Source: Candidatus Fermentibacter sp.
GTDB lineage: Bacteria > Fermentibacterota > Fermentibacteria > Fermentibacterales > Fermentibacteraceae
Direction of reading: 5' to 3'
NCBI GenBank assembly: GCA_030373045.1
Contig: JAUCPW010000018.1
Coordinates: forward strand, 17,078 to 81,077
DNA: 64,000 nt
Part shown: one piece after another, positions 1 to 64,000 of the stretch
Layout of the letters: each line of letters starts with the position of its first letter
Position numbering within the stretch: the first letter of the stretch is position 1
Made by a program: the position numbers and the translations under genes
The notes under the pieces: generated by a model
What the model was told of the DNA's origin: nothing
The model's input: the letters and a program-made list of their open reading frames with translations, nothing else
Databases searched by the model: none

Positions 1-1
1 C

Positions 2-826
2 CTGCACTACGGCGACATGACGGATTCCAGCGCGCTCAACAGGATCCTCGAGAAGTGCGGGCCCGACGAGATCTACAACCTCGCAGCGCAGAGCCACGTG
101 AGGATCTCCTTCGACATGCCGGAGTACACCGGAGACGTCGACGCCCTGGGTGTCGCGAGGCTTCTGGACGCAGTGAGGGAGGTGGGCCTGGCGCGGGAAT
201 GCAGGTTCTACCAGGCCTCCACCAGCGAGATGTTCGGATCGACGCCCCCCCCGCAGAGCGAACTGTCCCCGTTCAGTCCCCGGAGCCCCTACGCCGCCGC
301 CAAGCTGTACGCGCACTGGATGGTGGTGAACGCGAGGGAGGGTTACGGACTGCACGCCTCGAGCGGCATCCTCTTCAACCACGAGTCGCCCAGGCGGGGG
401 GAGAACTTCGTCACCAGGAAGATCGCCCTGGCCGCGGCCAGGATCTCGAAGGGGCTCCAGAAGCGGCTGGTGCTGGGCAACCTGGACGCCGGGCGCGACT
501 GGGGGCATGCCAGGGATTATGTTGAAGCCATGTACCTGATGCTCCGGCAGCCCTCGGGGGACGACTACGTGATCGCCACCGGCAGGATGCACACCGTCAG
601 GGAGTTCGCCGGGCTGGCCTTCGGCCGCCTCGGCCTGGACTACCGGGACTTCGTGGACACCGATCCGTCATACCTGAGACCCACCGAGGTGGACGCCCTG
701 CGCGGCGACCCCTCCAAGGCGGAGAGGGTCCTGGGATGGAAGCCCGCCACGACATTCGAGGATCTGGTGAACGAGATGGTGGACCACGAGGTCGGGAGCC
801 TGGAAGCGGGGAGCGCGGCGAGGTGA
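2..826 (+). CDS. gmd: GDP-mannose 4,6-dehydratase, 5'-truncated at window edge
   Basis: ORF 17..826 continues in frame back to nt 2 (…[33 protein letters not shown]…[47 protein letters not shown]…), the characteristic Gmd C-terminal half; stop TGA 824-826. Confidence 0.85.
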
Positions 827-2040
827 GGATCGCAACCATAGAGGCCTGGAGCGGTGCAGCCGGGGACATGTTCCTCGGAGCGCTGGCAGGGGCCGGCCTG
901 GACATGGCGAGGCTCGAGGCCGGGGTCAGGAAGGTCGTGCCCGAAGGCTGGGCCATGTCCGTGTCCGAGGTCAGGAGGGCCGGACAGGCCGGCACGCGGG
1001 TCTCGATCGGGACCGGCGCTCCGGCAGGCGGTCCCGGCGGGCACAGGCACCTCGCCGAGATACTGGGCATGATCGACAGGGCGGGGCTCTCCGCCCACGC
1101 CTCGACCCTCTGCAGAGATGCTTTCGAGACCCTCGCGGCAGCCGAAGCGAAGGTGCACGGCTGCGCCGTTGCGGACGTGCATTTCCACGAACTCGGCGCG
1201 ATCGACTCGATCGTGGACATCGCGGGCACGATGATCGGCTACGACATGCTGGGCATCACGGAGACCTGGTGCCCCGGGGTCTGCACGGGCTGGGGAACGG
1301 TCAACTGCGCCCACGGCGAACTGCCCGTGCCCGCTCCGGTGACGTCCGTCCTCCTCGAGGGGATACCGGTCGTCTCGGGTGCAGTGAAGGCCGAGATGAC
1401 CACTCCGACGGGCGCCGTCCTGCTCGCCACGCTGGTCGACCACTGGACCCCGCCTCCGCCGGCCATCTGGGACCGCACGGGCCTGGGTGCCGGTGCGTCG
1501 GACCACCCGTCCCCCAACCTGCTCAGGATAAGGCTCGGGACGCCCGGTGTGCCCTGCTGCCCGCGCATGGACGAGGCCGTGGAGCTCGTCACCCTCCTCG
1601 ACGACATGGACCCGAGGCTGTTCCCGAGGCTCCAGGAGGCGGTCATGGCCGCAGGTGCGGTCGACTGCTACGCGGCGCACTGCACCGGCCGCAAGGGAAG
1701 GCCTGCCGTCGAGATCACCGTGGTGTGCAGGGCCGAAGCCCTCGAGTCGTCCATCGACGCTCTCCTCCGAAACTCCACCACGCTGGGAGTGAGGATCAGA
1801 TCAGCCGGATTCCGCACCCTCGACAGGAGCTTCATCGAGGTGTCCACCCCCTGGGGCACAGCGCGCCTGAGGGCCGGAGTCGCTGGGCGGCGCTACGTCA
1901 ACGTCAACCCTGACTTCTCGGACTGCGAGGATCTCGCCAGGAGGGCAGGCCTGCCCGTGAGGGTGGTCCTGGACAGGCTCAAGACGATGGCCTCCGAGCT
2001 GGAGGGCAGAGAAGGCGGCGGCGATGCCGGAGATCCCTGA
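823..2040 (+). CDS. larC: LarC-like nickel-insertion protein (DUF111 family)
   Basis: GTG at 823 overlaps gmd stop (GTGA); N-terminus [27 protein letters not shown] matches the LarC N-terminal GxxGDMxLGAL pattern; internal [16 protein letters not shown] motif typical of LarC/DUF111; 405 aa, full-length fused form. Confidence 0.75.
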
Positions 2041-2704
2041 GGGCTACGACCCCGAGACTCCAGCCTTCGATCTCGCGCGCCGCAGGTTGAAGTCGGGGCT
2101 GCTGTTCGCCCTGGCTCTCGCCGCCTGCGGGGCTCTCGTCGTCTTCCTCTTCGGGCTCCAGCCCCCGATGCAGGGCACCGAACGGTATGCCGCCGTGGGC
2201 GACTTCCCTCCCGACCACGCCTGGTTCAACACCCCCGTTCCCATCAGCCTCTACGACGATCTCAGCGGCCATGTCGTGGTGATGCTCTTCAGCGAGTTCA
2301 GCCGCCTGTCCGATGTCCAGGATCTCTCCCTCTTCGACGACCTGGACGGGATCTATGCTGATCGCCCCGTTGAGATGATCGTGGTGTTCGTGCCTTCGGA
2401 CTCGACCGTCGAGTCATGGAGGAACACGGTCTCCGACTGGGGGATCCGGGTCCCCGTGATCGTGGATTCCGACGGGCTGGTGTCGCAGAGCATGATGGCG
2501 GACAGGTATCCGCTCGTGCAGGTCGTCGACTCCCACGGGCGCGTCGCGGGGCGCTACTACGAATCGTGGACCACGACCGACCTCGAGGGGGTCGTGAACG
2601 ACGTGCTGATGCTCGGGCAGGCGGGGCGCTCCCTGGCCAACGAGCCGTACGAGAACAGCCCGGGCGAGTTCATCCCGCCATCTCTGCGTGACGGCTCGCG
2701 ATGA
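2024..2704 (+). CDS. hypothetical membrane-anchored protein (one N-terminal TM; thioredoxin/redoxin-like fold suspected but no CxxC)
   Basis: ORF 2024..2704; hydrophobic segment LLFALALAACGALVVFLFGL; overlaps larC stop by 17 nt and hydE start by ATGA. Confidence 0.35.
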   Translation: MPEIPEGYDPETPAFDLARRRLKSGLLFALALAACGALVVFLFGLQPPMQGTERYAAVGDFPPDHAWFNTPVPISLYDDLSGHVVVMLFSEFSRLSDVQDLSLFDDLDGIYADRPVEMIVVFVPSDSTVESWRNTVSDWGIRVPVIVDSDGLVSQSMMADRYPLVQVVDSHGRVAGRYYESWTTTDLEGVVNDVLMLGQAGRSLANEPYENSPGEFIPPSLRDGSR

Positions 2705-3852
2705 TGCTGGCGGACGAGAAGCTCGCCGCGATCAGGTCCGGGGATGCCTGCGACCTCTCGAGGCGCGACCTCACGGACATCCTCGGCGCAGGCCCCTCCA
2801 TGGACGAACCCCTCTTCCACGCGGCATCCGCCGTTCTCGAGAGGACGGTCGGACCCGCCGTCTACCTCAGGGGGATAGTGGAGATCTCGAACGCCTGCCA
2901 GAAGAACTGCTTCTACTGCGGGCTCCGGAGGGACAACCCCGGGGTGGCCAGATACAGGATGTCCTCCGAAGAGGTTCTCGAGGCTCTCCAGGAAGGCTTC
3001 CGGGCCGGTCTGAGGTCGTTCCTGCTCCAGTCCGGCGAGATGCTGGGTGACGAGCACATCGAGACCGTCGCACAGGTGCTCTCGGAGTGCGGCAGGCTCT
3101 GGGGCGACTCCGTCAGGATGGTGCTCTCCCTCGGCGAGCTGCCCCGGGCCGTTCTCGACCGCCTGTGGGCCGCGGGGGGGAGGCGCTTCCTCCTTCGGAT
3201 CGAAACATCCGACCGGGAGCTGTACGGCAGGCTCCATCCCCGCGACGGCATCCACCGCTGGAGCGAGAGGGACGCCTGCCTCGGATACCTCTCCGCCTCG
3301 GGATGGCAGACCGGGAGCGGAGTCCTCGTGGGACTCCCCTGGCAGACGGTGGAGCACCTCGCGGGGGATCTCGAGTACCTGCGCGGGATCGACATCGACA
3401 TGTGCGGCATGGGCCCGTGGATAGAACACTCCGGTACGCCCCTCTTCGAGGCCCGGGACTCGGCCCCTCCGGTCAGGGAAAGAGTGTCGCTGACCCTGAG
3501 GATGATCGCTCTTCTGCGCATCATGATGCCGGAGATAAACATATCCGCCACGACCGCCCTCCAGACCCTCGATCCGGATGGTCTGGAGAAGGGGCTCCAG
3601 GCCGGAGCCAACGTCTTCATGCCCAACCTCACTCCGGCCAGGTTCAGGGAGAACTACAACCTCTACGAGGGCAAGGCTCTCGTCAGGGACGACCTGGAGA
3701 CGATCATCAGGTCGGGCAAGGCCAGGTGCGGCTCCGTGAGGAGGCTCCTGGTGCCTGACGATCCCGGGGATCCGCTCCACTACACCAGGAGGCTCGCGGC
3801 CCCCGGCAGAGGCGCAGAAGCCTCCGGAAAGGCGGACGGGGGAGTCCTATGA
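2701..3852 (+). CDS. hydE: radical SAM enzyme of the HydE family ([FeFe]-hydrogenase maturase HydE-like)
   Basis: IVEISNACQKNCFYCGLRRDNPGVARYRMSSEEV (CxxxCxxC followed by GLRRDN, HydE-type rather than BioB/HydG); LSLGELP…RFLLRIETSDRELYGRLHP; C-terminal LTLRMIALLRIMMPEINISATTAL…GANVFMPNLTP pattern of HydE; ATGA overlaps on both sides. Confidence 0.75.
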   Translation: MMLADEKLAAIRSGDACDLSRRDLTDILGAGPSMDEPLFHAASAVLERTVGPAVYLRGIVEISNACQKNCFYCGLRRDNPGVARYRMSSEEVLEALQEGFRAGLRSFLLQSGEMLGDEHIETVAQVLSECGRLWGDSVRMVLSLGELPRAVLDRLWAAGGRRFLLRIETSDRELYGRLHPRDGIHRWSERDACLGYLSASGWQTGSGVLVGLPWQTVEHLAGDLEYLRGIDIDMCGMGPWIEHSGTPLFEARDSAPPVRERVSLTLRMIALLRIMMPEINISATTALQTLDPDGLEKGLQAGANVFMPNLTPARFRENYNLYEGKALVRDDLETIIRSGKARCGSVRRLLVPDDPGDPLHYTRRLAAPGRGAEASGKADGGVL

Positions 3853-4193
3853 TCATCAGGTCTTCTTCCGACGTTAGGCCGCAGCATCTCTCGGACACCG
3901 GCTATTCGAAGGTCGCCAGCAGGCTCCTGGCCGGCACCCGGGACGGCTGCAACAAGATCACGCTCAGGATGCTCACGATCCAGTCCGGCGGGCACATCCC
4001 GAGGGAGGCCGCCAGGGGCGAGAGGGTCATATACGTGCTCTCGGGCGGTGGCGAATACGTCGATGCGGACGGGTTCGCCCACGAGATGAACGCAGGCGAC
4101 ACGGCCGCCGTGCCGGCCTGGGAGGTTTTCCACATGCAGAACAGAAGCGGCGGGGACCTGGTGCTGCTGATCGCTGCGGGGCCGAACCAGTGA
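3849..4193 (+). CDS. cupin-domain protein
   Basis: 114 aa; GERVIYVLSGGGEYVDADGFAHEMNAGDTAAVPAWEVFHMQN beta-sandwich cupin-like pattern; ATGA-coupled to hydE and larB. Confidence 0.45.
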   Translation: MIIRSSSDVRPQHLSDTGYSKVASRLLAGTRDGCNKITLRMLTIQSGGHIPREAARGERVIYVLSGGGEYVDADGFAHEMNAGDTAAVPAWEVFHMQNRSGGDLVLLIAAGPNQ

Positions 4194-5017
4194 CCCCGCG
4201 CGCGAAGCCCGATCCTTTCGAGGAGTACGTCAGGAAGGTGGCCTCGAGCTCCAAACCCCCTGCGGACAGCGAGGAGAAGCTCAGGGACGCCCTCGCCGGA
4301 CCCGTCGAGGCGCCATCGGGAGCTCCGGCCGCGCCGGTTCCCGATGCGCCGGAGCAGGCCGCCACCGCCCCCGCCGGCCCTCCCGCCACCCTCCCCCTGC
4401 CCGAGATCATCATGGGCGGAGGCCTTTCGCCCGTGGAGGTGCTGGCTCTCTTCAAGGCCCAGATCGAGAGGTCGGGCGGAGCGTTCGCGGCAGGGCTGGG
4501 AAGCGATGCCCTCGACCTGCTGAAGAAGGAGTTCCCCGACTGCAGGTACTCGCTGGAATGCATGGCCGTGTCCGCCGGCCCCCCCGCTCCCTCCCCGGCG
4601 GATCCGCGTTTCGTGGCGCTCGTGACGTCGGGCAGGGCCGACATGAAGGCGGCCGCCGAGGCCGAGTTCCTCCTGTCCGAATGCGGCGTGCCCTGTCACA
4701 TGTTCGTCGACTTCGGCTCCACCGGCATCCAGAGGCTGACCTCCTCGATGCAGGAGATAGGCGGAGCGGCGGTGTGCCTCGTGTTCGCGGGCATGGACGG
4801 GGGGCTGCCCTCGATACTCGGAGGTCTCTACGGAGGTCCGGTCGTCGCAGTGCCGACCTCGGGCGGTTCGCGCCCGCCGTTCGGCGGCATCGCCCCCCTG
4901 ATGTCCATGCTGGCCTCGGGCACGCCGGGCATAACCGTGGTCAGCATAGACAACGGCCTCGGAGCCGCTGCCGCTGCTGTCAGGATACTCGGCCTGCGCG
5001 GAGGTGCCGCCTCTTGA
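4190..5017 (+). CDS. larB: LarB-like pyridinium-3,5-biscarboxylic acid mononucleotide synthase (PurE-related)
   Basis: C-terminal half FVALVTSGRADMKAAAEAEFLLSECG…AVCLVFAGMDGGLPSILGGLYGGPVVAVPTSGGSRPPFGGIAPLMSMLASGTPGITVVSIDNGLGAAAAA matches the LarB signature (AGMEGALPSVVAG…PVIAVPTS…VVNIDNGFGAA); Pro/Ala-rich low-complexity insert in N-terminal part. Confidence 0.8.
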   Translation: MTPRAKPDPFEEYVRKVASSSKPPADSEEKLRDALAGPVEAPSGAPAAPVPDAPEQAATAPAGPPATLPLPEIIMGGGLSPVEVLALFKAQIERSGGAFAAGLGSDALDLLKKEFPDCRYSLECMAVSAGPPAPSPADPRFVALVTSGRADMKAAAEAEFLLSECGVPCHMFVDFGSTGIQRLTSSMQEIGGAAVCLVFAGMDGGLPSILGGLYGGPVVAVPTSGGSRPPFGGIAPLMSMLASGTPGITVVSIDNGLGAAAAAVRILGLRGGAAS

Positions 5018-5952
5018 AGTGCCTCGTGACGGGAGGAGCGGGCTTCATAGGCTCCAACCTCGTGCGGGCCCTTGTCGCACGGGGAGACGAGGTGCGGGTG
5101 CTGGACGATCTCTCTACGGGCCGCGCATCCAATCTGGAAGGCGTGGACTGCGAGTTCGTCCGTGGCGACCTCAGGGATGCCGGCGCGGTCGATGCCGCGG
5201 TGGCGGGATGCCTCAGGGTGTTCCATCTCGGAGCCCTCCCCAGCGTGCCCAGGTCGATCGCCGATCCCGTCAGGTCCAACGAGGTGAACGTGCTGGGGAC
5301 CCTGAACGTACTCGAGGCGTCGAGGCGCCGCGGGGTGGGGAGGGTGGTGTTCGCCTCCTCGTCGTCCATCTACGGCGACCAGCCCGTGCCGGTGAAGTCG
5401 GAGGACCTGCCGCCCAGGCCTCTCTCGCCCTATGCCGTCAGCAAGCTCGCGGCCGAGAAGTACTGCCAGGTCTTCCACGGCGTCTACGGCCTCGAGACCG
5501 TCTGCCTGAGGTACTTCAACGTCTTCGGTCCCCGCCAGGATCCCGGCAGCCCCTATGCCGCGGTCGTCCCGATATTCACGAAGAGGATCCTCGACGGGCT
5601 GCCGCCCCTGGTGAACGGCGACGGATGCCAGTCGCGCGACTTCACCTTCGTGGACAACGTGGTGGACGGCAATCTCAGGGCAGCCGAGGCCCGGGGCGCC
5701 GAGGGGCTGGTGATGAACGTCGCCTGCGGAGGCAGCATCCCGGTCAACACGCTCGCCTCCGAGATCGCGAAACTGCTGGGTCGGGAGGACCTCGCGCCCG
5801 TCCACGCCCCGGAGAGGGCGGGGGAGGTTCGCGACAGCAGGGCCGACATAGGCCTCGCCAGGAGGATACTCGGCTACGAGCCCTCGGTGGCGTTCGAGGA
5901 GGGGCTCAGGCGGACGGTCATGTTCATGGCCGGAGGCGGCGCCGGACCCTGA
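5014..5952 (+). CDS. NAD-dependent nucleotide-sugar epimerase/dehydratase (GalE/WbpP-like)
   Basis: TTG 5014 overlaps larB stop (TTGA); (M)[19 protein letters not shown] Rossmann start, SSSSIYGD…PYAVSKLAAE (YxxxK); the track's 4558 start is an upstream artefactual extension overlapping larB. Confidence 0.75.
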   Translation: MKCLVTGGAGFIGSNLVRALVARGDEVRVLDDLSTGRASNLEGVDCEFVRGDLRDAGAVDAAVAGCLRVFHLGALPSVPRSIADPVRSNEVNVLGTLNVLEASRRRGVGRVVFASSSSIYGDQPVPVKSEDLPPRPLSPYAVSKLAAEKYCQVFHGVYGLETVCLRYFNVFGPRQDPGSPYAAVVPIFTKRILDGLPPLVNGDGCQSRDFTFVDNVVDGNLRAAEARGAEGLVMNVACGGSIPVNTLASEIAKLLGREDLAPVHAPERAGEVRDSRADIGLARRILGYEPSVAFEEGLRRTVMFMAGGGAGP

Positions 5953-5954
5953 GG

Positions 5955-8027
5955 CTACCGGCCGGGGCCGAACGCCCCCGGCTGCCCGATGCTGACGGTC
6001 CAGGCCGACTGGCCGTCGGAACCGGTCCCCCATGAGATCCTGGCAGGCCCGGCCGGAGTCCTGGCGCCCACGGAAAGCCCGGCTCCCCAGGATTCCGAGC
6101 CTTCATCGGGTTCGAGCGGCGTCTCCCAGTCCCACGATCCGGCCGCCCGGACCGAGGCGAAGAACGGGCCCCTGAAGTCCCTGCTGAGGTCGAGTCCCAG
6201 GGCGAACCTCTCACGGGCCGGGAGCGAGTTCCATGCGTGCCCCGGAATGGCGTGGGCGACTGTGAGCCTGTCGTACTGCCATTCCTCCACGTCCCCCGAC
6301 GAGAGCCTGGTCCATCCCCAGAGCCTCGCCGAAGCCCTCCTCCCCATCGGCAGCACCCTCGCAAAGTCGATGTCGAGGATCTGGTGCACGTGCCTGAGAG
6401 GGCTCAGGGATATCTCGGCCCTCACCAGCCCTCCCTCCCTCGGGTTCATCGGGTCGTCCCAGGTCTGCGTCATGCCCCTTACGAAGATCCGGCCGAACGA
6501 ACTCCAGCCTGCGCCGGGGGAGCACCTGGCCGTGAGGCCCGTCCCGATCTGCGACAGCCCGAACCAGCTCAGCGATATGCCGTGCGCGAGCTCGGCCGAG
6601 AGCCTGTTCTCGACGCTCGGGTCCGAACCGCTGTCGGACGGGGCCGGGACGACCATCTGCCAGGTCGACAGGGCGAGCTGCTGGAAGAACCTGCTGCGGG
6701 GCGCGTGGTCCGTGCCCGACATCTCGGCGAACGCATATCCGTCGCCTCCGCCGAGGCCGAGCGAGACCCGCCGGCCCGTGTCCAGGAAGTTCCTGGTGCG
6801 GATGCCGAGCCTGCCCTCGAATCCGGTCTCGTTGTGATAGGCCATGCCCAGACCTATCTCCGACGGATCGCGCTCCTCGAGATGCATCGTGAGGCAGGCC
6901 GCCCCGTCGCCCGACCTCGAGATCTCCGGCCGCACCGATCCGAAGAGGCCCGAGGAATACAGCAGCTCGACCTCGTGCCTGAGGCTCGAGGGAGTGAGCG
7001 TGTCGCCCCGCGACACCTCCAGCCAGGGGAAGACGGCCCTCTCCGGGAGCCTCCTGAGCCCGCCGAGCATCACGTCTCCCACCACGGTCCGGCCGCCGGT
7101 CGCCGGGAGACGGCGGAATGGCCTCCCGGTCAGTTCGGGGTAGCTGTCGAGGAGTGCGAGCCCGGCCCTGTAGCCGGCCGCTATCAGGGAATCGGCGTCA
7201 CCGAAGTCCCAGAGGGCGGCCCCGCCCAGGTCTGGTCTCACGGTGTAGTCGGCCCGCCGTTCGTAGATCCCGTTCAGTGTGCCCATCAGAGCCTGCAGGG
7301 TGAGCGTCCCCGCCTCCAGCAGCGTGGGTTTCTCCGGCAGGGGGCCTCTTTCCGAGGAGACGTCGACCGCGATGACGGGCAGGCCCCAGGTGCGCGCCGC
7401 GATGTCGACCGGGAGGTTGTCGACCACGCCTCCGTCGACCAGGAGCATGCCCCCGTCCCTGACCGCGGGAAAGACAGCCGGGAAGGCCATCGAGGAGAGC
7501 ATTGCGGTGGACAGTTGTCCGGAATCGCTGACGATGCGGCTCCGGCTCTCCAGGTCGAAGGAGACGATGCGCACGGGCACGGGCAGGTCGTCGAAGCCGT
7601 ATCCCACACTGAGCTGCGTGAAGGAGGTGAGCGAGACGAGCAGGGATGCCACCCTCTGTGTGGAAACCGCGCCCGGGGGCAGCACCGGCGTCATGCCCCT
7701 GAGGCCGAGCGTGACGACCTCCATCTCGCCCTCGAGCCGCTGCGGCAGGAAGGACATCTCCCGCGAGGGCTCGGCGGAGAAGAGCTCTCCCCAGTCGATG
7801 CTCCGCGCTATGCTGTCGATCTGGGAGGCGGTCCAGCCCGATGCGTAGAGGCCCGCCACGAGACCGCCCATGCTGGTGCCGGCGACCGTCTTGACCGGGA
7901 CTCCCCGCTCCTCGAACGCGAGCAGCACGCCGACATGGGCCAGCCCTCTCGCCCCGCCCCCCGACAGGGCGACCGAGTACCCCTGCACCTGGGAAAGCAC
8001 GGCGGACATGAGCAGCATCCCCAGCAT
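5955..8027 (-). CDS. patatin-like phospholipase fused to C-terminal Omp85-type beta-barrel (PlpD-like, type Vd autotransporter architecture)
   Basis: N-terminal signal peptide then GGGARGLAHVGV (oxyanion), GTSMGG (GxSxG), LLVDGGVVDNLP (DGG catalytic Asp); C-terminal ~300 aa Gly/Trp/Ser-rich alternating pattern typical of an outer-membrane beta-barrel. Confidence 0.65.
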   Translation of the reverse strand: MLGMLLMSAVLSQVQGYSVALSGGGARGLAHVGVLLAFEERGVPVKTVAGTSMGGLVAGLYASGWTASQIDSIARSIDWGELFSAEPSREMSFLPQRLEGEMEVVTLGLRGMTPVLPPGAVSTQRVASLLVSLTSFTQLSVGYGFDDLPVPVRIVSFDLESRSRIVSDSGQLSTAMLSSMAFPAVFPAVRDGGMLLVDGGVVDNLPVDIAARTWGLPVIAVDVSSERGPLPEKPTLLEAGTLTLQALMGTLNGIYERRADYTVRPDLGGAALWDFGDADSLIAAGYRAGLALLDSYPELTGRPFRRLPATGGRTVVGDVMLGGLRRLPERAVFPWLEVSRGDTLTPSSLRHEVELLYSSGLFGSVRPEISRSGDGAACLTMHLEERDPSEIGLGMAYHNETGFEGRLGIRTRNFLDTGRRVSLGLGGGDGYAFAEMSGTDHAPRSRFFQQLALSTWQMVVPAPSDSGSDPSVENRLSAELAHGISLSWFGLSQIGTGLTARCSPGAGWSSFGRIFVRGMTQTWDDPMNPREGGLVRAEISLSPLRHVHQILDIDFARVLPMGRRASARLWGWTRLSSGDVEEWQYDRLTVAHAIPGHAWNSLPARERFALGLDLSRDFRGPFFASVRAAGSWDWETPLEPDEGSESWGAGLSVGARTPAGPARISWGTGSDGQSAWTVSIGQPGAFGPGR

Positions 8028-8125
8028 CGGTCTCCTCCGGAGGCTTTACCCGGCCGGGGCGGTCGGGTATCTTACTTTGGATTCACCTATCATACAGGAT
8101 CGCATACACTCAGAAGGGAGCCCCT

Positions 8126-10333
8126 GTGAAGCTTCTGCTGTCCATGCTGGCAGTCCTGGCTACCTGCTCATATGCCGGACTCACCACCGTCGAGACATCG
8201 GTCGACGGAGTCGTCCTCGACCTCGACACGCCCTCTCCCAGGTTCGTCGAGACCGGGCTGGACGGCGGAGTCTACACCGGCGTCATGGTCGACGGCGCCG
8301 AGAACCTGGCCGAGGCAGGCCTCCCGGCCCTGCCGGTCTTCAGGACCTGGATCATCGCACCCATCGGCGCCGACATCGATGTCTCCCTCTCGGGCGAGAA
8401 CATCAGCACCATGAACATCCCGGGCATCTCGGCCGTCGCCCCCGGCATCCCTTCCGTGCCGAAGGACATGCCGAGGGATTCGTATGATCTCGTGTTCGAT
8501 CCCGCCGTCTATGTACGGGGCGAGGCCTATCCCTCCTCCTGGGTGCGCCTGGTCGACGCCGGGATGATGCGCGGCCGCCGGCTGATCCTCGTCGAGGTCG
8601 CCCCGGTCCGCTGGAACCCGGCCGACCGCTCCGTCGATGTCCTGAACTCCGCCACGATCAGCCTCGGCTTCTCGGGCGGCGACCTGGGCGCCACGTTCTC
8701 CGAGGCCGAGAGGATGGCCGCCTCCGGCTTCGAGCCCCTGCTCTCCTCGATGGCCGTCAACTACGGCACCTTCAACTCCTTCGACGGCACCGACTCCCCG
8801 ATGGGCGGCTACCTGATCATCGCCCACCCCGACTTCTACGAGACCTCCATGGATGACTTCGTCACCTGGAAGTCCATGTGCGGCTATGAGGTGACGCTCG
8901 TCTCCACGGCCACCACCGGCTCCACCGCCGCCGAGATCGAGGCCTACATCCTCGACGCCCTCTCCACCTGGAGCACGCCTCCGCAGTACGTGCTCCTCGT
9001 GGGCGACACCGGCTTCGTCCCCGGCAACACCGCCACCGCCTACAGCGGCGTCACCGATCTCTACTACGTGACGCTCGACGACGGCGGCTGGGTGCCCGAC
9101 GCGTTCATCGGCCGCTTCTCCGTCACCACCACCGGTCAGGCCATCATGATGGCCGACAGGGTGATAGACTACGAGCAGTGGGCCTACTCGGGTTCGGGCG
9201 CCTGGCTGCAGAGCCAGGGCTGGATCGCAAGCAGCGACAACTCCAGCATCTCCGAGGGCACCCACAACTACTGCATCACCAATTATGCCGCGCCGCTGGG
9301 CTTCACTGCCGACAAGCTCTACCCGGCCACCTACGGCTCCACCGCCGCGGACGTGGTCACCGCAGTGAACCAGGGCGAGTCGATGCTGACCTTCTCCGGC
9401 CACGGCTCCCAGACGAGCTGGGGCGACATGTCGTTCGGATCGAGCAACTTCAACCAGCTCACCAACGACAACATGTTCCCGGGCGTCCTGTCGCACGCTT
9501 GCCTGACAGGCGACTACGGCACCGCCACAGCCTGGTGCGAGACCTGGACGAGGACTCCGAGCAAGGGCGGCCTCTGGTTCTGGGGTTCCGTCCCCTCCTC
9601 GTACTGGACCGAGGACGACGTCCAGGAAAAGGGCGAGTATCTCAACTTCCTCGGAAACGGCATCTACTGGCCGATGGGCTTCCTCAACGGCGGCAAGCTC
9701 TCGCTGTATGCCTACCTCAGCGGCGGCGGCCTCACCAAGTACTACTTCGAGGGCTACAACCTGATGGGTGACCCGTCCGTGGAGATGTGGACCTGGCAGA
9801 CCTCGGGCGGCGTGCCCATGACCATGAGCGTCTCGCACCCCGCCTCGATCAGCGGTTCAGGCCCTGTCACCGTCACGGTCTCCGGTGCCTCCGACGACGC
9901 GCTGGTCTGTCTCTACAAGGCCGGCGAGGTCCTCGAGCGCGACTGGACCACCGGTGGCAGCGTGACCCTGTACGTCGGCCCCGCCACCACCGGCACCATG
10001 AACGTCACGGTCCGCAGGCACAACTACAAGCCCTACATGGGCACGATCAGCGTCACCGGCGTCGGCATCGAGGGCGGCGAGCCCGCGGGCCCCTTCACGA
10101 TGAGCTTCGCCAATCCGATGCCCGCGGCCGGCGTCGTGGCCATCACGGGTGAAGGCGCTGCCACGCTCGAGGTGTTCGACCTCACGGGCAGGATCGTGGC
10201 GAGACCCTTCCAGGGCGATGTCTCCGGCACGATGTCCGTGAACGCCACCGAGGGCCTGGCTTCCGGCGTCTACTTCTTCAGGCTGACGGGTGCGGGCGAG
10301 ACGACCTCCCGCGCCGTGACGGTCATCCGCTAG
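8126..10333 (+). CDS. secreted cysteine peptidase family C25 (gingipain-like) with C-terminal T9SS-type sorting domain
   Basis: GTG start, signal peptide LLLSMLAVLATCSYA; C25 core YLIIAHPDFYE…YVLLVGDTGFVPG…MLTFSGHGSQTSWGD (His)…LSHACLTGDYG (Cys); C-terminal ~80 aa …LEVFDLTGRIVARPF…GVYFFRLTGAGETTSRAVTVIR resembling a Por secretion tail. Confidence 0.75.
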   Translation: MKLLLSMLAVLATCSYAGLTTVETSVDGVVLDLDTPSPRFVETGLDGGVYTGVMVDGAENLAEAGLPALPVFRTWIIAPIGADIDVSLSGENISTMNIPGISAVAPGIPSVPKDMPRDSYDLVFDPAVYVRGEAYPSSWVRLVDAGMMRGRRLILVEVAPVRWNPADRSVDVLNSATISLGFSGGDLGATFSEAERMAASGFEPLLSSMAVNYGTFNSFDGTDSPMGGYLIIAHPDFYETSMDDFVTWKSMCGYEVTLVSTATTGSTAAEIEAYILDALSTWSTPPQYVLLVGDTGFVPGNTATAYSGVTDLYYVTLDDGGWVPDAFIGRFSVTTTGQAIMMADRVIDYEQWAYSGSGAWLQSQGWIASSDNSSISEGTHNYCITNYAAPLGFTADKLYPATYGSTAADVVTAVNQGESMLTFSGHGSQTSWGDMSFGSSNFNQLTNDNMFPGVLSHACLTGDYGTATAWCETWTRTPSKGGLWFWGSVPSSYWTEDDVQEKGEYLNFLGNGIYWPMGFLNGGKLSLYAYLSGGGLTKYYFEGYNLMGDPSVEMWTWQTSGGVPMTMSVSHPASISGSGPVTVTVSGASDDALVCLYKAGEVLERDWTTGGSVTLYVGPATTGTMNVTVRRHNYKPYMGTISVTGVGIEGGEPAGPFTMSFANPMPAAGVVAITGEGAATLEVFDLTGRIVARPFQGDVSGTMSVNATEGLASGVYFFRLTGAGETTSRAVTVIR

Positions 10334-10358
10334 ATTCCCTGCAGGACAGGATCGAAAA

Positions 10359-10382
10359 CCGGCCCGGGGCGACCCGGGCCGG
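10359..10382. terminator. bidirectional intrinsic terminator hairpin between convergent C25 and addA genes
   Basis: perfect 10-bp stem ccggcccggg / cccgggccgg with gcga loop; on the minus strand it is followed by TTTT (preceded by aaaa on plus strand). Confidence 0.45.
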
Positions 10383-10387
10383 TTCCG

Positions 10388-13300
10388 TTACCGCGGGGAA
10401 GGCCTGAAGTCCCCGACGTGACGAGCGACCCCGGGTGACAGGAAGGCCAGCCACACCGAGACCTCGCGCCCGAGCGCGTCGGCCAGGTCCTGCCCGTAGC
10501 CGGCCTGCCTCGCGATGTATCCCGAAGCCGCGGATGGCACTTCCGCCTCAGTCACGGAGTCCGTCTTGTAGTCCAGTGCGAAGAGCCTCCCGCCCTGTTC
10601 CGCGAGGATGTCGACATAGCTCCGGAGGCAGCCCTGGCGGCCCCGGGTGATGTACGGATACTCCCTGAGGGCGCGGGCCGTCTTCCGGATGTCGAACGGC
10701 AGCTTCATCGCGAAGAGGTTCAGGACCAGTTCGATCACCCTGGCAGGGTCGGCGCCGGAAGTGTCGCGCAGGGGTCTCCTCGCATCCAGCCATGCCTCCG
10801 GCTCCGCCAGGTCGATCTTCTCCAGGATCCTGTGCACGGTGAGCCCCAGCCTGATGGCCGGAGACCCGTCGGAGGCGTCAGGCGCCGGCTCCTCCGGGAC
10901 GACGGCGGACAGAACGGGGAGCGGCCTCTCCGAAGGGACCTGCGCAGGATCGATCCTCCGGACCGCCCTGTGCACCAGACCTCCCGTTCCCGGGGCCTCC
11001 GAGACGTCCAGCAATCCGTTGTCCGCCTCCCAGGCTCCCCGCAGCGCATTCACGAGTATCCCGTCGAAGCCTTCGGGCGCACGAGGCGGATCCTCCCAGG
11101 CGGATCTCCGGACGAAGACCACGAGCCCAGTCCTTGCCCTCGTGAGTGCGACGTACACCAGGCGCCTGGCCTCCGCCGCATCCTGCTGCGCCTCCCTCTC
11201 CCTGAGCTCGTCGAGCAGCGGCGTGCCGAGGTCCGCACCGAAGGAGACGGCTGCCCTGCGGGCCTTCTCGTGGAGCAGGACGGGTCCTCTGGACCTCCTC
11301 GAATCGTGCTTCCCGAGGGGGGGGATGAGCATGACGCCGTCGAACGTTAGCCCCTTCGACTTGTGGATGGTGGTCACCGAGACGGTCCCCGGGGCAGTCA
11401 CGGGGGAAGGCTCCTCCAGTATCCCCTCTCCGGGGCCATCGGCGAGGGCCTCCCTAAGGTCGGCGAGCGAGGCGAAAGCCCCGCCCGCGGCCTGCTCGAT
11501 CAGAAAGCCCAGATTAGAGAGCCTCCGGTCGGGTTCCCATCCCGAGGCGGCGAGTACCGGTGCGATCTCGGTCTCGCAGAGCAGGAGATGGAGGAAGTCG
11601 CCGACCGGCATGCGGGCGGAGGCGCTGCGGAGCCGCGACAGCATCTCGCAGGCCCTGGCCGCCTGCGGTACCCTGCCGGCGAAGCCCTCCGGGAGCGAAG
11701 GCCATCCAGCGAGGCCCGCCGCCACCGCTCTCGTGATCTCACCGTCCTCCACACCGAAGAAGGGAGACCTCAGAGTGTGGATCAGAGCCCTCCCGTCACC
11801 CGGGAACGAAAGGCAGGAGAGCATCTCCCTCAGGTCGACGGTCTCCGGCCTCGCCTTGAATGTCCTCCCCACTGTCGCCGAGTACGGTATGCCGGCCTCC
11901 GACAGGCGTGCGAGAAGTATCCCCGCATGTGTCCCCGCCGTCATGAGGATGGCGGCCCCGCCCCGGGCGGGCTCCCCTTCCGGCCCGCACGCCAGGCTGC
12001 GGGCGCACCATCCGGCGGCCATGTCCACGAGTTCGCCGGGTGTCGGACCCGGATCGTCACCGGTCGCTGCATCGTCGAGAAGGACGACGACCGGTCTGGG
12101 GCCTTCGGGAGCGTCCGGCCGCGGCTCGAAATCCGAGTATCCGCAGTCGAAGGGGGAGGTGCCGCCGAAGATGAACGGCCCGGCCGCGTTGACCAGCGAG
12201 ACGATGGCGCGGCTGCTCCTGAAGCTCACGGTGATCCTCTCCGAGAGAGTGCCCGCCGTGTCGGCCTCGAAGCCCCGGCGCTCCTCGGCGTATAGCTCGA
12301 GATCGGCCTGCCTCCAGGCGTAGATCGACTGCTTCGGGTCGCCGACCACCGTTATCGACCCGCGCCCGTAGCCCCCGGAGCCCGCGAGGATGCTCCTGAA
12401 GATGGCGATCTGCTCTGAACTCGTGTCCTGGTATTCGTCCACGAGGAAATGGACGAACCTGGAGGAGATGGCCCTCCTCAGGTCCTCCGACTTCTCGAGC
12501 GCCCCGCACAGGCGCGAGAGTATCTCGTCGAAGGACAGGTTCGACCGGTCGGATGCCCGGATCGAGCGGAGCCGCTCCGTGAACGGGGGGACGAGGCGCT
12601 CGAACTGCTCCGCCAGCGGCAGCGAGCGGAGGATCACCTTGAACCGCCCGAAGAGGCTCTTCGCCTCGGCCAGGGTCCCGTCCGGCCATGAGGCCTTCCT
12701 GCCGCCCTGGAGATTGATGGCGCCGACGGCCCTGTCGATCGTGCCCGGCGGGGCGTGGCCGTCCAGCACGGGCCGGGCAAGTTCGATGAAGCAGGCGATC
12801 TTCGAGGCCATCGCATCGGTCGGATCGGCCTCACCGGCAAGAGCTTCCAGCCGGGCCAGCGCCGATGACGCGGCGGCACGGGCGCCGGCGCCGTCGCTGC
12901 TCAGAGAGGCGGCATCCCCCGCCCAGGGCCTGGAGGCGAGGGTCATCGCGATGCCCGGCAGGCTGCTGCCGCAGGCGGCGACGAGGTCGGCGCACCCGGC
13001 GAGCCTCGCGGGGTCCTCCAGCAGGTGCTCCTCCCAGAGCCTCGACAGGTCGGCTGAAGTGAAGGCGCACGCAGAGATCTCGAAGGAGGGGTCCGTGTCC
13101 GTGAGGTGCGGGTACTCCCTGAGCATCGAGGATGCGAAGGAGTGGATCGTCGTCACGTAGGCCCCCGGGATCTGCGCCGACAGCCTGCGCTTGAGCTCTC
13201 CTTCGCCGCCTTCGTCGGGCATTGCCGCGATCCTCGACCTGATCCGCCGCCTGAGCTCGGCCGCAGCCGCCTCGCCGAAGGTCAGGACCGCCATACTGTC

Positions 13301-13456
13301 GATGCCCCCGAAATGCCGCGCGAGCCGCATGACCCTGTCGGTCATCAGGAACGTCTTGCCGGTGCCGGCGCTGGCCTCGACGGACACGGACCGCGACACT
13401 TCGGAGACTATCATCTCCCTTGCGACGGCGTCGGCAGGGCGGGGGGGCTCAGGCAT
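10388..13456 (-). CDS. addA: AddA-like ATP-dependent helicase/nuclease (UvrD/REP helicase plus PD-(D/E)XK nuclease)
   Basis: N-terminal Walker A SVEASAGTGKTF, UvrD-type helicase body, C-terminal …LDYKTDSV…YIARQAGYGQDL nuclease motif; longest ORF starts at 13504 but ATG at 13456 (MPEPP…) gives an 8-nt overlap with addB stop; start uncertain. Confidence 0.65.
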   Translation of the reverse strand: MPEPPRPADAVAREMIVSEVSRSVSVEASAGTGKTFLMTDRVMRLARHFGGIDSMAVLTFGEAAAAELRRRIRSRIAAMPDEGGEGELKRRLSAQIPGAYVTTIHSFASSMLREYPHLTDTDPSFEISACAFTSADLSRLWEEHLLEDPARLAGCADLVAACGSSLPGIAMTLASRPWAGDAASLSSDGAGARAAASSALARLEALAGEADPTDAMASKIACFIELARPVLDGHAPPGTIDRAVGAINLQGGRKASWPDGTLAEAKSLFGRFKVILRSLPLAEQFERLVPPFTERLRSIRASDRSNLSFDEILSRLCGALEKSEDLRRAISSRFVHFLVDEYQDTSSEQIAIFRSILAGSGGYGRGSITVVGDPKQSIYAWRQADLELYAEERRGFEADTAGTLSERITVSFRSSRAIVSLVNAAGPFIFGGTSPFDCGYSDFEPRPDAPEGPRPVVVLLDDAATGDDPGPTPGELVDMAAGWCARSLACGPEGEPARGGAAILMTAGTHAGILLARLSEAGIPYSATVGRTFKARPETVDLREMLSCLSFPGDGRALIHTLRSPFFGVEDGEITRAVAAGLAGWPSLPEGFAGRVPQAARACEMLSRLRSASARMPVGDFLHLLLCETEIAPVLAASGWEPDRRLSNLGFLIEQAAGGAFASLADLREALADGPGEGILEEPSPVTAPGTVSVTTIHKSKGLTFDGVMLIPPLGKHDSRRSRGPVLLHEKARRAAVSFGADLGTPLLDELREREAQQDAAEARRLVYVALTRARTGLVVFVRRSAWEDPPRAPEGFDGILVNALRGAWEADNGLLDVSEAPGTGGLVHRAVRRIDPAQVPSERPLPVLSAVVPEEPAPDASDGSPAIRLGLTVHRILEKIDLAEPEAWLDARRPLRDTSGADPARVIELVLNLFAMKLPFDIRKTARALREYPYITRGRQGCLRSYVDILAEQGGRLFALDYKTDSVTEAEVPSAASGYIARQAGYGQDLADALGREVSVWLAFLSPGVARHVGDFRPSPR

Positions 13457-16400
13457 CCTCATCGACGCCCTCCGTACCGGCATCCCAGGAAGGCAGCTCG
13501 CCACCGGGCCCTCTTGTCGCGGCCAGCTTCGGCCCTATCCTCTCGTCCGGCCCCTTCCTGCAGAGCCCGGCCGCCCAGCAGCCCCTGCACGGGGCACCGG
13601 TGAGCGCTCCCGCGGGTGGGAACATGCCGGCACGGATCGAGCGCACCGCCGACTCCGCGCGCGACAGCGAGGCTTCCATCACCGGCCCGAGTTCGTCCCG
13701 CCCGAATGTGGTCTCGAGGGAGGGCTTCGAGGCATACAGCAGGCCGGCCCTGTCCACGGGCGTTCCTAGAGCTTCGAGGATCGCGGCGTAGAGAGGCACC
13801 TGGAGGTATTCGCCCCCGTCGATGCCCTTCCGCACGGCCCGGAGGCCCGGGGTCGCGCTGCCCGTCTTGAGATCGAGGACGACCCTCCCGGCCCCGTTGC
13901 GCAGGATCATGTCGATCCTTCCGGCGAGCTCGATGCCGCCCGCCCCGGTGCGTGCACGGCGCCCCGTCTCGATGGAATCATCCCCGTCGGGCTCCAGCCC
14001 CTCGTCCTCTAGGAAGGCCAGGATGCCTGCGAGCTCTGCCGCGGCCGCCTCCGCGAACCTTCCGGCGAGCACGGGGCTGCCCATCAGCCCTGCGAGATCG
14101 AGCTCCGCACAGGCCTGCGCGACCGCCCCGGAGGCCGGCCTGCCCGGCTCGGCGAGGCAGAGGGAGAGGGCTCTGTGCATGACGTTGCCCCTCGCTAGGG
14201 GGGGAGGCTTCGAGAGGATCGCCGCATCGCACGGTTCGGCCAGGTGCCAGAGCCTCGCGGCCATGTAGCGGAACGGGCAAGCCGCCCAGTCCTGGAGCCT
14301 GGAGGGCGAGAACGCGCCGTCGGCCAGCCCGGGCATCGCGCCCAGGATTCCGTCGCCAGGGCCGAACGGCGATCCGCGGTCGAGCCTGGAGGCCTCGACG
14401 GCGCAGGCCTCGGCGAAGAACGGCCTGTGCAGGGGGAGGGTCCCTCCGAAGGCGTCCCTGGTATCCGCCTGGCCGGCCCGTGAGCCCCCGAAATGGATGG
14501 AGACGGGGTCGGCCGGGAGCGTGGATGCACATCCCGCGAGCATTCCGGCGATCCGCTCCGAAGGCTCCACGAGGGGCTCGATGAACGGCGACCAGGAGAC
14601 CTCGCGGCCGGCGGCGTCCATGGTCATCCTCACCAGCGTGAGGCGCTCGCCAGCGCATTCCAGAACCTGCCTGAAGAGAAGAGCCTGCTCCGTCTCCCGC
14701 AGGGACGACGGAGGAAGCTCGAGGCCCTTCCGCAGAGCATCGGGCAGCCTGGGATCGTTCCTGGCCACCCCCGGCAGGACGTCCTCCTCGAGGCCGAACA
14801 CGATGACGTGGCGGAAGCTCGTGCCCCTGGCCTCCTCCATCTCGAGGAGCTCCACCGATCCCGGGGTGCCCGGCCTCTCCATGAAGACCGTCTCGAGGAT
14901 CACGTCCAGCATCTCCGCGAACCTGTCGAATCCGACGCTCCCGCGGTACACGGGCGCGGCGAGACCGGGGAGCGATCCGACCGCCGCTCCGGCATGGCCG
15001 TCCGGCCCGGTGAGGATCATCGCGGCCCTGCACAGACCTTCGAGCATGACCCCCGGCGGGGCGGTGCCGGGGATCAGTGCGTCACCTTCGAGGAGGGCCT
15101 TCGCGAGCGCGGAAGCCCGTGCGTGGACGGCCCCGTCGAGAGCCGCCATCCTTCCGAGCATCTCCCTGCCCCTTCTGACCCCCGATGCCTGCAATGCGAG
15201 CGCGATCTCGTCGGGCGAGGCCCGGAATGCGTCCGCCACCGCCGCCGAACCGGACACGCGGGTCAGCAGGCCGTGGTGGAAGTCGAGGTTCCTCAGCCTG
15301 GCGATGTCAGAGAGGAGCGAACCCGCGGGCAGGCTTCCGAGCCTGCACTTCCAGGGCCGGGCGACCGGGATCCCCTCCGCCCTGAGGAACGTCTCGACGG
15401 TTTCGAAGGCCTGTCCCTTCCCTACGACCGCGGTCTGCGAAGCGGGGATCCCTGATGCGGACGGACCCGCGAGAGAATCGATCACGGCCCTCGCGACCCC
15501 GGCCGGGCCGGGCGCGTTCACCAGCCTGAATCCCTCCGGGATGATCCTGATGTCGCCCGAAAGGAGGGCATCGGCAAACGTGAGGAACCGGGACGGGGGG
15601 CGGTTCGAGTCGGCGCGCATCCTGTCGCCGGCCCTGCCGTCCAGCAGGAGTCTCGTCGGCCTGCCGATCCCCTTCCAGGCTTCGAGGGCGGACGGGACCG
15701 GGCACATGAAGACCACGCAGGGGAGGGATTCGACCAGGTGCCTCAGCATGCGCCTCTGCAGGGGGTTCAGGTCGAGGAACCCGTAGAGGATGATCGAGCG
15801 GTACCGGGATGGCCGTGACGACAGGGCCGACATGGCGGCCTGGTCGTGAGTGCCGGGGAAGAGGCCCGTCCTGAGCCGCACATACTTCCGGAACGCGATC
15901 CCGACGGCCTCGACCGTGCTCCGTTCAGCCGCGGTGACGGGATCGCCCCCGGATTCGGATACGAAGGCGCTCACGTCGTAGGAGGCGGGATCTATGCCCC
16001 TGTCCAGCAGATCCTTCTCGAAGAATGCGGAAAGGGAGCGGGCGGCATGGGCGACGCCCGAGAGCGCGGAGTAGGGCAGTCCGGCCGGGATGGATCCCAT
16101 CGCATCCATGGCGAGCAGCGTGCGGTCAGCCTCGCCCGGGTCCTCGCAGGAGAAGGGATCGGAAGCGAGCCTGGCGGCGAGCTGGGGGAATCCGGGGAGA
16201 ACCTCCAGCCCCGGCAGGATTCCCTCGCCGGCATCGGCGAGCACCCGGAGGACCCTCCTCTGGAGGGCCGATCCCGCCGGGACGAGGGCTGCGGGGCCGA
16301 GGGCAAGGGCTCTGGAAACCTCGCCGGGAAGGACCGATTCGAGCGCCCTGTAGTGTCCTTCGATCAGTTTGAGCATGTTCGAAGATACCGGGCGACAGGG

Positions 16401-16505
16401 AACCCAGGGAGTCGACAGGCGGGAGGACGCGTTGAGCAGGTCGGGCGAGCAGGCTTCCGATGGCAGGAAACTCGTTGCGCTGAGGCAGAAGATGTCCTCG
16501 GCCAA
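13449..16505 (-). CDS. addB: AddB-like helicase-nuclease subunit (PD-(D/E)XK nuclease with C-terminal Cys cluster)
   Basis: C-terminal …VVLDLKTGSAT…YLQVPLYAAIL… plus CRGCWAAGLC cysteine cluster as in AddB iron-sulfur nuclease domain; alternative start at 16376 (MLKLIEGHY…) would remove the overlap with the divergent gene. Confidence 0.55.
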   Translation of the reverse strand: MAEDIFCLSATSFLPSEACSPDLLNASSRLSTPWVPCRPVSSNMLKLIEGHYRALESVLPGEVSRALALGPAALVPAGSALQRRVLRVLADAGEGILPGLEVLPGFPQLAARLASDPFSCEDPGEADRTLLAMDAMGSIPAGLPYSALSGVAHAARSLSAFFEKDLLDRGIDPASYDVSAFVSESGGDPVTAAERSTVEAVGIAFRKYVRLRTGLFPGTHDQAAMSALSSRPSRYRSIILYGFLDLNPLQRRMLRHLVESLPCVVFMCPVPSALEAWKGIGRPTRLLLDGRAGDRMRADSNRPPSRFLTFADALLSGDIRIIPEGFRLVNAPGPAGVARAVIDSLAGPSASGIPASQTAVVGKGQAFETVETFLRAEGIPVARPWKCRLGSLPAGSLLSDIARLRNLDFHHGLLTRVSGSAAVADAFRASPDEIALALQASGVRRGREMLGRMAALDGAVHARASALAKALLEGDALIPGTAPPGVMLEGLCRAAMILTGPDGHAGAAVGSLPGLAAPVYRGSVGFDRFAEMLDVILETVFMERPGTPGSVELLEMEEARGTSFRHVIVFGLEEDVLPGVARNDPRLPDALRKGLELPPSSLRETEQALLFRQVLECAGERLTLVRMTMDAAGREVSWSPFIEPLVEPSERIAGMLAGCASTLPADPVSIHFGGSRAGQADTRDAFGGTLPLHRPFFAEACAVEASRLDRGSPFGPGDGILGAMPGLADGAFSPSRLQDWAACPFRYMAARLWHLAEPCDAAILSKPPPLARGNVMHRALSLCLAEPGRPASGAVAQACAELDLAGLMGSPVLAGRFAEAAAAELAGILAFLEDEGLEPDGDDSIETGRRARTGAGGIELAGRIDMILRNGAGRVVLDLKTGSATPGLRAVRKGIDGGEYLQVPLYAAILEALGTPVDRAGLLYASKPSLETTFGRDELGPVMEASLSRAESAVRSIRAGMFPPAGALTGAPCRGCWAAGLCRKGPDERIGPKLAATRGPGGELPSWDAGTEGVDEDA

Positions 16506-17193
16506 CCCCTACGAACTCGGCCGGATGAGGGCGCAGGCGGTACGGCTGCTGTTCAGGCTCGGGAATCCTGCCGCCGCCATGGACGAGGCCAGGCTCCTGT
16601 GCGGGGAGCAGCCGGACAAGGCCTACTCCTGGATGGTATTCGGAGACGCCTGCGCCACTGCAGGCGCCTGGCGGGACGCCCTGGAGGCCTTCCTCAGGGC
16701 CGCGGCCCTCAGGAGGGAGGCGGGGCAGGAGGCCGAGGCGCTCAGGACCGAACTCGGTCCGGCATACCGCACCGCGGAGGGGCTGGGAGACATCGGGAGA
16801 TGTCTCGGCCTCTCGTCAGGAACGGGCGGGGGCCTGCTGGGGCGCACCCTGCATGCCAGGGCGCTCAGGCTCTCCGGGAAGGATTCATCCGTACCGGCGG
16901 CCCCTGCAGGGTCGGGGTTCCTCGTCGAGGGGCTCCATGTGCTCGAATCCTGCCACAGGGGAGCGAAACCCTACGGCCTGCCGGACATCGTCCTCGGCTG
17001 GGGAGCCTCGGAACCGGAGTGGAGATGGCGGATAATGGCCGAAGGGATGATCCTCTTCAGGGAGGCCGGCCTGGCGCAGAACCCCTGGAAGAAGCCCCTG
17101 GCGTCATTCGAGGGGCCGGTGCTGGATCCGCGGTACAGAGAGGAATCGAAGCTGGTCGCCGCCCTGATGGAGAAGAAACCGGCCGTGCCGTGA
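16492..17193 (+). CDS. hypothetical protein, TPR-like helical
   Basis: ORF 16369..17193; preferred start ATG 16492 (MSSANPYELGRMRAQ…) preceded by GAGG 9 nt upstream; the longer version would overlap addB. Confidence 0.35.
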   Translation: MSSANPYELGRMRAQAVRLLFRLGNPAAAMDEARLLCGEQPDKAYSWMVFGDACATAGAWRDALEAFLRAAALRREAGQEAEALRTELGPAYRTAEGLGDIGRCLGLSSGTGGGLLGRTLHARALRLSGKDSSVPAAPAGSGFLVEGLHVLESCHRGAKPYGLPDIVLGWGASEPEWRWRIMAEGMILFREAGLAQNPWKKPLASFEGPVLDPRYREESKLVAALMEKKPAVP

Positions 17194-17267
17194 CCGGCCG
17201 TTTCTGATTAGGATACGAATCCCGGCTCGACCGGGGAACCACAGCCATTCATCGGAGGATCTCTCAT

Positions 17268-18503
17268 ATGGCTACTATCAAACCGTTCATGGGTCTCAGG
17301 CCGCGACAGGGCATGGCGGAGAAGGTCGCCGCCCCGCCGTACGACGTCCTCGATTCCGACGAGGCGCGGGAGATGGCCGCGGGGAACCCGTGGAGCATCC
17401 TGCACTGCACGAAGCCCGAGATCGATCTGGACGGCTCGATGGATCTCTACGACGACAGGGTCTATGCGAAGGGGGCCGAGAACCTCCGCAGGTTCATCGA
17501 GGAGGGAGTGCTGGTCCAGGACGACGTCCCGACCTTCTACTTCTACAGGCAGACCATGGGGACCCACTCCCAGACCGGCCTCGTGGCCTGCGCCTCGATC
17601 GAGGACTACGAGAAGGATGTCATCAAGAAGCACGAGTTCACCCGAAAGGACAAGGAACTCGACAGGATAAGGCACATCGAGGCCCAGAACACGCAGATCG
17701 GACCAGTCTTCCTCGCCTACAGGGACGTGCCCGCGATGGAGGAGGCCAGGGCGCGGGTCTGTGCCGCAGCCCCCGACTGCGACTTCACTTCGGCCGACGG
17801 GGTGGGCCATGCCTTCTGGGTGGTCAGGGATCCAGGGCTCGTGGACGACATAGTCCGCGTCTTCCAGGCGATCCCGTTCCTCTACGTGGCCGACGGGCAC
17901 CACAGGAGCGCCGCAGCGACGATCATCGGCCAGAAGAGAAGGGCCGCCAATCCGGCCCATACCGGACGCGAGGAGTACAACTTCTTCCTCAGCGTGATCT
18001 TCCCGCAGAGCAACCTCCAGATCATGCCCTACAACAGGGTCGTCGCCGACCTCTCGGGCCACTCCCCCGAGGAGTTCATGAGGCTCGTGTCGGGCAACTT
18101 CAGGATCTACGAGGACCCCGCCCCCACTCCCGCCGAGACCGGACACTTCTCGATGTACATCGGAGGCAGGTGGCTCGGCCTGGAGGCCCTCCGCGGCAGC
18201 TACCGGGCCGACGATCCCGTCGGGAGCCTGGATGCCAGCATCCTCCAGCGGAACCTCCTGGCCCCCATCCTGGGTATAGATGATCCGAGGACCAGCAGGA
18301 GGATCAACTTCGTCGGAGGCATCAGGGGTACCGGCGAGCTCGTGAAGCTCGTCGACTCCGGGAGGTATGCGGTGGCTTTCTCGCTCCATCCCGTTACCAT
18401 GGACCAGCTCCTGTCGGTGGCCGACAGCGGGAACGTGATGCCGCCGAAGTCTACGTGGTTCGAGCCGAAGCTCCGCAGCGGGCTCGTGGTCCACCAGCTC
18501 TAG
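17268..18503 (+). CDS. DUF1015-family protein
   Basis: 411 aa, strong SD (ggagg…ATG); MATIKPFMGLRP…YVADGHHRSAAA motif typical of DUF1015. Confidence 0.6.
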   Translation: MATIKPFMGLRPRQGMAEKVAAPPYDVLDSDEAREMAAGNPWSILHCTKPEIDLDGSMDLYDDRVYAKGAENLRRFIEEGVLVQDDVPTFYFYRQTMGTHSQTGLVACASIEDYEKDVIKKHEFTRKDKELDRIRHIEAQNTQIGPVFLAYRDVPAMEEARARVCAAAPDCDFTSADGVGHAFWVVRDPGLVDDIVRVFQAIPFLYVADGHHRSAAATIIGQKRRAANPAHTGREEYNFFLSVIFPQSNLQIMPYNRVVADLSGHSPEEFMRLVSGNFRIYEDPAPTPAETGHFSMYIGGRWLGLEALRGSYRADDPVGSLDASILQRNLLAPILGIDDPRTSRRINFVGGIRGTGELVKLVDSGRYAVAFSLHPVTMDQLLSVADSGNVMPPKSTWFEPKLRSGLVVHQL

Positions 18504-18513
18504 CGAAGCAGCC

Positions 18514-18999
18514 ATGAGAACGGCCTGGATCCTCCTCCTCCCGGCTGCCTGCGCCCTGATCACCGCCTCGTGCGGGGGGAGCGACGCCTCCCGCGCGGTG
18601 GAGCGGTTCGCGGATGCACTGGCGGATTCCTCCTACGACGAGGCATGGCAGCTTGTCACGCCCTCGAGCAGGCAGCTCTACGACTCCACCGTCGTGATAC
18701 TCCATCATTTCGGGTACGCGGAGGCGCTGACGCCGCTGACTGAGCTGGCCGGCGAAATGACCGAGGAGGAGTTCCAGGCCCTCGACGGGCGCCGGCTCTT
18801 CTCCCTGATGGTGGCTCGCTCGGAGACCGCTCACGCCCTGAGCACATCTATCAGGTCGGTCACTTACAGGGATTCGACCCTGGCCGTGGTAGTGGTGAGA
18901 ACCGGCGAGGGGCCGCAGGAGGTCCCCGTCAGGCTGGTGGAAGGCGCCTGGCTGGTCGATCTGACGGGCCTCGCGCCACCCGCAGAGGAAGGGGAATAG
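18514..18999 (+). CDS. predicted lipoprotein
   Basis: signal peptide ending in lipobox-like LITASC; 161 aa. Confidence 0.5.
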   Translation: MRTAWILLLPAACALITASCGGSDASRAVERFADALADSSYDEAWQLVTPSSRQLYDSTVVILHHFGYAEALTPLTELAGEMTEEEFQALDGRRLFSLMVARSETAHALSTSIRSVTYRDSTLAVVVVRTGEGPQEVPVRLVEGAWLVDLTGLAPPAEEGE

Positions 19000-19000
19000 C

Positions 19001-19321
19001 ATGCCGGGCGTAACAAGGGGCTGGGTCGTCTGGACGGTGGTTCTCGGTTCTCTCGGGCTCTTCCTCATGCTCTGGGGCTTCGGCGTGCACGTGGGCCGCT
19101 GGTGGCCGATCCTGCTGTCGATGGGGGGTGTCGCATCGCTCTGCAGGGGGATCGACCGCAGGGAGAACGGGGTGCTCGGATTCCTGCTGATCGGGTGGGG
19201 GATCATCGGGGTGCTGGCCCTTCACCACGGCCTGCTCGGGATCGTGGCGATCCTCCCGTTCCTTCTCGGGGCCCTGGTGCTCTGGATACCGATCGCGATC
19301 CTGATCGCCCCCCGCCGCTGA
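19001..19321 (+). CDS. small integral membrane protein (3-4 predicted TM)
   Basis: 106 aa, hydrophobic stretches VVWTVVLGSLGLFLMLWGF, GFLLIGWGIIGVLAL, IVAILPFLLGALVLWIPIAILIA. Confidence 0.45.
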   Translation: MPGVTRGWVVWTVVLGSLGLFLMLWGFGVHVGRWWPILLSMGGVASLCRGIDRRENGVLGFLLIGWGIIGVLALHHGLLGIVAILPFLLGALVLWIPIAILIAPRR

Positions 19322-19335
19322 CCCCCCCATCCGGT

Positions 19336-19367
19336 CGGTGTCAGAGGAAAAAATGTAAAGTAATCAG
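19336..19367. repeat. left terminal inverted repeat of IS-like element
   Basis: matches reverse complement of 20426-20457 at 31/32 positions. Confidence 0.6.
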
Positions 19368-19400
19368 GGTAATTGATGATCGAGCGAATTTAAATGTGAA

Positions 19401-19420
19401 GGCCGGTCGCATGACCGGCC
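19401..19420. repeat. perfect 8-bp stem hairpin (ggccggtc GCAT gaccggcc) inside the element, upstream of tnpA
   Basis: read directly; lies between the left inverted repeat and the AGGAGG RBS of the transposase gene. Confidence 0.4.
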
Positions 19421-19443
19421 TGTCCTTATAAGGAGGGGCGGGG

Positions 19444-20418
19444 ATGGGTCGTCGAGTGAGACTCGATCAGACGGATTCTCTGCACCACGTGATGACGAGG
19501 ACCGTCGAGAGAAGGCCGCTGTTCGAGGATGACACCGACAGAGTCGCATTTCTCGATGTGCTTTCCAGGGTCTGCTCGCTGACCGGCACGAGGATTCTCG
19601 CCTGGGCGCTGATGGGAACCCACGTCCATCTCCTCGTGAGATGCGCCGAGTATCCCCTTTCCGGCTTCATGCAGCAGATTCTGTCGAGCTATGCCCGCTG
19701 CTTCAACCGGAGGCACGACAGGACCGGCCATCTCTTCGAAGACAGGTTCAGATCGATCCTGGTCAACGACGAGAGCTACCTTCTGTCCGTCATCCGGTAC
19801 ATCCATCTCAATCCCGTGGCGTCGGGGATGTTGGATTCCGTGGAAACTCTCGGGAAGTATCCCTGGACCGGCCATAGAGCCGTTGTCACAGGTGTCGCGA
19901 TCGACGGTCAGGACATCGACGGGGTGCTGTCGCTCTTCGGAGGGAGCAGGAGTGAAGCCCTGTCGTCATATCTCAACATGATGGAATCGGATTCTCCGGC
20001 ATGGGAGTACGGAGGAGAGGGTTTCATCCTCGGAAGGAAGGGTGTTGTCAGCAGCAGGCTGTCAGATCTGATCTCGATGGACTCCCCTCGCCGGACAGGA
20101 CTGCTGGGGGATGTGGAGTCCAGTGCAGCTGTCGCAAGATCTGTGGTCGGATCGGTTTCGATCGATGTGAGGAACAGGGCGGCCGAACACGAAAAGGTCG
20201 AGTCAATCCTGAGCGAGACTCTCTCGAGGTTCAATCTGAGTCCCGGGGTTCTCACAGGGAATTCTCGAAGGGGTTCAGTCACACAAGCTCGAGCATATGC
20301 GGCCAGACGCCTCGTGACAGAGGCGGGGCTGAGTTTCACTGAAACGGGCAGGTTGCTCGGGATGACCAGACAGGGCGTGAACTATCTATTGAACTGCAAG
20401 ACGATAATAGTCCGATAA
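19444..20418 (+). CDS. tnpA: IS200-like HuH (Y1) tyrosine transposase with C-terminal DnaA-C-type helix-turn-helix
   Basis: AGGAGG RBS; …RPLFEDDTDRVAFLDVL…LAWALMGTHVHLLV (HuH), RYIHLNPV (catalytic Tyr region) as in IS200/REP-associated Y1 transposases; C-terminal RAYAARRLVTEAGLSFTETGRLLGMTRQGVNY resembles DnaA C-terminal HTH. Confidence 0.7.
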   Translation: MGRRVRLDQTDSLHHVMTRTVERRPLFEDDTDRVAFLDVLSRVCSLTGTRILAWALMGTHVHLLVRCAEYPLSGFMQQILSSYARCFNRRHDRTGHLFEDRFRSILVNDESYLLSVIRYIHLNPVASGMLDSVETLGKYPWTGHRAVVTGVAIDGQDIDGVLSLFGGSRSEALSSYLNMMESDSPAWEYGGEGFILGRKGVVSSRLSDLISMDSPRRTGLLGDVESSAAVARSVVGSVSIDVRNRAAEHEKVESILSETLSRFNLSPGVLTGNSRRGSVTQARAYAARRLVTEAGLSFTETGRLLGMTRQGVNYLLNCKTIIVR

Positions 20419-20425
20419 CACGAAA

Positions 20426-20457
20426 CTGATTACTTGACATTTTTTCCTCTGACACCG
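20426..20457. repeat. right terminal inverted repeat of IS-like element
   Basis: ctgattacttgacattttttcctctgacaccg. Confidence 0.6.
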
Positions 20458-20471
20458 GACGGAGGCGGGGC

Positions 20472-22802
20472 ATGATGGTGATGACGGTGGCGGTTGCTCT
20501 GATCGCGGGCCTTCCGGGGCCAGCCGATGTTTTCGACTGGCCGGCCTTCCCCGGGCCCGGCATGGTCGAGACGGTCAACCCGGCCTGCCTGGCGTGGCAG
20601 CCCGACATGCTCCTCTCGGTCGGGCTCCCGTCCAGCGACAGCTCACTGCACCGGCCCGACCGCGTCTTCCTCGGCGCGCCCGGTGTCGGTTTCTCGGGCT
20701 GGTGGGAGAACGGGGGCGATCTCAGGAGGTTCACCGCCGGATCCGCCTTCGGGATCGGCGGGAGCCTGGCCGCCGGAGCCGCCTATTCGTGGATGGATCC
20801 GGTCTCGGGCGGGCCCTGGGACGGGGTCGGATCCTGGGACATCGGTCTCTCGTTCCGGCCCTCGGCCATGATCTCCGCCGGCCTGGTCCGCCACGGGGGA
20901 TACGACGGCGGTTCCGTGGAGGGAGACGCATCCCTGAGAGCCGGCCTGGCCGTCAGACCCCTGGGGGACCGGCTGACCTTCACCGGCAACGCTGTGACCG
21001 GCGAAGACTTCGACGATTTCGAGTTCGACGGAGGCCTGGAATACAGGCCAGTTCCGGGGGCCGCGATCAGGCTCGGCCTCGCCGAGGACCGTGTGTCCGC
21101 CGGGATCTCCACCGACTTCGGGCATCTCGGCGCCGCCTTCGCGGGCCTCGCCCAGGATGACGAGTACTCAGGCGGCCGGGCGGAGATCCGGCTGACGTCC
21201 TCCCCCCGTGCGGGCATCCTCCCGCGCCGGCACACATACGTGAGGATAGAGACGGGAACGACCCGAGAGGAGCCCTCCCGCGCCTTCCTGGGCCCGGTCG
21301 GGCGCAGCTTCTCCGAGGAGATCCTGCTGGTGGAGCGGGCGGTCGAGGATCCGTCGGTCGACGGGTTCATAGTCGAGACCGACGGGGGAACCGGCACCGC
21401 CGCGCAGGCAGAGGAGCTGAGGACCCAGCTCGCCCGGGCCAGGGGAATGGGCAAGCAGGTCGTGGTCTACTCCGGTTCCCCCGGCAACATCGAATGCTAC
21501 CTGGGCAGCTCGGGCACCGAGTTCTGGATGCACCCCGCCGGCGAGACGTTCCTCACCGGTTTCGCCGCCCACGGCATCTTCATCCGCGACCTGCTCGACA
21601 ACATCGGGCTCTACCCGGACCTCGTGCGGATAGGCGAGTACAAGAGCGCCGCCGACATGCTGACCCGGTCCGACATGTCCGAGGCCCAGAGGATCGCCGA
21701 GACAGCCCTGCTAGAATCCTTCCACACCGAGCTCTTCCGGGCCCTGACGGACGGCCGCGGCCTCGAGCCGCCGCAGATGGTCTCCCTGCTCGAGGAGGGG
21801 ATGCTGAACCCTCGCGAGGCCGTCAGCGCCGGGCTCGTCGACAGCACCGCCTACCCCGACGAGATCCAGGAGAGGCTTTCCGAGACCAACGGTCACGGAA
21901 TAGCGGTGCAGAGCCTGGACGAGTACGGGAACTCGATCCCGGTCGGCGACGCCTGGGGTCCCGAACCCCGAATAGCCGTCATAGTGGCCACCGGCTTCAT
22001 CACCCGCGGCTCGAGCGGCTACTCGTTCCCCCTGGGCGAGACCATGGGCAGCGAGACGATCTGCGGGCTCGTCAGGAGCGCGGCAGCGCGGCCCGGCGTG
22101 AAGGCCGTCGTCATCCGCATAGACTCGGGCGGCGGAGACAGCTTCGCCTCCGAGGAGATGCTGCACTGCATCGAGGACGTTTCCGACGAGATGCCCGTAG
22201 TCGTCTCGATGGGAGGCGTCGCAGCCTCCGGGGGATACTACATGGCCTGCGGCGCCGACAGCATCTTCGCCGACGACTTCACGATCACCGGCTCCATAGG
22301 TGTCATCGGGGGGAAGATCGCGGCGGGAGACCTGCTCGACAGGATCGGCGTCGACGTGGAGACGGTCTCGCCCTATCCGATGGCCGACATGTTCAGCATC
22401 TTCTCGAGATTCTCCGACGCCCAGAGGGAGAACGTCGAGGAGTCGGTCGGCCACTGCTACGACCTTTTCACTCAAAGGGTGGCCGAAGGCCGCGGCATGA
22501 CCCCGGCTCAGGTCGATTCGATCGGCCGGGGACGCGTCTGGTCGGGATCCGACGCCGTGGAGATCGGCCTCGTCGACAGGATCGGCGGTCTGGCCGACGC
22601 GGTGCGCTGCGCGGCGGGCATGGCCGGGCTGGACGATGACTGGGTGCCCGCCGTGGAGGTGTATCCCAGGCCGGGCCTGTTCGAGGGATTCAGCATGAGC
22701 CCGTTCGGCGGCGCCTCGTTGCTCGATCTCGAGAGCCTGCTGGAGCAGGTGTCGGCCTTCGACAGGCCGCTCTACCTGATGCAGCCGATCGTGGTCGAGT
22801 GA
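20472..22802 (+). CDS. sppA: signal peptide peptidase SppA (protease IV, two S49 domains) with an N-terminal Gly-rich extension
   Basis: two ClpP/S49-like repeats: …GKQVVVYSGSPGNIECYLGSS… and …VVVSMGGVAASGGYYMACGADSIFADDFTITGSIGVIGGK…; ~230 aa extension precedes first S49 domain. Confidence 0.7.
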   Translation: MMVMTVAVALIAGLPGPADVFDWPAFPGPGMVETVNPACLAWQPDMLLSVGLPSSDSSLHRPDRVFLGAPGVGFSGWWENGGDLRRFTAGSAFGIGGSLAAGAAYSWMDPVSGGPWDGVGSWDIGLSFRPSAMISAGLVRHGGYDGGSVEGDASLRAGLAVRPLGDRLTFTGNAVTGEDFDDFEFDGGLEYRPVPGAAIRLGLAEDRVSAGISTDFGHLGAAFAGLAQDDEYSGGRAEIRLTSSPRAGILPRRHTYVRIETGTTREEPSRAFLGPVGRSFSEEILLVERAVEDPSVDGFIVETDGGTGTAAQAEELRTQLARARGMGKQVVVYSGSPGNIECYLGSSGTEFWMHPAGETFLTGFAAHGIFIRDLLDNIGLYPDLVRIGEYKSAADMLTRSDMSEAQRIAETALLESFHTELFRALTDGRGLEPPQMVSLLEEGMLNPREAVSAGLVDSTAYPDEIQERLSETNGHGIAVQSLDEYGNSIPVGDAWGPEPRIAVIVATGFITRGSSGYSFPLGETMGSETICGLVRSAAARPGVKAVVIRIDSGGGDSFASEEMLHCIEDVSDEMPVVVSMGGVAASGGYYMACGADSIFADDFTITGSIGVIGGKIAAGDLLDRIGVDVETVSPYPMADMFSIFSRFSDAQRENVEESVGHCYDLFTQRVAEGRGMTPAQVDSIGRGRVWSGSDAVEIGLVDRIGGLADAVRCAAGMAGLDDDWVPAVEVYPRPGLFEGFSMSPFGGASLLDLESLLEQVSAFDRPLYLMQPIVVE

Positions 22803-23716
22803 GCGGAGGGCTCCTGCCGGAGGCGGCCGATCCCGCCTCCTACAGGGATGCGAAGAGCAGTTCGGACTTCGTGCCTGCGGCGGCCGAGATCTGCCGCAGG
22901 CACGGGATCCCGCAGTCGGGGCTCGCGAGGGCGGATTCGGGGACGCATCTGGTCTTCATGCTTCCCGGGATGGCGATCAAGGTGTTCGCGCCGCTCTGGC
23001 CGGAGGACTTCGAGGCGGAACGGGCCGCGCTTCGAGCCATGGGCGGCGGACCCTTCCCCGCGATAGCCCACGAGGGCACCCTGGAGAGCTGGCCCTATCT
23101 CGTCATCACCAGGATCCCCGGCAGACCGGCGAGGGATCTCTGGCCGCTCCTGCCGCGCAGCGGAAAGGAATCCCTGCTGCACGAACTCGGCGGCCTGCTG
23201 CGCGGGCTGCACCGGACCCCGGTTCCATCGGCCCTGCAGACCGACTGGCCCGCATTCGCATCCGGTCTGGAAGCCACGCTGGAATCCCGGAACGACCCGC
23301 CGTCCGCCGGGTGGAGGGACTGGCTGCTGGACCGCGCGCACCTCGATCCGGGCCCCTTCGAGCCGGTGCTCCTCCACGCTGACGTCACCTGGGACCATGT
23401 GTTCGCCATGCGCGACGGCGACGGCATCCGCCTCTCGGGGCTCATCGACTTCGGCGACGCCATGTCCGGGCATCCCCTGTACGAGTTCGGAGCCCCTCTC
23501 CTCTACATGTGCTTCGGGGAACCGGACCTCACATGGAGCCTGCTGTCCGGCTACGGGCTCCCGAGGAGCCCCGGGACGGCTCGAAGCGTGCTCGCTTGCA
23601 GCCTGCTCCACAGGTTCGGAAGGCTCGGGCGCTGGCTCGAGAAGGTGCCGGTCGCCGACGGCAGGGCCTTCGAGGAGGCCCTTTTCGGCTTCGACCCGGG
23701 GTGTTCCGGCTCCTAG
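22799..23716 (+). CDS. phosphotransferase-family protein (APH/choline-kinase-like fold)
   Basis: GTG start overlapping sppA stop; …VLLHADVTWDHVF…GLIDFGDAMSG resembles the HxDxxxxN / DFG motifs of APH-type kinases, with a nonstandard catalytic-loop sequence. Confidence 0.5.
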   Translation: MSGGLLPEAADPASYRDAKSSSDFVPAAAEICRRHGIPQSGLARADSGTHLVFMLPGMAIKVFAPLWPEDFEAERAALRAMGGGPFPAIAHEGTLESWPYLVITRIPGRPARDLWPLLPRSGKESLLHELGGLLRGLHRTPVPSALQTDWPAFASGLEATLESRNDPPSAGWRDWLLDRAHLDPGPFEPVLLHADVTWDHVFAMRDGDGIRLSGLIDFGDAMSGHPLYEFGAPLLYMCFGEPDLTWSLLSGYGLPRSPGTARSVLACSLLHRFGRLGRWLEKVPVADGRAFEEALFGFDPGCSGS

Positions 23717-24759
23717 AACTCCCCGGAGCCCAGGGACATCCCCATGTGGAAGCCCTCGGGGGAAAGGGCCGTCAGGTCCAGCTTGACCGCGATCCCGTCC
23801 ACCGCGAGGGAGAGCCCGACCCCCGCGTCGGGATGCCAGCGGTCCCATCTTATTCCGCCGAAACTGTCGGACGCCTGTCCGGCATCCCCGAACAGGGCCG
23901 CCCCGACAGTCGCCAGCGGCTGTCCGGTCGCGGGGTCGGCCGCGAGATCGAAGAGCGGCCTGCGGAGCTCGATGTTGGCCACCGTCATCCACGATCCGGA
24001 GAATCTGTCGTCTGCGTATCCCCGCAGGAGCTGGTCCGGACCCAGGAACGGAAGGTAGGGGAGGGGCGTGGCATCTACGCCGTGATGGTGCGCCAGGTCG
24101 TACCTTAGAGCGAGCAGCGCATCTCCGCCCAGCGGCAGGTAGGCCACCCTCTCCAGGTCTCCGGTCCAGTACTCCGCTGCCTCTCCGCGCTGCCAGTCGA
24201 AGCGGACCCGGATGTCCTCACAGACCGGGATCGGGCACGAGCTCGACTGGATCTCCACTGACGGCCCCGCTGTCCACTCGGAGGATGCCAGGAGGCCCGG
24301 CAGCCCGCTCCAGAGTCCGCCCTCCTCGAAACCGAAGGCGGAGGAATGGCGCACCTCGGCGCCGAGCCTGACCTGCACCGGGCCGAAGGTCTGCGCGCGT
24401 CCGATGGCGACGGCGTCCCTCTCCCTGTCGTACTCGAGGCTGGAGTCCGGATCGCCCGAGTTGCCCCAGCCGTAGAAGTCCCTCCCGAGCCTCTGGTCGT
24501 GGCTGCCCGTGAGGTACCACGAGCTCCCTGCCGCCGGGAGCCTCACGCCGAAGGATTCGTACTGGCCGCCGCGGGTGGTGCCGTAGGCCGTCAGGGAGAA
24601 CGAGGCGGGAGACGTCCCGCCCGTGACCGCCTCGAACCTGCCTCCGTAGAGCAGGCCCGACCCGGAGGAGTAGCTGACCAGCGGAAGGGCTGCCCAGCCG
24701 GCCTCCGCGCCCGCCGACAGCATTCCTGCCATCAGTGGGAAGAAGTGATGGAACTTCAT
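23713..24759 (-). CDS. outer-membrane beta-barrel protein (Omp85/D15 surface-antigen-like barrel suspected)
   Basis: signal peptide MKFHHFFPLMAGMLSAGAEA; alternating Gly/aromatic pattern; C-terminus …GMSLGSGEF ends in Phe, typical of OMP barrels. Confidence 0.45.
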   Translation of the reverse strand: MKFHHFFPLMAGMLSAGAEAGWAALPLVSYSSGSGLLYGGRFEAVTGGTSPASFSLTAYGTTRGGQYESFGVRLPAAGSSWYLTGSHDQRLGRDFYGWGNSGDPDSSLEYDRERDAVAIGRAQTFGPVQVRLGAEVRHSSAFGFEEGGLWSGLPGLLASSEWTAGPSVEIQSSSCPIPVCEDIRVRFDWQRGEAAEYWTGDLERVAYLPLGGDALLALRYDLAHHHGVDATPLPYLPFLGPDQLLRGYADDRFSGSWMTVANIELRRPLFDLAADPATGQPLATVGAALFGDAGQASDSFGGIRWDRWHPDAGVGLSLAVDGIAVKLDLTALSPEGFHMGMSLGSGEF

Positions 24760-24874
24760 CTGCCCCCTCCAGTATCAGGCCATATATTCGAAGATCGGGC
24801 CGTCCCGCCGCATGGCAGGCATCCGGTCCGGGGGTTTATACTCATACCGGAACCCCTCAAGGAGGCTTGGCTTG

Positions 24875-25579
24875 ATGAGGCCTCTGGCCGTCGTCCCGAC
24901 CTACAACGAGATATCCAACATCAGGCGGCTCATACCCGCCATTCTCGACCTGCCCGGCTCTCCCTGCATCCTCGTCGTCGACGACAGCAGCCCGGACGGC
25001 ACGGGCGACGCAGTCCGCGAATTCGAGCACACAGGCAGGGTCCACCTCCTGACCAGACCCCAGAAGAAGGGTCTCGGGCAGGCCTATGTCGCGGGCTTCC
25101 GCTGGGCGCTCGAGCACGGGTACGATCCCATCATCCAGATGGACGCCGACTTCTCCCACGACCCCGGCAAGGTGCCCGAACTGACGGCGGCCCTGGCCGA
25201 CCACGACTTCGCCCTGGGCTCGCGGTACTGCAGCGGCGTGAACGTGGTCAACTGGCCGCTGTCCAGGCTCCTGCTGTCCTATTTCGCCAACGTCTACACC
25301 CGTCTGATAACCGGCCTGCCCGTCACCGACGCCACCGGCGGATTCAAGGCGTTCAGGAGGGAAGCCCTCGAGAAGCTCGACCTCGACGGCATCCGCTCGG
25401 ACGGCTACTCGTTCCAGATCGAGGTGACTTACAAGCTGGCGAAGGCGGGATGCAGCGTGGTCGAAGTACCCATCATCTTCGTCGACCGCCACGCGGGCAC
25501 CTCCAAGATGACCAGGAGCATCGTCTGGGAGGCGGTCTGGATGGTCTGGCGCCTGAAGTTCCCCTGGCTCTCCCGATGA
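24875..25579 (+). CDS. polyprenol-phosphate glycosyltransferase, GT2 (Ppm1/DPM1/GtrB-like)
   Basis: ATG 24875 with GGAGG 9 nt upstream (track's 24812 start is an extension); MRPLAVVPTYNE…ILVVDDSSPDGTGD…QMDADFSHDP… GT2 DxD pattern of polyprenyl-P-sugar synthases. Confidence 0.7.
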   Translation: MRPLAVVPTYNEISNIRRLIPAILDLPGSPCILVVDDSSPDGTGDAVREFEHTGRVHLLTRPQKKGLGQAYVAGFRWALEHGYDPIIQMDADFSHDPGKVPELTAALADHDFALGSRYCSGVNVVNWPLSRLLLSYFANVYTRLITGLPVTDATGGFKAFRREALEKLDLDGIRSDGYSFQIEVTYKLAKAGCSVVEVPIIFVDRHAGTSKMTRSIVWEAVWMVWRLKFPWLSR

Positions 25580-27813
25580 CCCTGCCGGCCCTGGCCCTCG
25601 TCATCCTCGCTGCATCGCCGGAGGTCGGGGAGTGGAACCTCCTGACGTCCATGACCCATGTGAGATCGGCGCAGGCCACCCCCGACGGCCTCTGGTGCGC
25701 CACGTCGGGCGGGGTCTTCTTCTATTCCTTCTCGGGCGGATTCCAGACCGAGTACCGCTACCCCGGCGACCTTCCCCACTTCGCCGTGGACGACGTCCTC
25801 CTCGACACCCAGGGCAGGCTCTGGTGCGCCACGGAGGACGGCCTGGCCCTGCTCGAGAACGGCGAGTGGACCGTGTACACCTCCTTCGAGGGGATCCCGG
25901 GCTCCGGCGCGGTGACGGATGTGGAGCAGGCCGGGTCCTGGATCTGGGCCGGGTCGGACGGCGGCCTGGCGCGATGGGACGGCACCGGGTTCCTGCATCT
26001 CGACGAGGATCTCACCCAGGGCGGCTTCCCCGCGGATGAAGTCGACGCCCTCGCACAGAGGGACGATTCGCTCTGGATAGCCACCGGGCTCGGAGTCTTC
26101 TCGCTCGATCTGGGCGCGAGCCCGTTCTCGAAGGATTCGTGGCATCTCTGGCCGGGGACGCAGGGCCTGGGGATCGAGGGATTCCTGGCCGCCCCCGACA
26201 GCCTGTACGGATTCGGCACGGGCGGCGTCTTCAGGAGGGATGCCGCCGCATGGACGGTGCTCCTCGACTATTCGGGCTCTGCCGACAGCACGGTGATGGA
26301 TCTCGTCCAGACCCCGGACGGGCTCCTGGCGGCATGCTACGGAGTGCGCCGCAGGATCTCCGGAACCGTCTGGGAGCCCTGGGGAGAGGGCTTCCCCCCC
26401 GGCACCCAGGCCACGTTCCTCGCCGTGGGCGGGGGCTCGGTCTGGTGCGGCGAGGGCTCCCTCCACTGGACCAATACCGACTACGGCAGGGGGCTCGCAC
26501 GGCTCGACTCGGGGATATGGACCACGCTGCAGATCCCGGGGCTGCCCGCGAGGAGCTGCTATCAGCCGGCCTTCGTCGACGGCGTGTTCTACTCCGGCAG
26601 CCACAACGCCGGGCTCATGGCCCGCTACGGCGACACCTGGACGACCTTCGACCAGGAGGACGGCCTCCCCACCACGCTGCGCGTCTACCCGGCCGTCGAG
26701 GCCCCGGGCGGGACGGTATGGACCGCCAGCTACCACTACGGCCTGACCTGGGTCGACGACGGAGGCACGCCAGGAGGTTCCGACGACAGCCTGGTCACAT
26801 TCGTGAGCGACAGCACCGGGATGCCGCCCTCGGTCACCCAGATCGAGTGCCCTCTCCTCAACAACCAGGTAGTCTGCCTGGTGTCGGATGGCGGGACGCT
26901 CTGGATCGGCCACGAGCCCTTCTGGTCCGCTCCCGGCGAACCGAGCGGGATCTCGGTCTGCGTGGGCGACCCCGCCTCGGGCGACCTCCAGTGGGCCACC
27001 TTCGGGGAAGGAGAGGGGCTAGCCTCGGGCAACATCCGCTCCCTTTACAGGCATGGAGCGGGCGGCCTGTGGATCGCATTCTCGGGTGACGCCGGGTGCC
27101 AGTACCTCGACTTCGCCGGCACGCCCCTCGTGCACTCCGACGACACCTGGCTCCCCGCACCGGGCCAGGCGTACGGAGCATCCCAAGGGCTCCCCTCGAA
27201 CCAGGTCTTCTCGTTCTGCGACGACGCCCAGGGGGGCGTCCTCGTCGGGACGGGCGCCGGGCTCGCCCGGTGGGATCCGTCGACCGGCTTCTCCATCGTC
27301 GAAGGCGTTTCCGGGACCATCAAGGCCCTCGCCCTGGACGGCGACGGCACGGCATGGTGCCTGGGCACCTCCGGCATCTCGGCGGTCGATGGAGCCTCGG
27401 TGGCGTACTACTCCGAGTCGAACTCGCCGTTCATCCCCTCCGGCAGGGTCGAGAACGAGTTCGCCCTCTGGGATGAGGAGTCGGGAAGGATGATGCTCTC
27501 CTCGGCCATCGGATTCTGGGTCCTCGATACGGGAGCCGGCTCCGGGGCCTCGAGCGGGCCCTCGTTCTACCCCCAGCCCTTCCTGCCGGGCGACGGGAGC
27601 GTCCTGCGCCTCGCCGGGGCGGGCGAGGGGCCCGTGGAGGTGGGGCTCTACTCGGTGGACGGAGCGTTCATCACGTCGGTGGAGGCCGCCTCCCCGGACG
27701 AATGGTACTGGGACGGGGCTTCCGGGGGTGAAACCGTGGCAGGCGGCATCTATCTGGCATTGATCGTGTCGGAATCGGGAACTGCAGTCTCAAAGCTGGC
27801 GGTAGTCAGATGA
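25576..27813 (+). CDS. secreted beta-propeller repeat protein with C-terminal FlgD-Ig / T9SS-type sorting domain
   Basis: ATG 25576 overlaps upstream stop (ATGA); signal peptide MTLPALALVILAAS; repeated …GLW/LWCAT…G…W… propeller-like repeats; C-terminal FYPQPFLPGDGSVLRL…VGLYSVDGAFI…WYWDGASGGETVAGGIYLALI… CTD. Confidence 0.6.
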   Translation: MTLPALALVILAASPEVGEWNLLTSMTHVRSAQATPDGLWCATSGGVFFYSFSGGFQTEYRYPGDLPHFAVDDVLLDTQGRLWCATEDGLALLENGEWTVYTSFEGIPGSGAVTDVEQAGSWIWAGSDGGLARWDGTGFLHLDEDLTQGGFPADEVDALAQRDDSLWIATGLGVFSLDLGASPFSKDSWHLWPGTQGLGIEGFLAAPDSLYGFGTGGVFRRDAAAWTVLLDYSGSADSTVMDLVQTPDGLLAACYGVRRRISGTVWEPWGEGFPPGTQATFLAVGGGSVWCGEGSLHWTNTDYGRGLARLDSGIWTTLQIPGLPARSCYQPAFVDGVFYSGSHNAGLMARYGDTWTTFDQEDGLPTTLRVYPAVEAPGGTVWTASYHYGLTWVDDGGTPGGSDDSLVTFVSDSTGMPPSVTQIECPLLNNQVVCLVSDGGTLWIGHEPFWSAPGEPSGISVCVGDPASGDLQWATFGEGEGLASGNIRSLYRHGAGGLWIAFSGDAGCQYLDFAGTPLVHSDDTWLPAPGQAYGASQGLPSNQVFSFCDDAQGGVLVGTGAGLARWDPSTGFSIVEGVSGTIKALALDGDGTAWCLGTSGISAVDGASVAYYSESNSPFIPSGRVENEFALWDEESGRMMLSSAIGFWVLDTGAGSGASSGPSFYPQPFLPGDGSVLRLAGAGEGPVEVGLYSVDGAFITSVEAASPDEWYWDGASGGETVAGGIYLALIVSESGTAVSKLAVVR

Positions 27814-28790
27814 TCAGGGCAAGACAGCTCGAGTTCGGTGACAGGGAGAGGTGGGCGGAATTCGTCAGGCTCTCCTCCAACGGCACCCTCTTCCACCTCC
27901 CGGAATTCTTCGACTACCACCCGCCCGGGCGGTTCGACAACCATCACGTGGTCCTCGAGGACGAGGGCGACGGCTCGTTCGTCGCGATCGCCACCGGGGC
28001 CCTGTCCACCGTGAACGGCGAGCGCTGGTTCAGATCGTATCCCGGGGCGTCGTGGGGCGGCCTGGTACTCAACGACGGCGCCGGGCTGGAGACGGTCGAG
28101 GAGTGCGTCGACGCACTGATCGCCCATGCGAGGGGCCTGGGCGCGGCCGGGATGGAGATGACCTCCCCGCCCCTCGTCTATCACAGGCGCCCGTCGAACT
28201 ACCTCGACTTCGCCCTGGTCAGGCGCGGCTTCACGTACCGGAAGAGGGAGCTCACCGCGGTCATCGACCTCGGCAGGATGGGCGACGAGGTGGAGCTGGC
28301 GTTCCGCGACGCCGCCAGGAGGGGAGCCTCCCGGGCCAGGAGGATGGGCATCGAGGTCTTCGAGGAGCCTGACTTCTCCGCCTTCTACCCGGTGCTCGAG
28401 ACGAACCTCCAGGAGCGCCACGGGGTGAGGCCGACGCACACCATCGAGGAGCTCGAGAGGCTGAGAGACCTCCTGGGCCCCGGCATGATCACGCAGTTCG
28501 TGGCGAGGGGCGAGCAGGGCGTCCTGGCCGGGATGGTGATGTTCAGGTGCAACCCCAGGGTCACCCTGGCCTTCTACATCTCGCACGACGCGCGATTCCA
28601 GGCCCTGCGCCCGGTCAACCTGGTGTACCAGGAGGTGATCAGGTGGGCGAGGGACTCGGGCTACAGGCACCTCGACCTCGGCACATTCACCCTCGACATG
28701 CAGGTGAACCGCGGGCTCTGCCGCTTCAAGGAGTCGTTCAGCGCCAGGGGCCATTTCAGGGACACCTTCACGGGCAGGATAGACGGATGA
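27810..28790 (+). CDS. FemAB-family (GNAT-fold) aminoacyl/acyl transferase
   Basis: ATGA-coupled; 326 aa with two-lobed GNAT-like pattern (…LFHLPEFFDYH…; …VLAGMVMFRCNPRVTLAFYISHD…) as in FemAB/Acetyltransf_6-type proteins. Confidence 0.5.
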   Translation: MIRARQLEFGDRERWAEFVRLSSNGTLFHLPEFFDYHPPGRFDNHHVVLEDEGDGSFVAIATGALSTVNGERWFRSYPGASWGGLVLNDGAGLETVEECVDALIAHARGLGAAGMEMTSPPLVYHRRPSNYLDFALVRRGFTYRKRELTAVIDLGRMGDEVELAFRDAARRGASRARRMGIEVFEEPDFSAFYPVLETNLQERHGVRPTHTIEELERLRDLLGPGMITQFVARGEQGVLAGMVMFRCNPRVTLAFYISHDARFQALRPVNLVYQEVIRWARDSGYRHLDLGTFTLDMQVNRGLCRFKESFSARGHFRDTFTGRIDG

Positions 28791-28800
28791 CCGGAGGGGC

Positions 28801-30060
28801 ATGATCCCTCCCGCCTCCCGGTCGCTGCTGATATGGATAGCGCTCACGGGGCTCGTGTTCGGGGGCAGGCTCTGCACTACCGACGTCCTCGCCCAGCTCC
28901 AGGTCGCGCAGTCGTTCACGGGGGCGAGGCCCTTCCTCACCGCCTCCGACGGCTGGACGGTCGAAGGCGTCGACGGGCGGAGCTACGTCCCCCACGGGAT
29001 CGGATACTCCGTCCTCCTGCTGCCTGCCGCCCTGGCGGGCCTCGCCGCCGGGGAGGCAGTGGCCAGGATCTCGACGGCTCTGACGTGTGCAGCCCTTTCC
29101 GCCTGTCTGTTCGCGGTATGGAGGTCGCTGTGCGTGTCCGTGAACGGAGCCCCGCCTCCGGCATGGAAGGCCCTCGCCGTGATGACCGGCGGCATGGCGC
29201 TCGTATATGCCCGGCTTCCCTTCGACGTCACCGCCGCAGCGCTCCTGTGCACGGCGTCGCTCTGTGCGGCTTCATCCGGAAGGGACCGTGCCGCCGGCTT
29301 CCTGATCGGGGCCGCGCTGCTGGTGCGGCTCGACAGCGCGGTGTTCCTCCCTTCGCTCGTGTACGGGTGGAGGCGGGGCGCGAGGCTCGTCCCGGGCGTC
29401 GCATGCGCCCTCGCGCTGATCGCGGCGGCGAACCTGTACCGGTTCGGATCGATTCTTTCGGACGGGCACTCCCAGGACCCGGCCATGGCCCTGGAACCCG
29501 GGCTGGCCGGGCTCGCGGGCCTTCTCGCCAGCCCGGGCAAGGGGCTCGTCTGGTTCGCTCCGGTCGTGCTCCCCGCGGCATCGCGCCACAGGGGGTGGAG
29601 GCTGGCCGCCCCGCTCGCATTCAGCCTCGTCCTCCATTCCATGCTGCACGACTGGACGGGCGGTACGGGATGGGGCCCGAGGTTCCTGTTCCCGGCCCTG
29701 CCGGCGTTCCTCGTCCCGCTTGCGGCTCCGCGCCGGGAGGGGGGCCTCTTCGGGCTGACGGCGGCCTGGGGCGTCATCCTGACAGTCGCCGCCGTCTGGT
29801 CCAATCCATCGGTGATCGAGAGATCCCTCGGAGCCGACGCCTTCGAGGACCCGACGAGGCAGGCCGTGATCTGGCAGCCGTCGAGATCGCCCCTGCTCCA
29901 CTCGGTCTCGTCGATCGGCTCGGGCACCCCGGACCTGTTCTGCCTCGGGGTGCTGGCAGAGTCGCGCACCGCCGGCACGGCCGCCTGCATCATGCAGGGC
30001 GCATGGGTCCTCGGCGCCCTGGCCCTGGCCGGGGCGCGCCGCAGGGGAGGCCCTGGATGA
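28801..30060 (+). CDS. polytopic membrane protein (candidate Wzy-type polymerase or GT-C glycosyltransferase)
   Basis: 419 aa, ~10 hydrophobic segments, no soluble-domain motifs recognised. Confidence 0.4.
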   Translation: MIPPASRSLLIWIALTGLVFGGRLCTTDVLAQLQVAQSFTGARPFLTASDGWTVEGVDGRSYVPHGIGYSVLLLPAALAGLAAGEAVARISTALTCAALSACLFAVWRSLCVSVNGAPPPAWKALAVMTGGMALVYARLPFDVTAAALLCTASLCAASSGRDRAAGFLIGAALLVRLDSAVFLPSLVYGWRRGARLVPGVACALALIAAANLYRFGSILSDGHSQDPAMALEPGLAGLAGLLASPGKGLVWFAPVVLPAASRHRGWRLAAPLAFSLVLHSMLHDWTGGTGWGPRFLFPALPAFLVPLAAPRREGGLFGLTAAWGVILTVAAVWSNPSVIERSLGADAFEDPTRQAVIWQPSRSPLLHSVSSIGSGTPDLFCLGVLAESRTAGTAACIMQGAWVLGALALAGARRRGGPG

Positions 30061-31136
30061 GAATCCTCCACGTCTCTCCCCAGAACTACACCGGGGTGCT
30101 CGCGCTGTATCCGAAGGGGCATCGCGCCCTCGGCCACGAGAGCCGCCTCGTCACGTTCTTCAGGGCGGGCAACAGGTACGAGGAGGACATCTGCCTCGAG
30201 CTGCCCTTCGTGGGCCCCATGGAGTGGCTCTGGAAGGTGAAGAGGCTGGTGGGCGCCGGGAGCATGAGGGTGCCCTTCACCGGAACCAGTGACAGGATCA
30301 CCTGGACGCCGGGCCTGCTCGAAAGGCTCCTGCTCTCGCTCCGGAACGCCGTCTGGACCCCCCGGATAGACAGGGCGCGGAGGCGCTGGTCCCTCGACGA
30401 CTTCGACATCTACCACTACGAGGGAGGCATGAGCTTCTACAGGGACGGCAGGGACGTCACGCGCCTGAAGGCCGCCGGGAAGAGGATCGTGTCGAACTAC
30501 CACGGTCTCGATCTGAGGATGAGGGGGGCGATCAGGCCGGTCTGGGACGCCACCGACGTCCACGTCACGTGCGAGTTCGACCTCTTCAGGAGATATGACG
30601 AGCTGGAGTACATGTTCCTGCCGTTCGACCCCTCGCTCATGCCCCCGCGGGGGCCCGACGGAGGGACCGTGAGGATCTGCCATGCCCCCCGCATACGCGA
30701 GGTGAAGGGGACCGCGACGGTCATCGAGGCGGTCGAGCGTCTCTCCCGCCGGATGCCCGTGGAGCTGGTGCTGATCGAGGGCCTGCCGCACGCCAGGGCG
30801 CTCGCCCTCAAGGCTTCCTGCCACATATCGATAGACCAGATCGCGAGCGGAGAGATGGGTTACGGGGTGAACTCGCTGGAGAGCCTCTCGATGGGGATCC
30901 CCACGGTCACCAACCTGTCGGAGGAGTACAGGGACTTCATACCCGACCACCCGTTCGTCCTGGCGACCCCCGATACCCTCGGAGCGGTCCTCGGGGAGCT
31001 CGTCCTCGATCCCGGCATGAGGTCGAGATATGGTGCCGCCGGCCCGCCCTGGATCGATGCGCGGCACCACTGGCTGAAGGTGGCCCGCGACATTCACGCC
31101 CTCTACCGCAGGATGGGATGGGAGAGCGATGGCTGA
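30057..31136 (+). CDS. glycosyltransferase family 1 (GT-B)
   Basis: ATG 30057 overlapping upstream stop (ATGA); C-terminal …SLSMGIPTVTNLSEE… GT-B sugar-donor binding half. Confidence 0.6.
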   Translation: MRILHVSPQNYTGVLALYPKGHRALGHESRLVTFFRAGNRYEEDICLELPFVGPMEWLWKVKRLVGAGSMRVPFTGTSDRITWTPGLLERLLLSLRNAVWTPRIDRARRRWSLDDFDIYHYEGGMSFYRDGRDVTRLKAAGKRIVSNYHGLDLRMRGAIRPVWDATDVHVTCEFDLFRRYDELEYMFLPFDPSLMPPRGPDGGTVRICHAPRIREVKGTATVIEAVERLSRRMPVELVLIEGLPHARALALKASCHISIDQIASGEMGYGVNSLESLSMGIPTVTNLSEEYRDFIPDHPFVLATPDTLGAVLGELVLDPGMRSRYGAAGPPWIDARHHWLKVARDIHALYRRMGWESDG

Positions 31137-32514
31137 CGGGCTCCGCAGGGAGACGCTGCTGTACGGGCTCTCGACGATCGTGAGCGGCCTCGTGATGCTC
31201 GCTTTCCTGCCCTTCATGTCGGAATGGCTCGATCCGGCGGAGGCGGGCGAGTCGGGCGTCCTCAGGATCACCGCCGAGGTCTTCGCCGGCATCGCGGTGC
31301 TCGGGCTGCCCGTGGGCATCGTCAGGCTCTGGAGCCGGGATGGTGTTTCGAAGCGGGCGGTGGTGATCCGCGCCGCCTCAGGCACCGTCGCGGCGGCGGC
31401 GATCCTGGGTGCGGCCGCATTCCTGCTGTCGCCGTGGCTCAGGTCGGTGCTCAGCATATCGACGCCTTCGGGCCTCCTCCACGCCTGCCTGCTGGGTACC
31501 GGGGCCGCCCTGGTGCAGGTCGCACTCACCTTCCACAGGGCGGACGGCAGGGCGGGGAGCTATTTCTGGGTTCAGGCCGCGCGCGGGCTCCTCTCGCTGG
31601 CCCTGCTGCCCCTCCTCCTTCTCGCGGGGGCCGGAGGGGTCAACTCGTTCCTGGCCGCGAGGTGGGTACCGGCGATGCTGGCGGCCGCGACCGCCATCCT
31701 GGTCGCCCTGCATTTCGCAGGCCCCTCTCCGGGGAGCGCGAAGGGCCTCCTCCGCTACAGCCTGCCCCTGGTGCCCGCGGGGCTGGCGATGCTCGTACTC
31801 TCGTCCGCGGACATGATGATGCTCAGGAGCATGGCCCCCGATCTCCTCGAGAGCGGCTACTACGAATGGTCGTCTTCGGCCTGCATGGCCCTGACGCCGC
31901 TGACCATAGGATTCGGGATGGCCTGGCACAGGAGGGTCTTCGGAGCCGCCGGCCAGCCGGGAGGGCTCGCCAGGCTGGGCAGGCAGGCGCTCGCCTTCAT
32001 CGTCGTGCTCGAGGCCGCCGCCCTGCTGCTGGCCCTGTCCTCGCGCGAGCTCGTGGAGCTGGTCGGAGGCCCGGACTACTCTGGTGCGGCCCGGGTGCTC
32101 CCCATTCTCGCCGGATCGGCCGCCCTGTACGGGGTGTTCATCGTGGCGCAGACCGGCCCTCTGCTCTCGGGCAGGACCTGGCAGGTCTCGATGGCCACGG
32201 TCATAGGCGCATTCGGCAACATCGTCTTCAACTACAGGCTGATACCGCTCTACGGCGCTTCGGGCGCCGCACTGGCCACCCTGGGCACCAATCTCTTCAT
32301 GGCCGCGAGCCTCTTCTGGACTGGCCGCGCATCGTTCCCCGCGAACGCTCCGCTGATCGCGCTCGTCATGGCCGTCCCGGCCGCGATGGGCCCCGTCTCG
32401 ACGCTCTCCCTCCCGCTCAGGGCGACGATCGCAGTCGCGTGGACAGCCGGCTCGGCGCTCCTGTGCCGCGCCCTGCTCCGGGAGGACGCCCGGGAGGAGG
32501 GCGGGGATGCCTGA
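31129..32514 (+). CDS. wzx: Wzx-like oligosaccharide flippase (MOP superfamily)
   Basis: 461 aa, ~12-14 TM, polysaccharide-biosynthesis-protein pattern. Confidence 0.55.
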   Translation: MADGLRRETLLYGLSTIVSGLVMLAFLPFMSEWLDPAEAGESGVLRITAEVFAGIAVLGLPVGIVRLWSRDGVSKRAVVIRAASGTVAAAAILGAAAFLLSPWLRSVLSISTPSGLLHACLLGTGAALVQVALTFHRADGRAGSYFWVQAARGLLSLALLPLLLLAGAGGVNSFLAARWVPAMLAAATAILVALHFAGPSPGSAKGLLRYSLPLVPAGLAMLVLSSADMMMLRSMAPDLLESGYYEWSSSACMALTPLTIGFGMAWHRRVFGAAGQPGGLARLGRQALAFIVVLEAAALLLALSSRELVELVGGPDYSGAARVLPILAGSAALYGVFIVAQTGPLLSGRTWQVSMATVIGAFGNIVFNYRLIPLYGASGAALATLGTNLFMAASLFWTGRASFPANAPLIALVMAVPAAMGPVSTLSLPLRATIAVAWTAGSALLCRALLREDAREEGGDA

Positions 32515-33454
32515 TCAGACGCCAGCAGTATCGGTGCAGGTCCCGGTCAGGAATCCGGGGGCCGCCTTCGCGGCCTTTCTCGGCTCGCTGTCCGTGCAGG
32601 GAGCGGGCGGGACGGAATACGAACTGATCGTGGTCGACGACGGCAGCGACGAACCCGTGGGCGAACGCTTCGACCTGCGCCCGGAGGGCTGCACGAGGAT
32701 GGAACTCGTCAGGCTCCAGGGGCGCGGCAACAGGCCCCGGGCGAGGAACGCGGCCCTCGAGGCCTCGAAGGCGCCGGTGTCGTTCTTCACCGACGCTGAT
32801 CTGAGGCTGGCTCCGGGCGTCCTGGCGGGACACGCCGCCTTCCACGGATCCCGCGGAGGCAGGGCCGTGCTTCGCGGCCTGCGGATCAACGCCTGGTCGG
32901 TCTCCGCCACCCGCTGGCAGAAGTGGTTCGACACGAGGGCGGGCGGAGCCGGAGGCACTCTCTCCGCCATGCCCTGGAGGCACTTCGTAACCGGGAACGC
33001 ATCGGTGCCGAGGGATCTGGCCGTGGAGGCGGGGCTCTTCGACGAGATGATAACGGGCTACGGGGGCGAGGACACCGAGTTCGCATACCGGCTCCACCTC
33101 GCCGGGGCCTCGTTCTTCCGCGACCCGTCCCTGAGGGCGGACCATCTCGACGACGTGTCGGTGCGCAGGCATTCCGCGAAGATGGAGGAGTACGGTTCTA
33201 CAGGCCTGGCGTACACCCTCTCGAAGCACCCCGGGCTCGTCGGGCTGCTGGGAACCGCCTGGGTCCCGGAGCACGCGCGGGGTCCGGCCGGACGCCTGAG
33301 GGCCGCTCTGGTGAAGGCCGCCGTCTCCGACCCCGTCTACCGTTCGATCCTGCGCTTGATGGAGCTCGTGGGCCGTCCGGGCCTCCTGTTCACATATCTA
33401 TCGGTCGGAGCATGTCTTCGCGGCTACACCCGGAGGAGCCATGACGGAACCTGA
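32507..33454 (+). CDS. glycosyltransferase family 2
   Basis: …YELIVVDDGSDEP… and …GYGGEDTEFAYRL… GT2 motifs. Confidence 0.6.
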   Translation: MPDQTPAVSVQVPVRNPGAAFAAFLGSLSVQGAGGTEYELIVVDDGSDEPVGERFDLRPEGCTRMELVRLQGRGNRPRARNAALEASKAPVSFFTDADLRLAPGVLAGHAAFHGSRGGRAVLRGLRINAWSVSATRWQKWFDTRAGGAGGTLSAMPWRHFVTGNASVPRDLAVEAGLFDEMITGYGGEDTEFAYRLHLAGASFFRDPSLRADHLDDVSVRRHSAKMEEYGSTGLAYTLSKHPGLVGLLGTAWVPEHARGPAGRLRAALVKAAVSDPVYRSILRLMELVGRPGLLFTYLSVGACLRGYTRRSHDGT

Positions 33455-34379
33455 CGCCATCGGAGCCCTGTCCGCAGCCTTCCCCGGCCGCATCCGCACG
33501 GCCCACCTGGCCGACCTGACGACATGGCGCATCGGAGGTGAAGCTTCGGTCATGGAGGCCGACTCGCCGGGGATGCTCGAGGAGGTCACCGGAACTGCGA
33601 GGGATCTGGGCGTCGGCATCTTCGTCCTGGGCCGGGGCTCCAACATCCTGGCCTCCGACTCCGGTTGCGACGGGCTCGTCATCAGGCTCTCCGGTGCATT
33701 CCGCCAGGTCCTGTGGCGGAGGGAAGGCGACCTGTGGAGGGTCGAGGCGGGCGCATCCGCCATGCTCCCGGGTCTTGCCGGCGCTTCGTGCATGAAGGGC
33801 GCGGCAGGGCTGGAGTTCGCCGCGGGCATACCGGGCACCGTCGGCGGGGCTGTCTTCATGAACGCCGGGGCCTACGGGGCCAGCATCTCCGAACTGGTGT
33901 CCTCCGTCCGGTTCCTGTCGGAGAAGGGATGGGCGACGGCGGGCAGGGAGGGATGCGGGTTCGGGTACAGGACGAGCGCCTTCCAGTCGTCCTCCGGAAT
34001 CGTGGCTTCGGTCGTCCTCGAACTCCGCGCCGGGGACGCGGCCGCCCTCATGGAGTCCGCATCGGGCATCCTCCGGAAGCGGCGGGAGTCGTTCCCCCTC
34101 GAGCTGCCCAATGCAGGCAGCGTGTTCAGGAGGACGGAGGGGGCTCCTCCCCCCGGCAGGCTCATCGAGGAGGCCGGGCTCAAGGGCAGGAGGGCGGGGG
34201 GAGCCATGATATCCGACCTGCACGCCAACTTCATCGTGAACACGGGAGGTGCCTCATCGGGCGACGTCACCGACCTCGTGGGGGATGCCAGGAGGGCGGT
34301 CTACGAGACGTCGGGGGTCTCCCTGGTCGAGGAGATCAGGTATCTCGGCCGCTTCGGCGGACAGACCGAGGGGCGTTAG
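33441..34379 (+). CDS. murB: UDP-N-acetylenolpyruvoylglucosamine reductase (MurB) homologue
   Basis: FAD-binding …GIFVLGRGSNILASD…, …AGIPGTVGGAVFMNAGAYG…, C-terminal …GGAMISDLHANFIVNTGGASSGDV… MurB pattern. Confidence 0.7.
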   Translation: MTEPDAIGALSAAFPGRIRTAHLADLTTWRIGGEASVMEADSPGMLEEVTGTARDLGVGIFVLGRGSNILASDSGCDGLVIRLSGAFRQVLWRREGDLWRVEAGASAMLPGLAGASCMKGAAGLEFAAGIPGTVGGAVFMNAGAYGASISELVSSVRFLSEKGWATAGREGCGFGYRTSAFQSSSGIVASVVLELRAGDAAALMESASGILRKRRESFPLELPNAGSVFRRTEGAPPPGRLIEEAGLKGRRAGGAMISDLHANFIVNTGGASSGDVTDLVGDARRAVYETSGVSLVEEIRYLGRFGGQTEGR

Positions 34380-34381
34380 CC

Positions 34382-35332
34382 ATGGCAAGGACACTGGCAG
34401 GTGGAATGGTGCTCGATGACGGCCCCATCCTCGTCACGGGCGCCGCGGGTTTCGTCGGGCGCCACCTCATGTATCAGCTCGAGATGGGCGCGGGCGACTT
34501 CGCCACCGACCTCGGCGACTCCTTCGAGGCGCCGCCGGGAGTCGCCCGGCTCTCGTGGAGGCTGCCCGGAGGTCCTGTTCCGGATGCGCTCGGCGGAGGC
34601 GCGAGGTACATCGTCCACCTGGCCGGAGTCTCCTCCGTCGCCCATTCGGGGATGGACGCAGCGGGCATCTACACGGTCAACACCGCCGGGACGGCCGCCA
34701 TGCTCGAATGGGCCGTCTCGTCGTCCCCCGGCGCGAGGATCCTCTTCGTGAGCTCGTCGGAAGTCTACGGCTCGTCGTCCGGCCTGCTGACCGAGTCCTC
34801 TCCCGTCGCGCCCAGGAACGCATACGGCGGCAGCAAGGCCGCCGCCGAGGAAGCGGTCAGGCAGTTCGCCAGGTCCTCCGGCATGGACATCGTGATCGCC
34901 CGACCCTTCCCCCACTTCGGTCCGTGGCAGGATCCCCGGTTCGCCCTCCCCTCCTTCTGCCGGAGGTTACTCGAGGCCGCCAGGAGCGGGCCGCCTTCGA
35001 TCTCCGTCGGCAACCTCGCGCCCGTGAGGGATTACACCTATATAGGCGACGTCGTGGAGGCCTACTCGATCCTCCTCGCAAGAGGGAGGGCCGGGACGGT
35101 CTACAACATCGCGAGCGGGGAGGGCCGCACGATGGCCTCGATCCTGGAAATCCTGATCGGGATGTCGGGATCGGCCGTCGAAGCGGTACCCGATCCCTCC
35201 CTGCTGAGGGAATCCGACGTTTCCGTCCAGGTCGGCAGCGCCTCCCGCATGGAGGCACTCGGCTGGAGGAGGAGATACACTCTCGAGGAGGGGCTGCGCC
35301 TCCTCCTCGGCTGGTGGGGGGAGAGGACATGA
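34382..35332 (+). CDS. NAD-dependent epimerase/dehydratase (GDP-4-keto-6-deoxymannose reductase Rmd-like)
   Basis: ATG 34382 (track's 33665 start is an extension through murB); ILVTGAAGFVGRHL…SSSEVYG…AYGGSKAAAE. Confidence 0.55.
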   Translation: MARTLAGGMVLDDGPILVTGAAGFVGRHLMYQLEMGAGDFATDLGDSFEAPPGVARLSWRLPGGPVPDALGGGARYIVHLAGVSSVAHSGMDAAGIYTVNTAGTAAMLEWAVSSSPGARILFVSSSEVYGSSSGLLTESSPVAPRNAYGGSKAAAEEAVRQFARSSGMDIVIARPFPHFGPWQDPRFALPSFCRRLLEAARSGPPSISVGNLAPVRDYTYIGDVVEAYSILLARGRAGTVYNIASGEGRTMASILEILIGMSGSAVEAVPDPSLLRESDVSVQVGSASRMEALGWRRRYTLEEGLRLLLGWWGERT

Positions 35333-37491
35333 ACCTCCTGGTGATGGCTGCCGTCTCTGCGGTTTCTCCTTCTCAGTGGACCCACTACGCCCATTTCGGC
35401 AGCGTGGCGGACATCGTCTCCTCGGGAGGCTCGGTGGTCTGCGCCTCCACCGGCGGAGTGGCCTTCGGCACGATAGGTGAAGCCGGACTCACCGCCTGGG
35501 ATTCCGTGTGGACCTATCCCGGCGAGCTGTCCCATTCCAACTGCAGATGCCTGGCGGCCGAACCGGACGGATCGATCTGGGTCGGGACCTGGGGCGGAGG
35601 GATAGATCTCTTCAGGCCGGGCTCGGGCTTCACCCACTTCGGCCAGCTCGAGGGGCTTCCCATCTCCCAGCAGATCAACGCGATACTGCCCGATACATCC
35701 GTCTTCGCCGCCACCACCCAGGGGCTCGCGATAATGGAGTACGCGTACTTCCAGACCTGGACCGGGCTCAGCACGGGGGGCGGGCTCACGTCCGACATCG
35801 TGAAGTGCCTGGCTCCCTCCGACTCGGGCCTGTTCGTCGGCACCGAGGCCGGAATCTCCCATCTCGGGGCCGGGCTGTACCCCGGAAGCCCCTCCTCCTG
35901 GACCATGTACCCGGAGATGGACGGGAAGAAGCTCCGTGAGTTCGCATGGTGCTCGGACACCCTCTGGGCCGCCGCTGACGACGGGCTGTACTTCCTGCCC
36001 CCGGGAAGCGGGACATGGGCCGAGGATGCAACCTTCCCGCTCGACGAAGCCCTGTGCCTGGCCTCCGACGGCACCGACCTGGCTGCGGGCTCCGGCTGGC
36101 TCGCGAACGTCAGGGAGGGCGGCGTCTGGACATCCCGTACCGTCAGGGGCGGGCAGGACGTGAAGGCCATCGCATTCGGCCCGGGCGGGCTCGTCTGCGC
36201 CGGGGTCTCCAACGAGCTGGACGCCGACGATTCAGGGGCGGGCATAGGCGTCCGCTGGAACGATTTCTACGTTCTGTCCGCGCCCGCCGGGATCCCTTCC
36301 TGCACGATCCATTCCGTGACGCTCGCGGACGACGGGACCTGCTGGGTGACGACCGAGAACATGGGAGCGGGGGTTCTGATGGACGGCTCGTGGGTCTCCT
36401 ACCTGTCGGTCCTCCCGGGCGAGCACCAGGTATTCACGAGCGAGAGCCAGCCCGGGGGATCGGTGTTCATCTCCCCCTACGCCTACGGCGTGGCATGGCT
36501 CGACAATTCCGGCACCCCGGAGACCTCCGACGACACGGTCATCGACCTGAACATCGGGAACAGCGGCCTGCTGAGCGACAGGATCCGCGCGATCGACAGG
36601 GCCCCGACCGGAGAGACCTGGTTCGGACAGACCCAGGTCGCCCCGGGAGAGGCGGCCGGGGTCACCCGCCTCGACTGGACCCCCGGCGAGACGTCGGGTG
36701 CCTCCTGGGTCTCCTGGACGGCTTCCGACGGGCTGCCTGCCGGCGCCGTCCAGGCCGTCTTCGGCCTGCCGGGAGGGAGCGCCTGGGTCGGAACAGCCAC
36801 CGGGCTGGCCCTCGCAGGCCCGGCCGTCGGCCAGGTCTCCGCCGTCATGGATGCCTCGGACGGGTTGCCGGACGACGAGGTCACCGCCCTCGCCCTGGCC
36901 AGGACGGGTCGGCTGTTCGTGGGCACGGCATTCGGCCTGGGCGTGGTCGAACCGGGCGCCCTCACGGCCGGAGAGGTCGAAGGGGTGGACGGGGCGGTCA
37001 CCGCCCTCGTGGAGGACAACACGGGATCCGTCTGGGCGGCTACCGACGAGGCTCTGTACAGGATACTGCCCGGAGGCGGGCTGGAGGAGTACAACACCCT
37101 CAACTGCCCCCTGCTGTCGACCGTGATGCACGACCTGGCCTGCGACAGGGACTCCGGCCTCCTCTACATCGGCACCGATCACGGCATGTGGCGGGTCGAT
37201 CTCGGCGAGGGGCTCGGCGGCGACGGGGGCGGGGCTGTCATCTACCCCAACCCGTTCATGCCGGGCGAGGGCGAAGTCCTGGGCGTGGCGGGGCTTCCGG
37301 ACGTCCCCACGACCATCCGGGTGTTTGACCTGACCGGCGCTCTTGTTTATGAGTTCGCGTCCCCCGACAGGGACGGCATCGCCTGGGACGGCACGGATTC
37401 GGGCGGCGAGCCCGCATCGTCGGGCGTCTATCTCGTCCAGGTCGTCCAGGACGGCTACGATGCCCTGACCGGGCTGGCCCTGGTCCGATAG
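35329..37491 (+). CDS. secreted beta-propeller repeat protein with FlgD-Ig / T9SS-type CTD (paralogue of 25576..27813)
   Basis: ATG 35329 overlapping upstream stop (ATGA); propeller-like repeats; C-terminal VIYPNPFMPGEGEVLGVAGLPDVPTTIRVFDLTGALVYEF…IAWDGTDSGGEPASSGVYLVQV… CTD. Confidence 0.6.
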   Translation: MNLLVMAAVSAVSPSQWTHYAHFGSVADIVSSGGSVVCASTGGVAFGTIGEAGLTAWDSVWTYPGELSHSNCRCLAAEPDGSIWVGTWGGGIDLFRPGSGFTHFGQLEGLPISQQINAILPDTSVFAATTQGLAIMEYAYFQTWTGLSTGGGLTSDIVKCLAPSDSGLFVGTEAGISHLGAGLYPGSPSSWTMYPEMDGKKLREFAWCSDTLWAAADDGLYFLPPGSGTWAEDATFPLDEALCLASDGTDLAAGSGWLANVREGGVWTSRTVRGGQDVKAIAFGPGGLVCAGVSNELDADDSGAGIGVRWNDFYVLSAPAGIPSCTIHSVTLADDGTCWVTTENMGAGVLMDGSWVSYLSVLPGEHQVFTSESQPGGSVFISPYAYGVAWLDNSGTPETSDDTVIDLNIGNSGLLSDRIRAIDRAPTGETWFGQTQVAPGEAAGVTRLDWTPGETSGASWVSWTASDGLPAGAVQAVFGLPGGSAWVGTATGLALAGPAVGQVSAVMDASDGLPDDEVTALALARTGRLFVGTAFGLGVVEPGALTAGEVEGVDGAVTALVEDNTGSVWAATDEALYRILPGGGLEEYNTLNCPLLSTVMHDLACDRDSGLLYIGTDHGMWRVDLGEGLGGDGGGAVIYPNPFMPGEGEVLGVAGLPDVPTTIRVFDLTGALVYEFASPDRDGIAWDGTDSGGEPASSGVYLVQVVQDGYDALTGLALVR

Positions 37492-37499
37492 GAGGCGCG

Positions 37500-38249
37500 A
37501 TGAAGGGAGTCATCCTCGCCGGAGGCCTGGGTACGAGGCTCAGACCCCTCACCAACATCACGAACAAGCATCTGCTCCCCCTGTACGACAAGCCCATGAT
37601 CTTCTACCCGATCAACACTCTCGTCGGTGCCGGGATCACCGAAGTGATGATCGTGACGGGCGGCAACAGCGCGGGAGACTTCCTCAGGCTGCTGGGCGAC
37701 GGCTCCCAGTTCGGTCTCCGCATCCTCAACTACGCCTACCAGGTCCGCGAGGGGGGGATAGCCGAGGCCATCGGGCTGACCAGCGCCTTCGTCGGCGGCG
37801 ACAGGTTCGTGGTCATCCTCGGGGACAACATCCTCGAAGGCTCCATAAGGCCTTATGTCGAGGCCTTCGAGCGTCAGGCCGGAGGGGCGCGCATCCTGCT
37901 GAAGGAGGTGCCCAATCCCAGGGACTACGGAGTCGCCGAACTCGACGGGAGCAGGGTGGTCTCGATCCAGGAGAAGCCGGCCGAACCGCGGAGCAGCCAC
38001 GCCGTGATAGGCGTCTACATGTACGACGGCTTCGCGTTCGACTTCATCGGGAGGCTCAAGCCCTCGGCCCGGGGCGAGCTGGAGGTCACCGACCTCAACA
38101 ATGCCTATCTCGAAAGAGGGCTGCTCCAGGCCGATGTCCTCGAGGGCTGGTGGAGCGATGCCGGGTCGAGCATCGACGGCTACCTCGAGGCCAACGTCAG
38201 GGTGGCCGAACTCTCGCGCAGATCGGCGTGCGGAGGGACGGCGGGATGA
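37500..38249 (+). CDS. sugar-1-phosphate nucleotidyltransferase (RmlA-like, short form)
   Basis: MKGVILAGGLGTRLRPLTNITNKHLLPL…. Confidence 0.7.
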   Translation: MKGVILAGGLGTRLRPLTNITNKHLLPLYDKPMIFYPINTLVGAGITEVMIVTGGNSAGDFLRLLGDGSQFGLRILNYAYQVREGGIAEAIGLTSAFVGGDRFVVILGDNILEGSIRPYVEAFERQAGGARILLKEVPNPRDYGVAELDGSRVVSIQEKPAEPRSSHAVIGVYMYDGFAFDFIGRLKPSARGELEVTDLNNAYLERGLLQADVLEGWWSDAGSSIDGYLEANVRVAELSRRSACGGTAG

Positions 38250-39280
38250 GGATCCTGGTGACGGGAGGCGCCGGCTTCATAGGCAGCAACTTCGTGAGGC
38301 ACCTGGCCTCCGAGCGCCGGGGATGGTCCATCCGCGTCCTGGACAAGCTGACCTATGCGGGCAGGCGCGAGAACCTCGCCGGCCTGGAATCCCCCGGGCC
38401 CGTCGAATTCATGCAGGGTGACATCTGCGATCCCGGCGATGCCCGGAAGGCTGTCGAGGGGTGCTCGGCCGTCGTGAACTTCGCCGCGGAGACCCACGTC
38501 GACCGATCCATCGACGACCCGTCGGCATTCGTGAGAACGGACGTGGAGGGGGTCAGGACCCTGCTCGAAGCCTTCAGGAGTTCCGGAGGCGACCTCTTCC
38601 TGCAGATCTCCACCGACGAGGTGTACGGCAGCGTCGAGGAGGGGAGGTCCTCGGAGGACGACCCGCTCGCGCCCAGGAGCCCCTACGCCGCGTCCAAGGC
38701 TGGCGGGGAGCTTCTCGCGATGAGCTTCTTCCATACCTGGGGGGTCCCGGTCGTGGTGACCCGGGCCTCCAACAACTACGGACCCCGCCAGTATCCCGAG
38801 AAGCTGATCCCCCTGTTCGTGACCAACTGCCTCGAGGGGCTGGAACTGCCTGTCTACGGAGACGGTCTGAACCGGAGGGACTGGCTGCATGTGGAGGATC
38901 ACTGCAGGGCCCTCCTGGCCGTTCTCGAGAGGGGGACCCCCGGCAGGGTCTACAACATCGGGGCCGGCGAGGAGCACACGAACCTCGAAGTCACCCGGGC
39001 CGTGCTCCGGCTGACCGGTACGGATCCCTCCAGGGTGAGGATGATAGAGGACAGGCCCGGGCACGACAGGAGATACGCGCTGGACATCTCCCGGATCGCA
39101 GGCGAACTGGGCTGGTCCCCCGCCGTCGGATTCGAGGAGGGATTGTCGGCCACGGTCGACTGGTACCGCGGGAACCGGGCCTGGTGGGAGGAGATCAAGA
39201 GCGGACGGTTCCGCGAGTACTACCTGTCGATGTACGGGCGGAGGCTCGCTTCGAGCCGCGGCATGGGAGGCGGGTCTTGA
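38246..39280 (+). CDS. rmlB: dTDP-glucose 4,6-dehydratase
   Basis: ATGA-coupled; [20 protein letters not shown]…VLDKLTYAG…[10 protein letters not shown]…. Confidence 0.75.
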
Positions 39281-40212
39281 GGGTTCTCGTGACCGGGGGG
39301 GCCGGCTTCATCGGAAGCCATCTCTGCGACAGGCTGGTGGCCGACGGGCACGACGTCGTGGCTCTGGACAACCTGATCACGGGCAGCACGGACAACATAG
39401 CCCACCTGGCCGGGAACCCGCGCTTCAGGTTCATCCACCACGACGTCACCGAATACATCTTCGTGAGCGGTCCGCTCGACTTCGTCTTCCACCTCGCCTC
39501 TCCGGCGAGCCCCGTGGACTACCTGACTTATCCCATTCAGACCCTCAAGGTAGGCGCCCTGGGCACCCACAAGGCGCTCGGGCTCGCACTCGAGAAGGGG
39601 GCCGGATTCCTGCTCGCCTCCACGAGCGAGGTCTACGGCGATCCGCTCGTGCATCCGCAGTCCGAGGACTACTGGGGCAACGTCAACCCGGTGGGGCCGA
39701 GGGGTGTGTACGACGAGGCCAAGAGGTTCGCCGAAGCTCTGGCCTTCGCGTACATGCGCTACCACGGGCTCGGGGTCAGGATCGCGCGCATCTTCAACAC
39801 CTACGGCCCCAGGATGAGGGCCGACGACGGCCGGGTGGTCCCGGCCTTCATCTGCCAGGCCCTGCGCGGCGAGGATCTGACGGTCTTCGGCGACGGGAGC
39901 CAGACCAGGAGCTTCTGTTACGTTTCCGACACGGTCGACGGCCTGATCAGGCTGGCCCGCGGAGGCGACCCCGGGCCGGTCAACATAGGCAACCCCGACG
40001 AGATGACCGTTCTTCGCTTCGCCGAGACCATAAGGGACATGATAAGCGGGTCGGGGAGGATCGTGTTCGAGCCCCTCCCGGTCGACGACCCCAGGATCAG
40101 GAGACCAGACATATCGCGGGCGGAATCATCCCTCGGGTGGACGCCGCGGGTAGGATTCGACGAGGGCGTCTCCGGTACCATTTCGTACTTCAGGGAGAAG
40201 CTATGCCTCTGA
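39277..40212 (+). CDS. uxs: UDP-glucuronate decarboxylase (UDP-xylose synthase)
   Basis: TTG 39277 with GGAGG 6 nt upstream, overlapping rmlB stop (TTGA); (M)[19 protein letters not shown]…LDNLITGS…IFNTYGPRM…. Confidence 0.7.
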
Positions 40213-41372
40213 ACACGGCCCTCCTCCTCGCCGCCACGGCGACCCTGTCGCTCCCGGCCCAGACGTCGTCGACGGCTGCGGTCCCGTCCCATGCCTTCGA
40301 GCCTGCCGACCGGGATGCGTACATCCTCGGCCCCGGAGACGTGCTCGACGTCATCGTGGAGGGAGGCGCCACCCCGGCCGTCCTGGCCTCGGGCCTGTTC
40401 CCGCAGTCGGTCTGCACGGTTTCCTCCGACGGCGTGCTCGCCGTATCGGGCATCGGGCAGGTCTCCGTCGAGGGCCTGACCATCGCGGAGGCCGAGATCG
40501 AGCTCGCGAGGCTCACCCGCAGCTACTACCCGGGCATGCGGATCGGCATCTCCCTCTCGACGCCCCGCCTCGTGAGGGTGAGGGCGTCAGGTGCGGTCTC
40601 GACACCCGGCATCTATGCCATGTACGCTCTCCAGAGCGTCTCCGACCTCCTCGTCGAGGCCGGCGCCACCGCGGCCTGCTCCAGGACCGGGTGGGTGTTC
40701 TCCGACGGCGACTCGCTCCATTTCGACCTCAGAACCGATCCCGTGACCCACATGCCCGTGTCGGATCCCCTCCTCGCGGGGGGCACGACGGTGATGTTCT
40801 CCACGTGCGAGCATCCCGCCTATGTCGTCAGACCCGCGCAGGAGGCGGTCGAGGGTGTTCCGGCGGTGTCGATGATCCAGGCATGGGAGGTGGAGCGCCC
40901 CCTCGAACTCGCGCTGTTCCTCGAGATGACGGGCGGAGCGGGGGCGGACTTCGACCCCGGGCGTTCGGGGCTGCTGCACGGCGGAACCCTGGCGCCGATC
41001 TGGGGCGTCGACGGGCTGGCGGACCTCTTCGTGGAAGCGGGCGACACCCTGTTCCTCGCCGGAGCGGAGACGAAGGTGACTGTCGCCGGGGCGGTGGCGG
41101 CCCCGGGATTGCATGACTGGATCGCAGGCCTCGCCGCGAGCGACTATGTCGGCCTTTCCGGGGGTGCCCTCCCGGATGCGGCCCTTGGCGGAATGAGGAT
41201 AGTGAGGGACGGAGAGATCATCGCCTCGGGAAGGGATGCCTCCGGTATCGAGCCGTCCCCTGGCGACATGGTCGAAGTCCCGTTCAAATGGGCGACCAGG
41301 AGCATGAGCATGTTCGTGATACTGGGTTCGGTGGTAAGCGCCGCCGCCATAATCATCAACCTCAGCCAATGA
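40203..41372 (+). CDS. wza: Wza-like polysaccharide export protein
   Basis: signal peptide; [13 protein letters not shown] (poly_export motif); SLBB-like repeats; C-terminal TM. Confidence 0.65.
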
Positions 41373-42598
41373 GCACCGAAGACACCAGCCTCGGCGGACT
41401 GGCCGGCGAAGCCCTCCTGCTGATCGCGAGGAGCGTCAGGAAGCTGGCCGTCTTCTGCTTCACGGTGGCCGTCTGCACCGCCGTCTACACCCTGGTGGTC
41501 AAGCCGAGGTTCGAGGCCACGGCCATCGCCTCCGTCCCCGGAGCCTCCTCCTCGGGCGGGCTGTCCGCCCTGACCGGGCTCATTCCCGGCGCTCTGGGAG
41601 GCTCCCTCGGCGACCTCGCCTCGAGCCTCCCGATGGAGATCGGGACTCCGTCGGGCACGGACATCACGGTTGTCGAGGCGGTCCTCTCCTCCCGCCAGGT
41701 GATGGAACGGATCGTGATAAGTTATGACCTGATGCGGAGATGGCACTGCAGGTCGATGGACGACACGCTGAAGAAGCTCTCGAAGAGAGTCAGCGCGACC
41801 CTCACCACCGACGGGCTCTTCGTGGTGACGGCCTCCGGAGAGACCCGCGAGGAGGCTGCCTCCATGGCCTCGGACATCATCACCTTCGCCGACGAGGAAC
41901 TGGCCGTGATGGTGACGAGCCGCGCCCGCAGGGCCAGGATGGAGGCCGAGCACCTGCTGGCGGCCGCGCGCGATTCTCTCGAAGCAGCCCAGGAGAGGCT
42001 CGAGGCGTTCAGGGCCGCGACCGGCCTGATACTCCCGGAGGAACAGGGCGCCGCAATGGTCCAGGCCCTGGGCCAGGTCGAGGCGGAACTCCTTCTGGCG
42101 AGATCTGAGCTGTCCGGGGCTGCCGCCACCCTGTCGCCGGGGAGCCCGGCGGCCAGGGAGCTCGCCGCGCGCGTCGGCTCCCTCGAGAGCGACCTCGCTC
42201 TCAGGCTGGGGGCGGGCGACAGCCTGAGCGTGTTCCCCGCCATGGACAGCCTCCCGGCCGGGATGCGCCAGTACGGGAACCTCTACCTTGACGTGGAGAT
42301 GAAGACCACTCTGGTGCTGATGCTGACTCAGCAGCTCGAGACCCTGAGGATCGAGGAAGCCCGCGAGAGCCCCACCCTCGAGATCGTGCAGCCGCCGGTG
42401 GCGCCCAAGCAGAGGGTCTTCCCGAAACGCACCCTCATGGTCCTCGAGTTCACGGCCATCGCCTTCATCCTCGGCTGCCTCTGGCTGACGGTCGTGGCAT
42501 ACCTTCGCAGGCTCTCGAGAGACCCTGCCAAGGCCGAGTTCTGGAGGCAGTTCTCCGGGGCGATACTCGAGCAGATCCCCGCCCGCCGGAGCCGCTGA
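41369..42598 (+). CDS. wzz: polysaccharide co-polymerase / chain-length determinant (Wzz/PCP family, no kinase domain)
   Basis: ATGA-coupled; N-terminal TM, long coiled-coil periplasmic region, C-terminal TM (LMVLEFTAIAFILGCLWLTVVAYL). Confidence 0.55.
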   Translation: MSTEDTSLGGLAGEALLLIARSVRKLAVFCFTVAVCTAVYTLVVKPRFEATAIASVPGASSSGGLSALTGLIPGALGGSLGDLASSLPMEIGTPSGTDITVVEAVLSSRQVMERIVISYDLMRRWHCRSMDDTLKKLSKRVSATLTTDGLFVVTASGETREEAASMASDIITFADEELAVMVTSRARRARMEAEHLLAAARDSLEAAQERLEAFRAATGLILPEEQGAAMVQALGQVEAELLLARSELSGAAATLSPGSPAARELAARVGSLESDLALRLGAGDSLSVFPAMDSLPAGMRQYGNLYLDVEMKTTLVLMLTQQLETLRIEEARESPTLEIVQPPVAPKQRVFPKRTLMVLEFTAIAFILGCLWLTVVAYLRRLSRDPAKAEFWRQFSGAILEQIPARRSR

Positions 42599-42606
42599 GA
42601 CCCGAG

Positions 42607-43908
42607 GTGATCCAGGAGATCAGGGCGTCCTGGGGGAGGCTCGTGTCCATCGGCCTCCCGGTCGTGTTGAGCCAGGGGACGAACGCCGTCTGGGGCGTGG
42701 TGACGCTCCTCGTCGCGAGGGTCCTCCCCGAGCCGCAGTATGCCGCGTTCTCCCTGGCCAAGACCGTCGAGATCCTGGCCGTCACGATCGGCGGCGGCTT
42801 CGTCATGCAGGCCCTCCTGAAGTATGCCTCCGAAGGCTCCGGCAGGCGTGCCGAGACCGTGAACTCGGCGGCGGCCCTCGCGCTCGCCCTGACGGTGGCG
42901 GGAGCAGGTCTGCTCCTCGCGTGCGGAGGCCTGATACAGTCCTTCTACAGCGAGATCCCGCTCGCCGGCCTGCCCGTGGTCCTCTCGCTCATGGTCCTCT
43001 CGGAGGGCGTCTGCGCCATCCCCCGGAACAACCTCCTCGCCGTGCAGAAGACCCGGCAGGTGATGTGGGGGGACATCACCGGTTTCGCCGTGAGGATCTC
43101 GATAGTCCTCTTCCTGGCGTTCTCTGGCAGGCTCTCCTCCCCGCATCCCATCTTCCTGGCCCAGACCCTCTCGAATGCGGCATGCCTGCTGGTCCTCGTC
43201 CGGGGCGGGGGCAGGTTCTTCGAGAGGGGAGCCCGGGTCGCGCGGGAGAGCCTGACCAGGGTGTGGAGGTTCTCGGTCTACACCCTGGGGACGTCGCTCG
43301 CCGCCTACATCTACTCCTGGACCGACATACTGATGCTCGGGCGGATGGCTCCCGGTGACGTCGCGACATACGGTGTCGCCCGGAGCCTCACCAGTTTCGT
43401 GGCGAGCCTCAACCAGGCCGCGAACATCGTGCTGCTTCCGCTCGCCTCGAGGATGCACACGACCGGACGGACCCCCGGGGTGGCCGCGAGGACCTGGCAG
43501 GGGATCATCCTGGTGGAGGCCGTCCAGCTCCCCTTCATAGCCATTTTCGCGATCTTCCCGAGGCAGATCCTCGATCTCCTGTTCGAGGGCAGGTACAGCG
43601 AAGGCTGGGCGGTCGTGACGGTGCTCGCCCTGCTGAATCTGGTCAAGCCTGTCGGGAGCCTCTTCTCCTCCACCGCATGCGGGCTGGGCAGGCCGGAGTA
43701 CTCCCTACGCTCGGTGCTGCTCACCGCGCTTCTCAACGTCGGCCTCAACGCGCTGCTGATACCCAGGTTCGGAGGGCTGGGGGCCGCCTATGCGACCGTG
43801 GTCTCGATGCTGGCGGGCGGGCTGGCGATCTACCTCGCGGTCACCTCGTATCTGAAGAGGCACACGGACGGATCCGGAGAGGCTGCGGCGGGTTCCGGCG
43901 CGGACTGA
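42607..43908 (+). CDS. second Wzx/MOP-family polysaccharide flippase-like membrane protein
   Basis: GTG start; 433 aa, ~12 TM. Confidence 0.5.
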   Translation: MIQEIRASWGRLVSIGLPVVLSQGTNAVWGVVTLLVARVLPEPQYAAFSLAKTVEILAVTIGGGFVMQALLKYASEGSGRRAETVNSAAALALALTVAGAGLLLACGGLIQSFYSEIPLAGLPVVLSLMVLSEGVCAIPRNNLLAVQKTRQVMWGDITGFAVRISIVLFLAFSGRLSSPHPIFLAQTLSNAACLLVLVRGGGRFFERGARVARESLTRVWRFSVYTLGTSLAAYIYSWTDILMLGRMAPGDVATYGVARSLTSFVASLNQAANIVLLPLASRMHTTGRTPGVAARTWQGIILVEAVQLPFIAIFAIFPRQILDLLFEGRYSEGWAVVTVLALLNLVKPVGSLFSSTACGLGRPEYSLRSVLLTALLNVGLNALLIPRFGGLGAAYATVVSMLAGGLAIYLAVTSYLKRHTDGSGEAAAGSGAD

Positions 43909-43941
43909 GCGGGATGCGCCCGCCTTCCATCCCCGTCGGGG

Positions 43942-44937
43942 TCAGGATCCCGGTTTCTCTCCTGCGGGCGCGGACGGCCGGGTGCAGAACCAGTGCAGGA
44001 AGATCCCGTCGGGTATCCTCCCGGCTGCCCTGACGAGAACCGCGAGCACCGCCCAGGCGAAGACGGTCCTGGCCGCGAAGACCCCCCAGGCGCTTGCCCC
44101 CAGCGAGAGCATCAGCAGGCTGTCCTCCACGAGGCTGTGCGCGAGGCCCATCAGGCACAGCGAGAAGAAGACGTCCCTCGGGGGGATGGAACCCGATCTC
44201 GCCCCGGAGATGATCAGCCCGCCGCCGTAGGAGAGCCCGAGTATCATCCCGAAGATCGTGATGGTGGAAGCTGAGGGGCCTATCCCCATCGATACGAGGA
44301 CGGGGCGCAGACCCCTGTCCAGCAGGTCCGTGAAGCCGGTTCTCCTGAGGATCTTCAGGAGGGCTATGAGCGCAGTGACTATCAGGAAGATCGACAGCAG
44401 GTTCTTCACCTGCCCCAGGGCCCATGCCCCCAGCCCCGCTCCGGCTGCCGCCGCAGGCTGCCAGAGGATCCGCGCCTCTCCGCCGAGCATGCCCAGGGCG
44501 TCGAAGATCGAGGACAGGGCGGCTCCGATGACGATAGCGCCACCCACCCTGAGGGGCAGCATGATCCTCATCCTCGCCCCGGCCTGCCTTGCGACGCCGA
44601 GCTCCACGGGCAGGGAGTGGGCGACCAGCATCATAGTGCAGACCACGGTGACCTGGGCGACCGTCATGTGGAGGGGAGGGGCCACCGACACGAAGGTCAC
44701 TATCCCGCCGTACAGGTTGGTGATCATGGCCGTGGCCCAGACGAGCCCCATGCTGCCGGGAAGGCCCACGACCGCCATCAGGGGCGAGAGCAGCCTTCCC
44801 GCCAGGTCCACGGCGCCGGTTTCCTCGAGGATCTTCACCGCGATCACGACGGGGATCATGATGCGGAAGAGCACCAGGCTGACCGCCAGGGACTCCTTCA
44901 GGAGGGCCAGGATCCGCGACGGGATTCGGCCGGGCAC
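43942..44937 (-). CDS. membrane protein with nucleoside-recognition (Gate) domains (YjiH/SpmA-B-like)
   Basis: GTG start overlapping upstream stop by 1 nt; two Gate-like hydrophobic halves. Confidence 0.45.
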   Translation of the reverse strand: MPGRIPSRILALLKESLAVSLVLFRIMIPVVIAVKILEETGAVDLAGRLLSPLMAVVGLPGSMGLVWATAMITNLYGGIVTFVSVAPPLHMTVAQVTVVCTMMLVAHSLPVELGVARQAGARMRIMLPLRVGGAIVIGAALSSIFDALGMLGGEARILWQPAAAAGAGLGAWALGQVKNLLSIFLIVTALIALLKILRRTGFTDLLDRGLRPVLVSMGIGPSASTITIFGMILGLSYGGGLIISGARSGSIPPRDVFFSLCLMGLAHSLVEDSLLMLSLGASAWGVFAARTVFAWAVLAVLVRAAGRIPDGIFLHWFCTRPSAPAGEKPGS

Positions 44938-45665
44938 TAGAGGAGGAGCCTGAAGCCCAGGACCGCGAAGCTCACCATGGTGAAGTTGCGTGACTGATCG
45001 ACGTCCGCTCCTCCCTCGAGGAACCTCCAGCCCATCGAGAGCCTGGCGTCCCTGTCGAAGGCCCAGCCCAGGCCCGCGAAGACGTCCTCGGCCCTGCCCA
45101 CCGGCCCGGCGAGCGCGTCACCGTCGAGCAGCACGTGGAGTGGACCGGAGGCCCTCCAGTCGAGGCCGAAGCTCACCAGGGGGACGAAGCCGGTGTTCTC
45201 GGTGGAAGCCGAGAGGCCGCCTCCCTCGAGGCTTATCGAGGCGTCCCTGATCTTGGCCGATGCGCCGAGGCTGATGCGCATGCCATCCCTGTCGACCACC
45301 GCGTATCTGTAGGTGAGCCTGTAGGAGTCGAACCTGTAGTCGGCCGTGATTTCGGTACCCTCCGGGAACGTGGTGTCGTCGAACAGGATGTCCTCTTCGA
45401 CGACGCCGTTCGATTCGATGCGGAGGGGGGCCGCGAAGAGGCTGATCTCGCTGCGCCCGGACGAAATTCCGCACCTCAGCCTGAAGAAGAGGGCGGGATC
45501 GGCATCCAGGTCGTCGGTGAGGGAGATGTCGTCACCGGTCTCCCCGGGGACCCTCACATCGTTGTAGACCGACCAGCCCATGCCGGTCTCGGAGTCCACG
45601 AACCATCCCGCGAAAGCCGCCGGCGCCGGCAGGAACGCGATCATCACGACGGGGGGCAGTTTCAT
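44937..45665 (-). CDS. small secreted / outer-membrane beta-barrel protein
   Basis: ATG 45665 (MKLPPVVMIAFLPAPAAFAGW… signal peptide); 242 aa; only the 3' 243 codons of the artefactual 1027-aa track ORF 44937..48020 look protein-like. Confidence 0.45.
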   Translation of the reverse strand: MKLPPVVMIAFLPAPAAFAGWFVDSETGMGWSVYNDVRVPGETGDDISLTDDLDADPALFFRLRCGISSGRSEISLFAAPLRIESNGVVEEDILFDDTTFPEGTEITADYRFDSYRLTYRYAVVDRDGMRISLGASAKIRDASISLEGGGLSASTENTGFVPLVSFGLDWRASGPLHVLLDGDALAGPVGRAEDVFAGLGWAFDRDARLSMGWRFLEGGADVDQSRNFTMVSFAVLGFRLLL

Positions 45666-45749
45666 CACGATCCTTCCGTTGGTCCCACCGCGTGAAGATA
45701 ACCCCCCGGGGCCTCTCCATGCTATCCTAGACGCAGGCGGGAGGGCTTC

Positions 45750-47180
45750 ATGGATCTGACCGAAATGCTCTTCGAGACGTTCCGGGAATCCGGCAGGCAG
45801 CTCTTCCTCGTCGGAGGAACGGTGCGCGACAGATTGCTGGGACTTCCGCCCGGCGACCTGGATTTCGCCACCGATGCCTCCCCTGACGAAACTTCCCGCA
45901 TCCTGCAGGGTGCCGGGATCAGGACCCTCGATGTCGGCAGGCGGTTCGGCACGATCACCGCGATGGTCGACGGCCCGGACGGCGTGAGCAGGGCGGAGAT
46001 CACAACCTACAGGTCGGAGAGGTACGAGAAGGGCTCCCGCAAGCCCGGAGTGCGCTTCGGATGCTCCCTGGAGGCCGACCTCCTCCGCAGGGACTTCACT
46101 GTCAACGCAATCGCGATGGGCCCCGACGGCTCGCTGGTGGATCCCTCCGGCGGCGTGGCGGACCTCTCGGCGGGGGTACTCCGGACTCCCGGCGACCCCT
46201 TCGTGACGATCGCCGAGGATCCTCTCAGGAGCCTCAGGGCGGCAAGGTTCTCGGGACGTTTCGGTTTCTCGGTGCAGGCCGACCTGGCCGGGGCTGTCCG
46301 GCGGGAGGCCGGGGCCCTCCGCGACGTTTCCGTCGAGAGATGGCTGAGAGAGCTCGACTCCATGCTCGAGACCCCCGACGGCGAGGGAGCCGCGGCCTGC
46401 ATGAGGTGCCTCGTGGACCTCGGCCTGCTCCCCGTCGTCCTCCCCGAGATCGCTCCCCTCGCGTGCAGCGACGGCGAGGATCCGGGCGAGCACCATGTCC
46501 AGGGCGTGTGGAGCCATACCCTGTGCGTCCTGGCGAAGACCCCGCCCAGGCTCGTTCCGAGATGGGCCGCCCTCTTCCACGACTCGGGCAAGCCCTTCCG
46601 CCGCACGGTCGACGCCGGCGGATCCGTGCACTTCCACGGGCACCCGGAGATCGGGGCCGAACTGGCCATGCTCGCCGGCGGCAGGCTGAGATTCCCCAAG
46701 GCCAGGAGGATGGACGTCGCCGGCCTCGTACGGCTGCACCAGAGGCCTGCGGAATACTCTCCGGGCTGGGGCGACGGTGCGGTCAGGAGGCTTGCCAGGG
46801 ATGCGGGAGACCTGCTGGAGGACCTCCTCGTGCTCTCCGAGGCCGATTCCTCGTGCCGGGCTCCGGATTCGGCCGGAGACAGGGCCGTGAGGCTCGCCGA
46901 ACTCCGGAGAAGGCTCAGGATGGACCCCGTCGCCTCCTCCGGAAGACTCGTCCCCGGCGAGGTCGGCGAGTTCCTGGCGAGGGAGCTCGGGCCGGGAGGG
47001 GGCCGCGAGACCGGAGCGCTGCTCGCCGTCCTGGAGGAGATGGTTCTGTCCGGTTCGATCCCTCCCGATGCCGGACCGGAAGTCTTCCTGGAGGCTCTCG
47101 GGCGCTACCGGGGACGGTCGTCCGGGAGCCCCCCGGAGAAGAGCGACGAAGGCTCGATCACGACCGACGGGGAGCCGTAG
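45750..47180 (+). CDS. cca: CCA-adding tRNA nucleotidyltransferase / poly(A) polymerase family with HD domain
   Basis: …LFLVGGTVRDRLLGLPPGDLDFATDA…RRDFTVNAIA… and HD region …HHVQGVWSHTL…LFHDSGKP…. Confidence 0.75.
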   Translation: MDLTEMLFETFRESGRQLFLVGGTVRDRLLGLPPGDLDFATDASPDETSRILQGAGIRTLDVGRRFGTITAMVDGPDGVSRAEITTYRSERYEKGSRKPGVRFGCSLEADLLRRDFTVNAIAMGPDGSLVDPSGGVADLSAGVLRTPGDPFVTIAEDPLRSLRAARFSGRFGFSVQADLAGAVRREAGALRDVSVERWLRELDSMLETPDGEGAAACMRCLVDLGLLPVVLPEIAPLACSDGEDPGEHHVQGVWSHTLCVLAKTPPRLVPRWAALFHDSGKPFRRTVDAGGSVHFHGHPEIGAELAMLAGGRLRFPKARRMDVAGLVRLHQRPAEYSPGWGDGAVRRLARDAGDLLEDLLVLSEADSSCRAPDSAGDRAVRLAELRRRLRMDPVASSGRLVPGEVGEFLARELGPGGGRETGALLAVLEEMVLSGSIPPDAGPEVFLEALGRYRGRSSGSPPEKSDEGSITTDGEP

Positions 47181-48682
47181 TCGAGGCTGACGACGAACCT
47201 CGCCAGTATGCCGGTGCCGATGACCCCGTCGCAGCTCGAGACCACGGGCATGTCGCCGAGGCTCCCGCACTGCCCGGCCGGGACAGTGAAGCTCCCCAGC
47301 GTGATGCCCTCCACCCCGAACAGCACCGAAGTCCTCGTGCCGCCGACACCCTCCACGGCGACCTCCGAAGTCTCCCTCCCCTCGAGGAACGAAGGGTGCG
47401 ACTCGAGGAAGGCGTCGGAGAAGTGGAGCGCGCCTCCGGCCCCCGTGTCGAGCACGAGCCTGACCGGTACCGAGTCCTCGAGGACGGCCTCGATCACGAG
47501 GAGGTTCATCACCTTCACGGCCGGCAGCACGCTCGAACCGGGTGGCGGTGACCAGCCGGCCCGTTCGTGCAGCGTGACCGTACCGGAGCCGTAGTCGATG
47601 CAGGTGACGAAGCGGCCGAGGAAGTCGTAGCCCAGGATCATCCCGATGTGCCGACCCGTGGACGGGAAGAAGGCCTCGTCCAGATCCATCAGGGGAAGGG
47701 TCTGACCGGTGACCGTCGCGCCCAGGGCCGTGTACTCCGGCACCTCCGCGAAGCCGAAGGTTTCGGTCCCGCCCACTCCGACCGCGCTGAATTCGCCCGT
47801 GGGCGAGAGGCCGATGCCGGCCGCGGCGCGTACGTCGAGGACCGTGGCCCCGGCTCCCGAATCGAGCAGTATGTCCACATCCCTCCCGCACACCGAACCG
47901 CGGAGGAAGATGTGCTGCCCTTCGAGCTCGAATCCGTACGGGGTCCCCGGCTGCCGGAGGACGGCGTCCCCCGGGCGGGATGCCACCATGAAGACGCTGT
48001 CGGGGATGGGGATGTCGCACTCGACCAGGACGCTCGTCGAGCTCGTCACCTGTCCCAGGGCCGGTATGCTGTCGCGCGTCGAGGAGGGGAAGAGGAGCCC
48101 TCCCGATTCGCGGAACCCCACCGGCATCGAGAACATCGCGAGCCCCATGGCCTCGGTGCGCATGAGCAGGGGCAGCCCGGAGCCTCGGGATACGTAGTAG
48201 GTGACGGGCACGCCGCCCGCCTCGAACGCCAGGGGGATTGCGCTCTCCCCGGCTATCACGGTGTCGGGGCCTGCGGTCAGCCCGGACCCGCCGGGATCGA
48301 GGAATGCGTCCTGGAAGACCGTCATCCTCGCGAGCGCCGCCTGCGATCCCGAGACCTCGTCGCCGGCAGTCAGGGCTCCGTTCCTGTCGACCGACCAGAC
48401 GCTGTCACCCGAGATCAGCAGATCCTGCGACACGGGGCCCACACGCATCGATATCCTGCCGGCGAAGGGCTCCCTGACCCACCAGGACTCGCTCGTCCCC
48501 GAGAGGCCCGCCATGTGGACGCTGTCGATCGTGTGGAGGGTGGAGAGCGCCTCGAGCGCCTCCCGGCCGCCCAGGGCCCTCAGGTAGGCCTCGGCCGCCT
48601 CGTCGACCCCGCCGTCCGGAACGGGTCGCGAACAGCCCGCCGCCATCAGCAGGGCGGCCCCTGCAGCGAGATGCATCCTCAA
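47105..48682 (-). CDS. lipoprotein with two retropepsin-like aspartyl protease domains
   Basis: signal peptide + lipobox AAGCS; two clan-AA active-site motifs ILLDSGAGATVL and LVLDTGAGGALHF. Confidence 0.55.
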   Translation of the reverse strand: MRMHLAAGAALLMAAGCSRPVPDGGVDEAAEAYLRALGGREALEALSTLHTIDSVHMAGLSGTSESWWVREPFAGRISMRVGPVSQDLLISGDSVWSVDRNGALTAGDEVSGSQAALARMTVFQDAFLDPGGSGLTAGPDTVIAGESAIPLAFEAGGVPVTYYVSRGSGLPLLMRTEAMGLAMFSMPVGFRESGGLLFPSSTRDSIPALGQVTSSTSVLVECDIPIPDSVFMVASRPGDAVLRQPGTPYGFELEGQHIFLRGSVCGRDVDILLDSGAGATVLDVRAAAGIGLSPTGEFSAVGVGGTETFGFAEVPEYTALGATVTGQTLPLMDLDEAFFPSTGRHIGMILGYDFLGRFVTCIDYGSGTVTLHERAGWSPPPGSSVLPAVKVMNLLVIEAVLEDSVPVRLVLDTGAGGALHFSDAFLESHPSFLEGRETSEVAVEGVGGTRTSVLFGVEGITLGSFTVPAGQCGSLGDMPVVSSCDGVIGTGILARFVVSLDYGSPSVVIEPSSLFSGGLPDDRPR

Positions 48683-48706
48683 GTCTCTCTCCAGTCCGCC
48701 GGCAGG

Positions 48707-49726
48707 TCACCGGCCTCCGGGGATGAACGGCAGCCTGCCCGCCCCCGCGGATTCGAGGAGCGCGAACAGGATGCCGCTCCTGTCGGCGCCGGCGAACGAG
48801 GCCGACAGGGCTATGCCGATGTCGGCCTCCCGGCCGGCGTGGTAGACGCTGAGCTCGTGCCCGCAGGCGGCGCCGAGGTCCCAGAGAGGGATGACGTCGC
48901 ACGGGCAGTGTCCGATGGCGCGCAGGCTGTCGGTTCTGAACAGCAGGGGGTCGACCGGCAGGCCGGGGATGCCGTCGAGCAGCACGTTCCATGCGTGGAA
49001 GACCAGGCTGTCTCCCCTGCGGACCAGCCCGCCCTCCACCCCGGCGCGTATCCCCTCCTTCCGGGCCTCCTCCATGAACTCGACGGCCATGTCCAGGCAC
49101 GGCCCCGTGCCGGTGAAGGAGTCGGGCATCCCGACGCCCGCGGCGATGGCGAGGATATCGTCGAACCTCTCCCTGCCCAGGCTTCCCGGAAGGGGTCTGA
49201 AGGTGTGGGGGGACTGGACGATGTGGAGCATCACGGGCAGCTCGACCGTCTCGCCGGGTGCCAGCACGGGTATGTGCGCGAGGAGACTGCCGCCGTCCCG
49301 GCGGAAGGGGCCGTAGAGCATCGTGAGGGACTGGCAGGGGGGATGGGGCCTGGGCAGCGGCATCACGACGGTGAGATCCCGGGCGTCCGAGGAGCCCAGG
49401 TTGGTGATCCCTGCCGTGAGCACGAGCAGAGTGTCGAAGGGGACCGAGCCAGCCATCCTGTCGGAGAGCCAGGACCTCGTGGCCGGATCCTCCGCTCCCC
49501 CGAGGGCTATCCCGTAGGCGGACGCCGCCTCCTCGAACCTCCCCGCCGCCTCCAGCAGGCTGGCGAAGAGGATGGGCCCGTCCCCGCCCTGCCTCGCCGC
49601 GAGCTCGGCGAACAGGATCGCCTCCTCCGGGATCTCCGCGATGCCCGCGAGCTTCCTGCACGAGTCGGCGGGCGAGACGGAGAAGGAGGCGAGCAGCAGG
49701 GCGCCGAGGGATGCGGCCGGGATCAT
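48707..49726 (-). CDS. transglutaminase-like cysteine-protease superfamily protein
   Basis: signal peptide; …GTGPCLDMAVEFMEEARKEGIRAG… (Cys), …VFHAWNVLLDG… (His) suggest TGase-core Cys-His-Asp. Confidence 0.4.
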   Translation of the reverse strand: MIPAASLGALLLASFSVSPADSCRKLAGIAEIPEEAILFAELAARQGGDGPILFASLLEAAGRFEEAASAYGIALGGAEDPATRSWLSDRMAGSVPFDTLLVLTAGITNLGSSDARDLTVVMPLPRPHPPCQSLTMLYGPFRRDGGSLLAHIPVLAPGETVELPVMLHIVQSPHTFRPLPGSLGRERFDDILAIAAGVGMPDSFTGTGPCLDMAVEFMEEARKEGIRAGVEGGLVRRGDSLVFHAWNVLLDGIPGLPVDPLLFRTDSLRAIGHCPCDVIPLWDLGAACGHELSVYHAGREADIGIALSASFAGADRSGILFALLESAGAGRLPFIPGGR

Positions 49727-50961
49727 CCCCGGAGGCCCCTCAGGGGGTCGAGCGACGCCGCCCTGAAGGCCGGGACGGCCGCGGACGCCAGGCTGAGGAG
49801 GAGGGAGGCCGCGCAGGTCGCCGCCACGCTGGCGGGCACGACGGATACGGGTATGTGCTCATGGAAGGAATAGACGTCCGGCAGCGTCAGGATCCCGGCG
49901 CCCCCGACCAGCCAGCACCCCGTGAGGCCCAGGGCCAGCCCGGCCGAGACCCCGATCAGGCCGACCAGGGCACCCTCCCAGATGAAGACCGAGAGGATCA
50001 GCCGGCTGGATGCGCCCATCGCCTTGAGTATTGATATGTCGCGGCGCCGTTCGACGACCGAGCGCGCGATGGTCCCGGTGATGTTGAAGGTCGCGACGAG
50101 CGTGATGAGGAGTATCGCCGCGAAGGAGCCCATCTTCTCGAGCTGCATGGATGCGGCCAGGGAGGGGTTCTTCTCCTTCCACGTACGCAGCCTGACGCTG
50201 TCGGGCACGACCGGCCCGAGCAGCTCCGCCGCCTCCTCGGGGGAGACGCCGTCCTCGAGTCCCACCGCGATCCCGGAGCAGCCCCCCCGCGGGAGGAACA
50301 TCCTGGCGGCCAGCTCCATCGGGACATAGGCCAGGGCCCTGTCGTTGACGGGCAGGCCGGTCTCCACCGCGCCCGCGAGCACCGCCCTGCCTATCGCGAA
50401 TCCCCGCGAAGTGAAGAACGACTCCGGTGGGAAGAAGATGAGGGTGTCGCCGAGGGGATGATAGAGGTCCTCGGCGAGATAGAGACCCGTGACCGTGCAG
50501 GGGAACCCGTCCGCCGCGAGCAGCCTGGGCTCTCCGTAGACCAGGTTGCTGTCGAGCCCGGACGAGGAGATGCCCGTGACCGGGTCGATCCCCCTGATCC
50601 TGCAGCCCGTCTCGAGGTCCCTCGAGGGGAGCCTGACGATGGCCTCGCCCTCGATGTACGGTGAAACCGAGGCTATCCCCGGGACTTCGCCGATTACGGC
50701 CAGGACCGAATCCGGGATGAAGAGCGCGCCGCCCGAACCGGGCACTATCTCCAGCGGGGCCTCGGCCGTGGTCACCGATCCCGAGATGAAGCCCTCGAGG
50801 CCCTCCATCACGCCCATGACTATGATGAGGGCCGCCACCCCGAGCGCGACTCCGGAGATGCTGACCACCGAGGCCAGCGCCACCGTGCGCCTCTCGGGGT
50901 GCCGCCTCATGTATCTCCAGGCGAGATGCCACGAAAGGGAACCCATAACGCCTCCAGGCAT
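49723..50961 (-). CDS. FtsX-family ABC transporter permease (LolC/E / MacB-like)
   Basis: 412 aa; N-terminal TM, large periplasmic domain, C-terminal 3-TM FtsX bundle (…ILKAMGASSRLILSVFIWEGALVGLIG…). Confidence 0.65.
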   Translation of the reverse strand: MPGGVMGSLSWHLAWRYMRRHPERRTVALASVVSISGVALGVAALIIVMGVMEGLEGFISGSVTTAEAPLEIVPGSGGALFIPDSVLAVIGEVPGIASVSPYIEGEAIVRLPSRDLETGCRIRGIDPVTGISSSGLDSNLVYGEPRLLAADGFPCTVTGLYLAEDLYHPLGDTLIFFPPESFFTSRGFAIGRAVLAGAVETGLPVNDRALAYVPMELAARMFLPRGGCSGIAVGLEDGVSPEEAAELLGPVVPDSVRLRTWKEKNPSLAASMQLEKMGSFAAILLITLVATFNITGTIARSVVERRRDISILKAMGASSRLILSVFIWEGALVGLIGVSAGLALGLTGCWLVGGAGILTLPDVYSFHEHIPVSVVPASVAATCAASLLLSLASAAVPAFRAASLDPLRGLRG

Positions 50962-51027
50962 ATCATGTAATATGCGGAGCCCCGGGCGCGCGGGGCTTGC
51001 CCCGCCGGAGGCGGGTGCGATAGTATC

Positions 51028-54000
51028 GTGTTTTCGGGGGGAGAATCCTTGATCCTTCTGCTTCTGGCGACAGCCCTGGCCCTGCCTGAGGGGCAGGCAG
51101 GCGTGCTCTCCGACGTCCGGTCGGGGTCCGCGGGCTTCTCGGCCACTGTGGAGGTCCCCGGGCCGTCATTCCGGTCCGACGGGGACGTCTACTACCCCGT
51201 GATCCCCGGCTTCTCCTCCTGGGCGGTCGAAGGCGGCCTGGTCAGGCCATGCATCGTCTTCTACGTGCCGCTACCCCCTGGCGCGTCGCCCGAGCTCGCC
51301 TTCACGGTCGAGGACAGGAGGGAGGCGCCCCCCGCCCCGCGGGGAAGGCCGGCGGTCTCTCCGCACCTCGAAGGCACGGGCCTGTCCACCGTCACGGTCT
51401 ACGATGACCGGGCATCGGCACCCCCTCCCGCCGTGGTCGAGATGTCGGTCGTGAGGGCAATGGGTGTCGATCTGGCCCAGGTCAGGATCAGCCCGTTCGA
51501 CGGGGAGGGATACGGCGACTATGCCGGATCGGTCGGCATCTCCCTGGAATGGGGGGGAGCGCCCGGCTCGGAGCCCCTCTCCGACGGCCCACTTTCGCTG
51601 ATATGCCCCGGGGGCGTGGTATGGTGGCCCCACAGGGCGCAGAGAACGGCCGCCAGCCCCTTCTGGGGGATGCCCTGGGCGCGGATCGAGACCTCGGTCG
51701 GCGGCTGCCACGTGCTCACCGGCGCGATGCTCGACTCCGCCGGAGTAGACATCCTCGGAGCCGACTCCCAGACCCTGCGGATGCTGACCGGCCCCGGTCT
51801 CATGTTCGACCTGGAATGGCGCGACGAGACGCATGCCGCATCCGAGACCTCGATACTCGTCCTCGACGGCGGCGACGGCTCCTTCGACGCCGCGGACAGC
51901 ATCCTGTTCGTGGGCAGGGCCCTGTGGCGCTTCGAGCCTTCGCCGGAATCGACGCCTCCGCTCGGGCGCCTCTCGCACAGGTACGACACGCGGAACGTCT
52001 ACTGGCTGACCTGGGGCGGCGAGCCCGGCCGGATGATGGAGAGCGTACCGTCCTCCCCGGACGGCTCCCCGGCATGGCCGGGCGACCTCCTCGCCCCCCT
52101 CTTCGTCGAACAGGAGGCCTTCTGGCTGCCGGGCCACGAAATCGAGACCGGATGGGTATGGACCGAGCTCTCCACGAGCTACGACTCCTACTTCCCGTTC
52201 ATGGCCGAGAGGGTCGGGGAGCCGGCCGACATCCTCCTGTCGTTCGTCCCGGACGAGAATGTGACGGGACAGCTGAGGATCACCCTCAACGGCGACTCGG
52301 TGGGCGGCTGCTCGTTCTCGGGCTACCCTCCCCCCTTCACCGTGCTCCTCGAGGACGTCGGGATCGCCGAAGGATCCAACACCATCATCACGCACCTGAC
52401 CCTTACGGGCGGCAGCGGGAGCATCTACTTCGACAACATGACCGTCTCGTACCCCAGGCTTCCCGCGGATGCCGGCGGGGCCGACCTCCTGCCTTCGGGC
52501 GCCCCCGACGGGAGGTACACGCTCTCGCTCGGCCTGGAAGGCGACGGACCTGCCAGGGTTTTCGACTGCTCCAGGCACTATGCGGTCGACCTGCTCGACG
52601 GCGCCTCCGATCAGGGCGGCACGGTAAGCCTCTCCCTCGACATCGGGCAGGAATCGCGCCTGCTGGCAGTCCGCCCCGGCGACCTCAGGACGCCCAGTTC
52701 CATCTCCCCCGCCGAACCGGGCAGGATAGTCGGCACCCTCGACGGCGCCGACGCGGTGATCATCGCGGCGGACATCCTCGCCGAAGCCTCGGCCCCTCTC
52801 GAGGCGCTCATGGAGGCGGGGGGGCTCCAGGCGGAACTCGTCACCCTGGGCGAGGTCTACGACGAATTCGGCCAGGGCGTGGCCGATCCCGGAGCAGTGA
52901 GGTCGTTCATATCATGGGCCCTGGACACGTGGGACCCCGCGCCATCCGACTTCATCTTCGTTGGCGACGGGCACTACGACGTGCTGAACCGCAACTCCCC
53001 CGAGCCGTGCCTCTTCCCGCCGTGGCTGAAGCTCGGCAACTCGGACCAGCTCTTCGACGACTTCTACGTCATGACGACCCCCGGCCAGTTCCTGCCGGAG
53101 GCCTCCCTCTCGCGCATCCCCGCCGACTCCCCTCAGGACGTGTCCGTCTTCGTCGCCAAGGCCGCGGCCTACCGCTCGGGAGATGCCGCGGGGGCCTGGA
53201 GCGACAGGATACTCCTCACTGCGGACGACGAGTGGGGAAACGGTACCCCGAGCGAGACGTGGCACACGTACACATGCGAACTGCTGGCGGACAGCTGCAT
53301 CTCTCCGATGTACGACAGGGGCAAGTTCTACCTCATCGAGTACCCCTGGCCCGAGAGCGGCACGCATCCCTTCAAGCCCGAGGCCCAGGAGGACTACGTC
53401 GAAGCCCTTTCCGAAGGCTGGCTCGCCGTCCTGTTCTTCGGGCACGGCTCGCACGACCAGATCTGCCACGAGAAGCTACTGGTCAACAGCGACATAGCCC
53501 GGATCGACAACGGCCCCAGACAGCCCGTGATGGTCTTCGCGAGCTGCGACGTGGGGAGCTTCGAGCTCGTCTCCGCCGACTGCATGTCGGAGGAGTTCGT
53601 CCTGAACCCCGGCGCCGGGGCCATAGCGACCATCGGGGCCACCCGGGGAACGAACGCCAACGAACCGCTCTTCGAGGACTTCTGCTCGATGCTCTTCGAC
53701 GGGACGTCGGCCACCGGCACCGGGCAGGCCCTCTGGGCGTCGAAGCTGCTGAACCCGTTCCAGAACTCCTACTACTACGTGCTCTTCGGAGACGGGACGA
53801 TGAGGCCGATGCGGCCGGCATCCGGAACCCAGGTCGCGCTCGGCGGCGACGCCATTCTCCGCGGCAGGGTGAATCCCCTCGAGGCCTCGTACCCCTCGGA
53901 CTGCCTGGCCAGGGTCCGTGTCACCGAGAGCGCCGCCTGGACGGAGTACACCTGCCTTGGCGGAAACCTGATCGAATACCTGAAGTACGGCTCGACGGCC

Positions 54001-54810
54001 TTCTCGGGCTCCTTCCTGACCTCCGGGGGCCTGCTGGACCTCGACTTCTTCATGCCCCTCCAGTCCGACACCGGCGCGTACGGGAGGGCGGCGGCCCTGG
54101 GGATGTCCGATGCGGGCGGCGTCTCCGACTGGCTGGAATGGGTCCCGGTCGCGGACTCCGGCGGCTATGCGGCGGACTCCACGGGGCCTCTGATAGAGCA
54201 GAGCCTCGAAGGCTGCGCGGGCGAGTCCCCGGTCACGGGACCGGACCCCGTGTTCCAGGCTGACCTGTCCGATCCGAGCGGCATATGCACCTTCGGGGGG
54301 GGGGCCGGCAGGTCGATCCTGATCAACCTCGACTCCCAGGCCTTCGATCTGAGCGCCTTCTTCGCCTATGACCAGGGCAGCTCGACGGCCGGGAGCCTCG
54401 AGTACCAGCTCCCGCACCTGCTCGAAGGGCCCCATAGGATCATCATGGCCGCCTGGGACGGCATGGGCAACTTCTCCCGCGACACCCTCGACTTCCAGGT
54501 CGTCGAGGATACCGGCGTCTCGCTCGACGAGTTCCTGGTGTACCCCAACCCCTCCGCGGGCCCTGTCTGCTTCAGCTTCAGGGCCTCCACGGACGGCTCC
54601 GCGAAGGTATCCATCTACACGATCGCGGGCAGGCGCATCAGGGAGATCTCGAGCGACCTCTCCGCGGGCTACTGCCAGGTCCTGTGGGACGGGCTCGACG
54701 CCGACGGCGACGAACCGGCCAGCGGAGCCTACCTGTTCGTGCTGGGATTCGAGGGAGACGGCGGCTCCGTGACGGAACGCGGGGTCATCGCCCTTGCAAG
54801 GGACGGGTGA
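51028..54810 (+). CDS. giant peptidase C25 (gingipain-like) with FlgD-Ig / T9SS-type CTD
   Basis: GTG start, signal peptide; …ILLTADDEWGNG…VLFFGHGSHDQICHE (His)…VFASCDVGSFE (Cys); C-terminal LVYPNPSAGPVCFSFRAS…VSIYTIAGRRIREIS…VLWDGLDADGDEPASGAYLFVL… CTD. Confidence 0.7.
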   Translation: MFSGGESLILLLLATALALPEGQAGVLSDVRSGSAGFSATVEVPGPSFRSDGDVYYPVIPGFSSWAVEGGLVRPCIVFYVPLPPGASPELAFTVEDRREAPPAPRGRPAVSPHLEGTGLSTVTVYDDRASAPPPAVVEMSVVRAMGVDLAQVRISPFDGEGYGDYAGSVGISLEWGGAPGSEPLSDGPLSLICPGGVVWWPHRAQRTAASPFWGMPWARIETSVGGCHVLTGAMLDSAGVDILGADSQTLRMLTGPGLMFDLEWRDETHAASETSILVLDGGDGSFDAADSILFVGRALWRFEPSPESTPPLGRLSHRYDTRNVYWLTWGGEPGRMMESVPSSPDGSPAWPGDLLAPLFVEQEAFWLPGHEIETGWVWTELSTSYDSYFPFMAERVGEPADILLSFVPDENVTGQLRITLNGDSVGGCSFSGYPPPFTVLLEDVGIAEGSNTIITHLTLTGGSGSIYFDNMTVSYPRLPADAGGADLLPSGAPDGRYTLSLGLEGDGPARVFDCSRHYAVDLLDGASDQGGTVSLSLDIGQESRLLAVRPGDLRTPSSISPAEPGRIVGTLDGADAVIIAADILAEASAPLEALMEAGGLQAELVTLGEVYDEFGQGVADPGAVRSFISWALDTWDPAPSDFIFVGDGHYDVLNRNSPEPCLFPPWLKLGNSDQLFDDFYVMTTPGQFLPEASLSRIPADSPQDVSVFVAKAAAYRSGDAAGAWSDRILLTADDEWGNGTPSETWHTYTCELLADSCISPMYDRGKFYLIEYPWPESGTHPFKPEAQEDYVEALSEGWLAVLFFGHGSHDQICHEKLLVNSDIARIDNGPRQPVMVFASCDVGSFELVSADCMSEEFVLNPGAGAIATIGATRGTNANEPLFEDFCSMLFDGTSATGTGQALWASKLLNPFQNSYYYVLFGDGTMRPMRPASGTQVALGGDAILRGRVNPLEASYPSDCLARVRVTESAAWTEYTCLGGNLIEYLKYGSTAFSGSFLTSGGLLDLDFFMPLQSDTGAYGRAAALGMSDAGGVSDWLEWVPVADSGGYAADSTGPLIEQSLEGCAGESPVTGPDPVFQADLSDPSGICTFGGGAGRSILINLDSQAFDLSAFFAYDQGSSTAGSLEYQLPHLLEGPHRIIMAAWDGMGNFSRDTLDFQVVEDTGVSLDEFLVYPNPSAGPVCFSFRASTDGSAKVSIYTIAGRRIREISSDLSAGYCQVLWDGLDADGDEPASGAYLFVLGFEGDGGSVTERGVIALARDG

Positions 54811-54856
54811 CGGTCCGGGGGCGCGCGCCCCGGACAGGCCGTCCGGAGTTGGACAA

Positions 54857-64000: not shown

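Follow-up and report, generated by a model that had tools for sequence, protein, structure and literature searches.

A proposed lineage-specific composite operon of Candidatus Fermentibacter with a possibly decaying or repurposed Lar module

Why does one gene block of Candidatus Fermentibacter combine nucleotide-sugar enzymes, two Lar-type proteins of nickel-pincer nucleotide (NPN) synthesis and a radical SAM protein? In the 64,000-nt stretch of DNA analyzed here (the window), the open reading frame listing and direct reading of the sequence revealed seven plus-strand genes at positions 2..5952 that are chained by start/stop overlaps. Profile searches (Pfam and NCBIfam) agreed with the families assigned in a previous sequence-only reading of this DNA, with the LarB match falling below its cutoff. 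The genes are, in order:

2..826, plus strand: gmd, GDP-mannose 4,6-dehydratase, C-terminal 274 amino acids; the 5′ end lies beyond the window edge
823..2040, plus strand: larC, CTP-dependent nickel-insertion cyclometallase with LarC1 and LarC2 domains; GTG start
2024..2704, plus strand: membrane-anchored thioredoxin (Trx)-fold protein, NHLRC2/SOQ1/TlpA-like, 226 amino acids; degenerate CxxC
2701..3852, plus strand: hydE, radical SAM [FeFe]-hydrogenase H-cluster maturase; CX3CX2C at residues 66/70/73
3849..4193, plus strand: small cupin, TM1459-like, 114 amino acids; metal-binding His residues not conserved
4190..5017, plus strand: LarB-like protein with PurE-fold C-domain; catalytic Cys221 missing, low-complexity Pro/Ala linker at residues ~40-70
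5014..5952, plus strand: NAD-dependent SDR 4-epimerase of the WbpP/WbgU/TviC type; TTG start

Co-transcription and the nucleotide-sugar genes

The translational coupling proposed for the seven genes was borne out by their junctions, which are GTGA at 823 (gmd/larC), a 17-nt overlap at 2024-2040 (larC/Trx-fold gene), ATGA at 2701 (Trx-fold gene/hydE) and 3849 (hydE/cupin), GTGA at 4190-4193, where the larB-like gene starts with GTG, and TTGA at 5014 (larB-like/epimerase). Only the motif at 4190 had been misread, as ATGA. Genes overlap at all six operon junctions, compared with 8 of the 19 remaining junctions between same-strand genes of the window (one-sided Fisher test, p = 0.017), and similar overlaps are present in the relatives L001 and L004. 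A consensus scan detected neither a terminator nor a promoter within the block. The overlaps had been taken as strong evidence of co-expression, and they do argue for co-transcription; however, because such overlaps are also frequent elsewhere in this genome, they provide only weak evidence that the genes share a function.

We favor, with a probability of about 0.58, the explanation that the block is a composite operon specific to the lineage, in which the Lar module is decaying or has been repurposed. Rather than a new pathway, the block appears to be a patchwork of known modules, and would represent a co-transcribed, phylum-specific operon in which three modules with separate functions are joined. 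In the first of these, Gmd and the WbpP/WbgU-type 4-epimerase would provide nucleotide sugars for envelope glycans. The Gmd fragment matched TIGR01472 (402 bits) and PF16363 (370 bits), its full-length orthologue in L008 has 332 amino acids and its dN/dS was 0.055-0.08; the operons of Aegiribacteria-type relatives lack gmd. The epimerase matched PF01370 (215 bits), with TviC as the top NCBIfam match and WbgU, WbpP and a capsular-polysaccharide epimerase as the best solved relatives (220-242 bits), and its GxxGxxG (GGAGFIGS) and YxxxK (YAVSK) motifs can be read in the sequence. With 61-86% identity, it occupies the same place in every Fermentibacterota locus, also where lar genes are missing.

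HydE and its neighbors across Fermentibacterota

The second module would center on the radical SAM protein. Like the HydE of hydG-hydE-hydF operons (e.g., Thermotoga maritima HydE, 3CIW/7O1O), it passed the HydE equivalog model (TIGR03956, 281 bits versus a cutoff of 254.6) and carries the CX3CX2C motif; it matched the TmHydE structures at 225 bits and kept 64 of the 69 positions that are at least 93% conserved in hydG/hydF-linked HydEs. The retained residues R54, E58, R155, L157, R159, E161, M224, T269, M291 and K309 include the Fe(I)-binding M224 and M291, the CN-contacting R54, R155 and T269 and the E58/K309 pair (PMC11826987). Its dN/dS was 0.05-0.20, and its closest outgroup resides in hydG-hydE-hydF operons. 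By every sequence criterion tested, this protein is an ordinary H-cluster maturase HydE. In contrast to such operons, hydE of Fermentibacterota adjoins neither hydG nor hydF in any locus, and neither gene was found within 10 kb in 24 clade loci (L001-L005, L007-L024), whereas hydG and/or hydF flank hydE in 29 of 62 outgroup loci. According to published tables, [FeFe]-hydrogenase genes (K18332) are present in 14 of 19 Fermentibacterota MAGs, and the MLS_C genome was reported to encode a periplasmic [FeFe]-hydrogenase with all maturation genes. We infer that HydE serves a hydrogenase whose gene lies elsewhere in the genome. For this enzyme, HydE would turn the [Fe(Cys)(CO)2(CN)] synthon made by HydG into the Fe(I) dimer from which the H-cluster is formed.

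Also unlike in hydG-hydE-hydF operons, hydE is translationally coupled here to the Trx-fold gene, which shares 17 nt with larC and 4 nt with hydE, so that the module would include a membrane-anchored protein without a conserved redox motif. This protein gave weak Redoxin and ResA profile matches; its best sequence matches are NHLRC2/SOQ1/TlpA-ResA domains, with the Trx-like domains of NHLRC2 and SOQ1 as the best solved relatives. A single N-terminal hydrophobic helix (LLFALALAACGALVVFLFGL) is preceded by RRRLK. In contrast to that family, it has no NHL domain and its CxxC is degenerate and devoid of Cys, reading SEFS here and C/S-x-x-non-Cys in relatives, whose orthologues have at most one Cys. 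The Trx-fold gene is always directly 5′ of the radical SAM gene in Fermentibacterota, a conserved coupling that is not described for the NHLRC2/SOQ1/TlpA-ResA family.

The sequence-only reading had suggested instead that the gene combination could specify a nucleotide-linked metabolite or a modified cofactor of the pincer type. On this view, the radical SAM protein would replace or supplement LarE and act jointly with LarB, LarC, the flanking SDR enzymes and the cupin. In favor of this, a gene-neighborhood comparison showed that the arrangement is not a one-off, as the LarC-Trx-HydE-LarB-epimerase order recurs across the phylum, down to 52% HydE identity, with larC, trx, hydE and larB interleaved and joined by start/stop overlaps. 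Such tight and phylum-wide stable coupling is unusual for unrelated genes and counts against the composite reading. The same is true of T134V and M199L, two changes in the HydE pocket that are fixed in the whole Fermentibacterota clade at otherwise invariant positions; T134 contacts a CN ligand in TmHydE. The lack of nearby hydG and hydF and of a detectable LarE in the lineage (the window and a 2.5-Mb contig of L001) is likewise compatible with a joint pathway. However, the HydE-specific Fe(I)-binding Met and CN-contacting residues are kept, and V134 is also found in one hydG/hydF-linked HydE. Furthermore, the Trx-HydE-epimerase unit is still present in at least three lineages from which larC, larB or both were lost: L005 retained this unit alone, L010 retained gmd-Trx-HydE-cupin-epimerase, and Ca. 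Fermentibacter daniensis (L009) lacks larC at the locus and kept the cupin and LarB-like genes; HydE alone is present in L013 and L014. The epimerase, with its NAD and YxxxK motifs intact, persists without lar genes, larB and larC occur in none of the 62 outgroup HydE loci, and two LarB loci outside Fermentibacterota have no radical SAM gene. Finally, the basal Aegiribacteria, which have the same radical SAM protein, carry a divergent larE beside larC (LarE, TIGR00268, 173 bits versus a cutoff of 150) and a canonical LarB (239 bits versus 175, Cys221 present). The ancestral Lar set was therefore the standard three-enzyme pathway, which left the radical SAM protein nothing to replace. With an ordinary HydE in a phylum that has [FeFe]-hydrogenase genes, and a LarB-like protein without Cys221, the proposed joint product is not supported and we regard it as very improbable.

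LarC, the LarB-like protein and LarE

Within the composite operon, the third module would be the remnant of an ancestral standard NPN set (larE / larC ... larB) that erodes or is repurposed here. LarC matched PF01969 (352 bits) and the NCBIfam models of LarC1 (180 bits versus a cutoff of 90) and LarC2 (97 versus 50). When aligned to M. thermoacetica LarC (PDB 12bi, 287 bits), it keeps D15, H70, R71, H72, E104, H108, H116, H118, E119, D124, D128, H160 and E187, whose functional roles have been described (PMC13510736). The LarB-like protein reached 152 bits with NF033503, short of its cutoff (175). The alignment with Lactiplantibacillus plantarum LarB (7mj0/8soq) spans residues 48-242 of the latter and shows the changes Cys221 to Gly, Ser127 to Ala, His158 to Gln, Tyr204 to Ser and Glu180 to Asp; D128, R159, T200 and S201 are retained. 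Position 221 is Cys in 146 of 150 LarB family representatives and varies within the clade (G, S, T, A). Reportedly, Cys221 of LarB becomes covalently linked to C4, and C5 of this adduct is thereby activated for carboxylation.

The block had been credited with two of the three dedicated NPN enzymes. This holds for LarC but overstates the status of the LarB-like protein, since Cys221 is missing; a Cys-less LarB beside an intact LarC is the sole unusual element of the block. Having lost the nucleophile for C5 carboxylation of NaAD, the LarB-like protein presumably does not carboxylate any more. Its dN/dS of 0.16-0.31 is the highest of the block, followed by that of larC (0.13-0.22), but is well below 1 and indicates purifying selection. 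Together with the retained nucleotide-binding residues, this suggests that the protein probably binds or hydrolyzes a dinucleotide and makes P2CMN no more. LarC, although intact, evolves under relaxed constraint, and sister lineages have already lost larC, or larC together with larB.

The absence of LarE and LarA from the window, noted previously, was confirmed by Pfam scans of essentially all long open reading frames, and LarE was found neither by a PP-loop motif scan nor by tblastn searches of the window with a relative's LarE and with nine diverse LarE queries. Neither larE nor larA lies directly upstream, as read over the 7 kb 5′ of gmd in the 98%-identical relative L008. In L090 and L092, larE is located directly 3′ of the S49 peptidase orthologue (46-48% identical over the full length), amid DUF1015, Omp85-like, GT2 and FemAB-like genes that are syntenic with the window. 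Here, this slot is filled by another gene:

22799..23716, plus strand: APH-family kinase gene, directly after the S49 peptidase gene at 20472..22802

Its product matched PF01636 (APH, 79 bits) and showed no similarity to the nine LarE queries. Thus, both syntenic larE positions, beside larC and after the S49 peptidase gene, are empty in this genome, and the 2.5-Mb contig of L001 yielded no LarE cluster. Based on a word-indexed search and this relative, we infer that LarE is missing from the remaining genome as well.

Alternatively, the nickel-pincer pathway may still work, with the LarB-like protein carboxylating NaAD independently of Cys221, perhaps aided by the cupin, LarC inserting nickel, sulfur supplied by another PP-loop enzyme or by a LarE that is divergent or encoded at an unlinked locus, the cofactor user (LarA-type or other) encoded elsewhere and HydE as an unrelated neighbor. 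The intact functional residues of LarC, purifying selection on both proteins and the four retained LarB residues are consistent with this scenario. In addition, S127A occurs in 31 of 150 natural LarBs and the L. plantarum S127A variant is in preparative use, and larE is unlinked from larC in L090 and L092, both of which have a canonical LarB. Nevertheless, a nearly universal Cys is missing here from a position that varies freely in the clade, as is typical of a site no longer mattering, Y204 and H158 are lost too, the larE slots and the L001 contig lack larE, and Ca. F. daniensis has the LarB-like gene without larC at the locus. We therefore consider a working pathway unlikely.

Compared with known larB-larC-larE systems (the L. 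plantarum lar operon; larBCE without larA), LarC is canonical in its domains and in all residues shown to be functional, the LarB-like protein shares the LarB fold, and the locus of basal relatives contains larB, larC and larE together, the LarE being of the CxxC-C type. In contrast, larB and larC, adjacent elsewhere (L087, L091), are separated here by three unrelated genes, larE and larA are absent from the 64 kb, and the LarB-like protein falls below the family cutoff. The locus follows the same genomic logic as larA-less lar clusters beside genes annotated as NAD(P)-dependent enzymes; however, those clusters contain LarB, LarC and LarE. Moreover, their annotated neighbor has no normal NAD site and offers His/Lys for the cofactor, whereas the SDR enzyme of the window has canonical NAD-binding and catalytic motifs and is kept in relatives without lar genes.

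The cupin and selection on the Lar genes

The cupin (Cupin_2, 40 bits) has the TM1459 family as its best solved match, with E and A at the positions of TM1459 His52 and His54. Only the Fermentibacter-type subclade has it within the operon; Aegiribacteria encode a cupin of 36-39% identity 4-7 kb off, adjoining a patatin gene in L004. In a subclade that later lost Cys221, the cupin gene was inserted so that it directly precedes the LarB-like gene and overlaps it by 4 nt. This could mean that both proteins were neofunctionalized for a non-nickel-pincer reaction, e.g., as a (de)carboxylase with a different substrate or as a dinucleotide pyrophosphatase, with LarC as a soon-lost leftover. Consistent with this, the cupin gene is under the strongest constraint within the block (dN/dS of 0.03-0.10), Ca. 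F. daniensis retains both genes without larC, and phosphoanhydride hydrolysis is the second activity of the LarB family. On the other hand, the cupin occurs together with a Cys221-containing LarB in L089, so that its insertion and the loss of Cys221 are separable events, and L010 has the cupin without LarB, on which it is thus not dependent. Since all cases fall within one subclade, the co-occurrence amounts to one or two events. To our knowledge, such a pair has no biochemical precedent, and we find this explanation improbable.

As to the fate of the Lar module in the composite operon, the catalytic residues of LarC are all kept, and the dN/dS values of LarC (~0.13-0.22) and the LarB-like protein (0.16-0.31) indicate that both are still selected for some function. 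Such ongoing selection is at least as compatible with a repurposed or still working module as with a decaying one.

Gene layout and coupling of the block

The sequence-only reading had described a chain of seven plus-strand genes, and an ORF listing together with direct reading of the sequence located all of them where they had been placed.

Genes of the block (window coordinates, strand, identity)
2..826, +, gmd, truncated at the window edge (Gmd profile 402 bits on the fragment)
823..2040, +, larC, with LarC1 and LarC2 domains over their cutoffs
2024..2704, +, membrane-anchored protein of 226 aa
2701..3852, +, radical SAM gene, hydE (TIGR03956 281 bits, cutoff 254.6)
3849..4193, +, cupin (Cupin_2 match)
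4190..5017, +, larB-like gene (152 bits, under the cutoff of 175)
5014..5952, +, SDR epimerase, TviC/WbpP-like

The junctions also read as described: larC begins in a GTGA (823), its 3′ end shares 17 nt with the next gene (2024-2040), ATGA occurs at both 2701 and 3849, and the epimerase gene begins in a TTGA (5014). The one exception is 4190, which is GTGA and not ATGA. Overlapping junctions account for 6/6 in the block versus 8/19 of the other same-strand junctions in the window (p = 0.017). The host genome has a G+C content of 68%, and junction overlaps are frequent there; hence, the overlaps of the block argue for co-transcription and only weakly for a shared pathway. A promoter and terminator scan revealed no consensus promoter or terminator inside the block, and neither a riboswitch nor any other RNA was matched in Rfam in the window, in the 98% identical relative (L008) or in the Aegiribacteria MLS_C locus (L004). 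Profile searches agreed with the family assignments of Gmd, LarC, HydE, the cupin and the epimerase.

To place the block in its phylum, we combined retrieved neighbourhoods with a tblastn map of 86 loci. An exact-sequence look-up of the window's radical SAM protein matched no recorded contig. The nearest homologues of the protein came from Candidatus Fermentibacteria and Aegiribacteria, and when each species was represented by a single genome, matches of 99% (Ca. Fermentibacteria bacterium RA.bin127, L007) and 98% (L008) were recovered. The gene combination, which the sequence-only reading had not recognised as a described pathway, proved to be recurrent, as the order larC, thioredoxin (Trx)-fold gene, radical SAM gene, larB and epimerase was seen in most Fermentibacterota loci of the map. 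The Trx-fold gene, the radical SAM gene and the downstream epimerase were kept in all Fermentibacterota loci whose contig spans those positions, the majority additionally carrying larC upstream and larB downstream, and gmd and the cupin were restricted to the Fermentibacter-type subclade. In Ca. Fermentibacter daniensis (L009) larC is missing, in Hyd24-12 UBA5074 (L010) both larC and larB are missing, and in GCA_964423505.1 (L005) the Trx-fold, radical SAM and epimerase genes alone remain. On two short contigs (L013 and L014), the same radical SAM subtype stands by itself beside a UvrA-like gene. These losses fell on separate branches of a neighbour-joining tree of the radical SAM protein. L013 and L014 are binned as Myxococcota/Polyangiaceae, yet their HydE is of the Fermentibacterota type (58% identity) and shows V134 and L199, both specific to that clade, which could reflect mis-binning or lateral transfer. 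In two Aegiribacteria-type loci (L004, 6048..7228; L005, 7974..9205), paired bPH_5 and DUF1847 genes lie directly upstream of the cluster, and in L004 larE is situated between this pair and larC.

The radical SAM protein and its constant neighbours

Judged by its sequence, the radical SAM protein is HydE. It passes the TIGR03956 equivalog cutoff, and its CX3CX2C motif is intact (C63, C67 and C70 in Thermotoga maritima numbering). Outgroup homologues of 37-46% identity were found in Bacteroidales, Anoxychlamydiales, Syntrophomonadaceae and others; NCBIfam-confirmed hydG and/or hydF flank them in 29/62 loci, and lar, Trx-like or epimerase neighbours occur in 0/62. Taking the 69 positions that are at least 93% conserved among the hydG/hydF-linked proteins plus T. 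maritima HydE, we found 64 of them retained in the Fermentibacterota clade. According to QM/MM analysis of T. maritima HydE, Fe(I) is bound by M224 and M291, the CN ligands are contacted by R54, T134, R155 and T269, and the E58/K309 pair is also key (PMC11826987). All of these residues are kept with the sole exception of T134: position 134 is Val in 18/18 clade members and in 1/29 of the hydG/hydF-linked HydEs. Besides T134V, M199L is the only clade-wide change.

Neither hydA, hydG nor hydF was present in the window, nor at the locus on any Fermentibacterota contig. The catalytic subunit of [FeFe]-hydrogenase (K18332, hndD) is listed in 14 of 19 Fermentibacterota MAGs, including three Ca. F. 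daniensis genomes and MLS_C (PMC10116835, Table S4), and Hamilton et al. reported a periplasmic [FeFe]-hydrogenase with all necessary maturation genes in MLS_C (PMC4846661). Collectively, these data indicate that the phylum possesses the client enzyme of HydE.

The 226-aa protein encoded upstream of hydE has one N-terminal transmembrane helix, and its nearest relatives are thioredoxin-like domains found in NHLRC2 and SOQ1. Its CxxC site reads SEFS, and the TlpA/ResA active site is absent. In 18 relatives, the first Cys position of the CxxC site holds Cys or Ser, and a Cys never occupies the second; the motif is degenerate and lacks conservation across the phylum. The coupling of this gene to hydE (2024..3852 in the window) recurs in all Fermentibacterota loci with contig sequence 5′ of the radical SAM gene (L001-L005, L007-L012, L015 and L017-L024), and hydG or hydF is never adjacent. 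To our knowledge, a membrane-anchored Trx-fold protein with a degenerate CxxC has no known role in H-cluster maturation. The conserved coupling of this redox-dead protein to hydE offers a lead for the study of that process in a phylum for which a periplasmic [FeFe]-hydrogenase has been reported.

The last gene of the block is predicted to encode a standard WbpP/WbgU-type NAD-dependent UDP-sugar 4-epimerase. The protein belongs to the WbpP/WbgU-type SDRs, has the NAD motif GGAGFIGS and the YxxxK motif as YAVSK, matches WbgU, WbpP and a capsular epimerase at 220-242 bits, and is conserved at 61-86% identity even in loci without lar genes. The cupin resembles TM1459 at the level of the fold (30 bits); however, His52 is replaced by Glu and His54 by Ala, and the four-His metal site is absent. 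In Aegiribacteria, a cupin of 36-39% identity lies 4-7 kb away, adjoining a patatin gene in L004. Unrecognised use of the pincer cofactor by the epimerase or by the cupin, in analogy to NphT, was considered, and we rejected both candidates, given that both are retained without lar genes (L005 and L010) and that the NAD site of the SDR is normal.

The Lar genes of the window and their relatives

The LarC assignment held. The LarC1 part scored 180 bits with TIGR00299 (cutoff 90) and the LarC2 part 97 bits with NF052512 (cutoff 50), PF01969 matched at 352 bits, and the protein aligned end to end with Moorella thermoacetica LarC (287 bits). Mutagenesis has shown that LarC requires a His cluster (H108, H116, H118 and H160) and an acidic pocket (D15, E104, E119, D124, D128 and E187) plus R71 (PMC13510736). 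All these positions, whose substitution strongly impairs activity, are conserved in the window, whereas H53, Y180 and H226, which have a moderate effect, are not. In comparisons of the window with L008, L007, L001 and L009 (Ca. F. daniensis), the dN/dS of LarC was 0.13-0.22, the second highest of the block.

The absence of LarE and LarA from the window, as claimed by the sequence-only reading, was borne out: across the 64 kb, LarE was found neither by Pfam nor by its SGGxDS motif, and nine LarE queries gave no tblastn match anywhere. Nor did larE or larA turn up directly upstream, since the 7 kb preceding gmd in L008 contain neither gene and instead encode a phosphatase of the SpoIIE type and a fusion protein (GFO/IDH/MocA-ADH). 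In seven distinct Aegiribacteria-type loci (two retrievals of one MLS_C scaffold, L004 and L024, being counted once), a divergent PP-loop ORF lies upstream of larC. This ORF encodes LarE (TIGR00268 173 bits, cutoff 150; CxxC...C pattern), and the presence of a canonical LarE beside larC means that all three genes of the usual pathway stood at the ancestral locus. When Aegiribacteria LarE was used as the query of a protein search, a Fermentibacterota LarE clade was recovered at 39-100% identity, none of whose clusters maps to the 2.52-Mb contig with the L001 operon. Two further Fermentibacterota genomes (L090 and L092) have larE directly 3′ of an S49 peptidase gene, in a neighbourhood syntenic with 16-29 kb of the window.

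Identity of L090/L092 neighbourhood genes to their window orthologues
S49 peptidase, 46-48%
DUF1015, 62%
GT2, 74%
FemAB-like, 64%

An APH-family kinase gene (22799..23716) takes this larE position in the window and overlaps the S49 stop by 4 nt (S49 and APH together, 20472..23716). Both syntenic larE slots are empty. An ORF with an IS200-like Y1 transposase domain (19444..20418, 324 aa, PF01797) immediately precedes the S49 gene and is thus close to where larE is missing.

The LarB assignment stood in part: the profile matched, but at 152 bits the score fell under the NF033503 equivalog cutoff of 175, which the relatives L004 (239 bits) and L009 (191 bits) pass. LarB carboxylates NaAD at C5 and releases AMP. 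The window protein aligns to Lactiplantibacillus plantarum LarB across residues 48-242, and its PurE-like fold retains the nucleotide-binding D128, R159, T200 and S201 and an acidic residue (Asp) at position 180. The substitutions were Cys221 to Gly, Ser127 to Ala, His158 to Gln, Tyr204 to Ser and Glu180 to Asp, and four of these were weighed against residue counts in 150 family representatives (50% identity clusters).

Residues at LarB positions in the family and in the window
221: Cys in 146/150; window Gly
204: Tyr in 145/150; window Ser
127: Ser in 100, Ala in 31 and Thr in 10 of 150, naturally variable; window Ala
180: Glu in 94 and Asp in 56 of 150; window Asp

Cys221 is the informative loss among these. 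Rankin et al. are said to have found in 2021 that this residue forms a cysteinyl-pyridine adduct or intermediate in LarB. Within the clade, position 221 is G, S, T or A, and Cys221 is kept in the Aegiribacteria-type and several Fermentibacter-type relatives, whose LarB clears the family cutoff. Compensation by another Cys was rejected, because the remaining Cys positions also occur in Cys221-bearing relatives. The LarB-like protein had the highest dN/dS of the block (0.16-0.31, against 0.03-0.20 for Gmd, HydE, the cupin and the epimerase), and these values rule out a pseudogene. A literature search for LarB C221A returned no match.

At first, the loss of Cys221 appeared to be tied to the cupin, as Cys221 was absent in 5/5 species-level loci with an in-operon cupin, initially set against 12 loci without one. 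However, the L089 locus carries the cupin alongside a Cys221-bearing LarB, and an obligatory link was therefore dropped: the cupin insertion preceded the Cys221 loss, and the association is phylogenetic.

The LarB-like protein also contains a Pro/Ala-rich low-complexity linker, PSGAPAAPVPDAPEQAATAPAGPPATLP (4300..4400 in the window, residues ~40-70), that joins a conserved N-terminal peptide (PDPFEE.VR..AS) to the LarB core. This linker occurs only in the Fermentibacter-type subclade and varies in length.

A probable composite operon and the fate of its Lar module

The sequence-only reading had proposed that the gene combination could specify a modified pincer-type cofactor or a nucleotide-linked metabolite. 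The interleaved gene order is indeed old and tightly coupled, which leaves such a joint pathway some likelihood. Nevertheless, we disfavour it, because the H-cluster-specific pocket of HydE is conserved (T134 excepted), relatives with the same arrangement have canonical LarE and LarB, and the core of Trx-fold, HydE and epimerase genes is independent of the lar genes. A literature search on LarB, LarC and HydE in combination found nothing relevant. The most economical reading of the conserved block is a composite operon, in which sugar-nucleotide genes, HydE with its enigmatic Trx-fold partner and a Lar module would be co-transcribed. On this reading, the Lar module, complete in the ancestor, is shedding parts or shifting function in the present lineage.

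The unusual element is an intact LarC beside a LarB-like protein that lacks Cys221 yet is under selection, with no LarE detected. This combination either captures the pathway while it decays or, with lower likelihood, hints at variant pincer chemistry. In the most specific version of the latter, which we consider quite improbable, the Fermentibacter-type LarC would work without LarE and with the Cys221-less LarB, possibly plus the cupin and/or the HydE-type radical SAM enzyme, to make a pincer-type or related nicotinate-derived metallocofactor by chemistry other than that of LarB/LarE/LarC (e.g., Cys-independent carboxylation or sulfur from a source other than LarE).

The nickel-pincer field is active, and gene-neighbourhood mining has yielded new users and new variants (NPAD); NphT is one such new user of the cofactor (PMC13524815), and approximately 15% of genomes contain larBCE and lack larA (PMC11796402). 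Our results add a caution to this approach, as a coupled, phylum-wide cluster of lar, radical SAM and SDR genes resolves into a patchwork of known modules. They also provide a natural series of Lar loss, from the full larE/larC/larB set through larE unlinked from larC, a Cys-less LarB and the loss of larC to the loss of both larC and larB. Moreover, the rare, still selected Cys221-less LarB clade offers a cheap biochemical probe of whether the cysteinyl-pyridine adduct is obligatory.

Several further observations were made along the way. On an FCB-type contig (L091; JGI 3300033165, Ga0334892_1000331, 1209..8759), larE is divergent from adjoining larC-larB; beyond the lar genes lie those for a decarboxylase of the Orn/Lys/Arg family (OKR_DC) and for another kind of radical SAM protein (441 aa, Fer4_12), and an SDR epimerase is encoded 2 kb off. 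This neighbourhood might harbour a pincer-cofactor user other than LarA. Elsewhere in the window, two tandem paralogous genes of ~1260 aa each (51028..58603, 17-nt overlap) have products that combine C25 (gingipain-type) peptidase domains and FlgD-Ig-like C-termini, and a third C25 peptidase, this one ending in a T9SS sorting tail, is encoded at 8126..10333. The minus strand carries, at 10388..16505, two ORFs overlapping by 56 nt, one for an AddA/UvrD-like helicase (1038 aa) and the other for a PD-(D/E)XK nuclease (1018 aa), a pair that is syntenic in L001-L003.

Follow-up and report, generated by a model that had tools for sequence, protein, structure and literature searches.

PlpD of Pseudomonas aeruginosa and FplA of Fusobacterium nucleatum are the closest described relatives of the protein studied here, and both belong to the PL-Omp85 family, also known as 'type Vd'. 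FplA has been biochemically proven to be a PLA1 with a Ser/Asp dyad and a Gly-Gly-Gly oxyanion hole (PMC5724010). The patatin domain of PlpD was reported to be exclusively periplasmic on the basis of protease mapping, intramolecular disulfides to the POTRA, and lipidomics; the protein was described as a homodimer with a dynamic lid that contacts barrel strand 1, and the label 'type Vd secretion' was questioned (Hanson 2024, PMC11116518). It was further argued that passage through a closed 16-strand barrel is impossible for a folded and dimerised 31-kDa domain unless energy is supplied, and that the POTRA lies in the periplasm in all Omp85 proteins studied (PMC11116518).

In the present study, we analysed a gene in a 64-kb window, that is, the whole stretch of DNA examined here from an uncultured Fermentibacterota bacterium, and compared its product with these systems. 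The protein has the same domain order as PlpD, from a putative signal peptide to the 16-strand barrel: a signal-like N-terminus, a patatin domain, a hinge of about 14 residues, one POTRA, and a 16-stranded Omp85 barrel. The architecture is also that of FplA, to which it was likened by description and in which the hinge between lipase and POTRA can be cut by a protease; FplA, at 760 aa, differs in that about 40 additional N-terminal residues precede its patatin domain. The hosts also differ, since the present protein comes from a free-living anaerobe and PlpD from a pathogen. We consider it very probable that the protein is a divergent member of the known PL-Omp85 (PlpD/FplA, 'type Vd') family with a Ser-Asp phospholipase mechanism.

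Signal-Like N-Terminus and Patatin Domain

The gene was read as a minus-strand ORF of 690 codons that spans exactly 5955-8027, with an ATG start and a TAG stop (5955-5957). A Shine-Dalgarno sequence, GGAGGAG (8032-8038), lies 4 nt 5' of the ATG. The features of the gene and its surroundings are collected in Table 1.

Table 1. Positions of the PL-Omp85 gene, the segments of its product, and the adjoining C25 peptidase gene in the window.
Feature	Position (nt)	Strand	Basis
PL-Omp85 (PlpD/FplA family) gene, 690 aa, complete	5955..8027	-	ORF, GC3, orthologues, hhalign
Putative Sec signal peptide, aa 1-16	7980..8027	-	Read from sequence; orthologues
Patatin-like phospholipase domain, aa 17-299	7131..7979	-	Pfam, PlpD chain 5fqu, Foldseek
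GGGARG oxyanion-hole motif, aa 23-28	7944..7961	-	Motif and conservation
GTSMG nucleophile elbow, aa 50-54	7866..7880	-	Motif; aligns with PlpD GTSMG
DGG motif, aa 198-200	7428..7436	-	Motif; aligns with PlpD VDGG
'Lid' segment, aa 83-122 (PlpD residues 89-126)	7662..7781	-	Alignment to PlpD
Hinge between lipase domain and POTRA, aa 300-313	7089..7130	-	pLDDT dip; hinge alignment
Single POTRA, aa 314-386	6870..7088	-	Model, TIGR03303, clade profile
16-stranded Omp85-type beta-barrel, aa 387-682	5982..6869	-	Model, Foldseek, profiles, hhalign
Loop L6 between strands 11 and 12, aa 579-605	6213..6293	-	Strand gap in model
C-terminal tail PGAFGPGR after last strand, aa 683-690	5958..5981	-	Clade alignment
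Gingipain-like C25 cysteine peptidase: propeptide, Ig-like, T9SS type A sorting domain	8126..10333	+	Pfam, TIGR04183
Divergent intergenic region PL-Omp85/C25	8028..8125	.	Shine-Dalgarno, GGGTAAAG, inverted repeat

The first 16 residues (MLGMLLMSAVLSQVQG) are hydrophobic, with V at -3, G at -1, and an n-region without K/R, and cleavage of this putative signal peptide would fall after VQG. In the AlphaFold2 model, aa 2-11 formed an N-terminal helix of low confidence. Orthologues had canonical signal peptides at the same position, MKALPAMLLLLVSSGPLRA being one example.

The original prediction had reported the patatin motifs GGGxRG, GTSMG, and DGG after a signal peptide and ahead of a long beta-barrel-like half. 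All three motifs were located behind the signal-like N-terminus (Table 1), and the C-terminal half contained 16 strands in the AlphaFold2 model. The Pfam Patatin profile matched aa 20-210 (E 1.1e-26, 94.7 bits versus a cutoff of 27.7), and the PlpD crystal chain 5fqu matched aa 19-299 at E 1.3e-47. For this domain, Foldseek gave a TM of 0.85, normalised to the target, and 35% identity with 5fya. The lipase domain was thus about 35% identical to that of PlpD, with which the G-G-G-x-R-G, G-T-S-M-G, and D-G-G motifs were identical. Among 53 aligned homologues, G24, G25, A26, R27, and G28 of the oxyanion-hole motif, S52 and G54 of the nucleophile elbow, and D198, G199, and G200 were invariant. From these motifs, we infer that Ser52 is the catalytic serine and that Asp198 is the second member of the Ser-Asp dyad.

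The lid lies at the same position as in PlpD. Its TLGLRG stretch (aa 106-111) aligned with PlpD KISFRD, which holds a beta-signal-like Ile-Ser-Phe, and the hydrophobic-x-hydrophobic pattern is written as Leu-Gly-Leu here. Residues L107, G111, P114, and P117 of the lid were invariant in 45 Fermentibacterota orthologues, and the AlphaFold2 model showed a beta-hairpin at 105-115 with a lower pLDDT of 68-80.

Patatins of the ExoU/VipD/CapV type share the fold and the N-terminal oxyanion and serine motifs with the present protein (E 2e-7 to 1e-5, aa 15-85). Unlike it, they are soluble, delivered by T3SS/T4SS or activated by cyclic nucleotides, and without POTRA or barrel, and the similarity extends over only about 70 residues.

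Hinge, POTRA, and Barrel

The AlphaFold2 model of the whole chain had a pLDDT of 86.7 and a pTM of 0.76. The pLDDT dropped to 62 at aa 301-310, within the hinge (TGRPFRRLPATGGR), which begins with PEIPR in most orthologues and is basic here (GRPFRRLP). The POTRA followed in the model with a beta-alpha-alpha-beta-beta order (E314-322, H329-335, H346-358, E362-371, and E377-385), and the NCBIfam BamA profile TIGR03303 gave a sub-threshold match to aa 315-386 at E 4e-9. Exactly 16 strands were counted between aa 389 and 680, with a pLDDT of mostly 85-96.

A Pfam check of the predicted architecture recovered Patatin (1.1e-26), and the POTRA and Omp85 profiles remained sub-threshold at E of about 0.15 on the single sequence (POTRA, E 0.16, 13.1 bits versus a cutoff of 21.3; Omp85, E 0.15, 12 bits versus a cutoff of 24). 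Pfam Omp85_2, the model of the PL-Omp85 barrel, gave no match to the 690-aa protein. Judged by these scans of the single sequence, the original prediction came close to its own refutation. In this respect, the protein differs from PlpD, as its POTRA and barrel are too divergent for the Pfam Omp85, Omp85_2, and POTRA thresholds. Among the 53 aligned homologues, POTRA was passed at E<=0.001 by 16 and Omp85 by 25.

Structure prediction agreed with the claimed barrel, as the POTRA and the 16 strands of the AlphaFold2 model matched TamA and BamA. Foldseek aligned the model with TamA (4c00) over 402 columns (rmsd 3.2 A, E 3e-17), and dozens of BamA chains were matched at E of about 1e-17. A mixed-family profile aligned TamA over 322-695 at 5e-16 and 9ccg over 339-695. 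Because the mixed alignment includes distant canonical members, which were a possible source of this signal, the search was repeated with a Fermentibacterota-only alignment. With the resulting profile, BamA was matched over POTRA5 and the start of the barrel at 5.5e-18. We then compared the Fermentibacterota profile with canonical PL-Omp85 proteins, taken as those carrying Pfam Patatin, POTRA, and Omp85/Omp85_2, using hhalign. The alignment had a probability of 100% and an E of 5e-105, comprised 669 of about 700 columns, covered the POTRA, and reached the last barrel strand. With phmmer, proteins carrying Patatin, POTRA, and Omp85/Omp85_2 were matched over the full length (96% coverage) at 1e-55 to 1e-62. 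The POTRA and barrel were therefore established by family profiles, profile-profile comparison, and structure prediction despite the sub-threshold Pfam scores, and the PlpD-like patatin/POTRA/Omp85 architecture proposed in the original prediction was borne out by family profiles, hhalign, the AlphaFold2 model, and Foldseek.

The POTRA and the 16-strand barrel fold are shared with BamA and TamA, from which the protein differs in having a single POTRA, where they have five or three, an enzyme domain fused N-terminally, and an identity of only 12-13%. BamA-type Omp85 proteins carry a VRGF/Y motif in L6. Here, L6 reads R587...IPGH (AIPGHAW), and R587, P595, and G596 were invariant in 53/53 homologues. 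With a single POTRA and with IPGH in place of VRGF/Y, the protein lacks the multiple POTRA and the L6 VRG(F/Y) by which BamA/TamA insertases are recognised. Chain 9ccg_A ('POTRA domain-containing protein') was considered as a full-length PL-Omp85 structure and was rejected, as it is multi-POTRA, BamA-like, and without a patatin domain; a literature search for 9ccg_A found no mention of it.

The C-terminal tail distinguishes the protein from PlpD. The GPGR ending is invariant in the Fermentibacterota clade and specific to it, as other PL-Omp85 proteins end in GY.F or G..RR. A search of the other ORFs in the 64-kb window for a GPGR ending, as a possible lineage-specific beta-signal, found none. 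With GPGR at the C-terminus instead of an aromatic residue, recognition by BAM may differ from that of the textbook beta-signal.

The protein is thus an unremarkable member of the known PlpD/FplA family with a divergent sequence. In databases, the protein and its relatives carry no label beyond 'patatin-like phospholipase' or 'NTE family protein', as the POTRA and barrel fall short of the Pfam thresholds; the protein should be annotated as an outer-membrane PL-Omp85. The family is hereby extended to Fermentibacterota, with a clade-specific GPGR C-terminus and a conserved basic hinge.

Location of the Lipase Domain and Proposed Function

Judging from its motifs, the patatin domain would act as a Ser-Asp phospholipase A1 on glycerophospholipids. 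In the proposed mechanism, the lipase domain would stay periplasmic, docked below the POTRA and barrel, the conserved lid TLxL(R/K)G would contact barrel strand 1, and the enzyme would trim inner-leaflet phospholipids of the outer membrane. This role would correspond to housekeeping lipid homeostasis, as concluded for PlpD.

We lean modestly towards this periplasmic topology over threading of the lipase domain through the barrel followed by its release. The short hinge of about 14 residues directly precedes the POTRA, a domain that lies in the periplasm in all Omp85 proteins studied, and this favours a periplasmic lipase domain. Reaching a pTM of 0.76 with three domains, the model suggests a fixed position of the lipase domain relative to the POTRA and barrel. 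The strong conservation of the lid (L107, G111, P114, and P117) was counted for the periplasmic, housekeeping reading as well. In addition, the fixed synteny described below is kept at 39-98% identity across a phylum whose members are free-living anaerobes. This pattern suits a core envelope function better than a role in virulence, and in such non-pathogenic anaerobes it gives mild comparative support for lipid homeostasis over virulence as the role of PL-Omp85 proteins.

The original prediction had described a secreted phospholipase and autotransporter passenger. According to this classical type Vd explanation, the patatin domain is threaded through its own barrel and is displayed or released by hinge cleavage, as an extracellular phospholipase that acts on foreign membranes or in scavenging. 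It is the original model of PlpD (Salacha 2010) in the form summarised in PMC11116518. When produced in E. coli, FplA was detected at the cell surface, from which proteinase K removed it, and whole cells showed its activity; a charged hinge is the site of FplA cleavage in certain Fusobacterium strains (PMC5724010). The hinge of the present protein is also basic (GRPFRRLP), PEIPR is kept in most orthologues, and adjoining genes encode secreted enzymes, all of which would suit display or release. Nevertheless, the lipase domain of PlpD was found only in the periplasm (PMC11116518), and FplA was not found in spent medium, nor could it be detected at the surface of either of two F. nucleatum strains (PMC5724010). 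The hinge here has only about 14 residues, and for a lineage made up of free-living fermenters, a virulence lipase would have no obvious target. We therefore regard the classical type Vd explanation as possible but rather unlikely, and the PlpD and FplA results (PMC11116518, PMC5724010) contest the secreted-passenger description. On the present analysis, secretion of the enzyme part appears doubtful.

Conserved Neighbourhood and the C25 Peptidase

The last position of the plus-strand lar-like cluster is 5952, which leaves 2 nt to the stop codon of the PL-Omp85 gene on the minus strand, and the two are convergent, in agreement with the original prediction. The cluster encodes a LarC-type Ni-insertion protein and redoxin-like, radical SAM, cupin, LarB-like AIRC, and NAD-epimerase proteins. 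On the other side, the predicted secreted C25 protease was also recognised. Its gene matched Pfam Peptidase_C25 (8e-53), Propeptide_C25, and Peptidase_C25_C, and its T9SS sorting domain matched TIGR04183 with 29 bits versus a cutoff of 23. The C25 gene starts 98 nt upstream of the PL-Omp85 gene and is transcribed divergently. The shared intergenic region contains an inverted repeat at 8047-8069 and the motif GGGTAAAG (8044-8051, minus strand), which did not vary among six lineages. No sigma-70-like promoter was found in or around the PL-Omp85 gene.

The divergent pair was kept in 10/12 Fermentibacterota lineages examined, with PL-Omp85 identities of 39-98%, and this arrangement was absent at 76/76 PL-Omp85 loci of other phyla. 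The unrelated AddA/AddB repair genes were conserved in the same block, and so, in part, was the lar-like (LarB/cupin) cluster, which was present at 52% and partly present at 43% PL-Omp85 identity. Because these genes are conserved alongside, the C25 adjacency looks like phylum-wide synteny and not a demonstrated functional coupling. The 'surface/secreted hydrolase neighbourhood' of the original prediction is likewise better described as synteny at the phylum level, with AddA/AddB conserved alongside.

A functional pairing of the C25 peptidase and the PL-Omp85 protein would take one of two forms: cleavage at a hinge arginine that frees or activates the lipase, or co-regulation from the shared 98-nt promoter region as a module that degrades lipid and protein at the surface. 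The occurrence of the adjacency in 10/12 Fermentibacterota lineages and at none of the 76 loci of other phyla, and the invariance of GGGTAAAG in six lineages, would agree with such a pairing. Likewise, proteolytic cleavage of the FplA hinge is documented (PMC5724010), and the lineages P0015 and P0009, which have no C25 neighbour, also have no arginine in the hinge PEIPR. However, this correlation rests on two lineages that are possibly related, and as evidence the association of hinge arginine and C25 adjacency (8/8 versus 0/2 loci) was rejected as too small and phylogenetically confounded. The conserved AddA/AddB and partly conserved LarB/cupin genes point to general synteny, and a protease exported by T9SS would have no contact with a lipase domain that stays in the periplasm. 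We consider a functional pairing of either form highly improbable. The specific proposal that the Fermentibacterota PL-Omp85 and the T9SS-exported C25 peptidase form a two-gene module, in which C25 cuts at the arginine of the PEIPR/GRPFRR hinge and thereby frees or activates the lipase, appears slightly less probable still. If it were true, C25 would be the long-sought 'type Vd' processing protease and T9SS would be linked to PL-Omp85 function; among the present observations, only this conserved pairing with a T9SS-cargo C25 peptidase offers a lead that might justify a wider look at genomes.

Reality of the Gene and Its Orthologues

The GC3 of the PL-Omp85 gene was 0.889, similar to that of the adjoining genes. 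An overlapping plus-strand ORF (6237-8129), with a GC3 of 0.64, was rejected as a mirror artefact. Full-length orthologues formed more than 60 clusters at 39-98% identity and were conserved up to the final residue. GC3 and these clusters indicated that the ORF is a genuine gene. The idea that the ORF is a pseudogene or an artefact of GC-rich DNA, or that its C-terminal half is a soluble beta-rich domain and no outer-membrane barrel, could appeal to the spurious long ORFs that such DNA yields, as at 6237-8129, and to the sub-threshold single-sequence POTRA and Omp85 scores, but its probability is practically nil and it is already refuted by the present results, namely GC3 and the full-length orthologues on the one hand and, on the other, the AlphaFold2 model, Foldseek, the clade profile against BamA, and hhalign, which all show the barrel. 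No paralogue of the gene was found within the 64-kb window, and no Rfam family was found in or around the gene. One orthologue, 98% identical, came from a Fermentibacterota MAG, and a metagenome scan gave at least one further orthologue among the matches listed, with 86% identity (L090).

Identification of the PL-Omp85 gene

The 690-aa protein belongs to the patatin-like Omp85 (PL-Omp85) family, the studied members of which are PlpD of P. aeruginosa and FplA of F. nucleatum. Its ORF had originally been predicted at 5955-8027, and this was confirmed. A Shine-Dalgarno-type GGAGGAG was observed 4 bases 5' of the ATG and an in-frame TAA 21 nt 5' of it. The G+C of the window was 66-70% throughout, and the third-position G+C of the ORF (0.889) was equal to that of the flanking genes. 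An overlapping plus-strand ORF (6237-8129) was rejected, since its G+C of 0.88/0.53/0.64 at codon positions 1/2/3 was the mirror image of a genuine minus-strand gene. The closest full-length relative clusters showed 98%, 74%, and 71% identity; the last is an NCBI "patatin-like phospholipase" from Candidatus Fermentibacter daniensis. A locus of 98% identity was found on a 130-kb MAG contig (L010). About 60 further full-length clusters (39-56% identity) came from Fermentibacteria/Aegiribacteria MAGs. Candidatus Fermentibacter is placed in the phylum Candidatus Fermentibacterota of the FCB group.

Features of the window discussed in the text, with nucleotide positions
Feature	Position	Strand	Remarks
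lar-like cluster	736-5952	+	LarC-type Ni-insertion protein, redoxin-like, radical-SAM, cupin, LarB-like AIRC, NAD-epimerase
PL-Omp85 ORF	ATG at 8027 to TAG at 5955-5957	-	690 codons
C-terminal (F/Y)GPGR extension	5958-5981	-	aa 683-690, after the last barrel strand
GGGTAAAG motif	8044-8051	-	intergenic, upstream of the PL-Omp85 start
10-bp inverted repeat	8047-8069		GGGTAAAG is its 3' arm
C25 peptidase	8126-10333	+	735 aa; divergent, 98 nt upstream of the PL-Omp85 gene
AddA and AddB	10388-16505	-	beyond the C25 gene; UvrD-type helicase (1038 aa) and PD-(D/E)XK nuclease (1018 aa)
Retropepsin-like protein	47105-48682	-	525 aa
FtsX/MacB-type permease	49723-50961	-	adjoins the retropepsin-like protein
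PorU-like tandem paralogues	51028-54810 and 54794-58603	+	~1260 aa each; NF033707
ORF after the PorU-like pair	58641-59813		390 aa

Patatin domain and N-terminus

The patatin motifs named in the original prediction were all found (GGGARG, aa 23-28; GTSMG, aa 50-54; DGG, aa 198-200), and Pfam Patatin matched aa 20-210 with an E-value of 1.1e-26. The best solved relative was PlpD of P. aeruginosa, whose lipase domain has been crystallised (5fqu/5fya; E 1.3e-47, aa 19-299). Across the alignment of 53 full-length homologues, there was no variation at G24, G25, R27, and G28 (oxyanion), S52 (nucleophile), D198 (dyad), G199, or G200. The invariance of the oxyanion and dyad residues argues that selection has probably maintained Ser-Asp hydrolase activity in the patatin part. 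The N-terminal 16 residues, MLGMLLMSAVLSQVQG, were hydrophobic, ended in V-Q-G, and carried no basic residue. The orthologues had ordinary signal peptides at the matching position, and aa 1-16 is plausibly a putative signal peptide. As in other members of the family, the protein would be exported by Sec, the barrel would be inserted with the help of BAM, and phospholipase A1 chemistry would proceed via Ser52/Asp198.

POTRA domain and Omp85 barrel

On the single sequence, Pfam POTRA scored 13 bits over aa 315-385 (cutoff 21), Pfam Omp85 scored 12 bits over aa 617-682 (cutoff 24), and Omp85_2, the Pfam model covering PlpD-type barrels, gave no match. NCBIfam BamA matched at 4e-9, yet far under its cutoff, and phmmer against the PDB reached no better than ~1e-3 for BamA (aa 378-440). 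Thus, of the expected Pfam matches, Patatin was obtained, and POTRA and Omp85 stayed sub-threshold on the single sequence; taken literally, this is nearly the lack of a POTRA/Omp85 profile hit that would speak against the proposed architecture. Four stronger tests overturned that reading. Among the 53 aligned full-length homologues, 25 passed Pfam Omp85 and 16 passed POTRA (E<=0.001). A profile of 45 orthologues, restricted to Fermentibacterota so that canonical members lent no signal, matched BamA at 5.5e-18 over POTRA5 and the first barrel strands. When the clade profile was compared by hhalign with a canonical set of 28 proteins carrying Pfam Patatin, POTRA, and Omp85/Omp85_2, the probability was 100% (E 5e-105), and the 669 aligned columns began at the oxyanion motif and extended through the final strand of the barrel. 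The AlphaFold2 model, with the 53-sequence alignment as input, had a mean pLDDT of 86.7 and a pTM of 0.76, and showed a POTRA of beta-alpha-alpha-beta-beta order (aa 314-385) and, after it, exactly 16 strands (aa 389-680), with a long loop joining strands 11 and 12 at the position of Omp85 loop L6. Foldseek against the PDB retrieved PlpD for the N-terminal part (TM 0.85, normalised to the target). For the C-terminal part it retrieved TamA, with an rmsd of 3.2 A over 402 columns (E 3e-17), together with dozens of BamA chains. These results demonstrated one POTRA followed by an Omp85 barrel in the C-terminal half, and the PlpD-like architecture originally predicted was borne out.

Overall, the differences from PlpD and FplA were modest. 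The barrel and POTRA were too divergent for the curated Pfam thresholds. The L6 motif of BamA-type proteins is VRGF/Y; the 690-aa protein has R587...I-P-G-H, whereas more distant PL-Omp85 relatives have FRLGGP..LPGH. Each of the 45 Fermentibacterota orthologues carried the (F/Y)GPGR extension without exception, and the C-terminus therefore lacks the usual aromatic residue of the outer-membrane beta-signal. In contrast, PL-Omp85 proteins from other phyla have G-Y-x-F or G..RR at the C-terminus, without GPGR; no such ending was found in other ORFs of the window. The protein is a sequence-divergent addition to a known family and not a new kind of system, and a known architecture is thereby recognised in a lineage whose automated annotation picks up the patatin domain only.

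Location of the lipase domain

In the original proposal of type Vd secretion, the lipase domain threads the barrel and is then released (as summarised in PMC11116518). Hanson et al. 2024 reported that the PlpD lipase domain is exclusively periplasmic and packs against POTRA in a homodimer, that the Ile-Ser-Phe motif of its lid (residues 89-126) pairs with barrel strand 1, and that plpD deletion leads to higher phospholipid levels, which points to a function in the lipid homeostasis of the outer membrane (PMC11116518). FplA was accessible and active on the E. coli surface; its surface detection failed in both Fusobacterium strains examined, it was absent from the spent medium of the strains tested, and in some strains it was cut at the charged hinge (Casasanta et al. 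2017, PMC5724010).

For the present protein, the lipase domain probably stays periplasmic. This model fits somewhat better because of the short hinge, the conserved lid, the high pTM, and the fixed chromosomal position. In the AlphaFold2 model, the hinge between lipase domain and POTRA has merely ~14 residues and runs straight into POTRA, and the high pTM for a three-domain chain suggests that the domains are fixed relative to one another. Few stretches were as well conserved in the clade as the lid equivalent (aa 83-122): L107, G111, P114, and P117 were invariant, and its TLxL(R/K)G aligned with KISFRD of PlpD. Throughout a phylum made up of free-living fermenters, the gene holds its place on the chromosome. 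The classical reading, in which the lipase domain passes the barrel and is released, is less likely here, and in view of the PlpD result (PMC11116518) the label "secreted autotransporter passenger" ought to be abandoned or flagged as contested.

Genomic neighbourhood

The adjoining C25 protease was found as predicted. It is built like a gingipain, with a propeptide, a catalytic domain, an Ig-like domain, and a T9SS type A sorting domain, and the sorting-domain model TIGR04183 exceeded its cutoff. The divergent C25/PL-Omp85 pair was present in 10 of 12 Fermentibacterota lineages (the window, L010, L001 from F. daniensis, and, at 39-52% identity, L004, L005, L006/L008, L009, L089, L170, and L171). 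The C25 neighbour was missing from L087 and L088/L007, and the pair occurred at none of the 76 PL-Omp85 loci retrieved from other phyla. At distant loci, the C25 peptidase showed 53-55% identity (~600 residues), compared with 39-46% for PL-Omp85 and 33-35% for AddA. AddAB kept the same position relative to the C25 and PL-Omp85 genes across the phylum, which is the main reason to regard the gene order as ordinary synteny; on the simplest view, the whole block has been conserved in Fermentibacterota. A functional role for the proposed "surface/secreted hydrolase neighbourhood" was not supported, as AddAB and, in part, the LarB/cupin/radical-SAM genes are conserved in the same block.

The convergent lar-like cluster was also confirmed. 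Its stop codon lies 2 nt from that of PL-Omp85, which leaves no space between the genes for a terminator. Among the scanned ORFs of the cluster, homologues of LarE and LarA were not found. The gene set recurred in L170 and in part in L001 and L171, and the LarB/cupin/radical-SAM cluster was convergent with the PL-Omp85 gene in L170 (52% identity) and, in part, in L171 (43%).

The GGGTAAAG motif was invariant as G.GTAAAG in the orthologous intergenic regions of six lineages, 9-24 nt before the start codon. The F. daniensis repeat retained the outer stem TACCC/GGGTA, and its altered inner stem still paired (GAC/GTC). The motif and repeat may act as a promoter element or operator, or may form a leader hairpin; neither an Rfam family nor a sigma-70-like promoter was found for the intergenic region. 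Both lineages lacking the C25 neighbour (L087 and L088) were those lacking the otherwise conserved arginine of the PEIPR hinge start. Too few independent lineages underlie this correlation and the conservation of GGGTAAAG for either to be given weight.

NF033707 (T9SS sortase PorU) matched both PorU-like paralogues end to end (9e-107 and 1.1e-108; model positions 7-1080 of 1095) at 358-364 bits, slightly below the cutoff of 420, and both combined a Peptidase_C25 core with a C-terminus of FlgD_ig-like type. Judged from sequence, the paralogues imply that the organism would have a type IX secretion system, whose sortases are possibly duplicated. The ORF that follows matched neither PorV nor any Pfam family, and its sole NCBIfam match, of TPR type, was weak. 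Elsewhere in the window, the 525-aa protein next to the FtsX/MacB-type permease carried a retropepsin-like aspartyl protease domain (Asp_protease_2, 5e-12).

Follow-up and report, generated by a model that had tools for sequence, protein, structure and literature searches.

A gingipain-type cysteine protease gene with a type IX secretion tail in Candidatus Fermentibacter

The window analysed here, a 64-kb stretch of DNA from Candidatus Fermentibacter, carries at positions 8126-10333 an open reading frame for a gingipain-type cysteine protease with a type IX secretion (T9SS) tail, as a first-pass annotation of the same DNA had observed. Its 735-aa product is 100% identical to MDM7992376.1 (Ca. 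Fermentibacter) and already carries an annotation in public databases. The gene, its parts and its immediate surroundings are as follows.

5955-8027, minus strand: patatin-like phospholipase with a POTRA/Omp85-like C-terminal part (PlpD-like layout), the divergent neighbour of the C25 gene
8113-8120, plus strand: Shine-Dalgarno-like GAAGGGAG, read from the sequence, 5 nt upstream of the GTG start
8126-10333, plus strand: gingipain-like C25 peptidase gene, 735 aa, GTG start
8126-8176, plus strand: putative signal peptide, about residues 1-17, MKLLLSMLAVLATCSYA, assigned by inspection (helix 2-13 in the structure model)
8177-8800, plus strand: N-terminal prodomain, about residues 18-225 (PF08126; 5mun and 4ief_A matches; Foldseek)
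8801-9805, plus strand: C25 catalytic domain, about residues 226-560 (PF01364; RgpB/Kgp alignments; Foldseek; conservation)
9815-10060, plus strand: Ig-like domain, about residues 564-645 (PF03785, 32 bits)
10097-10330, plus strand: T9SS type-A C-terminal domain, about residues 658-735 (TIGR04183; PF18962; 5ag8/5ag9 matches)
10359-10382, no strand assigned: GC-rich hairpin CCGGCCCGGG-GCGA-CCCGGGCCGG, read from the sequence, between the convergent C25 and AddA-like genes

The gap between the C25 gene and the patatin-Omp85 gene is about 100 bp. On the other side, the hairpin is a candidate bidirectional terminator; a consensus scan did not call it, a sigma-70 promoter scan returned zero sites, and no tRNA or rRNA markers were found in the 64-kb window. 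Window GC lies between 0.63 and 0.71, and the codons of the C25 gene have a GC3 of 0.92, similar to the rest of the window.

The encoded protein has the domain order of RgpB from Porphyromonas gingivalis (MEROPS C25; 1CVR, 4IEF, 5AG8), in which a putative signal peptide is followed by the C25 prodomain and catalytic domain, an Ig-like domain and a T9SS type-A C-terminal domain, and nearly the same length (735 versus 736 aa), although the two are only 23-24% identical and the present host, a free-living inhabitant of anaerobic digesters, belongs to another phylum. Pfam E-values are 8e-53 for Peptidase_C25, 8e-8 for Propeptide_C25 and 1e-7 for Peptidase_C25_C. The catalytic domain scores 180.4 bits against PF01364 (threshold 23), covering positions 1-373 of the 374 in the model, and the prodomain 32 bits against PF08126 (threshold 22), with matches to 4ief_A and to the Kgp structure 5mun, the latter being the best sequence match (E 1.5e-12). 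By inspection, the hydrophobic character of the N-terminus is kept across homologues, and since Cys14 is not conserved among them, processing by signal peptidase I is likely, rather than at a lipobox. The Ig-like domain occurs only in the 735-aa form of the Fermentibacter clade; the 647-aa orthologues do without it, and so, unlike RgpB, do most orthologues in the phylum.

An AlphaFold model of the protein, built from a 116-sequence alignment, reached a pLDDT of 91.1 and a pTM of 0.84, and replaced an earlier 16-sequence version with a pLDDT of 60 in the catalytic domain. Its predicted caspase-like alpha/beta fold is superimposable on the solved gingipains: the best Foldseek matches are to Kgp (6I9A/4RBM, E 5e-30), RgpB (4IEF_B/1CVR) follows with TM scores of 0.86-0.87, and target TM scores range from 0.80 to 0.87 over the Kgp and RgpB catalytic structures and from 0.76 to 0.79 over their prodomains. 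The assignment to the C25 gingipain family made in the first-pass annotation is therefore borne out by both the PF01364 score and the fold.

Equally well founded was its statement that the catalytic His and Cys are intact. The motifs FSGHGSQ (from residue 423) and HACLTGDYG (from residue 457) place His426 opposite RgpB His211 and Kgp His444, and Cys459 opposite RgpB Cys244 and Kgp Cys477, gingipain numbering having been checked against PMC4357240, PMC12385285 and PMC13266019. Across 116 homologues, His426 and Cys459 are invariant, as are Trp494, Asp497 and Lys113, while the conservation of Asp371 and Glu377 is 90% or more. In the alignments, Asp371 corresponds to Kgp Asp388 and RgpB Glu152, so that the Cys-His-Asp triad of Kgp (4RBM, 6I9A, 5MUN) is kept, and the segment Tyr493-Trp494-Thr-Glu496-Asp497 corresponds to Kgp Tyr512-Trp513-Gly-Glu515-Asp516, whereas RgpB has Ala-Pro-Pro after the pocket Trp. 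Glu377, on the other hand, occupies the S1 position of RgpB Asp163, where Kgp has Gln. Kgp, to which the identity is about 25%, further differs in its haemagglutinin/adhesin domains, which are absent from this single compact enzyme.

In a putative inhibitory loop of the prodomain, Lys113 is aligned to the Arg that the RgpB prodomain inserts into S1; the Kgp prodomain has a Lys at this position, and Lys129 is the residue of that prodomain to which a role is ascribed. In RgpB, latency involves placement of Arg126 into the S1 pocket (PMC4357240), and the residue here is Lys instead of Arg, as in Kgp. Together, Asp371, Glu377, Asp497 and the invariant Lys113 suggest a Lys/Arg-specific, prodomain-latent enzyme, a call made from alignments at about 25% identity and for a pocket that combines features of Kgp and RgpB. 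Lysine would be favoured at P1 because of the conserved Cys-His-Asp triad and Kgp-type Tyr-Trp-x-Glu-Asp segment, while the extra Glu377 at the RgpB Asp163 position leaves room for arginine.

The tail of the protein matches TIGR04183 over residues 664-729, with 29.0 bits for the whole protein and 33.6 bits for the last 100 aa (cutoff 23). With PF18962, whose gathering score is 27, the whole protein falls just short at 22.5 bits and the last 100 aa reach 27.1 bits. Of the profiles proposed for this region in the first-pass annotation, these two gave matches, that of PF18962 being borderline, while PF13860 (FlgD_ig) had no match on the 735-aa protein. Residues 661-735 are all-beta in the model (pLDDT 84-93), and the match to the Ig-CTD structure of RgpB (5AG8) has an E-value of 3e-9. 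The motif VFDLTGRIV (683-691) matches the L-beta3-beta4 motif of RgpB, I694-FDMNGRR-V702, in which Gly699 is essential (PMC11285876); FD-x-x-GR is common to both, Asp685 and Gly688 are invariant in 116 sequences, and the chain ends in a C-terminal strand, ...RAVTVIR. The model, the comparison with 5AG8 and the conservation pattern are in line with a seven-strand beta-sandwich that bears this glycine motif and the C-terminal strand. By its sequence, the tail is a T9SS type-A C-terminal domain, and we infer export by the type IX route.

According to the first-pass annotation, the window holds no T9SS core genes (porK/L/M/N, sov, porU/porV), a claim that does not hold in view of two full-length PorU-like and two PorZ-like genes.

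25576-27813, plus strand: PorZ-like protein, 745 aa, with signal peptide, propeller repeats and C-terminal domain (NCBI "hypothetical protein")
35329-37491, plus strand: PorZ-like protein, 720 aa, with propeller repeats and type-A C-terminal domain
51028-54810, plus strand: PorU-like C25 protein 1 (NF033707, 358 bits; PDB PorU 6ZA2)
54857-58603, plus strand: PorU-like C25 protein 2, 1248 aa, NCBI MDM7992410.1 (NF033707)

PorU-like protein 1, whose true start is probably the TTG at 51049 because the public version has 1253 aa, matches NF033707 over model positions 7-1076 of 1095 (358 bits, E 9e-107 to 1e-107) and PDB PorU 6ZA2 with an E-value of 2e-26 and the GHG and SCD motifs aligned. PorU-like protein 2, 41% identical to it, reaches 364 bits (E 1e-108 to 1e-109); the two matches span model positions 7-1080, and both lie below the curated equivalog cutoff of 420. 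The PorZ-like proteins likewise fall below the equivalog cutoff of NF052228 (260 bits), with 33.5 bits over model positions 589-757 of 757 for that at 25576-27813, and 77 bits, a TIGR04183 score of 23.6 and a match to PorZ 5M11 (E 1.3e-15) for that at 35329-37491. For the latter, an ORF start at 34555 is spurious. Public records label the PorU-like and PorZ-like genes merely "C25 peptidase" or "hypothetical". In the phylum, PorU-like genes have expanded to three paralogues, and PorV-family proteins of Fermentibacterota outside the genus reach 212 bits, where the cutoff is 90, and are named as such by NCBI in several metagenome-assembled genomes. To our knowledge, PorV-family, PorU-like and PorZ-like genes have no role outside the T9SS.

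The gene at 58641-59813 (390 aa), beside the PorU pair, was considered as a PorV candidate and rejected, since its product is alpha-helical, of TPR type, and does not match PorV, and a PorV seed search across the window and related loci returned self matches only. SprA/Sov and PorK/L/M/N were found neither in the 64-kb window nor in the related loci, which amount to about 1.1 Mb, and the 59 related loci held no ORF of at least 1300 aa as a SprA candidate; the sole SprA signal was a 20.9-bit local match in a 1038-aa protein of locus L064. Proteins of 218, 553, 252 and 1038 aa located 3' of PorV in loci L064/L066 were tried as PorL/M/N and SprA and proved unsupported: the one of 553 aa is a metalloprotease that carries a tail, and the other three are without significant matches.

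These translocon and motor genes being missing from the window and the related loci, one could also regard the C-terminal domain as a generic Ig-like or adhesion module, on a protease that exits by Sec and lysis, in vesicles or by another system. The marginal whole-protein score with PF18962 would fit this, as would the original Hyd24-12 genome paper, which assumed Sec/Tat export only (PMC5030696). We regard it as very improbable, however, in that the TIGR04183 match exceeds its curated cutoff, the glycine motif and C-terminal strand are conserved, the same type-A tail is borne by unrelated proteins at related loci, PorU-like and PorZ-like ones included, and the phylum possesses PorV-family, PorU-like and PorZ-like genes. 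The first-pass annotation had named a lack of both tail profile match and T9SS machinery as grounds for giving up its reading of the tail; given a match above the curated threshold and the T9SS-type genes that were found, those grounds fall away.

The host is Candidatus Fermentibacter of the Fermentibacterota, a non-Bacteroidota lineage of the FCB group, which agrees with the placement suggested from sequence by the first-pass annotation. At 59 species-representative loci, a conserved gene block contains orthologues that are 48-95% identical, usually in single copy, and all of these loci with informative names are Fermentibacterota. Since the same orthologue, tail included, is found at loci of 39-70% GC, the GC content of the window is incidental and not the telling feature for which it had been taken. 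Recent horizontal transfer from Bacteroidota was rejected given the native codon GC3, the phylum-wide synteny and the identity of only 23-25% to gingipains. Nor is the type IX tail itself a surprise, as the first-pass annotation had implied: the T9SS is regarded as characteristic of the FCB superphylum (PMC11285876), its presence beyond Bacteroidota within this group is already accepted, and the feature was to be expected. NCBI names relatives of the protein "T9SS type A sorting domain-containing protein".

In 39-42 of the 59 loci, across 39-70% GC, the patatin-Omp85 gene lies next to the C25 gene in divergent orientation, and an arrangement so persistent raises the idea that the peptidase works with the patatin-POTRA-Omp85 protein, for example by releasing or activating a phospholipase passenger at the cell surface. 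We give this little credence, about as little as the generic module. It is gene order alone that speaks for it, three loci (L004-L006) have no patatin gene beside the C25 gene, and the block may be mere old synteny, because AddA and AddB are likewise conserved neighbours with no plausible link to the peptidase.

A more substantial competitor, though still an improbable one, is the view of the enzyme as a conserved peptidase for envelope maturation or processing that, like PorU, would be a housekeeping part of secretion or surface assembly with no nutritional role. Such a peptidase would fit the conserved block with its usual single copy at 59 loci, and the greater conservation of the C25 gene relative to its neighbours (median identity outside the genus 54.8%, versus 34.7% for AddA, 30% for AddB and 40.4% for patatin-Omp85); the PorU sortase, moreover, is itself a C25 member, with three PorU-like paralogues in this phylum. 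PorU (6ZA2) and the 735-aa protein do share the C25 family and a T9SS C-terminal domain. Yet the gingipain prodomain and acidic S1-pocket residues are present, the tail resembles those of cleaved cargo, and some lineages carry tandem C25 duplicates, which are typical of effector proteases. PorU models are matched weakly and in the catalytic core only (34-48 bits versus cutoffs of 420-450), and with 735 aa against about 1150 aa the protein is without the large N-terminal domains of PorU; as a PorU sortase it was rejected (NF033707 34.2 bits versus 420, model positions 471-641 only). The high conservation of the C25 gene is in itself also compatible with a housekeeping instead of a nutritional role.

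The reading we prefer, and hold to be quite likely, is that Candidatus Fermentibacter synthesises a gingipain-type cysteine endopeptidase (MEROPS C25) as a latent zymogen and secretes it by the type IX route. Under this reading, the Sec system would export the protein by means of its N-terminal signal peptide, and in the periplasm the prodomain would keep the enzyme latent, with Lys113 in the S1 pocket as Arg126 is in RgpB. The 75-residue C-terminal beta-sandwich would then be recognised by the T9SS translocon and a PorV-type shuttle, whereupon a PorU-type C25 sortase would remove the C-terminal domain and the enzyme would be released or attached to surface glycan, possibly with the assistance of the PorZ-like proteins. 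Finally, the prodomain would be cleaved off, and the mature enzyme would cut after basic residues, lysine being favoured and arginine possible, yielding peptides that may feed this amino-acid-fermenting organism. A dependence on extracellular proteases has been predicted from Hyd24-12 genomes (PMC5030696).

For this uncultured lineage, common in anaerobic digesters, the analysis corrects both annotation and physiology, in that the evidence points to type IX export, and not the assumed Sec/Tat export, for extracellular proteases; our literature search for Fermentibacter and type IX secretion found no paper. Current understanding is not overturned by the Fermentibacter C25 protease. Rather, the Fermentibacterota are added to those FCB phyla in which cargo and attachment components of T9SS type are found. 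A bolder proposal, which we put forward as rather doubtful, is that the complete gingipain zymogen design, with its inhibitory prodomain and P1-mimicking basic residue, Kgp-type pocket and T9SS tail, is an ancient core gene of an entire sister phylum, the Fermentibacterota, and no virulence invention of Porphyromonas. It would be served by PorU-type sortases expanded to three, two PorZ-like proteins and a T9SS variant, overlooked in genome descriptions of the phylum, whose translocon and motor may have diverged beyond the reach of current models. The zymogen layout of RgpB and Kgp is in any case conserved far beyond oral pathogens, and is useful for comparing gingipain activation and specificity.

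The C25 peptidase gene proposed by the first-pass annotation is genuine: the reading frame at 8126-10333 on the forward strand (735 aa) has a GTG start, GAAGGGAG ahead of that start, and a third-position GC of 0.92, similar to that of neighbouring genes. Long open reading frames overlapping it in other frames or on the other strand, such as 8168-9838 (-), are usual artefacts of DNA with 68% GC. Four Pfam modules follow one another in the protein:

Residues 37-182: Propeptide_C25 (E 8e-8)
Residues 229-553: Peptidase_C25 (E 8e-53)
Residues 564-641: Peptidase_C25_C, Ig-like (E 1e-7)
Residues 664-729: Por_Secre_tail (22.5 bits in the whole protein, 27.1 bits in the last 100 aa; gathering score 27)

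This layout and length are those of the P. gingivalis gingipain RgpB (736 aa), and the solved structures most similar to the protein in sequence are parts of gingipains, namely mature RgpB (4IEF_B/1CVR, E about 1e-27), Kgp (4RBM, E 1e-24), the prodomains of Kgp (5MUN, E 1.5e-12) and RgpB (4IEF_A), as well as the RgpB Ig-CTD fragment 5AG9. When the AlphaFold model, built on 116 homologues (mean pLDDT 91.1, pTM 0.84), was compared with the PDB by Foldseek, Kgp (E 5e-30, TM 0.80-0.81) and RgpB (TM 0.86-0.87) were followed by the two prodomains (TM 0.76-0.79), PorU, and then RgpB Ig-CTD 5AG8 (E 3e-9). Since the sequence and Foldseek matches cover all modules, each has a gingipain counterpart. The Ig-like domain occurs only in the 735-aa form of the Fermentibacter clade, while most orthologues are about 647 aa long, with a short linker connecting the catalytic domain to the tail.

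The two catalytic motifs quoted in the first-pass annotation were located at residues 423-429 and 457-465. Individual residues were read from HMMER alignments and a 116-sequence alignment, as follows:

His426 and Cys459: RgpB His211 and Cys244, Kgp His444 and Cys477; invariant in the family
Asp371: Kgp triad Asp388, RgpB Glu152; at least 90% conserved
Glu377: RgpB Asp163, which binds P1 Arg; at least 90% conserved
Tyr493-Trp494-Thr-Glu496-Asp497: Kgp Tyr512-Trp513-Gly-Glu515-Asp516; Trp494 and Asp497 invariant
Lys113 (prodomain): RgpB prodomain Arg126, Lys in the Kgp prodomain; invariant

P1 Lys is reportedly bound by Asp516 in the Kgp structure paper. The Kgp prodomain residue aligned with Lys113 is presumably the functional Lys129. 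From these alignments we infer a prodomain-latent enzyme that would cleave after basic residues, with Lys the more probable preference. For RgpB, published work confirms the parts played by Asp163, Trp284 and prodomain Arg126, the last of which is injected into S1 and forms the first autoprocessing site (PMC4357240); the Kgp catalytic triad is likewise confirmed (PMC12385285), and the Kgp pocket residues include Tyr512, Trp513 and Asp516 (PMC13266019).

The C-terminal tail, residues 658-735, is modelled as an all-beta domain. [quoted passage not shown] Within the tail, VFDLTGRIV (683-691) matches the RgpB L-beta3-beta4 motif I694-FDMNGRR-V702, in which secretion depends on Gly699 (PMC11285876), and Asp685 and Gly688 are invariant in the 116-sequence alignment. 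A profile HMM of the tails in this family likewise picks up the C-terminal ends of one PorZ-like and one PorU-like protein in the window and, in related genomes, proteins of about 790 aa sharing nothing else with the C25 peptidase, which is the behaviour expected of a modular sorting signal.

The window had been said to hold no T9SS core genes, a statement that is wrong, given two PorU-like and two PorZ-like genes, all on the forward strand:

25576-27813 (+): PorZ-like propeller-plus-tail protein, 745 aa (PorZ model 33.5 bits, cutoff 260)
35329-37491 (+): PorZ-like propeller-plus-tail protein, 720 aa (PorZ model 77 bits, cutoff 260)
51028-54810 (+): PorU-like protein 1 (NF033707 358 bits, E 9e-107)
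54857-58603 (+): PorU-like protein 2 (NF033707 364 bits, E 1e-108)

The tandem PorU-like proteins (about 1250 aa each, 41% identical to each other) match the PorU equivalog model NF033707 from one end to the other, at scores below its curated cutoff of 420. Both carry a C-terminal domain of FlgD_ig/T9SS-like type, and in both the GHG and S/T-C-D motifs are intact; the alignment of the first with solved P. gingivalis PorU (6ZA2) spans both motifs and the tail. Sabulitectum and other Fermentibacteraceae retain this pair together with its flanking genes, MacB/FtsX on the upstream side and a TPR protein and PPDK on the downstream side. In both PorZ-like proteins the PorZ model match covers the last blade and the tail, and the 720-aa protein matches solved PorZ (5M11) at E 1.3e-15. 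Its true start is the ATG at 35329; a start at 34555 is spurious, as the N-terminal part (34555-35328) is Arg-rich wrong-frame text, and the codon-position GC pattern indicates another coding frame in 34380-35300. With the NCBI labels that the four proteins carry ("C25 family cysteine peptidase" for both PorU-like proteins, "hypothetical protein" for the 745-aa PorZ-like protein, "T9SS type A sorting domain-containing protein" for the 720-aa one), their machinery roles are absent from public annotation.

The PorZ-like genes lie in or beside a region of polysaccharide synthesis and export (about 24.8-43.9 kb) with GT2 genes, MurB, RmlA/RmlB-like, and Wza-, Wzz- and Wzx-like genes. PorZ delivers surface glycan for cargo attachment, and such a location would fit that role. 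At 19444-20418 (+) there is a REP-associated tyrosine transposase (RAYT)/IS200-like gene (NF047646, E 1e-18), whose GC3 of 0.70 is lower than that of its neighbours.

SprA/Sov and PorK/L/M/N were not found in the 64-kb window or in the related loci searched (about 1.1 Mb). In other Fermentibacterota, a third PorU-like paralogue adjoins a PorV-family gene (PF19572; NF033709 212 bits, cutoff 90) at loci L062 (10001-14746), L064 (6216-21116) and L066 (6099-21005), and "PorV/PorQ family protein" is an NCBI name in several MAGs of the phylum. A conserved run follows, encoding a T9SS-tailed, T9SS-dependent M6-like protein, a 218-aa protein, a 553-aa tail-bearing metalloprotease, proteins of 252 and 1038 aa, and a BamA-like protein. 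The uncharacterised members gave no significant profile matches, the 1038-aa protein having a local SprA match of only 20.9 bits; they might be divergent T9SS parts.

The C25 protein is 100% identical to MDM7992376.1, on a 91,965-bp contig, which places the host in Candidatus Fermentibacter, Fermentibacterota (formerly Hyd24-12), a phylum of the FCB group; the gingipain-like, predicted T9SS cargo of this non-Bacteroidota lineage is genuine and had been correctly spotted. High GC had been read as pointing to another lineage that uses the same sorting signal; GC in related loci ranges from 0.39 to 0.70, and the high value in the window is therefore a genus trait that does not bear on the secretion signal. 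A literature search found no paper combining Fermentibacter with type IX secretion, and the phylum is not listed in the literature passage compared with the present reading, which refines the published picture, yet extends it within the FCB group in a way that was to be expected. The target is already annotated publicly at family level. The added value is modest, comprising the full gingipain zymogen design and Kgp-like pocket conserved phylum-wide, the previously unrecognised PorU-like and PorZ-like genes, and the corrected account of T9SS genes in the window.

A scan of GTDB species representatives, with family-specific patterns that make it uninformative on more distant phyla, returned 59 loci with an orthologue; every one whose name is informative belongs to Fermentibacter, Aegiribacteria, Sabulitectum or Hyd24-12. 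The nearest orthologue is 95% identical and that of Ca. F. daniensis 78%. The conserved order consists of a divergent patatin gene, the C25 gene, and convergent AddA-like and AddB-like genes; 39-42 loci have the patatin gene next to the C25 gene, 41 have AddA and 37 have AddB. In the window the patatin gene encodes:

5955-8027 (-): fusion of a patatin-like phospholipase with a C-terminal part of POTRA/Omp85-like type, PlpD-like, with a type Vd autotransporter layout

Median identity outside the genus is 54.8% for C25, 40.4% for the patatin protein, 34.7% for AddA, 30.0% for AddB and 71.8% for GDP-mannose dehydratase. The C25 gene is core and vertically inherited rather than recently imported. 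In some Aegiribacteria, a tandem duplicate about 52% identical to the target lies directly 3' of the orthologue (L011 12265-14265, L016 12079-14079); in other related loci the downstream gene encodes the unrelated protein of about 790 aa, with the tail alone in common. At 736-5017 (+), genes for a LarC-like nickel-insertion protein, a radical SAM protein, a cupin and an AIR-carboxylase-like (LarB-type) protein are grouped, possibly as a nickel-pincer cofactor cluster, and part of this Lar-type group also adjoins the C25 block of related loci.

Follow-up and report, generated by a model that had tools for sequence, protein, structure and literature searches.

Within a 64-kb stretch of Candidatus Fermentibacter DNA (the window), a gene for a Y1 HuH protein lies inside a long inverted repeat, in the interval between a membrane-protein gene and sppA. 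Is such a unit a mobile element that has recently landed there or a resident gene, and with what other sequences does its enzyme belong? The answer reached here is that the feature is one more TIRtron, a member of a class that is already described but poorly studied, whose gene is single-copy and not a recent insertion.

Organization of the unit

The inverted repeat of 31/32 positions at 19336-19367 and 20426-20457 proposed in the original prediction is present, as a pair of 30-nt core arms matched at 29/30 positions plus extra flanking bases, the sole mismatch being A against C at arm position 21. A repeat search lengthens the pair to 45 nt at 89% (19323-19367 and 20426-20470), and the pair is the top-ranking inverted repeat of the window, where a 31-mer of the arm occurs exactly twice, as does its 17-nt outer core, with 0.00 occurrences expected from shuffles. 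Read by eye, the arms show neither obvious self-complementarity nor a GTAG tag. Their outer motif, GGTGTCAG, agrees with the published GGGGWSAS at 7/8 positions, its counterpart being GGGGTCGT in the more distant ortholog L083 and GGGGACGT in the homologs L077 and L078. Further outward a weak shared consensus, C[C/A]GTCC, was drawn from 40 distinct flank pairs and is fitted by the last bases of the left outer extension (Table 1). The repeats bracket one reading frame, as had been proposed, with 77 nt of leader before it and 8 nt of trailer after it. The ends had also been called strikingly AT-rich, which holds relative to the surroundings (arms 33% GC, flanks ~68%) but not beyond that relative sense, the island as a whole having ~57% GC.

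Table 1. Features of the unit and of its junctions, in window positions
Feature	Position	Strand	Remark
C-rich outer extension, left end, CCCCCCCATCCGGTC	19322..19336	.	inside segment missing from the empty site
Left arm, 30 nt, GGTGTCAGAGGAAAAAATGTAAAGTAATCA	19337..19366	+	
Leader of the Y1 gene	19367..19443	+	hairpin plus ribosome-binding site
GC hairpin in leader, GGCCGGTC-GCAT-GACCGGCC	19401-19420		
Ribosome-binding site AAGGAGG	19430-19436		
TIRYT gene, 324 aa	19444..20418	+	
HuH motif	19621-19629		within Y1 core
Catalytic Tyr119 (predicted)	19798-19800		
DnaA-domain-IV-like HTH, ~aa 246-318	20179-20397		
Right arm, 30 nt	20427..20456	-	reverse complement GGTGTCAGAGGAAAAAATGTCAAGTAATCA, C for A at position 21
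Final two bases of the unit, GG	20457..20458	.	relative to the empty site
Restart of host sequence, ACGGAGG, sppA ribosome-binding region	20459		junction compared in window, L082 (empty) and L083 (occupied)

A Y1 HuH protein of the REP-associated branch

The protein scores 52.6 bits with Pfam Y1_Tnp, for which the cutoff is 23, and the HuH and Tyr motifs read from the translation, HVHLL (H60, H62) and Y119-IHLNPV, are present, with a spacing of 57-59 aa between H60/H62 and Y119. These residues are invariant in 31 homologs, an invariance of the catalytic HuH/Tyr set across the family which argues that the protein probably still cleaves and joins DNA. In the AlphaFold model a Y1 HuH core (~aa 10-145) is continued by a helical extension modelled with confidence to ~aa 180, after which come a linker of low confidence (aa 185-245) and the HTH; the best fold match of the model is E. 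coli TnpA-REP (4ER8, TM 0.74). In NCBIfam, transpos_IS200 gives 23.3 against a cutoff of 55, and the nearest model is not IS200 but REP_Tyr_transpos, at 67.3 bits and under its own cutoff of 80. A Pfam match to DUF987 (aa 137-176, 20.8 bits, under cutoff) was set aside as noise.

The proposed C-terminal DnaA-type HTH is recovered at the level of the family and not from the single sequence: a family profile finds the DnaA domain IV structures 2hcb, 1l8q and 1j1v at E values of 2e-7 to 2e-6, against a Bac_DnaA_C score for this protein of 15 bits where 31.5 is required. C-terminal matches among the 31 family members fell to Bac_DnaA_C in 20 cases, to HTH_23 in five and to HTH_28 in two.

The gene also stands apart in composition, with a GC3 of 0.70 against 0.84-0.89 in the adjacent genes, and of 0.61-0.76 across lineages against a genome GC3 of ~0.85. 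As it is low in every lineage checked, this is a long-standing property and gives no sign of recent transfer. For a faster mutation rate of the Y1 gene itself the signs are mixed: third-position divergence is twice that of the neighbours against L015 and about equal against L003 and L012. Recombination mosaicism is seen in sppA.

Vertical descent and a clean empty site

An active autonomous element, in the form of an IS200-like variant that has terminal inverted repeats and only recently entered the interval between the membrane-protein gene and sppA, would account for the repeats, for a transposase-family reading frame of lower GC content than its surroundings and for an empty site in one relative. 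Such a recent insertion is largely refuted by the finding of the unit between the same two genes in each lineage examined, over Y1 identities that range from 89% to 48%, with the Y1 identity keeping pace with that of the neighbouring genes. There is, moreover, only one full-length pair in the single related MAG that was scanned, the 12 full-length instances in the fetched loci all come from the membrane-protein/sppA locus, and both the lower GC3 in every lineage checked and the IS200 model score (23 against 55) tell against an active IS, which we regard as very improbable. Synteny, co-divergence and the single copy in the scanned MAG together mean that the gene behaves as a domesticated, vertically inherited one, and the original description as an inserted IS-like island is not supported.

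The repeats are part of this unit. An arm adjoins every gene end reached at the 17 loci that include the Y1 gene or one of its ends, so that the repeat is not a common REP unrelated to the gene, and the Y1_Tnp match is solid. The orthologs, and likewise four homologs of 32-36% identity, each have their own TIRs on both sides. In L082, an intermediate relative, a clean empty site has the upstream stop codon running directly into ACGGAGG. The searches suggested for empty sites and for target-site duplications accordingly gave the former both for the unit and for the short elements described below, and none of the latter, either at the ends of paralogs or in occupied/empty comparisons. Empty sites were reached only via neighbouring proteins; loci fetched by arm sequence contained none, as is expected from sampling by arm sequence.

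Short doublets of fixed length

Other copies of the repeat, also sought at the suggestion of the original prediction, were found in related Candidatus Fermentibacter genomes as pairs of ~196 bp. Each doublet consists of an arm, a spacer of 134-138 bp (~137) and the inverted arm (194-199 bp in total). The fetched loci comprise 53 of these doublets beside 12 full units, which measure 1119-1122 bp, and no intermediate sizes occur. The window contains no doublet, tRNA or Rfam match and no region orthologous to the doublet sites of the fetched loci; given that no doublet lies in the window, the link between gene and doublets rests on the related genomes. Eight loci, seven doublets and the gene pair, were present in the scanned related MAG, a low copy number that was counted against the TIRtron reading.

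The doublets are intergenic and lie at the 3' ends of genes and tRNAs, and in the predicted fold the two arms pair as a 30-bp stem. Their spacers are AT-rich (39-47% GC). At orthologous sites the arms differ by 0-3% and the spacers diverge ~1-2 times as fast as the most rapidly changing codon phase in the genes alongside, which corresponds to roughly neutral drift; spacers from different sites are unalignable, with a similarity no greater than that of shuffled sequence. Several other ideas about the interior were rejected. Targeted hypermutation of the DGR kind was raised by first alignments with flanks and arms at ~100% and spacer at 74%, and fell when 900-bp flanks gave the ratio of ~1-2 just mentioned. 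A structured spacer RNA was discarded on fold z-scores centred on zero, no independent spacer fold being found. A split host palindrome or terminator as insertion target showed no site-specific complementarity (permutation p = 0.67). For strand-specific deamination of an extruded loop, GC and AT skew in elements oriented by the asymmetric position were insignificant (p = 0.14 and 0.53), and no strand skew hinting at frequent single-stranded exposure was found in the spacers. A ts/tv ratio of 1.94 in spacers against 1.08 was also recorded, and nothing is built on it.

Many orthologous doublet sites are occupied across lineages and, with most sites ancient and stably occupied, transposition must be rare. 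Both states are nonetheless seen at doublet site 0, where lineages A and C carry the element and L085 and L086 show an empty site, and paralogous copies end at GGTGTC...GACACC without target duplication. The E1/E2 copies have 97-98% identity within strains against 87% between orthologs, where the flanks differ by no more than 0.8%. Judged by these identities, neighbouring doublets have been homogenised within strains, over their whole length.

Short AT-rich intergenic segments inside inverted repeats, with one repeat at many loci, would also be expected of invertons, in which the arms would be recombination sites and the segment between them would flip. The interior nevertheless keeps a single orientation relative to its flanks in ~24 comparisons of orthologous sites, made between samples and between lineages. 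The asymmetric arm position 25 points the same way in L016, L023 and L038 at the tRNA-Ser site, and no invertase of serine or tyrosine recombinase type is associated; Y1 HuH enzymes are not known to invert duplex DNA. Inversion is therefore scarcely credible as an explanation.

Co-variation of the arms

Arm states are lineage-specific and are common to the arms of the gene and those of the doublets, including doublets at orthologous sites. Lineages A-C have the outer 17 nt of the left arm without variation, and its inner 13 nt differ by lineage but agree with the right arm. Counted over cluster-states, the two arms agree at position 21 in 25/26 and at position 28 in 23/26, and the asymmetry of the gene's own arms at position 21 (A left, C right) is kept in L003 and L012. 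Arm changes between lineages are seen to run in step with the arms of the gene itself.

A further reading takes the arms primarily as host cis-elements, such as a 30-bp RNA stem for the stabilisation or processing of 3' ends, a pair of protein-binding sites or outward promoters. The Y1 protein would then bind them as caretaker or regulator and not act as a mobilising enzyme, and doublets would spread through ordinary recombination. It draws on their position at gene and tRNA 3' ends, on their retention at orthologous sites with arms under purifying selection and spacer length fixed, on an ABC-transporter gene whose stop codon is provided by an arm, and on a promoter-like match on the right arm that points outward. 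Against it stand the invariant HuH and Tyr residues of the family, the appearance of copies at fresh sites, bounded exactly by their arms and lacking a duplication, and the homogenisation of neighbouring copies over their whole length. As the primary account it seems to us unlikely; it is not mutually exclusive with the TIRtron reading, against which it counts that the arms might just as well be conserved for a host function that has nothing to do with mobility.

A TIRtron in the Fermentibacteria

The arrangement had been thought to be a REPtron-like unit or an undescribed IS variant. The former is the right analogy; the enzyme is of the REP-associated branch and the repeats are part of the unit. 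The latter was mistaken, for the arrangement had already been named. TIRtrons and their TIR-associated tyrosine transposases (TIRYTs) were introduced by Di Nocera, De Gregorio and Rocco (2013; PMC3733652), and Quentin et al. (2018; PMC6006769) equated TIRYTs with TnpA-Y1 subclass 2.1, subgroup 2.1.2, with Bac_DnaA_C-, HTH_23- or HTH_28-like C-terminal extensions. Subclass 2.1 is the second-largest TnpA-Y1 subclass, found in 14.9% of strains, and 20/26 TIRYTs belong to it (Quentin et al., 2018). Within the literature searched, the TIRYT name appears in these two descriptive accounts only, and neither contains protein experiments.

The outer motif resembles GGGGWSAS, which is reported for the majority of TIRtrons, not all, with 7/8 positions here and the variants noted above in L083, L077 and L078. 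The present unit shares with the described TIRtrons a RAYT-like protein of the Y1 HuH type that ends in a Bac_DnaA_C/HTH domain, long TIRs unrelated to GTAG REPs, and a moderately abundant genomic TIR family that includes dimers, extra TIR copies as singles, dimers and groups being on record for some TIRtrons (Di Nocera et al., 2013). The C-terminal HTH extension is present at the family level and the HuH-to-Tyr spacing lies in the common range (subclass medians 58-67 aa; Quentin et al., 2018); the probable assignment to 2.1.2 rests on domain content together with the 20/26 statement of that study. The differences are the 7/8 agreement of the outer motif and the phylum, Fermentibacteria, which goes unmentioned in the available text of both papers. 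Relative to that text, what is new here is the strict doublet length with a drifting spacer, the co-variation of arms with the lineage of the gene, synteny alongside a clean empty site, and a shift towards AT in all DNA between the arms.

The REPtron or RAYT-REPIN systems (Nunvar, 2010; Bertels and Rainey, 2011, PMC3116915; Ton-Hoang, 2012; 4ER8, PMC3479197; Bertels, 2017, PMC5581495) likewise combine a vertically inherited single-copy Y1 transposase, of which TnpA-REP is the nearest solved fold, with a flanking repeat that forms inverted doublets elsewhere, predicted to be hairpin-capable, spread through extragenic space, long-lived in the lineage and likely to be the replicative unit. The arms described here are 30 nt, non-palindromic and without GTAG, in contrast to short REP hairpins; the ~137-nt spacer is unalignable, whereas REPINs are ~100 bp and conserved throughout; copies number tens rather than hundreds; E. 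coli RayT lacks a DnaA-like HTH, and our protein stays under the REP_Tyr_transpos equivalog cutoff. The TnpA proteins of IS200/IS605 elements (IS608, ISDra2) have the same HuH/Tyr catalytic fold, and gain and loss without target-site duplication, leaving a clean empty site, is common to both. Those elements, however, have subterminal hairpins and no TIRs, and are multi-copy and horizontally mobile, with proteins of ~130-150 aa without an HTH, where the present unit has 30-nt TIRs and a single-copy gene for 324 aa. Bacterial MITEs (RUP, NEMIS/Correia, ERIC) resemble the doublets in being short, non-coding, intergenic, bounded by inverted repeats and placed beside gene ends, but they share internal sequence, are DDE-mobilised and usually have target-site duplications, whereas here the interiors are unrelated, duplications are absent and a Y1 HuH enzyme takes the place of the DDE transposase.

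Proposed mechanism

Taken together, the comparisons make it probable that the gene is a vertically inherited single-copy TIRYT of subclass 2.1, that its arms are the cognate sites of the enzyme and that the ~196-bp doublets elsewhere are its non-autonomous counterparts. The enzyme would recognize the arms, with the DnaA-like HTH reading duplex arm DNA and the HuH/Tyr core nicking and rejoining one strand. Its likeliest substrate would be a doublet whose arms are paired as the 30-bp stem in single-stranded DNA. Doublets might thereby be copied, excised or converted on occasion without target duplication; the gene, with its arms ~1.06 kb apart, would be essentially immobile and retained by the host lineage. 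To our knowledge every characterised Y1 substrate is a self-complementary hairpin, which the arms here do not resemble. The roles of the domains in DNA binding, the points of cleavage, a hairpin intermediate in single-stranded DNA and any advantage for the host are inferred.

Beyond this TIRtron reading, one might envisage a host-maintained, co-evolving enzyme-site system rather than a decaying selfish family, in which arms at all loci are matched to a shifting specificity of the enzyme, only the distance between arms is constrained and the DNA between them, spacer and gene alike, is driven AT-rich by a distinct local mutational or conversion regime. We offer this as a tentative and rather doubtful extension. 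If it were true, TIRtrons would provide a tractable model of a domesticated single-strand DNA enzyme that shapes bacterial intergenic DNA.

The Fermentibacter system shows unusually clearly what a TIRYT enzyme goes with. It is notable for a doublet of fixed length in which the arms and not the spacer are conserved over genus-level divergence, for arms that co-vary with those of the gene, for clean gain and loss and for homogenised neighbouring copies. The 30-nt arms at ~137-nt spacing are concrete candidate substrates for biochemistry, and genomes that have lost the gene would be predicted to lose or degrade their arms. For annotation, 'transposase' calls of the TIRYT type in MAGs are no marker of recent mobile DNA.

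The leader of the gene holds one further element. Its GC hairpin was considered as the true Y1 recognition hairpin and rejected, being missing from all doublets; the pattern is confined to loci with the leader of the gene, with 0 occurrences in the short elements, and does not match the criteria for a canonical terminator. The hairpin stem is unchanged in six orthologs, in which the remaining leader is divergent.

Anatomy of the unit and its protein

The inverted repeat foreseen in the original prediction lies where it was placed, and its two arms, the only occurrences of the motif in the 64-kb window (shuffles give an expectation of zero), form the strongest inverted repeat there. They do bracket a single ORF, while the island that had been called AT-rich is so only relative to its flanks (~57% GC against ~68%).

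Coordinates of the unit, of related loci and of neighbouring features (window positions unless a locus handle is given; L-numbers denote loci from related Fermentibacter genomes or metagenome contigs)
Feature	Position	Remarks
Core arms	19337-19366 / 20427-20456	30 nt, one mismatch
Extended arm pair	19323-19367 / 20426-20470	45 nt at 89%, from repeat search
Unit relative to empty site in L082	19322-20458	
Leader hairpin	19401-19420	GC, 9-bp, GGCCGGTC-GCAT-GACCGGCC
Y1 ORF	19444-20418	324 aa; leader 77 nt, trailer 8 nt
Sigma-70-like promoter match	20449-20476 (+)	CTGACA / 16-nt spacer / CATGAT, outward into sppA
Stretch compared with L003 (sppA)	20472-22802	
Tandem paralogous stretches	51650-54730; 55440-58520	~3.1 kb each, ~3.78 kb start to start
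Site 0, occupied, lineage A	L001:3624-3650	
Segment beyond site 0, lineage A	L001:3821-5405	
Segment absent	L068:6313-6323	
Site 0, empty	L085:7777-7923; L086:2025-2132	
E1-E3	L062:1-3710	also L027, L041, L044, L050, L066
Paralog P0024 and second TIR	L076:2827-2898; 4036-4120	
Same observation, further loci	L018:233; L026:3260; L067:3901; L068:2131; L022:911-1297 and 3354	

Pfam Y1_Tnp recognizes the 324-aa protein with 52.6 bits (cutoff 23), and the predicted HuH and Tyr motifs are upheld by an alignment of 31 homologs in which H60, H62 and Y119-IHLNP do not vary. An AlphaFold2 model (mean pLDDT 77, confident at aa 10-180 and 246-318) finds its best fold match in 4ER8, the E. coli TnpA-REP with REP hairpin bound (TM 0.74), followed by the IS200, ISDra2 and IS608 transposases; the nearest NCBIfam model is REP_Tyr_transpos (67 bits, under its cutoff of 80). 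An IS200/IS605 element is rejected, the NCBIfam IS200 model reaching only 23 (cutoff 55). An inverton is rejected because the segment has a single orientation in every orthologous comparison. The proposed C-terminal DnaA-type HTH stays below threshold in the single sequence and gains its support from the family, whose profile positions 237-329 match the DnaA domain IV structures 2hcb, 1l8q and 1j1v (E 2e-7 to 2e-6) and 20 of whose 31 members match Bac_DnaA_C.

Descent of the unit

The window comes from a MAG of Candidatus Fermentibacter sp., and its SppA equals an NCBI protein of this organism at 100% identity. The idea of a recently inserted IS-like island is not sustained, since each Y1 ortholog (89, 84, 61 and 48% identity) has the same small membrane-protein gene on one side and sppA on the other, and Y1 identity falls in step with that of the proteins encoded next to it. 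In L082, an intermediate relative (SppA 69% identical, 2.52-Mb contig), the gene is absent at the sppA locus, where 15 nt (ACGGAGGTAGGACGA) separate the upstream stop codon from the sppA start codon. As the more distant L083 carries the gene with the right junction of the window (...CCGG then ACGGAGG), the simplest reading of these loci is that the unit is ancestral and was cleanly lost in the L082 lineage. In all lineages checked the Y1 gene has a lower GC3 (0.61-0.76) than its neighbours (0.77-0.94), so that its low GC is a stable property and no trace of recent transfer. Relative to the related locus L003, divergence is 12% in sppA (25% at third positions) and only 3-5% in the Y1 gene and the three genes upstream, a contrast that indicates recombination mosaicism between close Fermentibacter lineages, with a putative breakpoint near the right arm.

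The outer 17 nt of the arm (GGTGTCAGAGGAAAAAA) are invariant across orthologs. The inner 13 nt are lineage-specific, yet nearly equal on both sides of the gene, reading ...ATGT[A/C]AAGTAATCA in lineage A, that of the window, ...ACGTAAAGTAC[G/T]CA in L015 of lineage B and ...ACGTCAAATACGCA in L009 of lineage C (F. daniensis). The arms of L083 are related and 48 nt long, and in four homologs of other organisms, 32-36% identical, the gene likewise lies between TIRs of its own. The leader hairpin is kept in every locus with the gene's leader and nowhere else. Orthologs at 61-96% protein identity share its stem unchanged, although the leader around it differs by up to 32%. This gene-specific hairpin is no canonical terminator and, having no T-run, may act as an insulator or attenuator that limits transcription running in from the operon upstream.

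Short elements built from the same arms

With a 20-mer of the arm, eight loci were identified in one related MAG, namely one full unit and seven pairs ~177 bp apart, and a degenerate 23-mer identified 60 metagenome loci. All loci together comprise 53 short elements (194-199 bp) and 12 full units (1119-1122 bp) with no intermediate lengths, in a sample of related genomes and contigs fetched for the arm sequence and hence biased against empty or degraded sites. Each short element consists of two 30-nt arms and a spacer of 134-138 bp at 39-47% GC, compared with 64-70% in the flanks and 57-76% in ordinary intergenic DNA. Spacers at different sites in one genome are no more similar than shuffled sequence, which, with the lack of target-site duplication, rejects a MITE; no fold of their own was found in them. 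Between orthologous copies, divergence is 0-3% in the arms and reaches 36% in the spacers, which show almost no indels. With 900-bp flanks as the yardstick, spacers diverge only ~1-2 times as much as the fastest codon phase of neighbouring genes, on which hypermutation is rejected and the spacer reads as drifting near-neutrally under a length constraint.

Short elements occupy intergenic DNA directly at the 3' ends of genes; in the related MAG, three of the seven lie 9-18 bp downstream of tRNA genes. A weak consensus C[C/A]GTCC occurs outside the arms on both sides, where no site-specific complementarity was found. The elements are polar, with ~12 nt of weak subterminal sequence unlike at the two ends, and in 10 independent interior clusters of lineage C, position 25 reads T in one arm and A in the opposite one. 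Within elements the arms match each other at variable position 21 in 25 of 26 cluster-states and at variable position 28 in 23 of 26.

Signs of activity: gain, loss and homogenization

True paralogous short elements exist (L018_277 and L018_4453; also three copies within ~4 kb at tRNA-Ser(TGA)); their homology stops at GGTGTC...GACACC, and no target-site duplication was found at them. The related elements E1-E3, 1.5 and 1.9 kb apart by tRNA-Ser(TGA), occupy a stretch of lower GC (44-65%) with a Macro-domain gene, a nucleotidyltransferase/MarR-like gene and an unassigned 369-aa ORF, and are seated between the genes of an apparent small genomic island. E1 and E2 are 97-98% identical within strains, more than orthologous E1 copies are between strains (87%, with flanks differing by <=0.8%), which indicates conversion or re-copying among neighbouring copies.

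Site 0 exists in two states, occupied in lineages A and C and empty in two relatives, L085 and L086. Where occupied, the left arm starts directly after ...SLYEI/QI of an ABC-transporter gene, and in lineage A (L001) it provides the final eight codons of this 614-aa gene (GVRGKNVK) together with its stop, replacing the native C-terminal ...SAQFKGVQL of relatives without the element. The transporters of L085 and L086, 75-78% identical, keep the native ...SLYSAQFKGVQL end before the stop, with 42-81 bp to the next gene. In L001 and L058 a further ~1.6-1.75 kb separates the element from the next conserved gene; its absence in L068 denotes an indel directly adjoining the doublet.

Many doublet sites are of long standing. 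Lineages A, B and C all have an element at the tRNA-Ser site, and lineages A and C also have one at the tRNA-Phe site and one at site 0. The elements at all three sites carry the arm states of their own lineage, and arms at many loci thus change in concert with those of the gene.

Place among known systems and proposed role

Di Nocera et al. 2013 (PMC3733652) gave the names TIRYT and TIRtron to RAYT-like genes that have long TIRs on both sides in place of REPs; they noted a GGGGWSAS motif and TIR families that are 'moderately abundant', as single copies, dimers or groups. Quentin et al. 2018 (PMC6006769) place 20 of the 26 TIRYTs in TnpA-Y1 subclass 2.1 and give Bac_DnaA_C, HTH_23 or HTH_28 as C-termini of subgroup 2.1.2. 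In the literature searched, TIRYTs occurred only in these two papers, and functional work was not found. The unit agrees with this description in each tested feature, except that the motif agrees only in part (seven of eight positions, GGTGTCAG), and accordingly an undescribed IS variant is no longer called for. The alternative label, REPtron-like, was apt: as in RAYT-REPIN systems, a single-copy, vertically inherited enzyme accompanies inverted doublets of its flanking repeat. In contrast to those systems, the unit lacks GTAG palindromic REPs, scores under the NCBIfam cutoff, and has unalignable spacers and tens of copies instead of hundreds.

We consider it very likely that the unit is a TIRtron, that the enzyme it encodes has its cognate sites in the arms, and that non-autonomous doublets share these arms. 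By the IS608, ISDra2 and RayT paradigms and from its anatomy, the HTH would read the duplex arms, the HuH/Tyr core would cut and rejoin one strand, and the intermediate would be an arm-arm stem in single-stranded DNA; the gene would be immobile because its own arms lie 1.06-kb apart. A host-level role of the arms would be compatible with the TIRtron explanation: they may form a stem at RNA 3' ends or act as outward promoter elements, the latter suggested by a -35-like CTGACA in each arm; as the arms are inverted, every element would carry such an outward-facing box at both ends. In the window, the putative promoter takes its -35 box from the right arm's outer end.

A second TIRYT paralog, P0024 (35% identical), occurs in lineage-C Fermentibacter (F. 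daniensis). Its TIR differs from that of the first family, is doubled on each side (CAGATCGTTTTTACAATCTGGACCAAA) and has no copy in the window; its copies lie directly beside first-family doublets, so that one genome has two enzyme-repeat systems with clustered repeats. Elsewhere in the window, the two tandem paralogous stretches show 72-87% identity in their matched segments, which would fit the duplication of a large gene.
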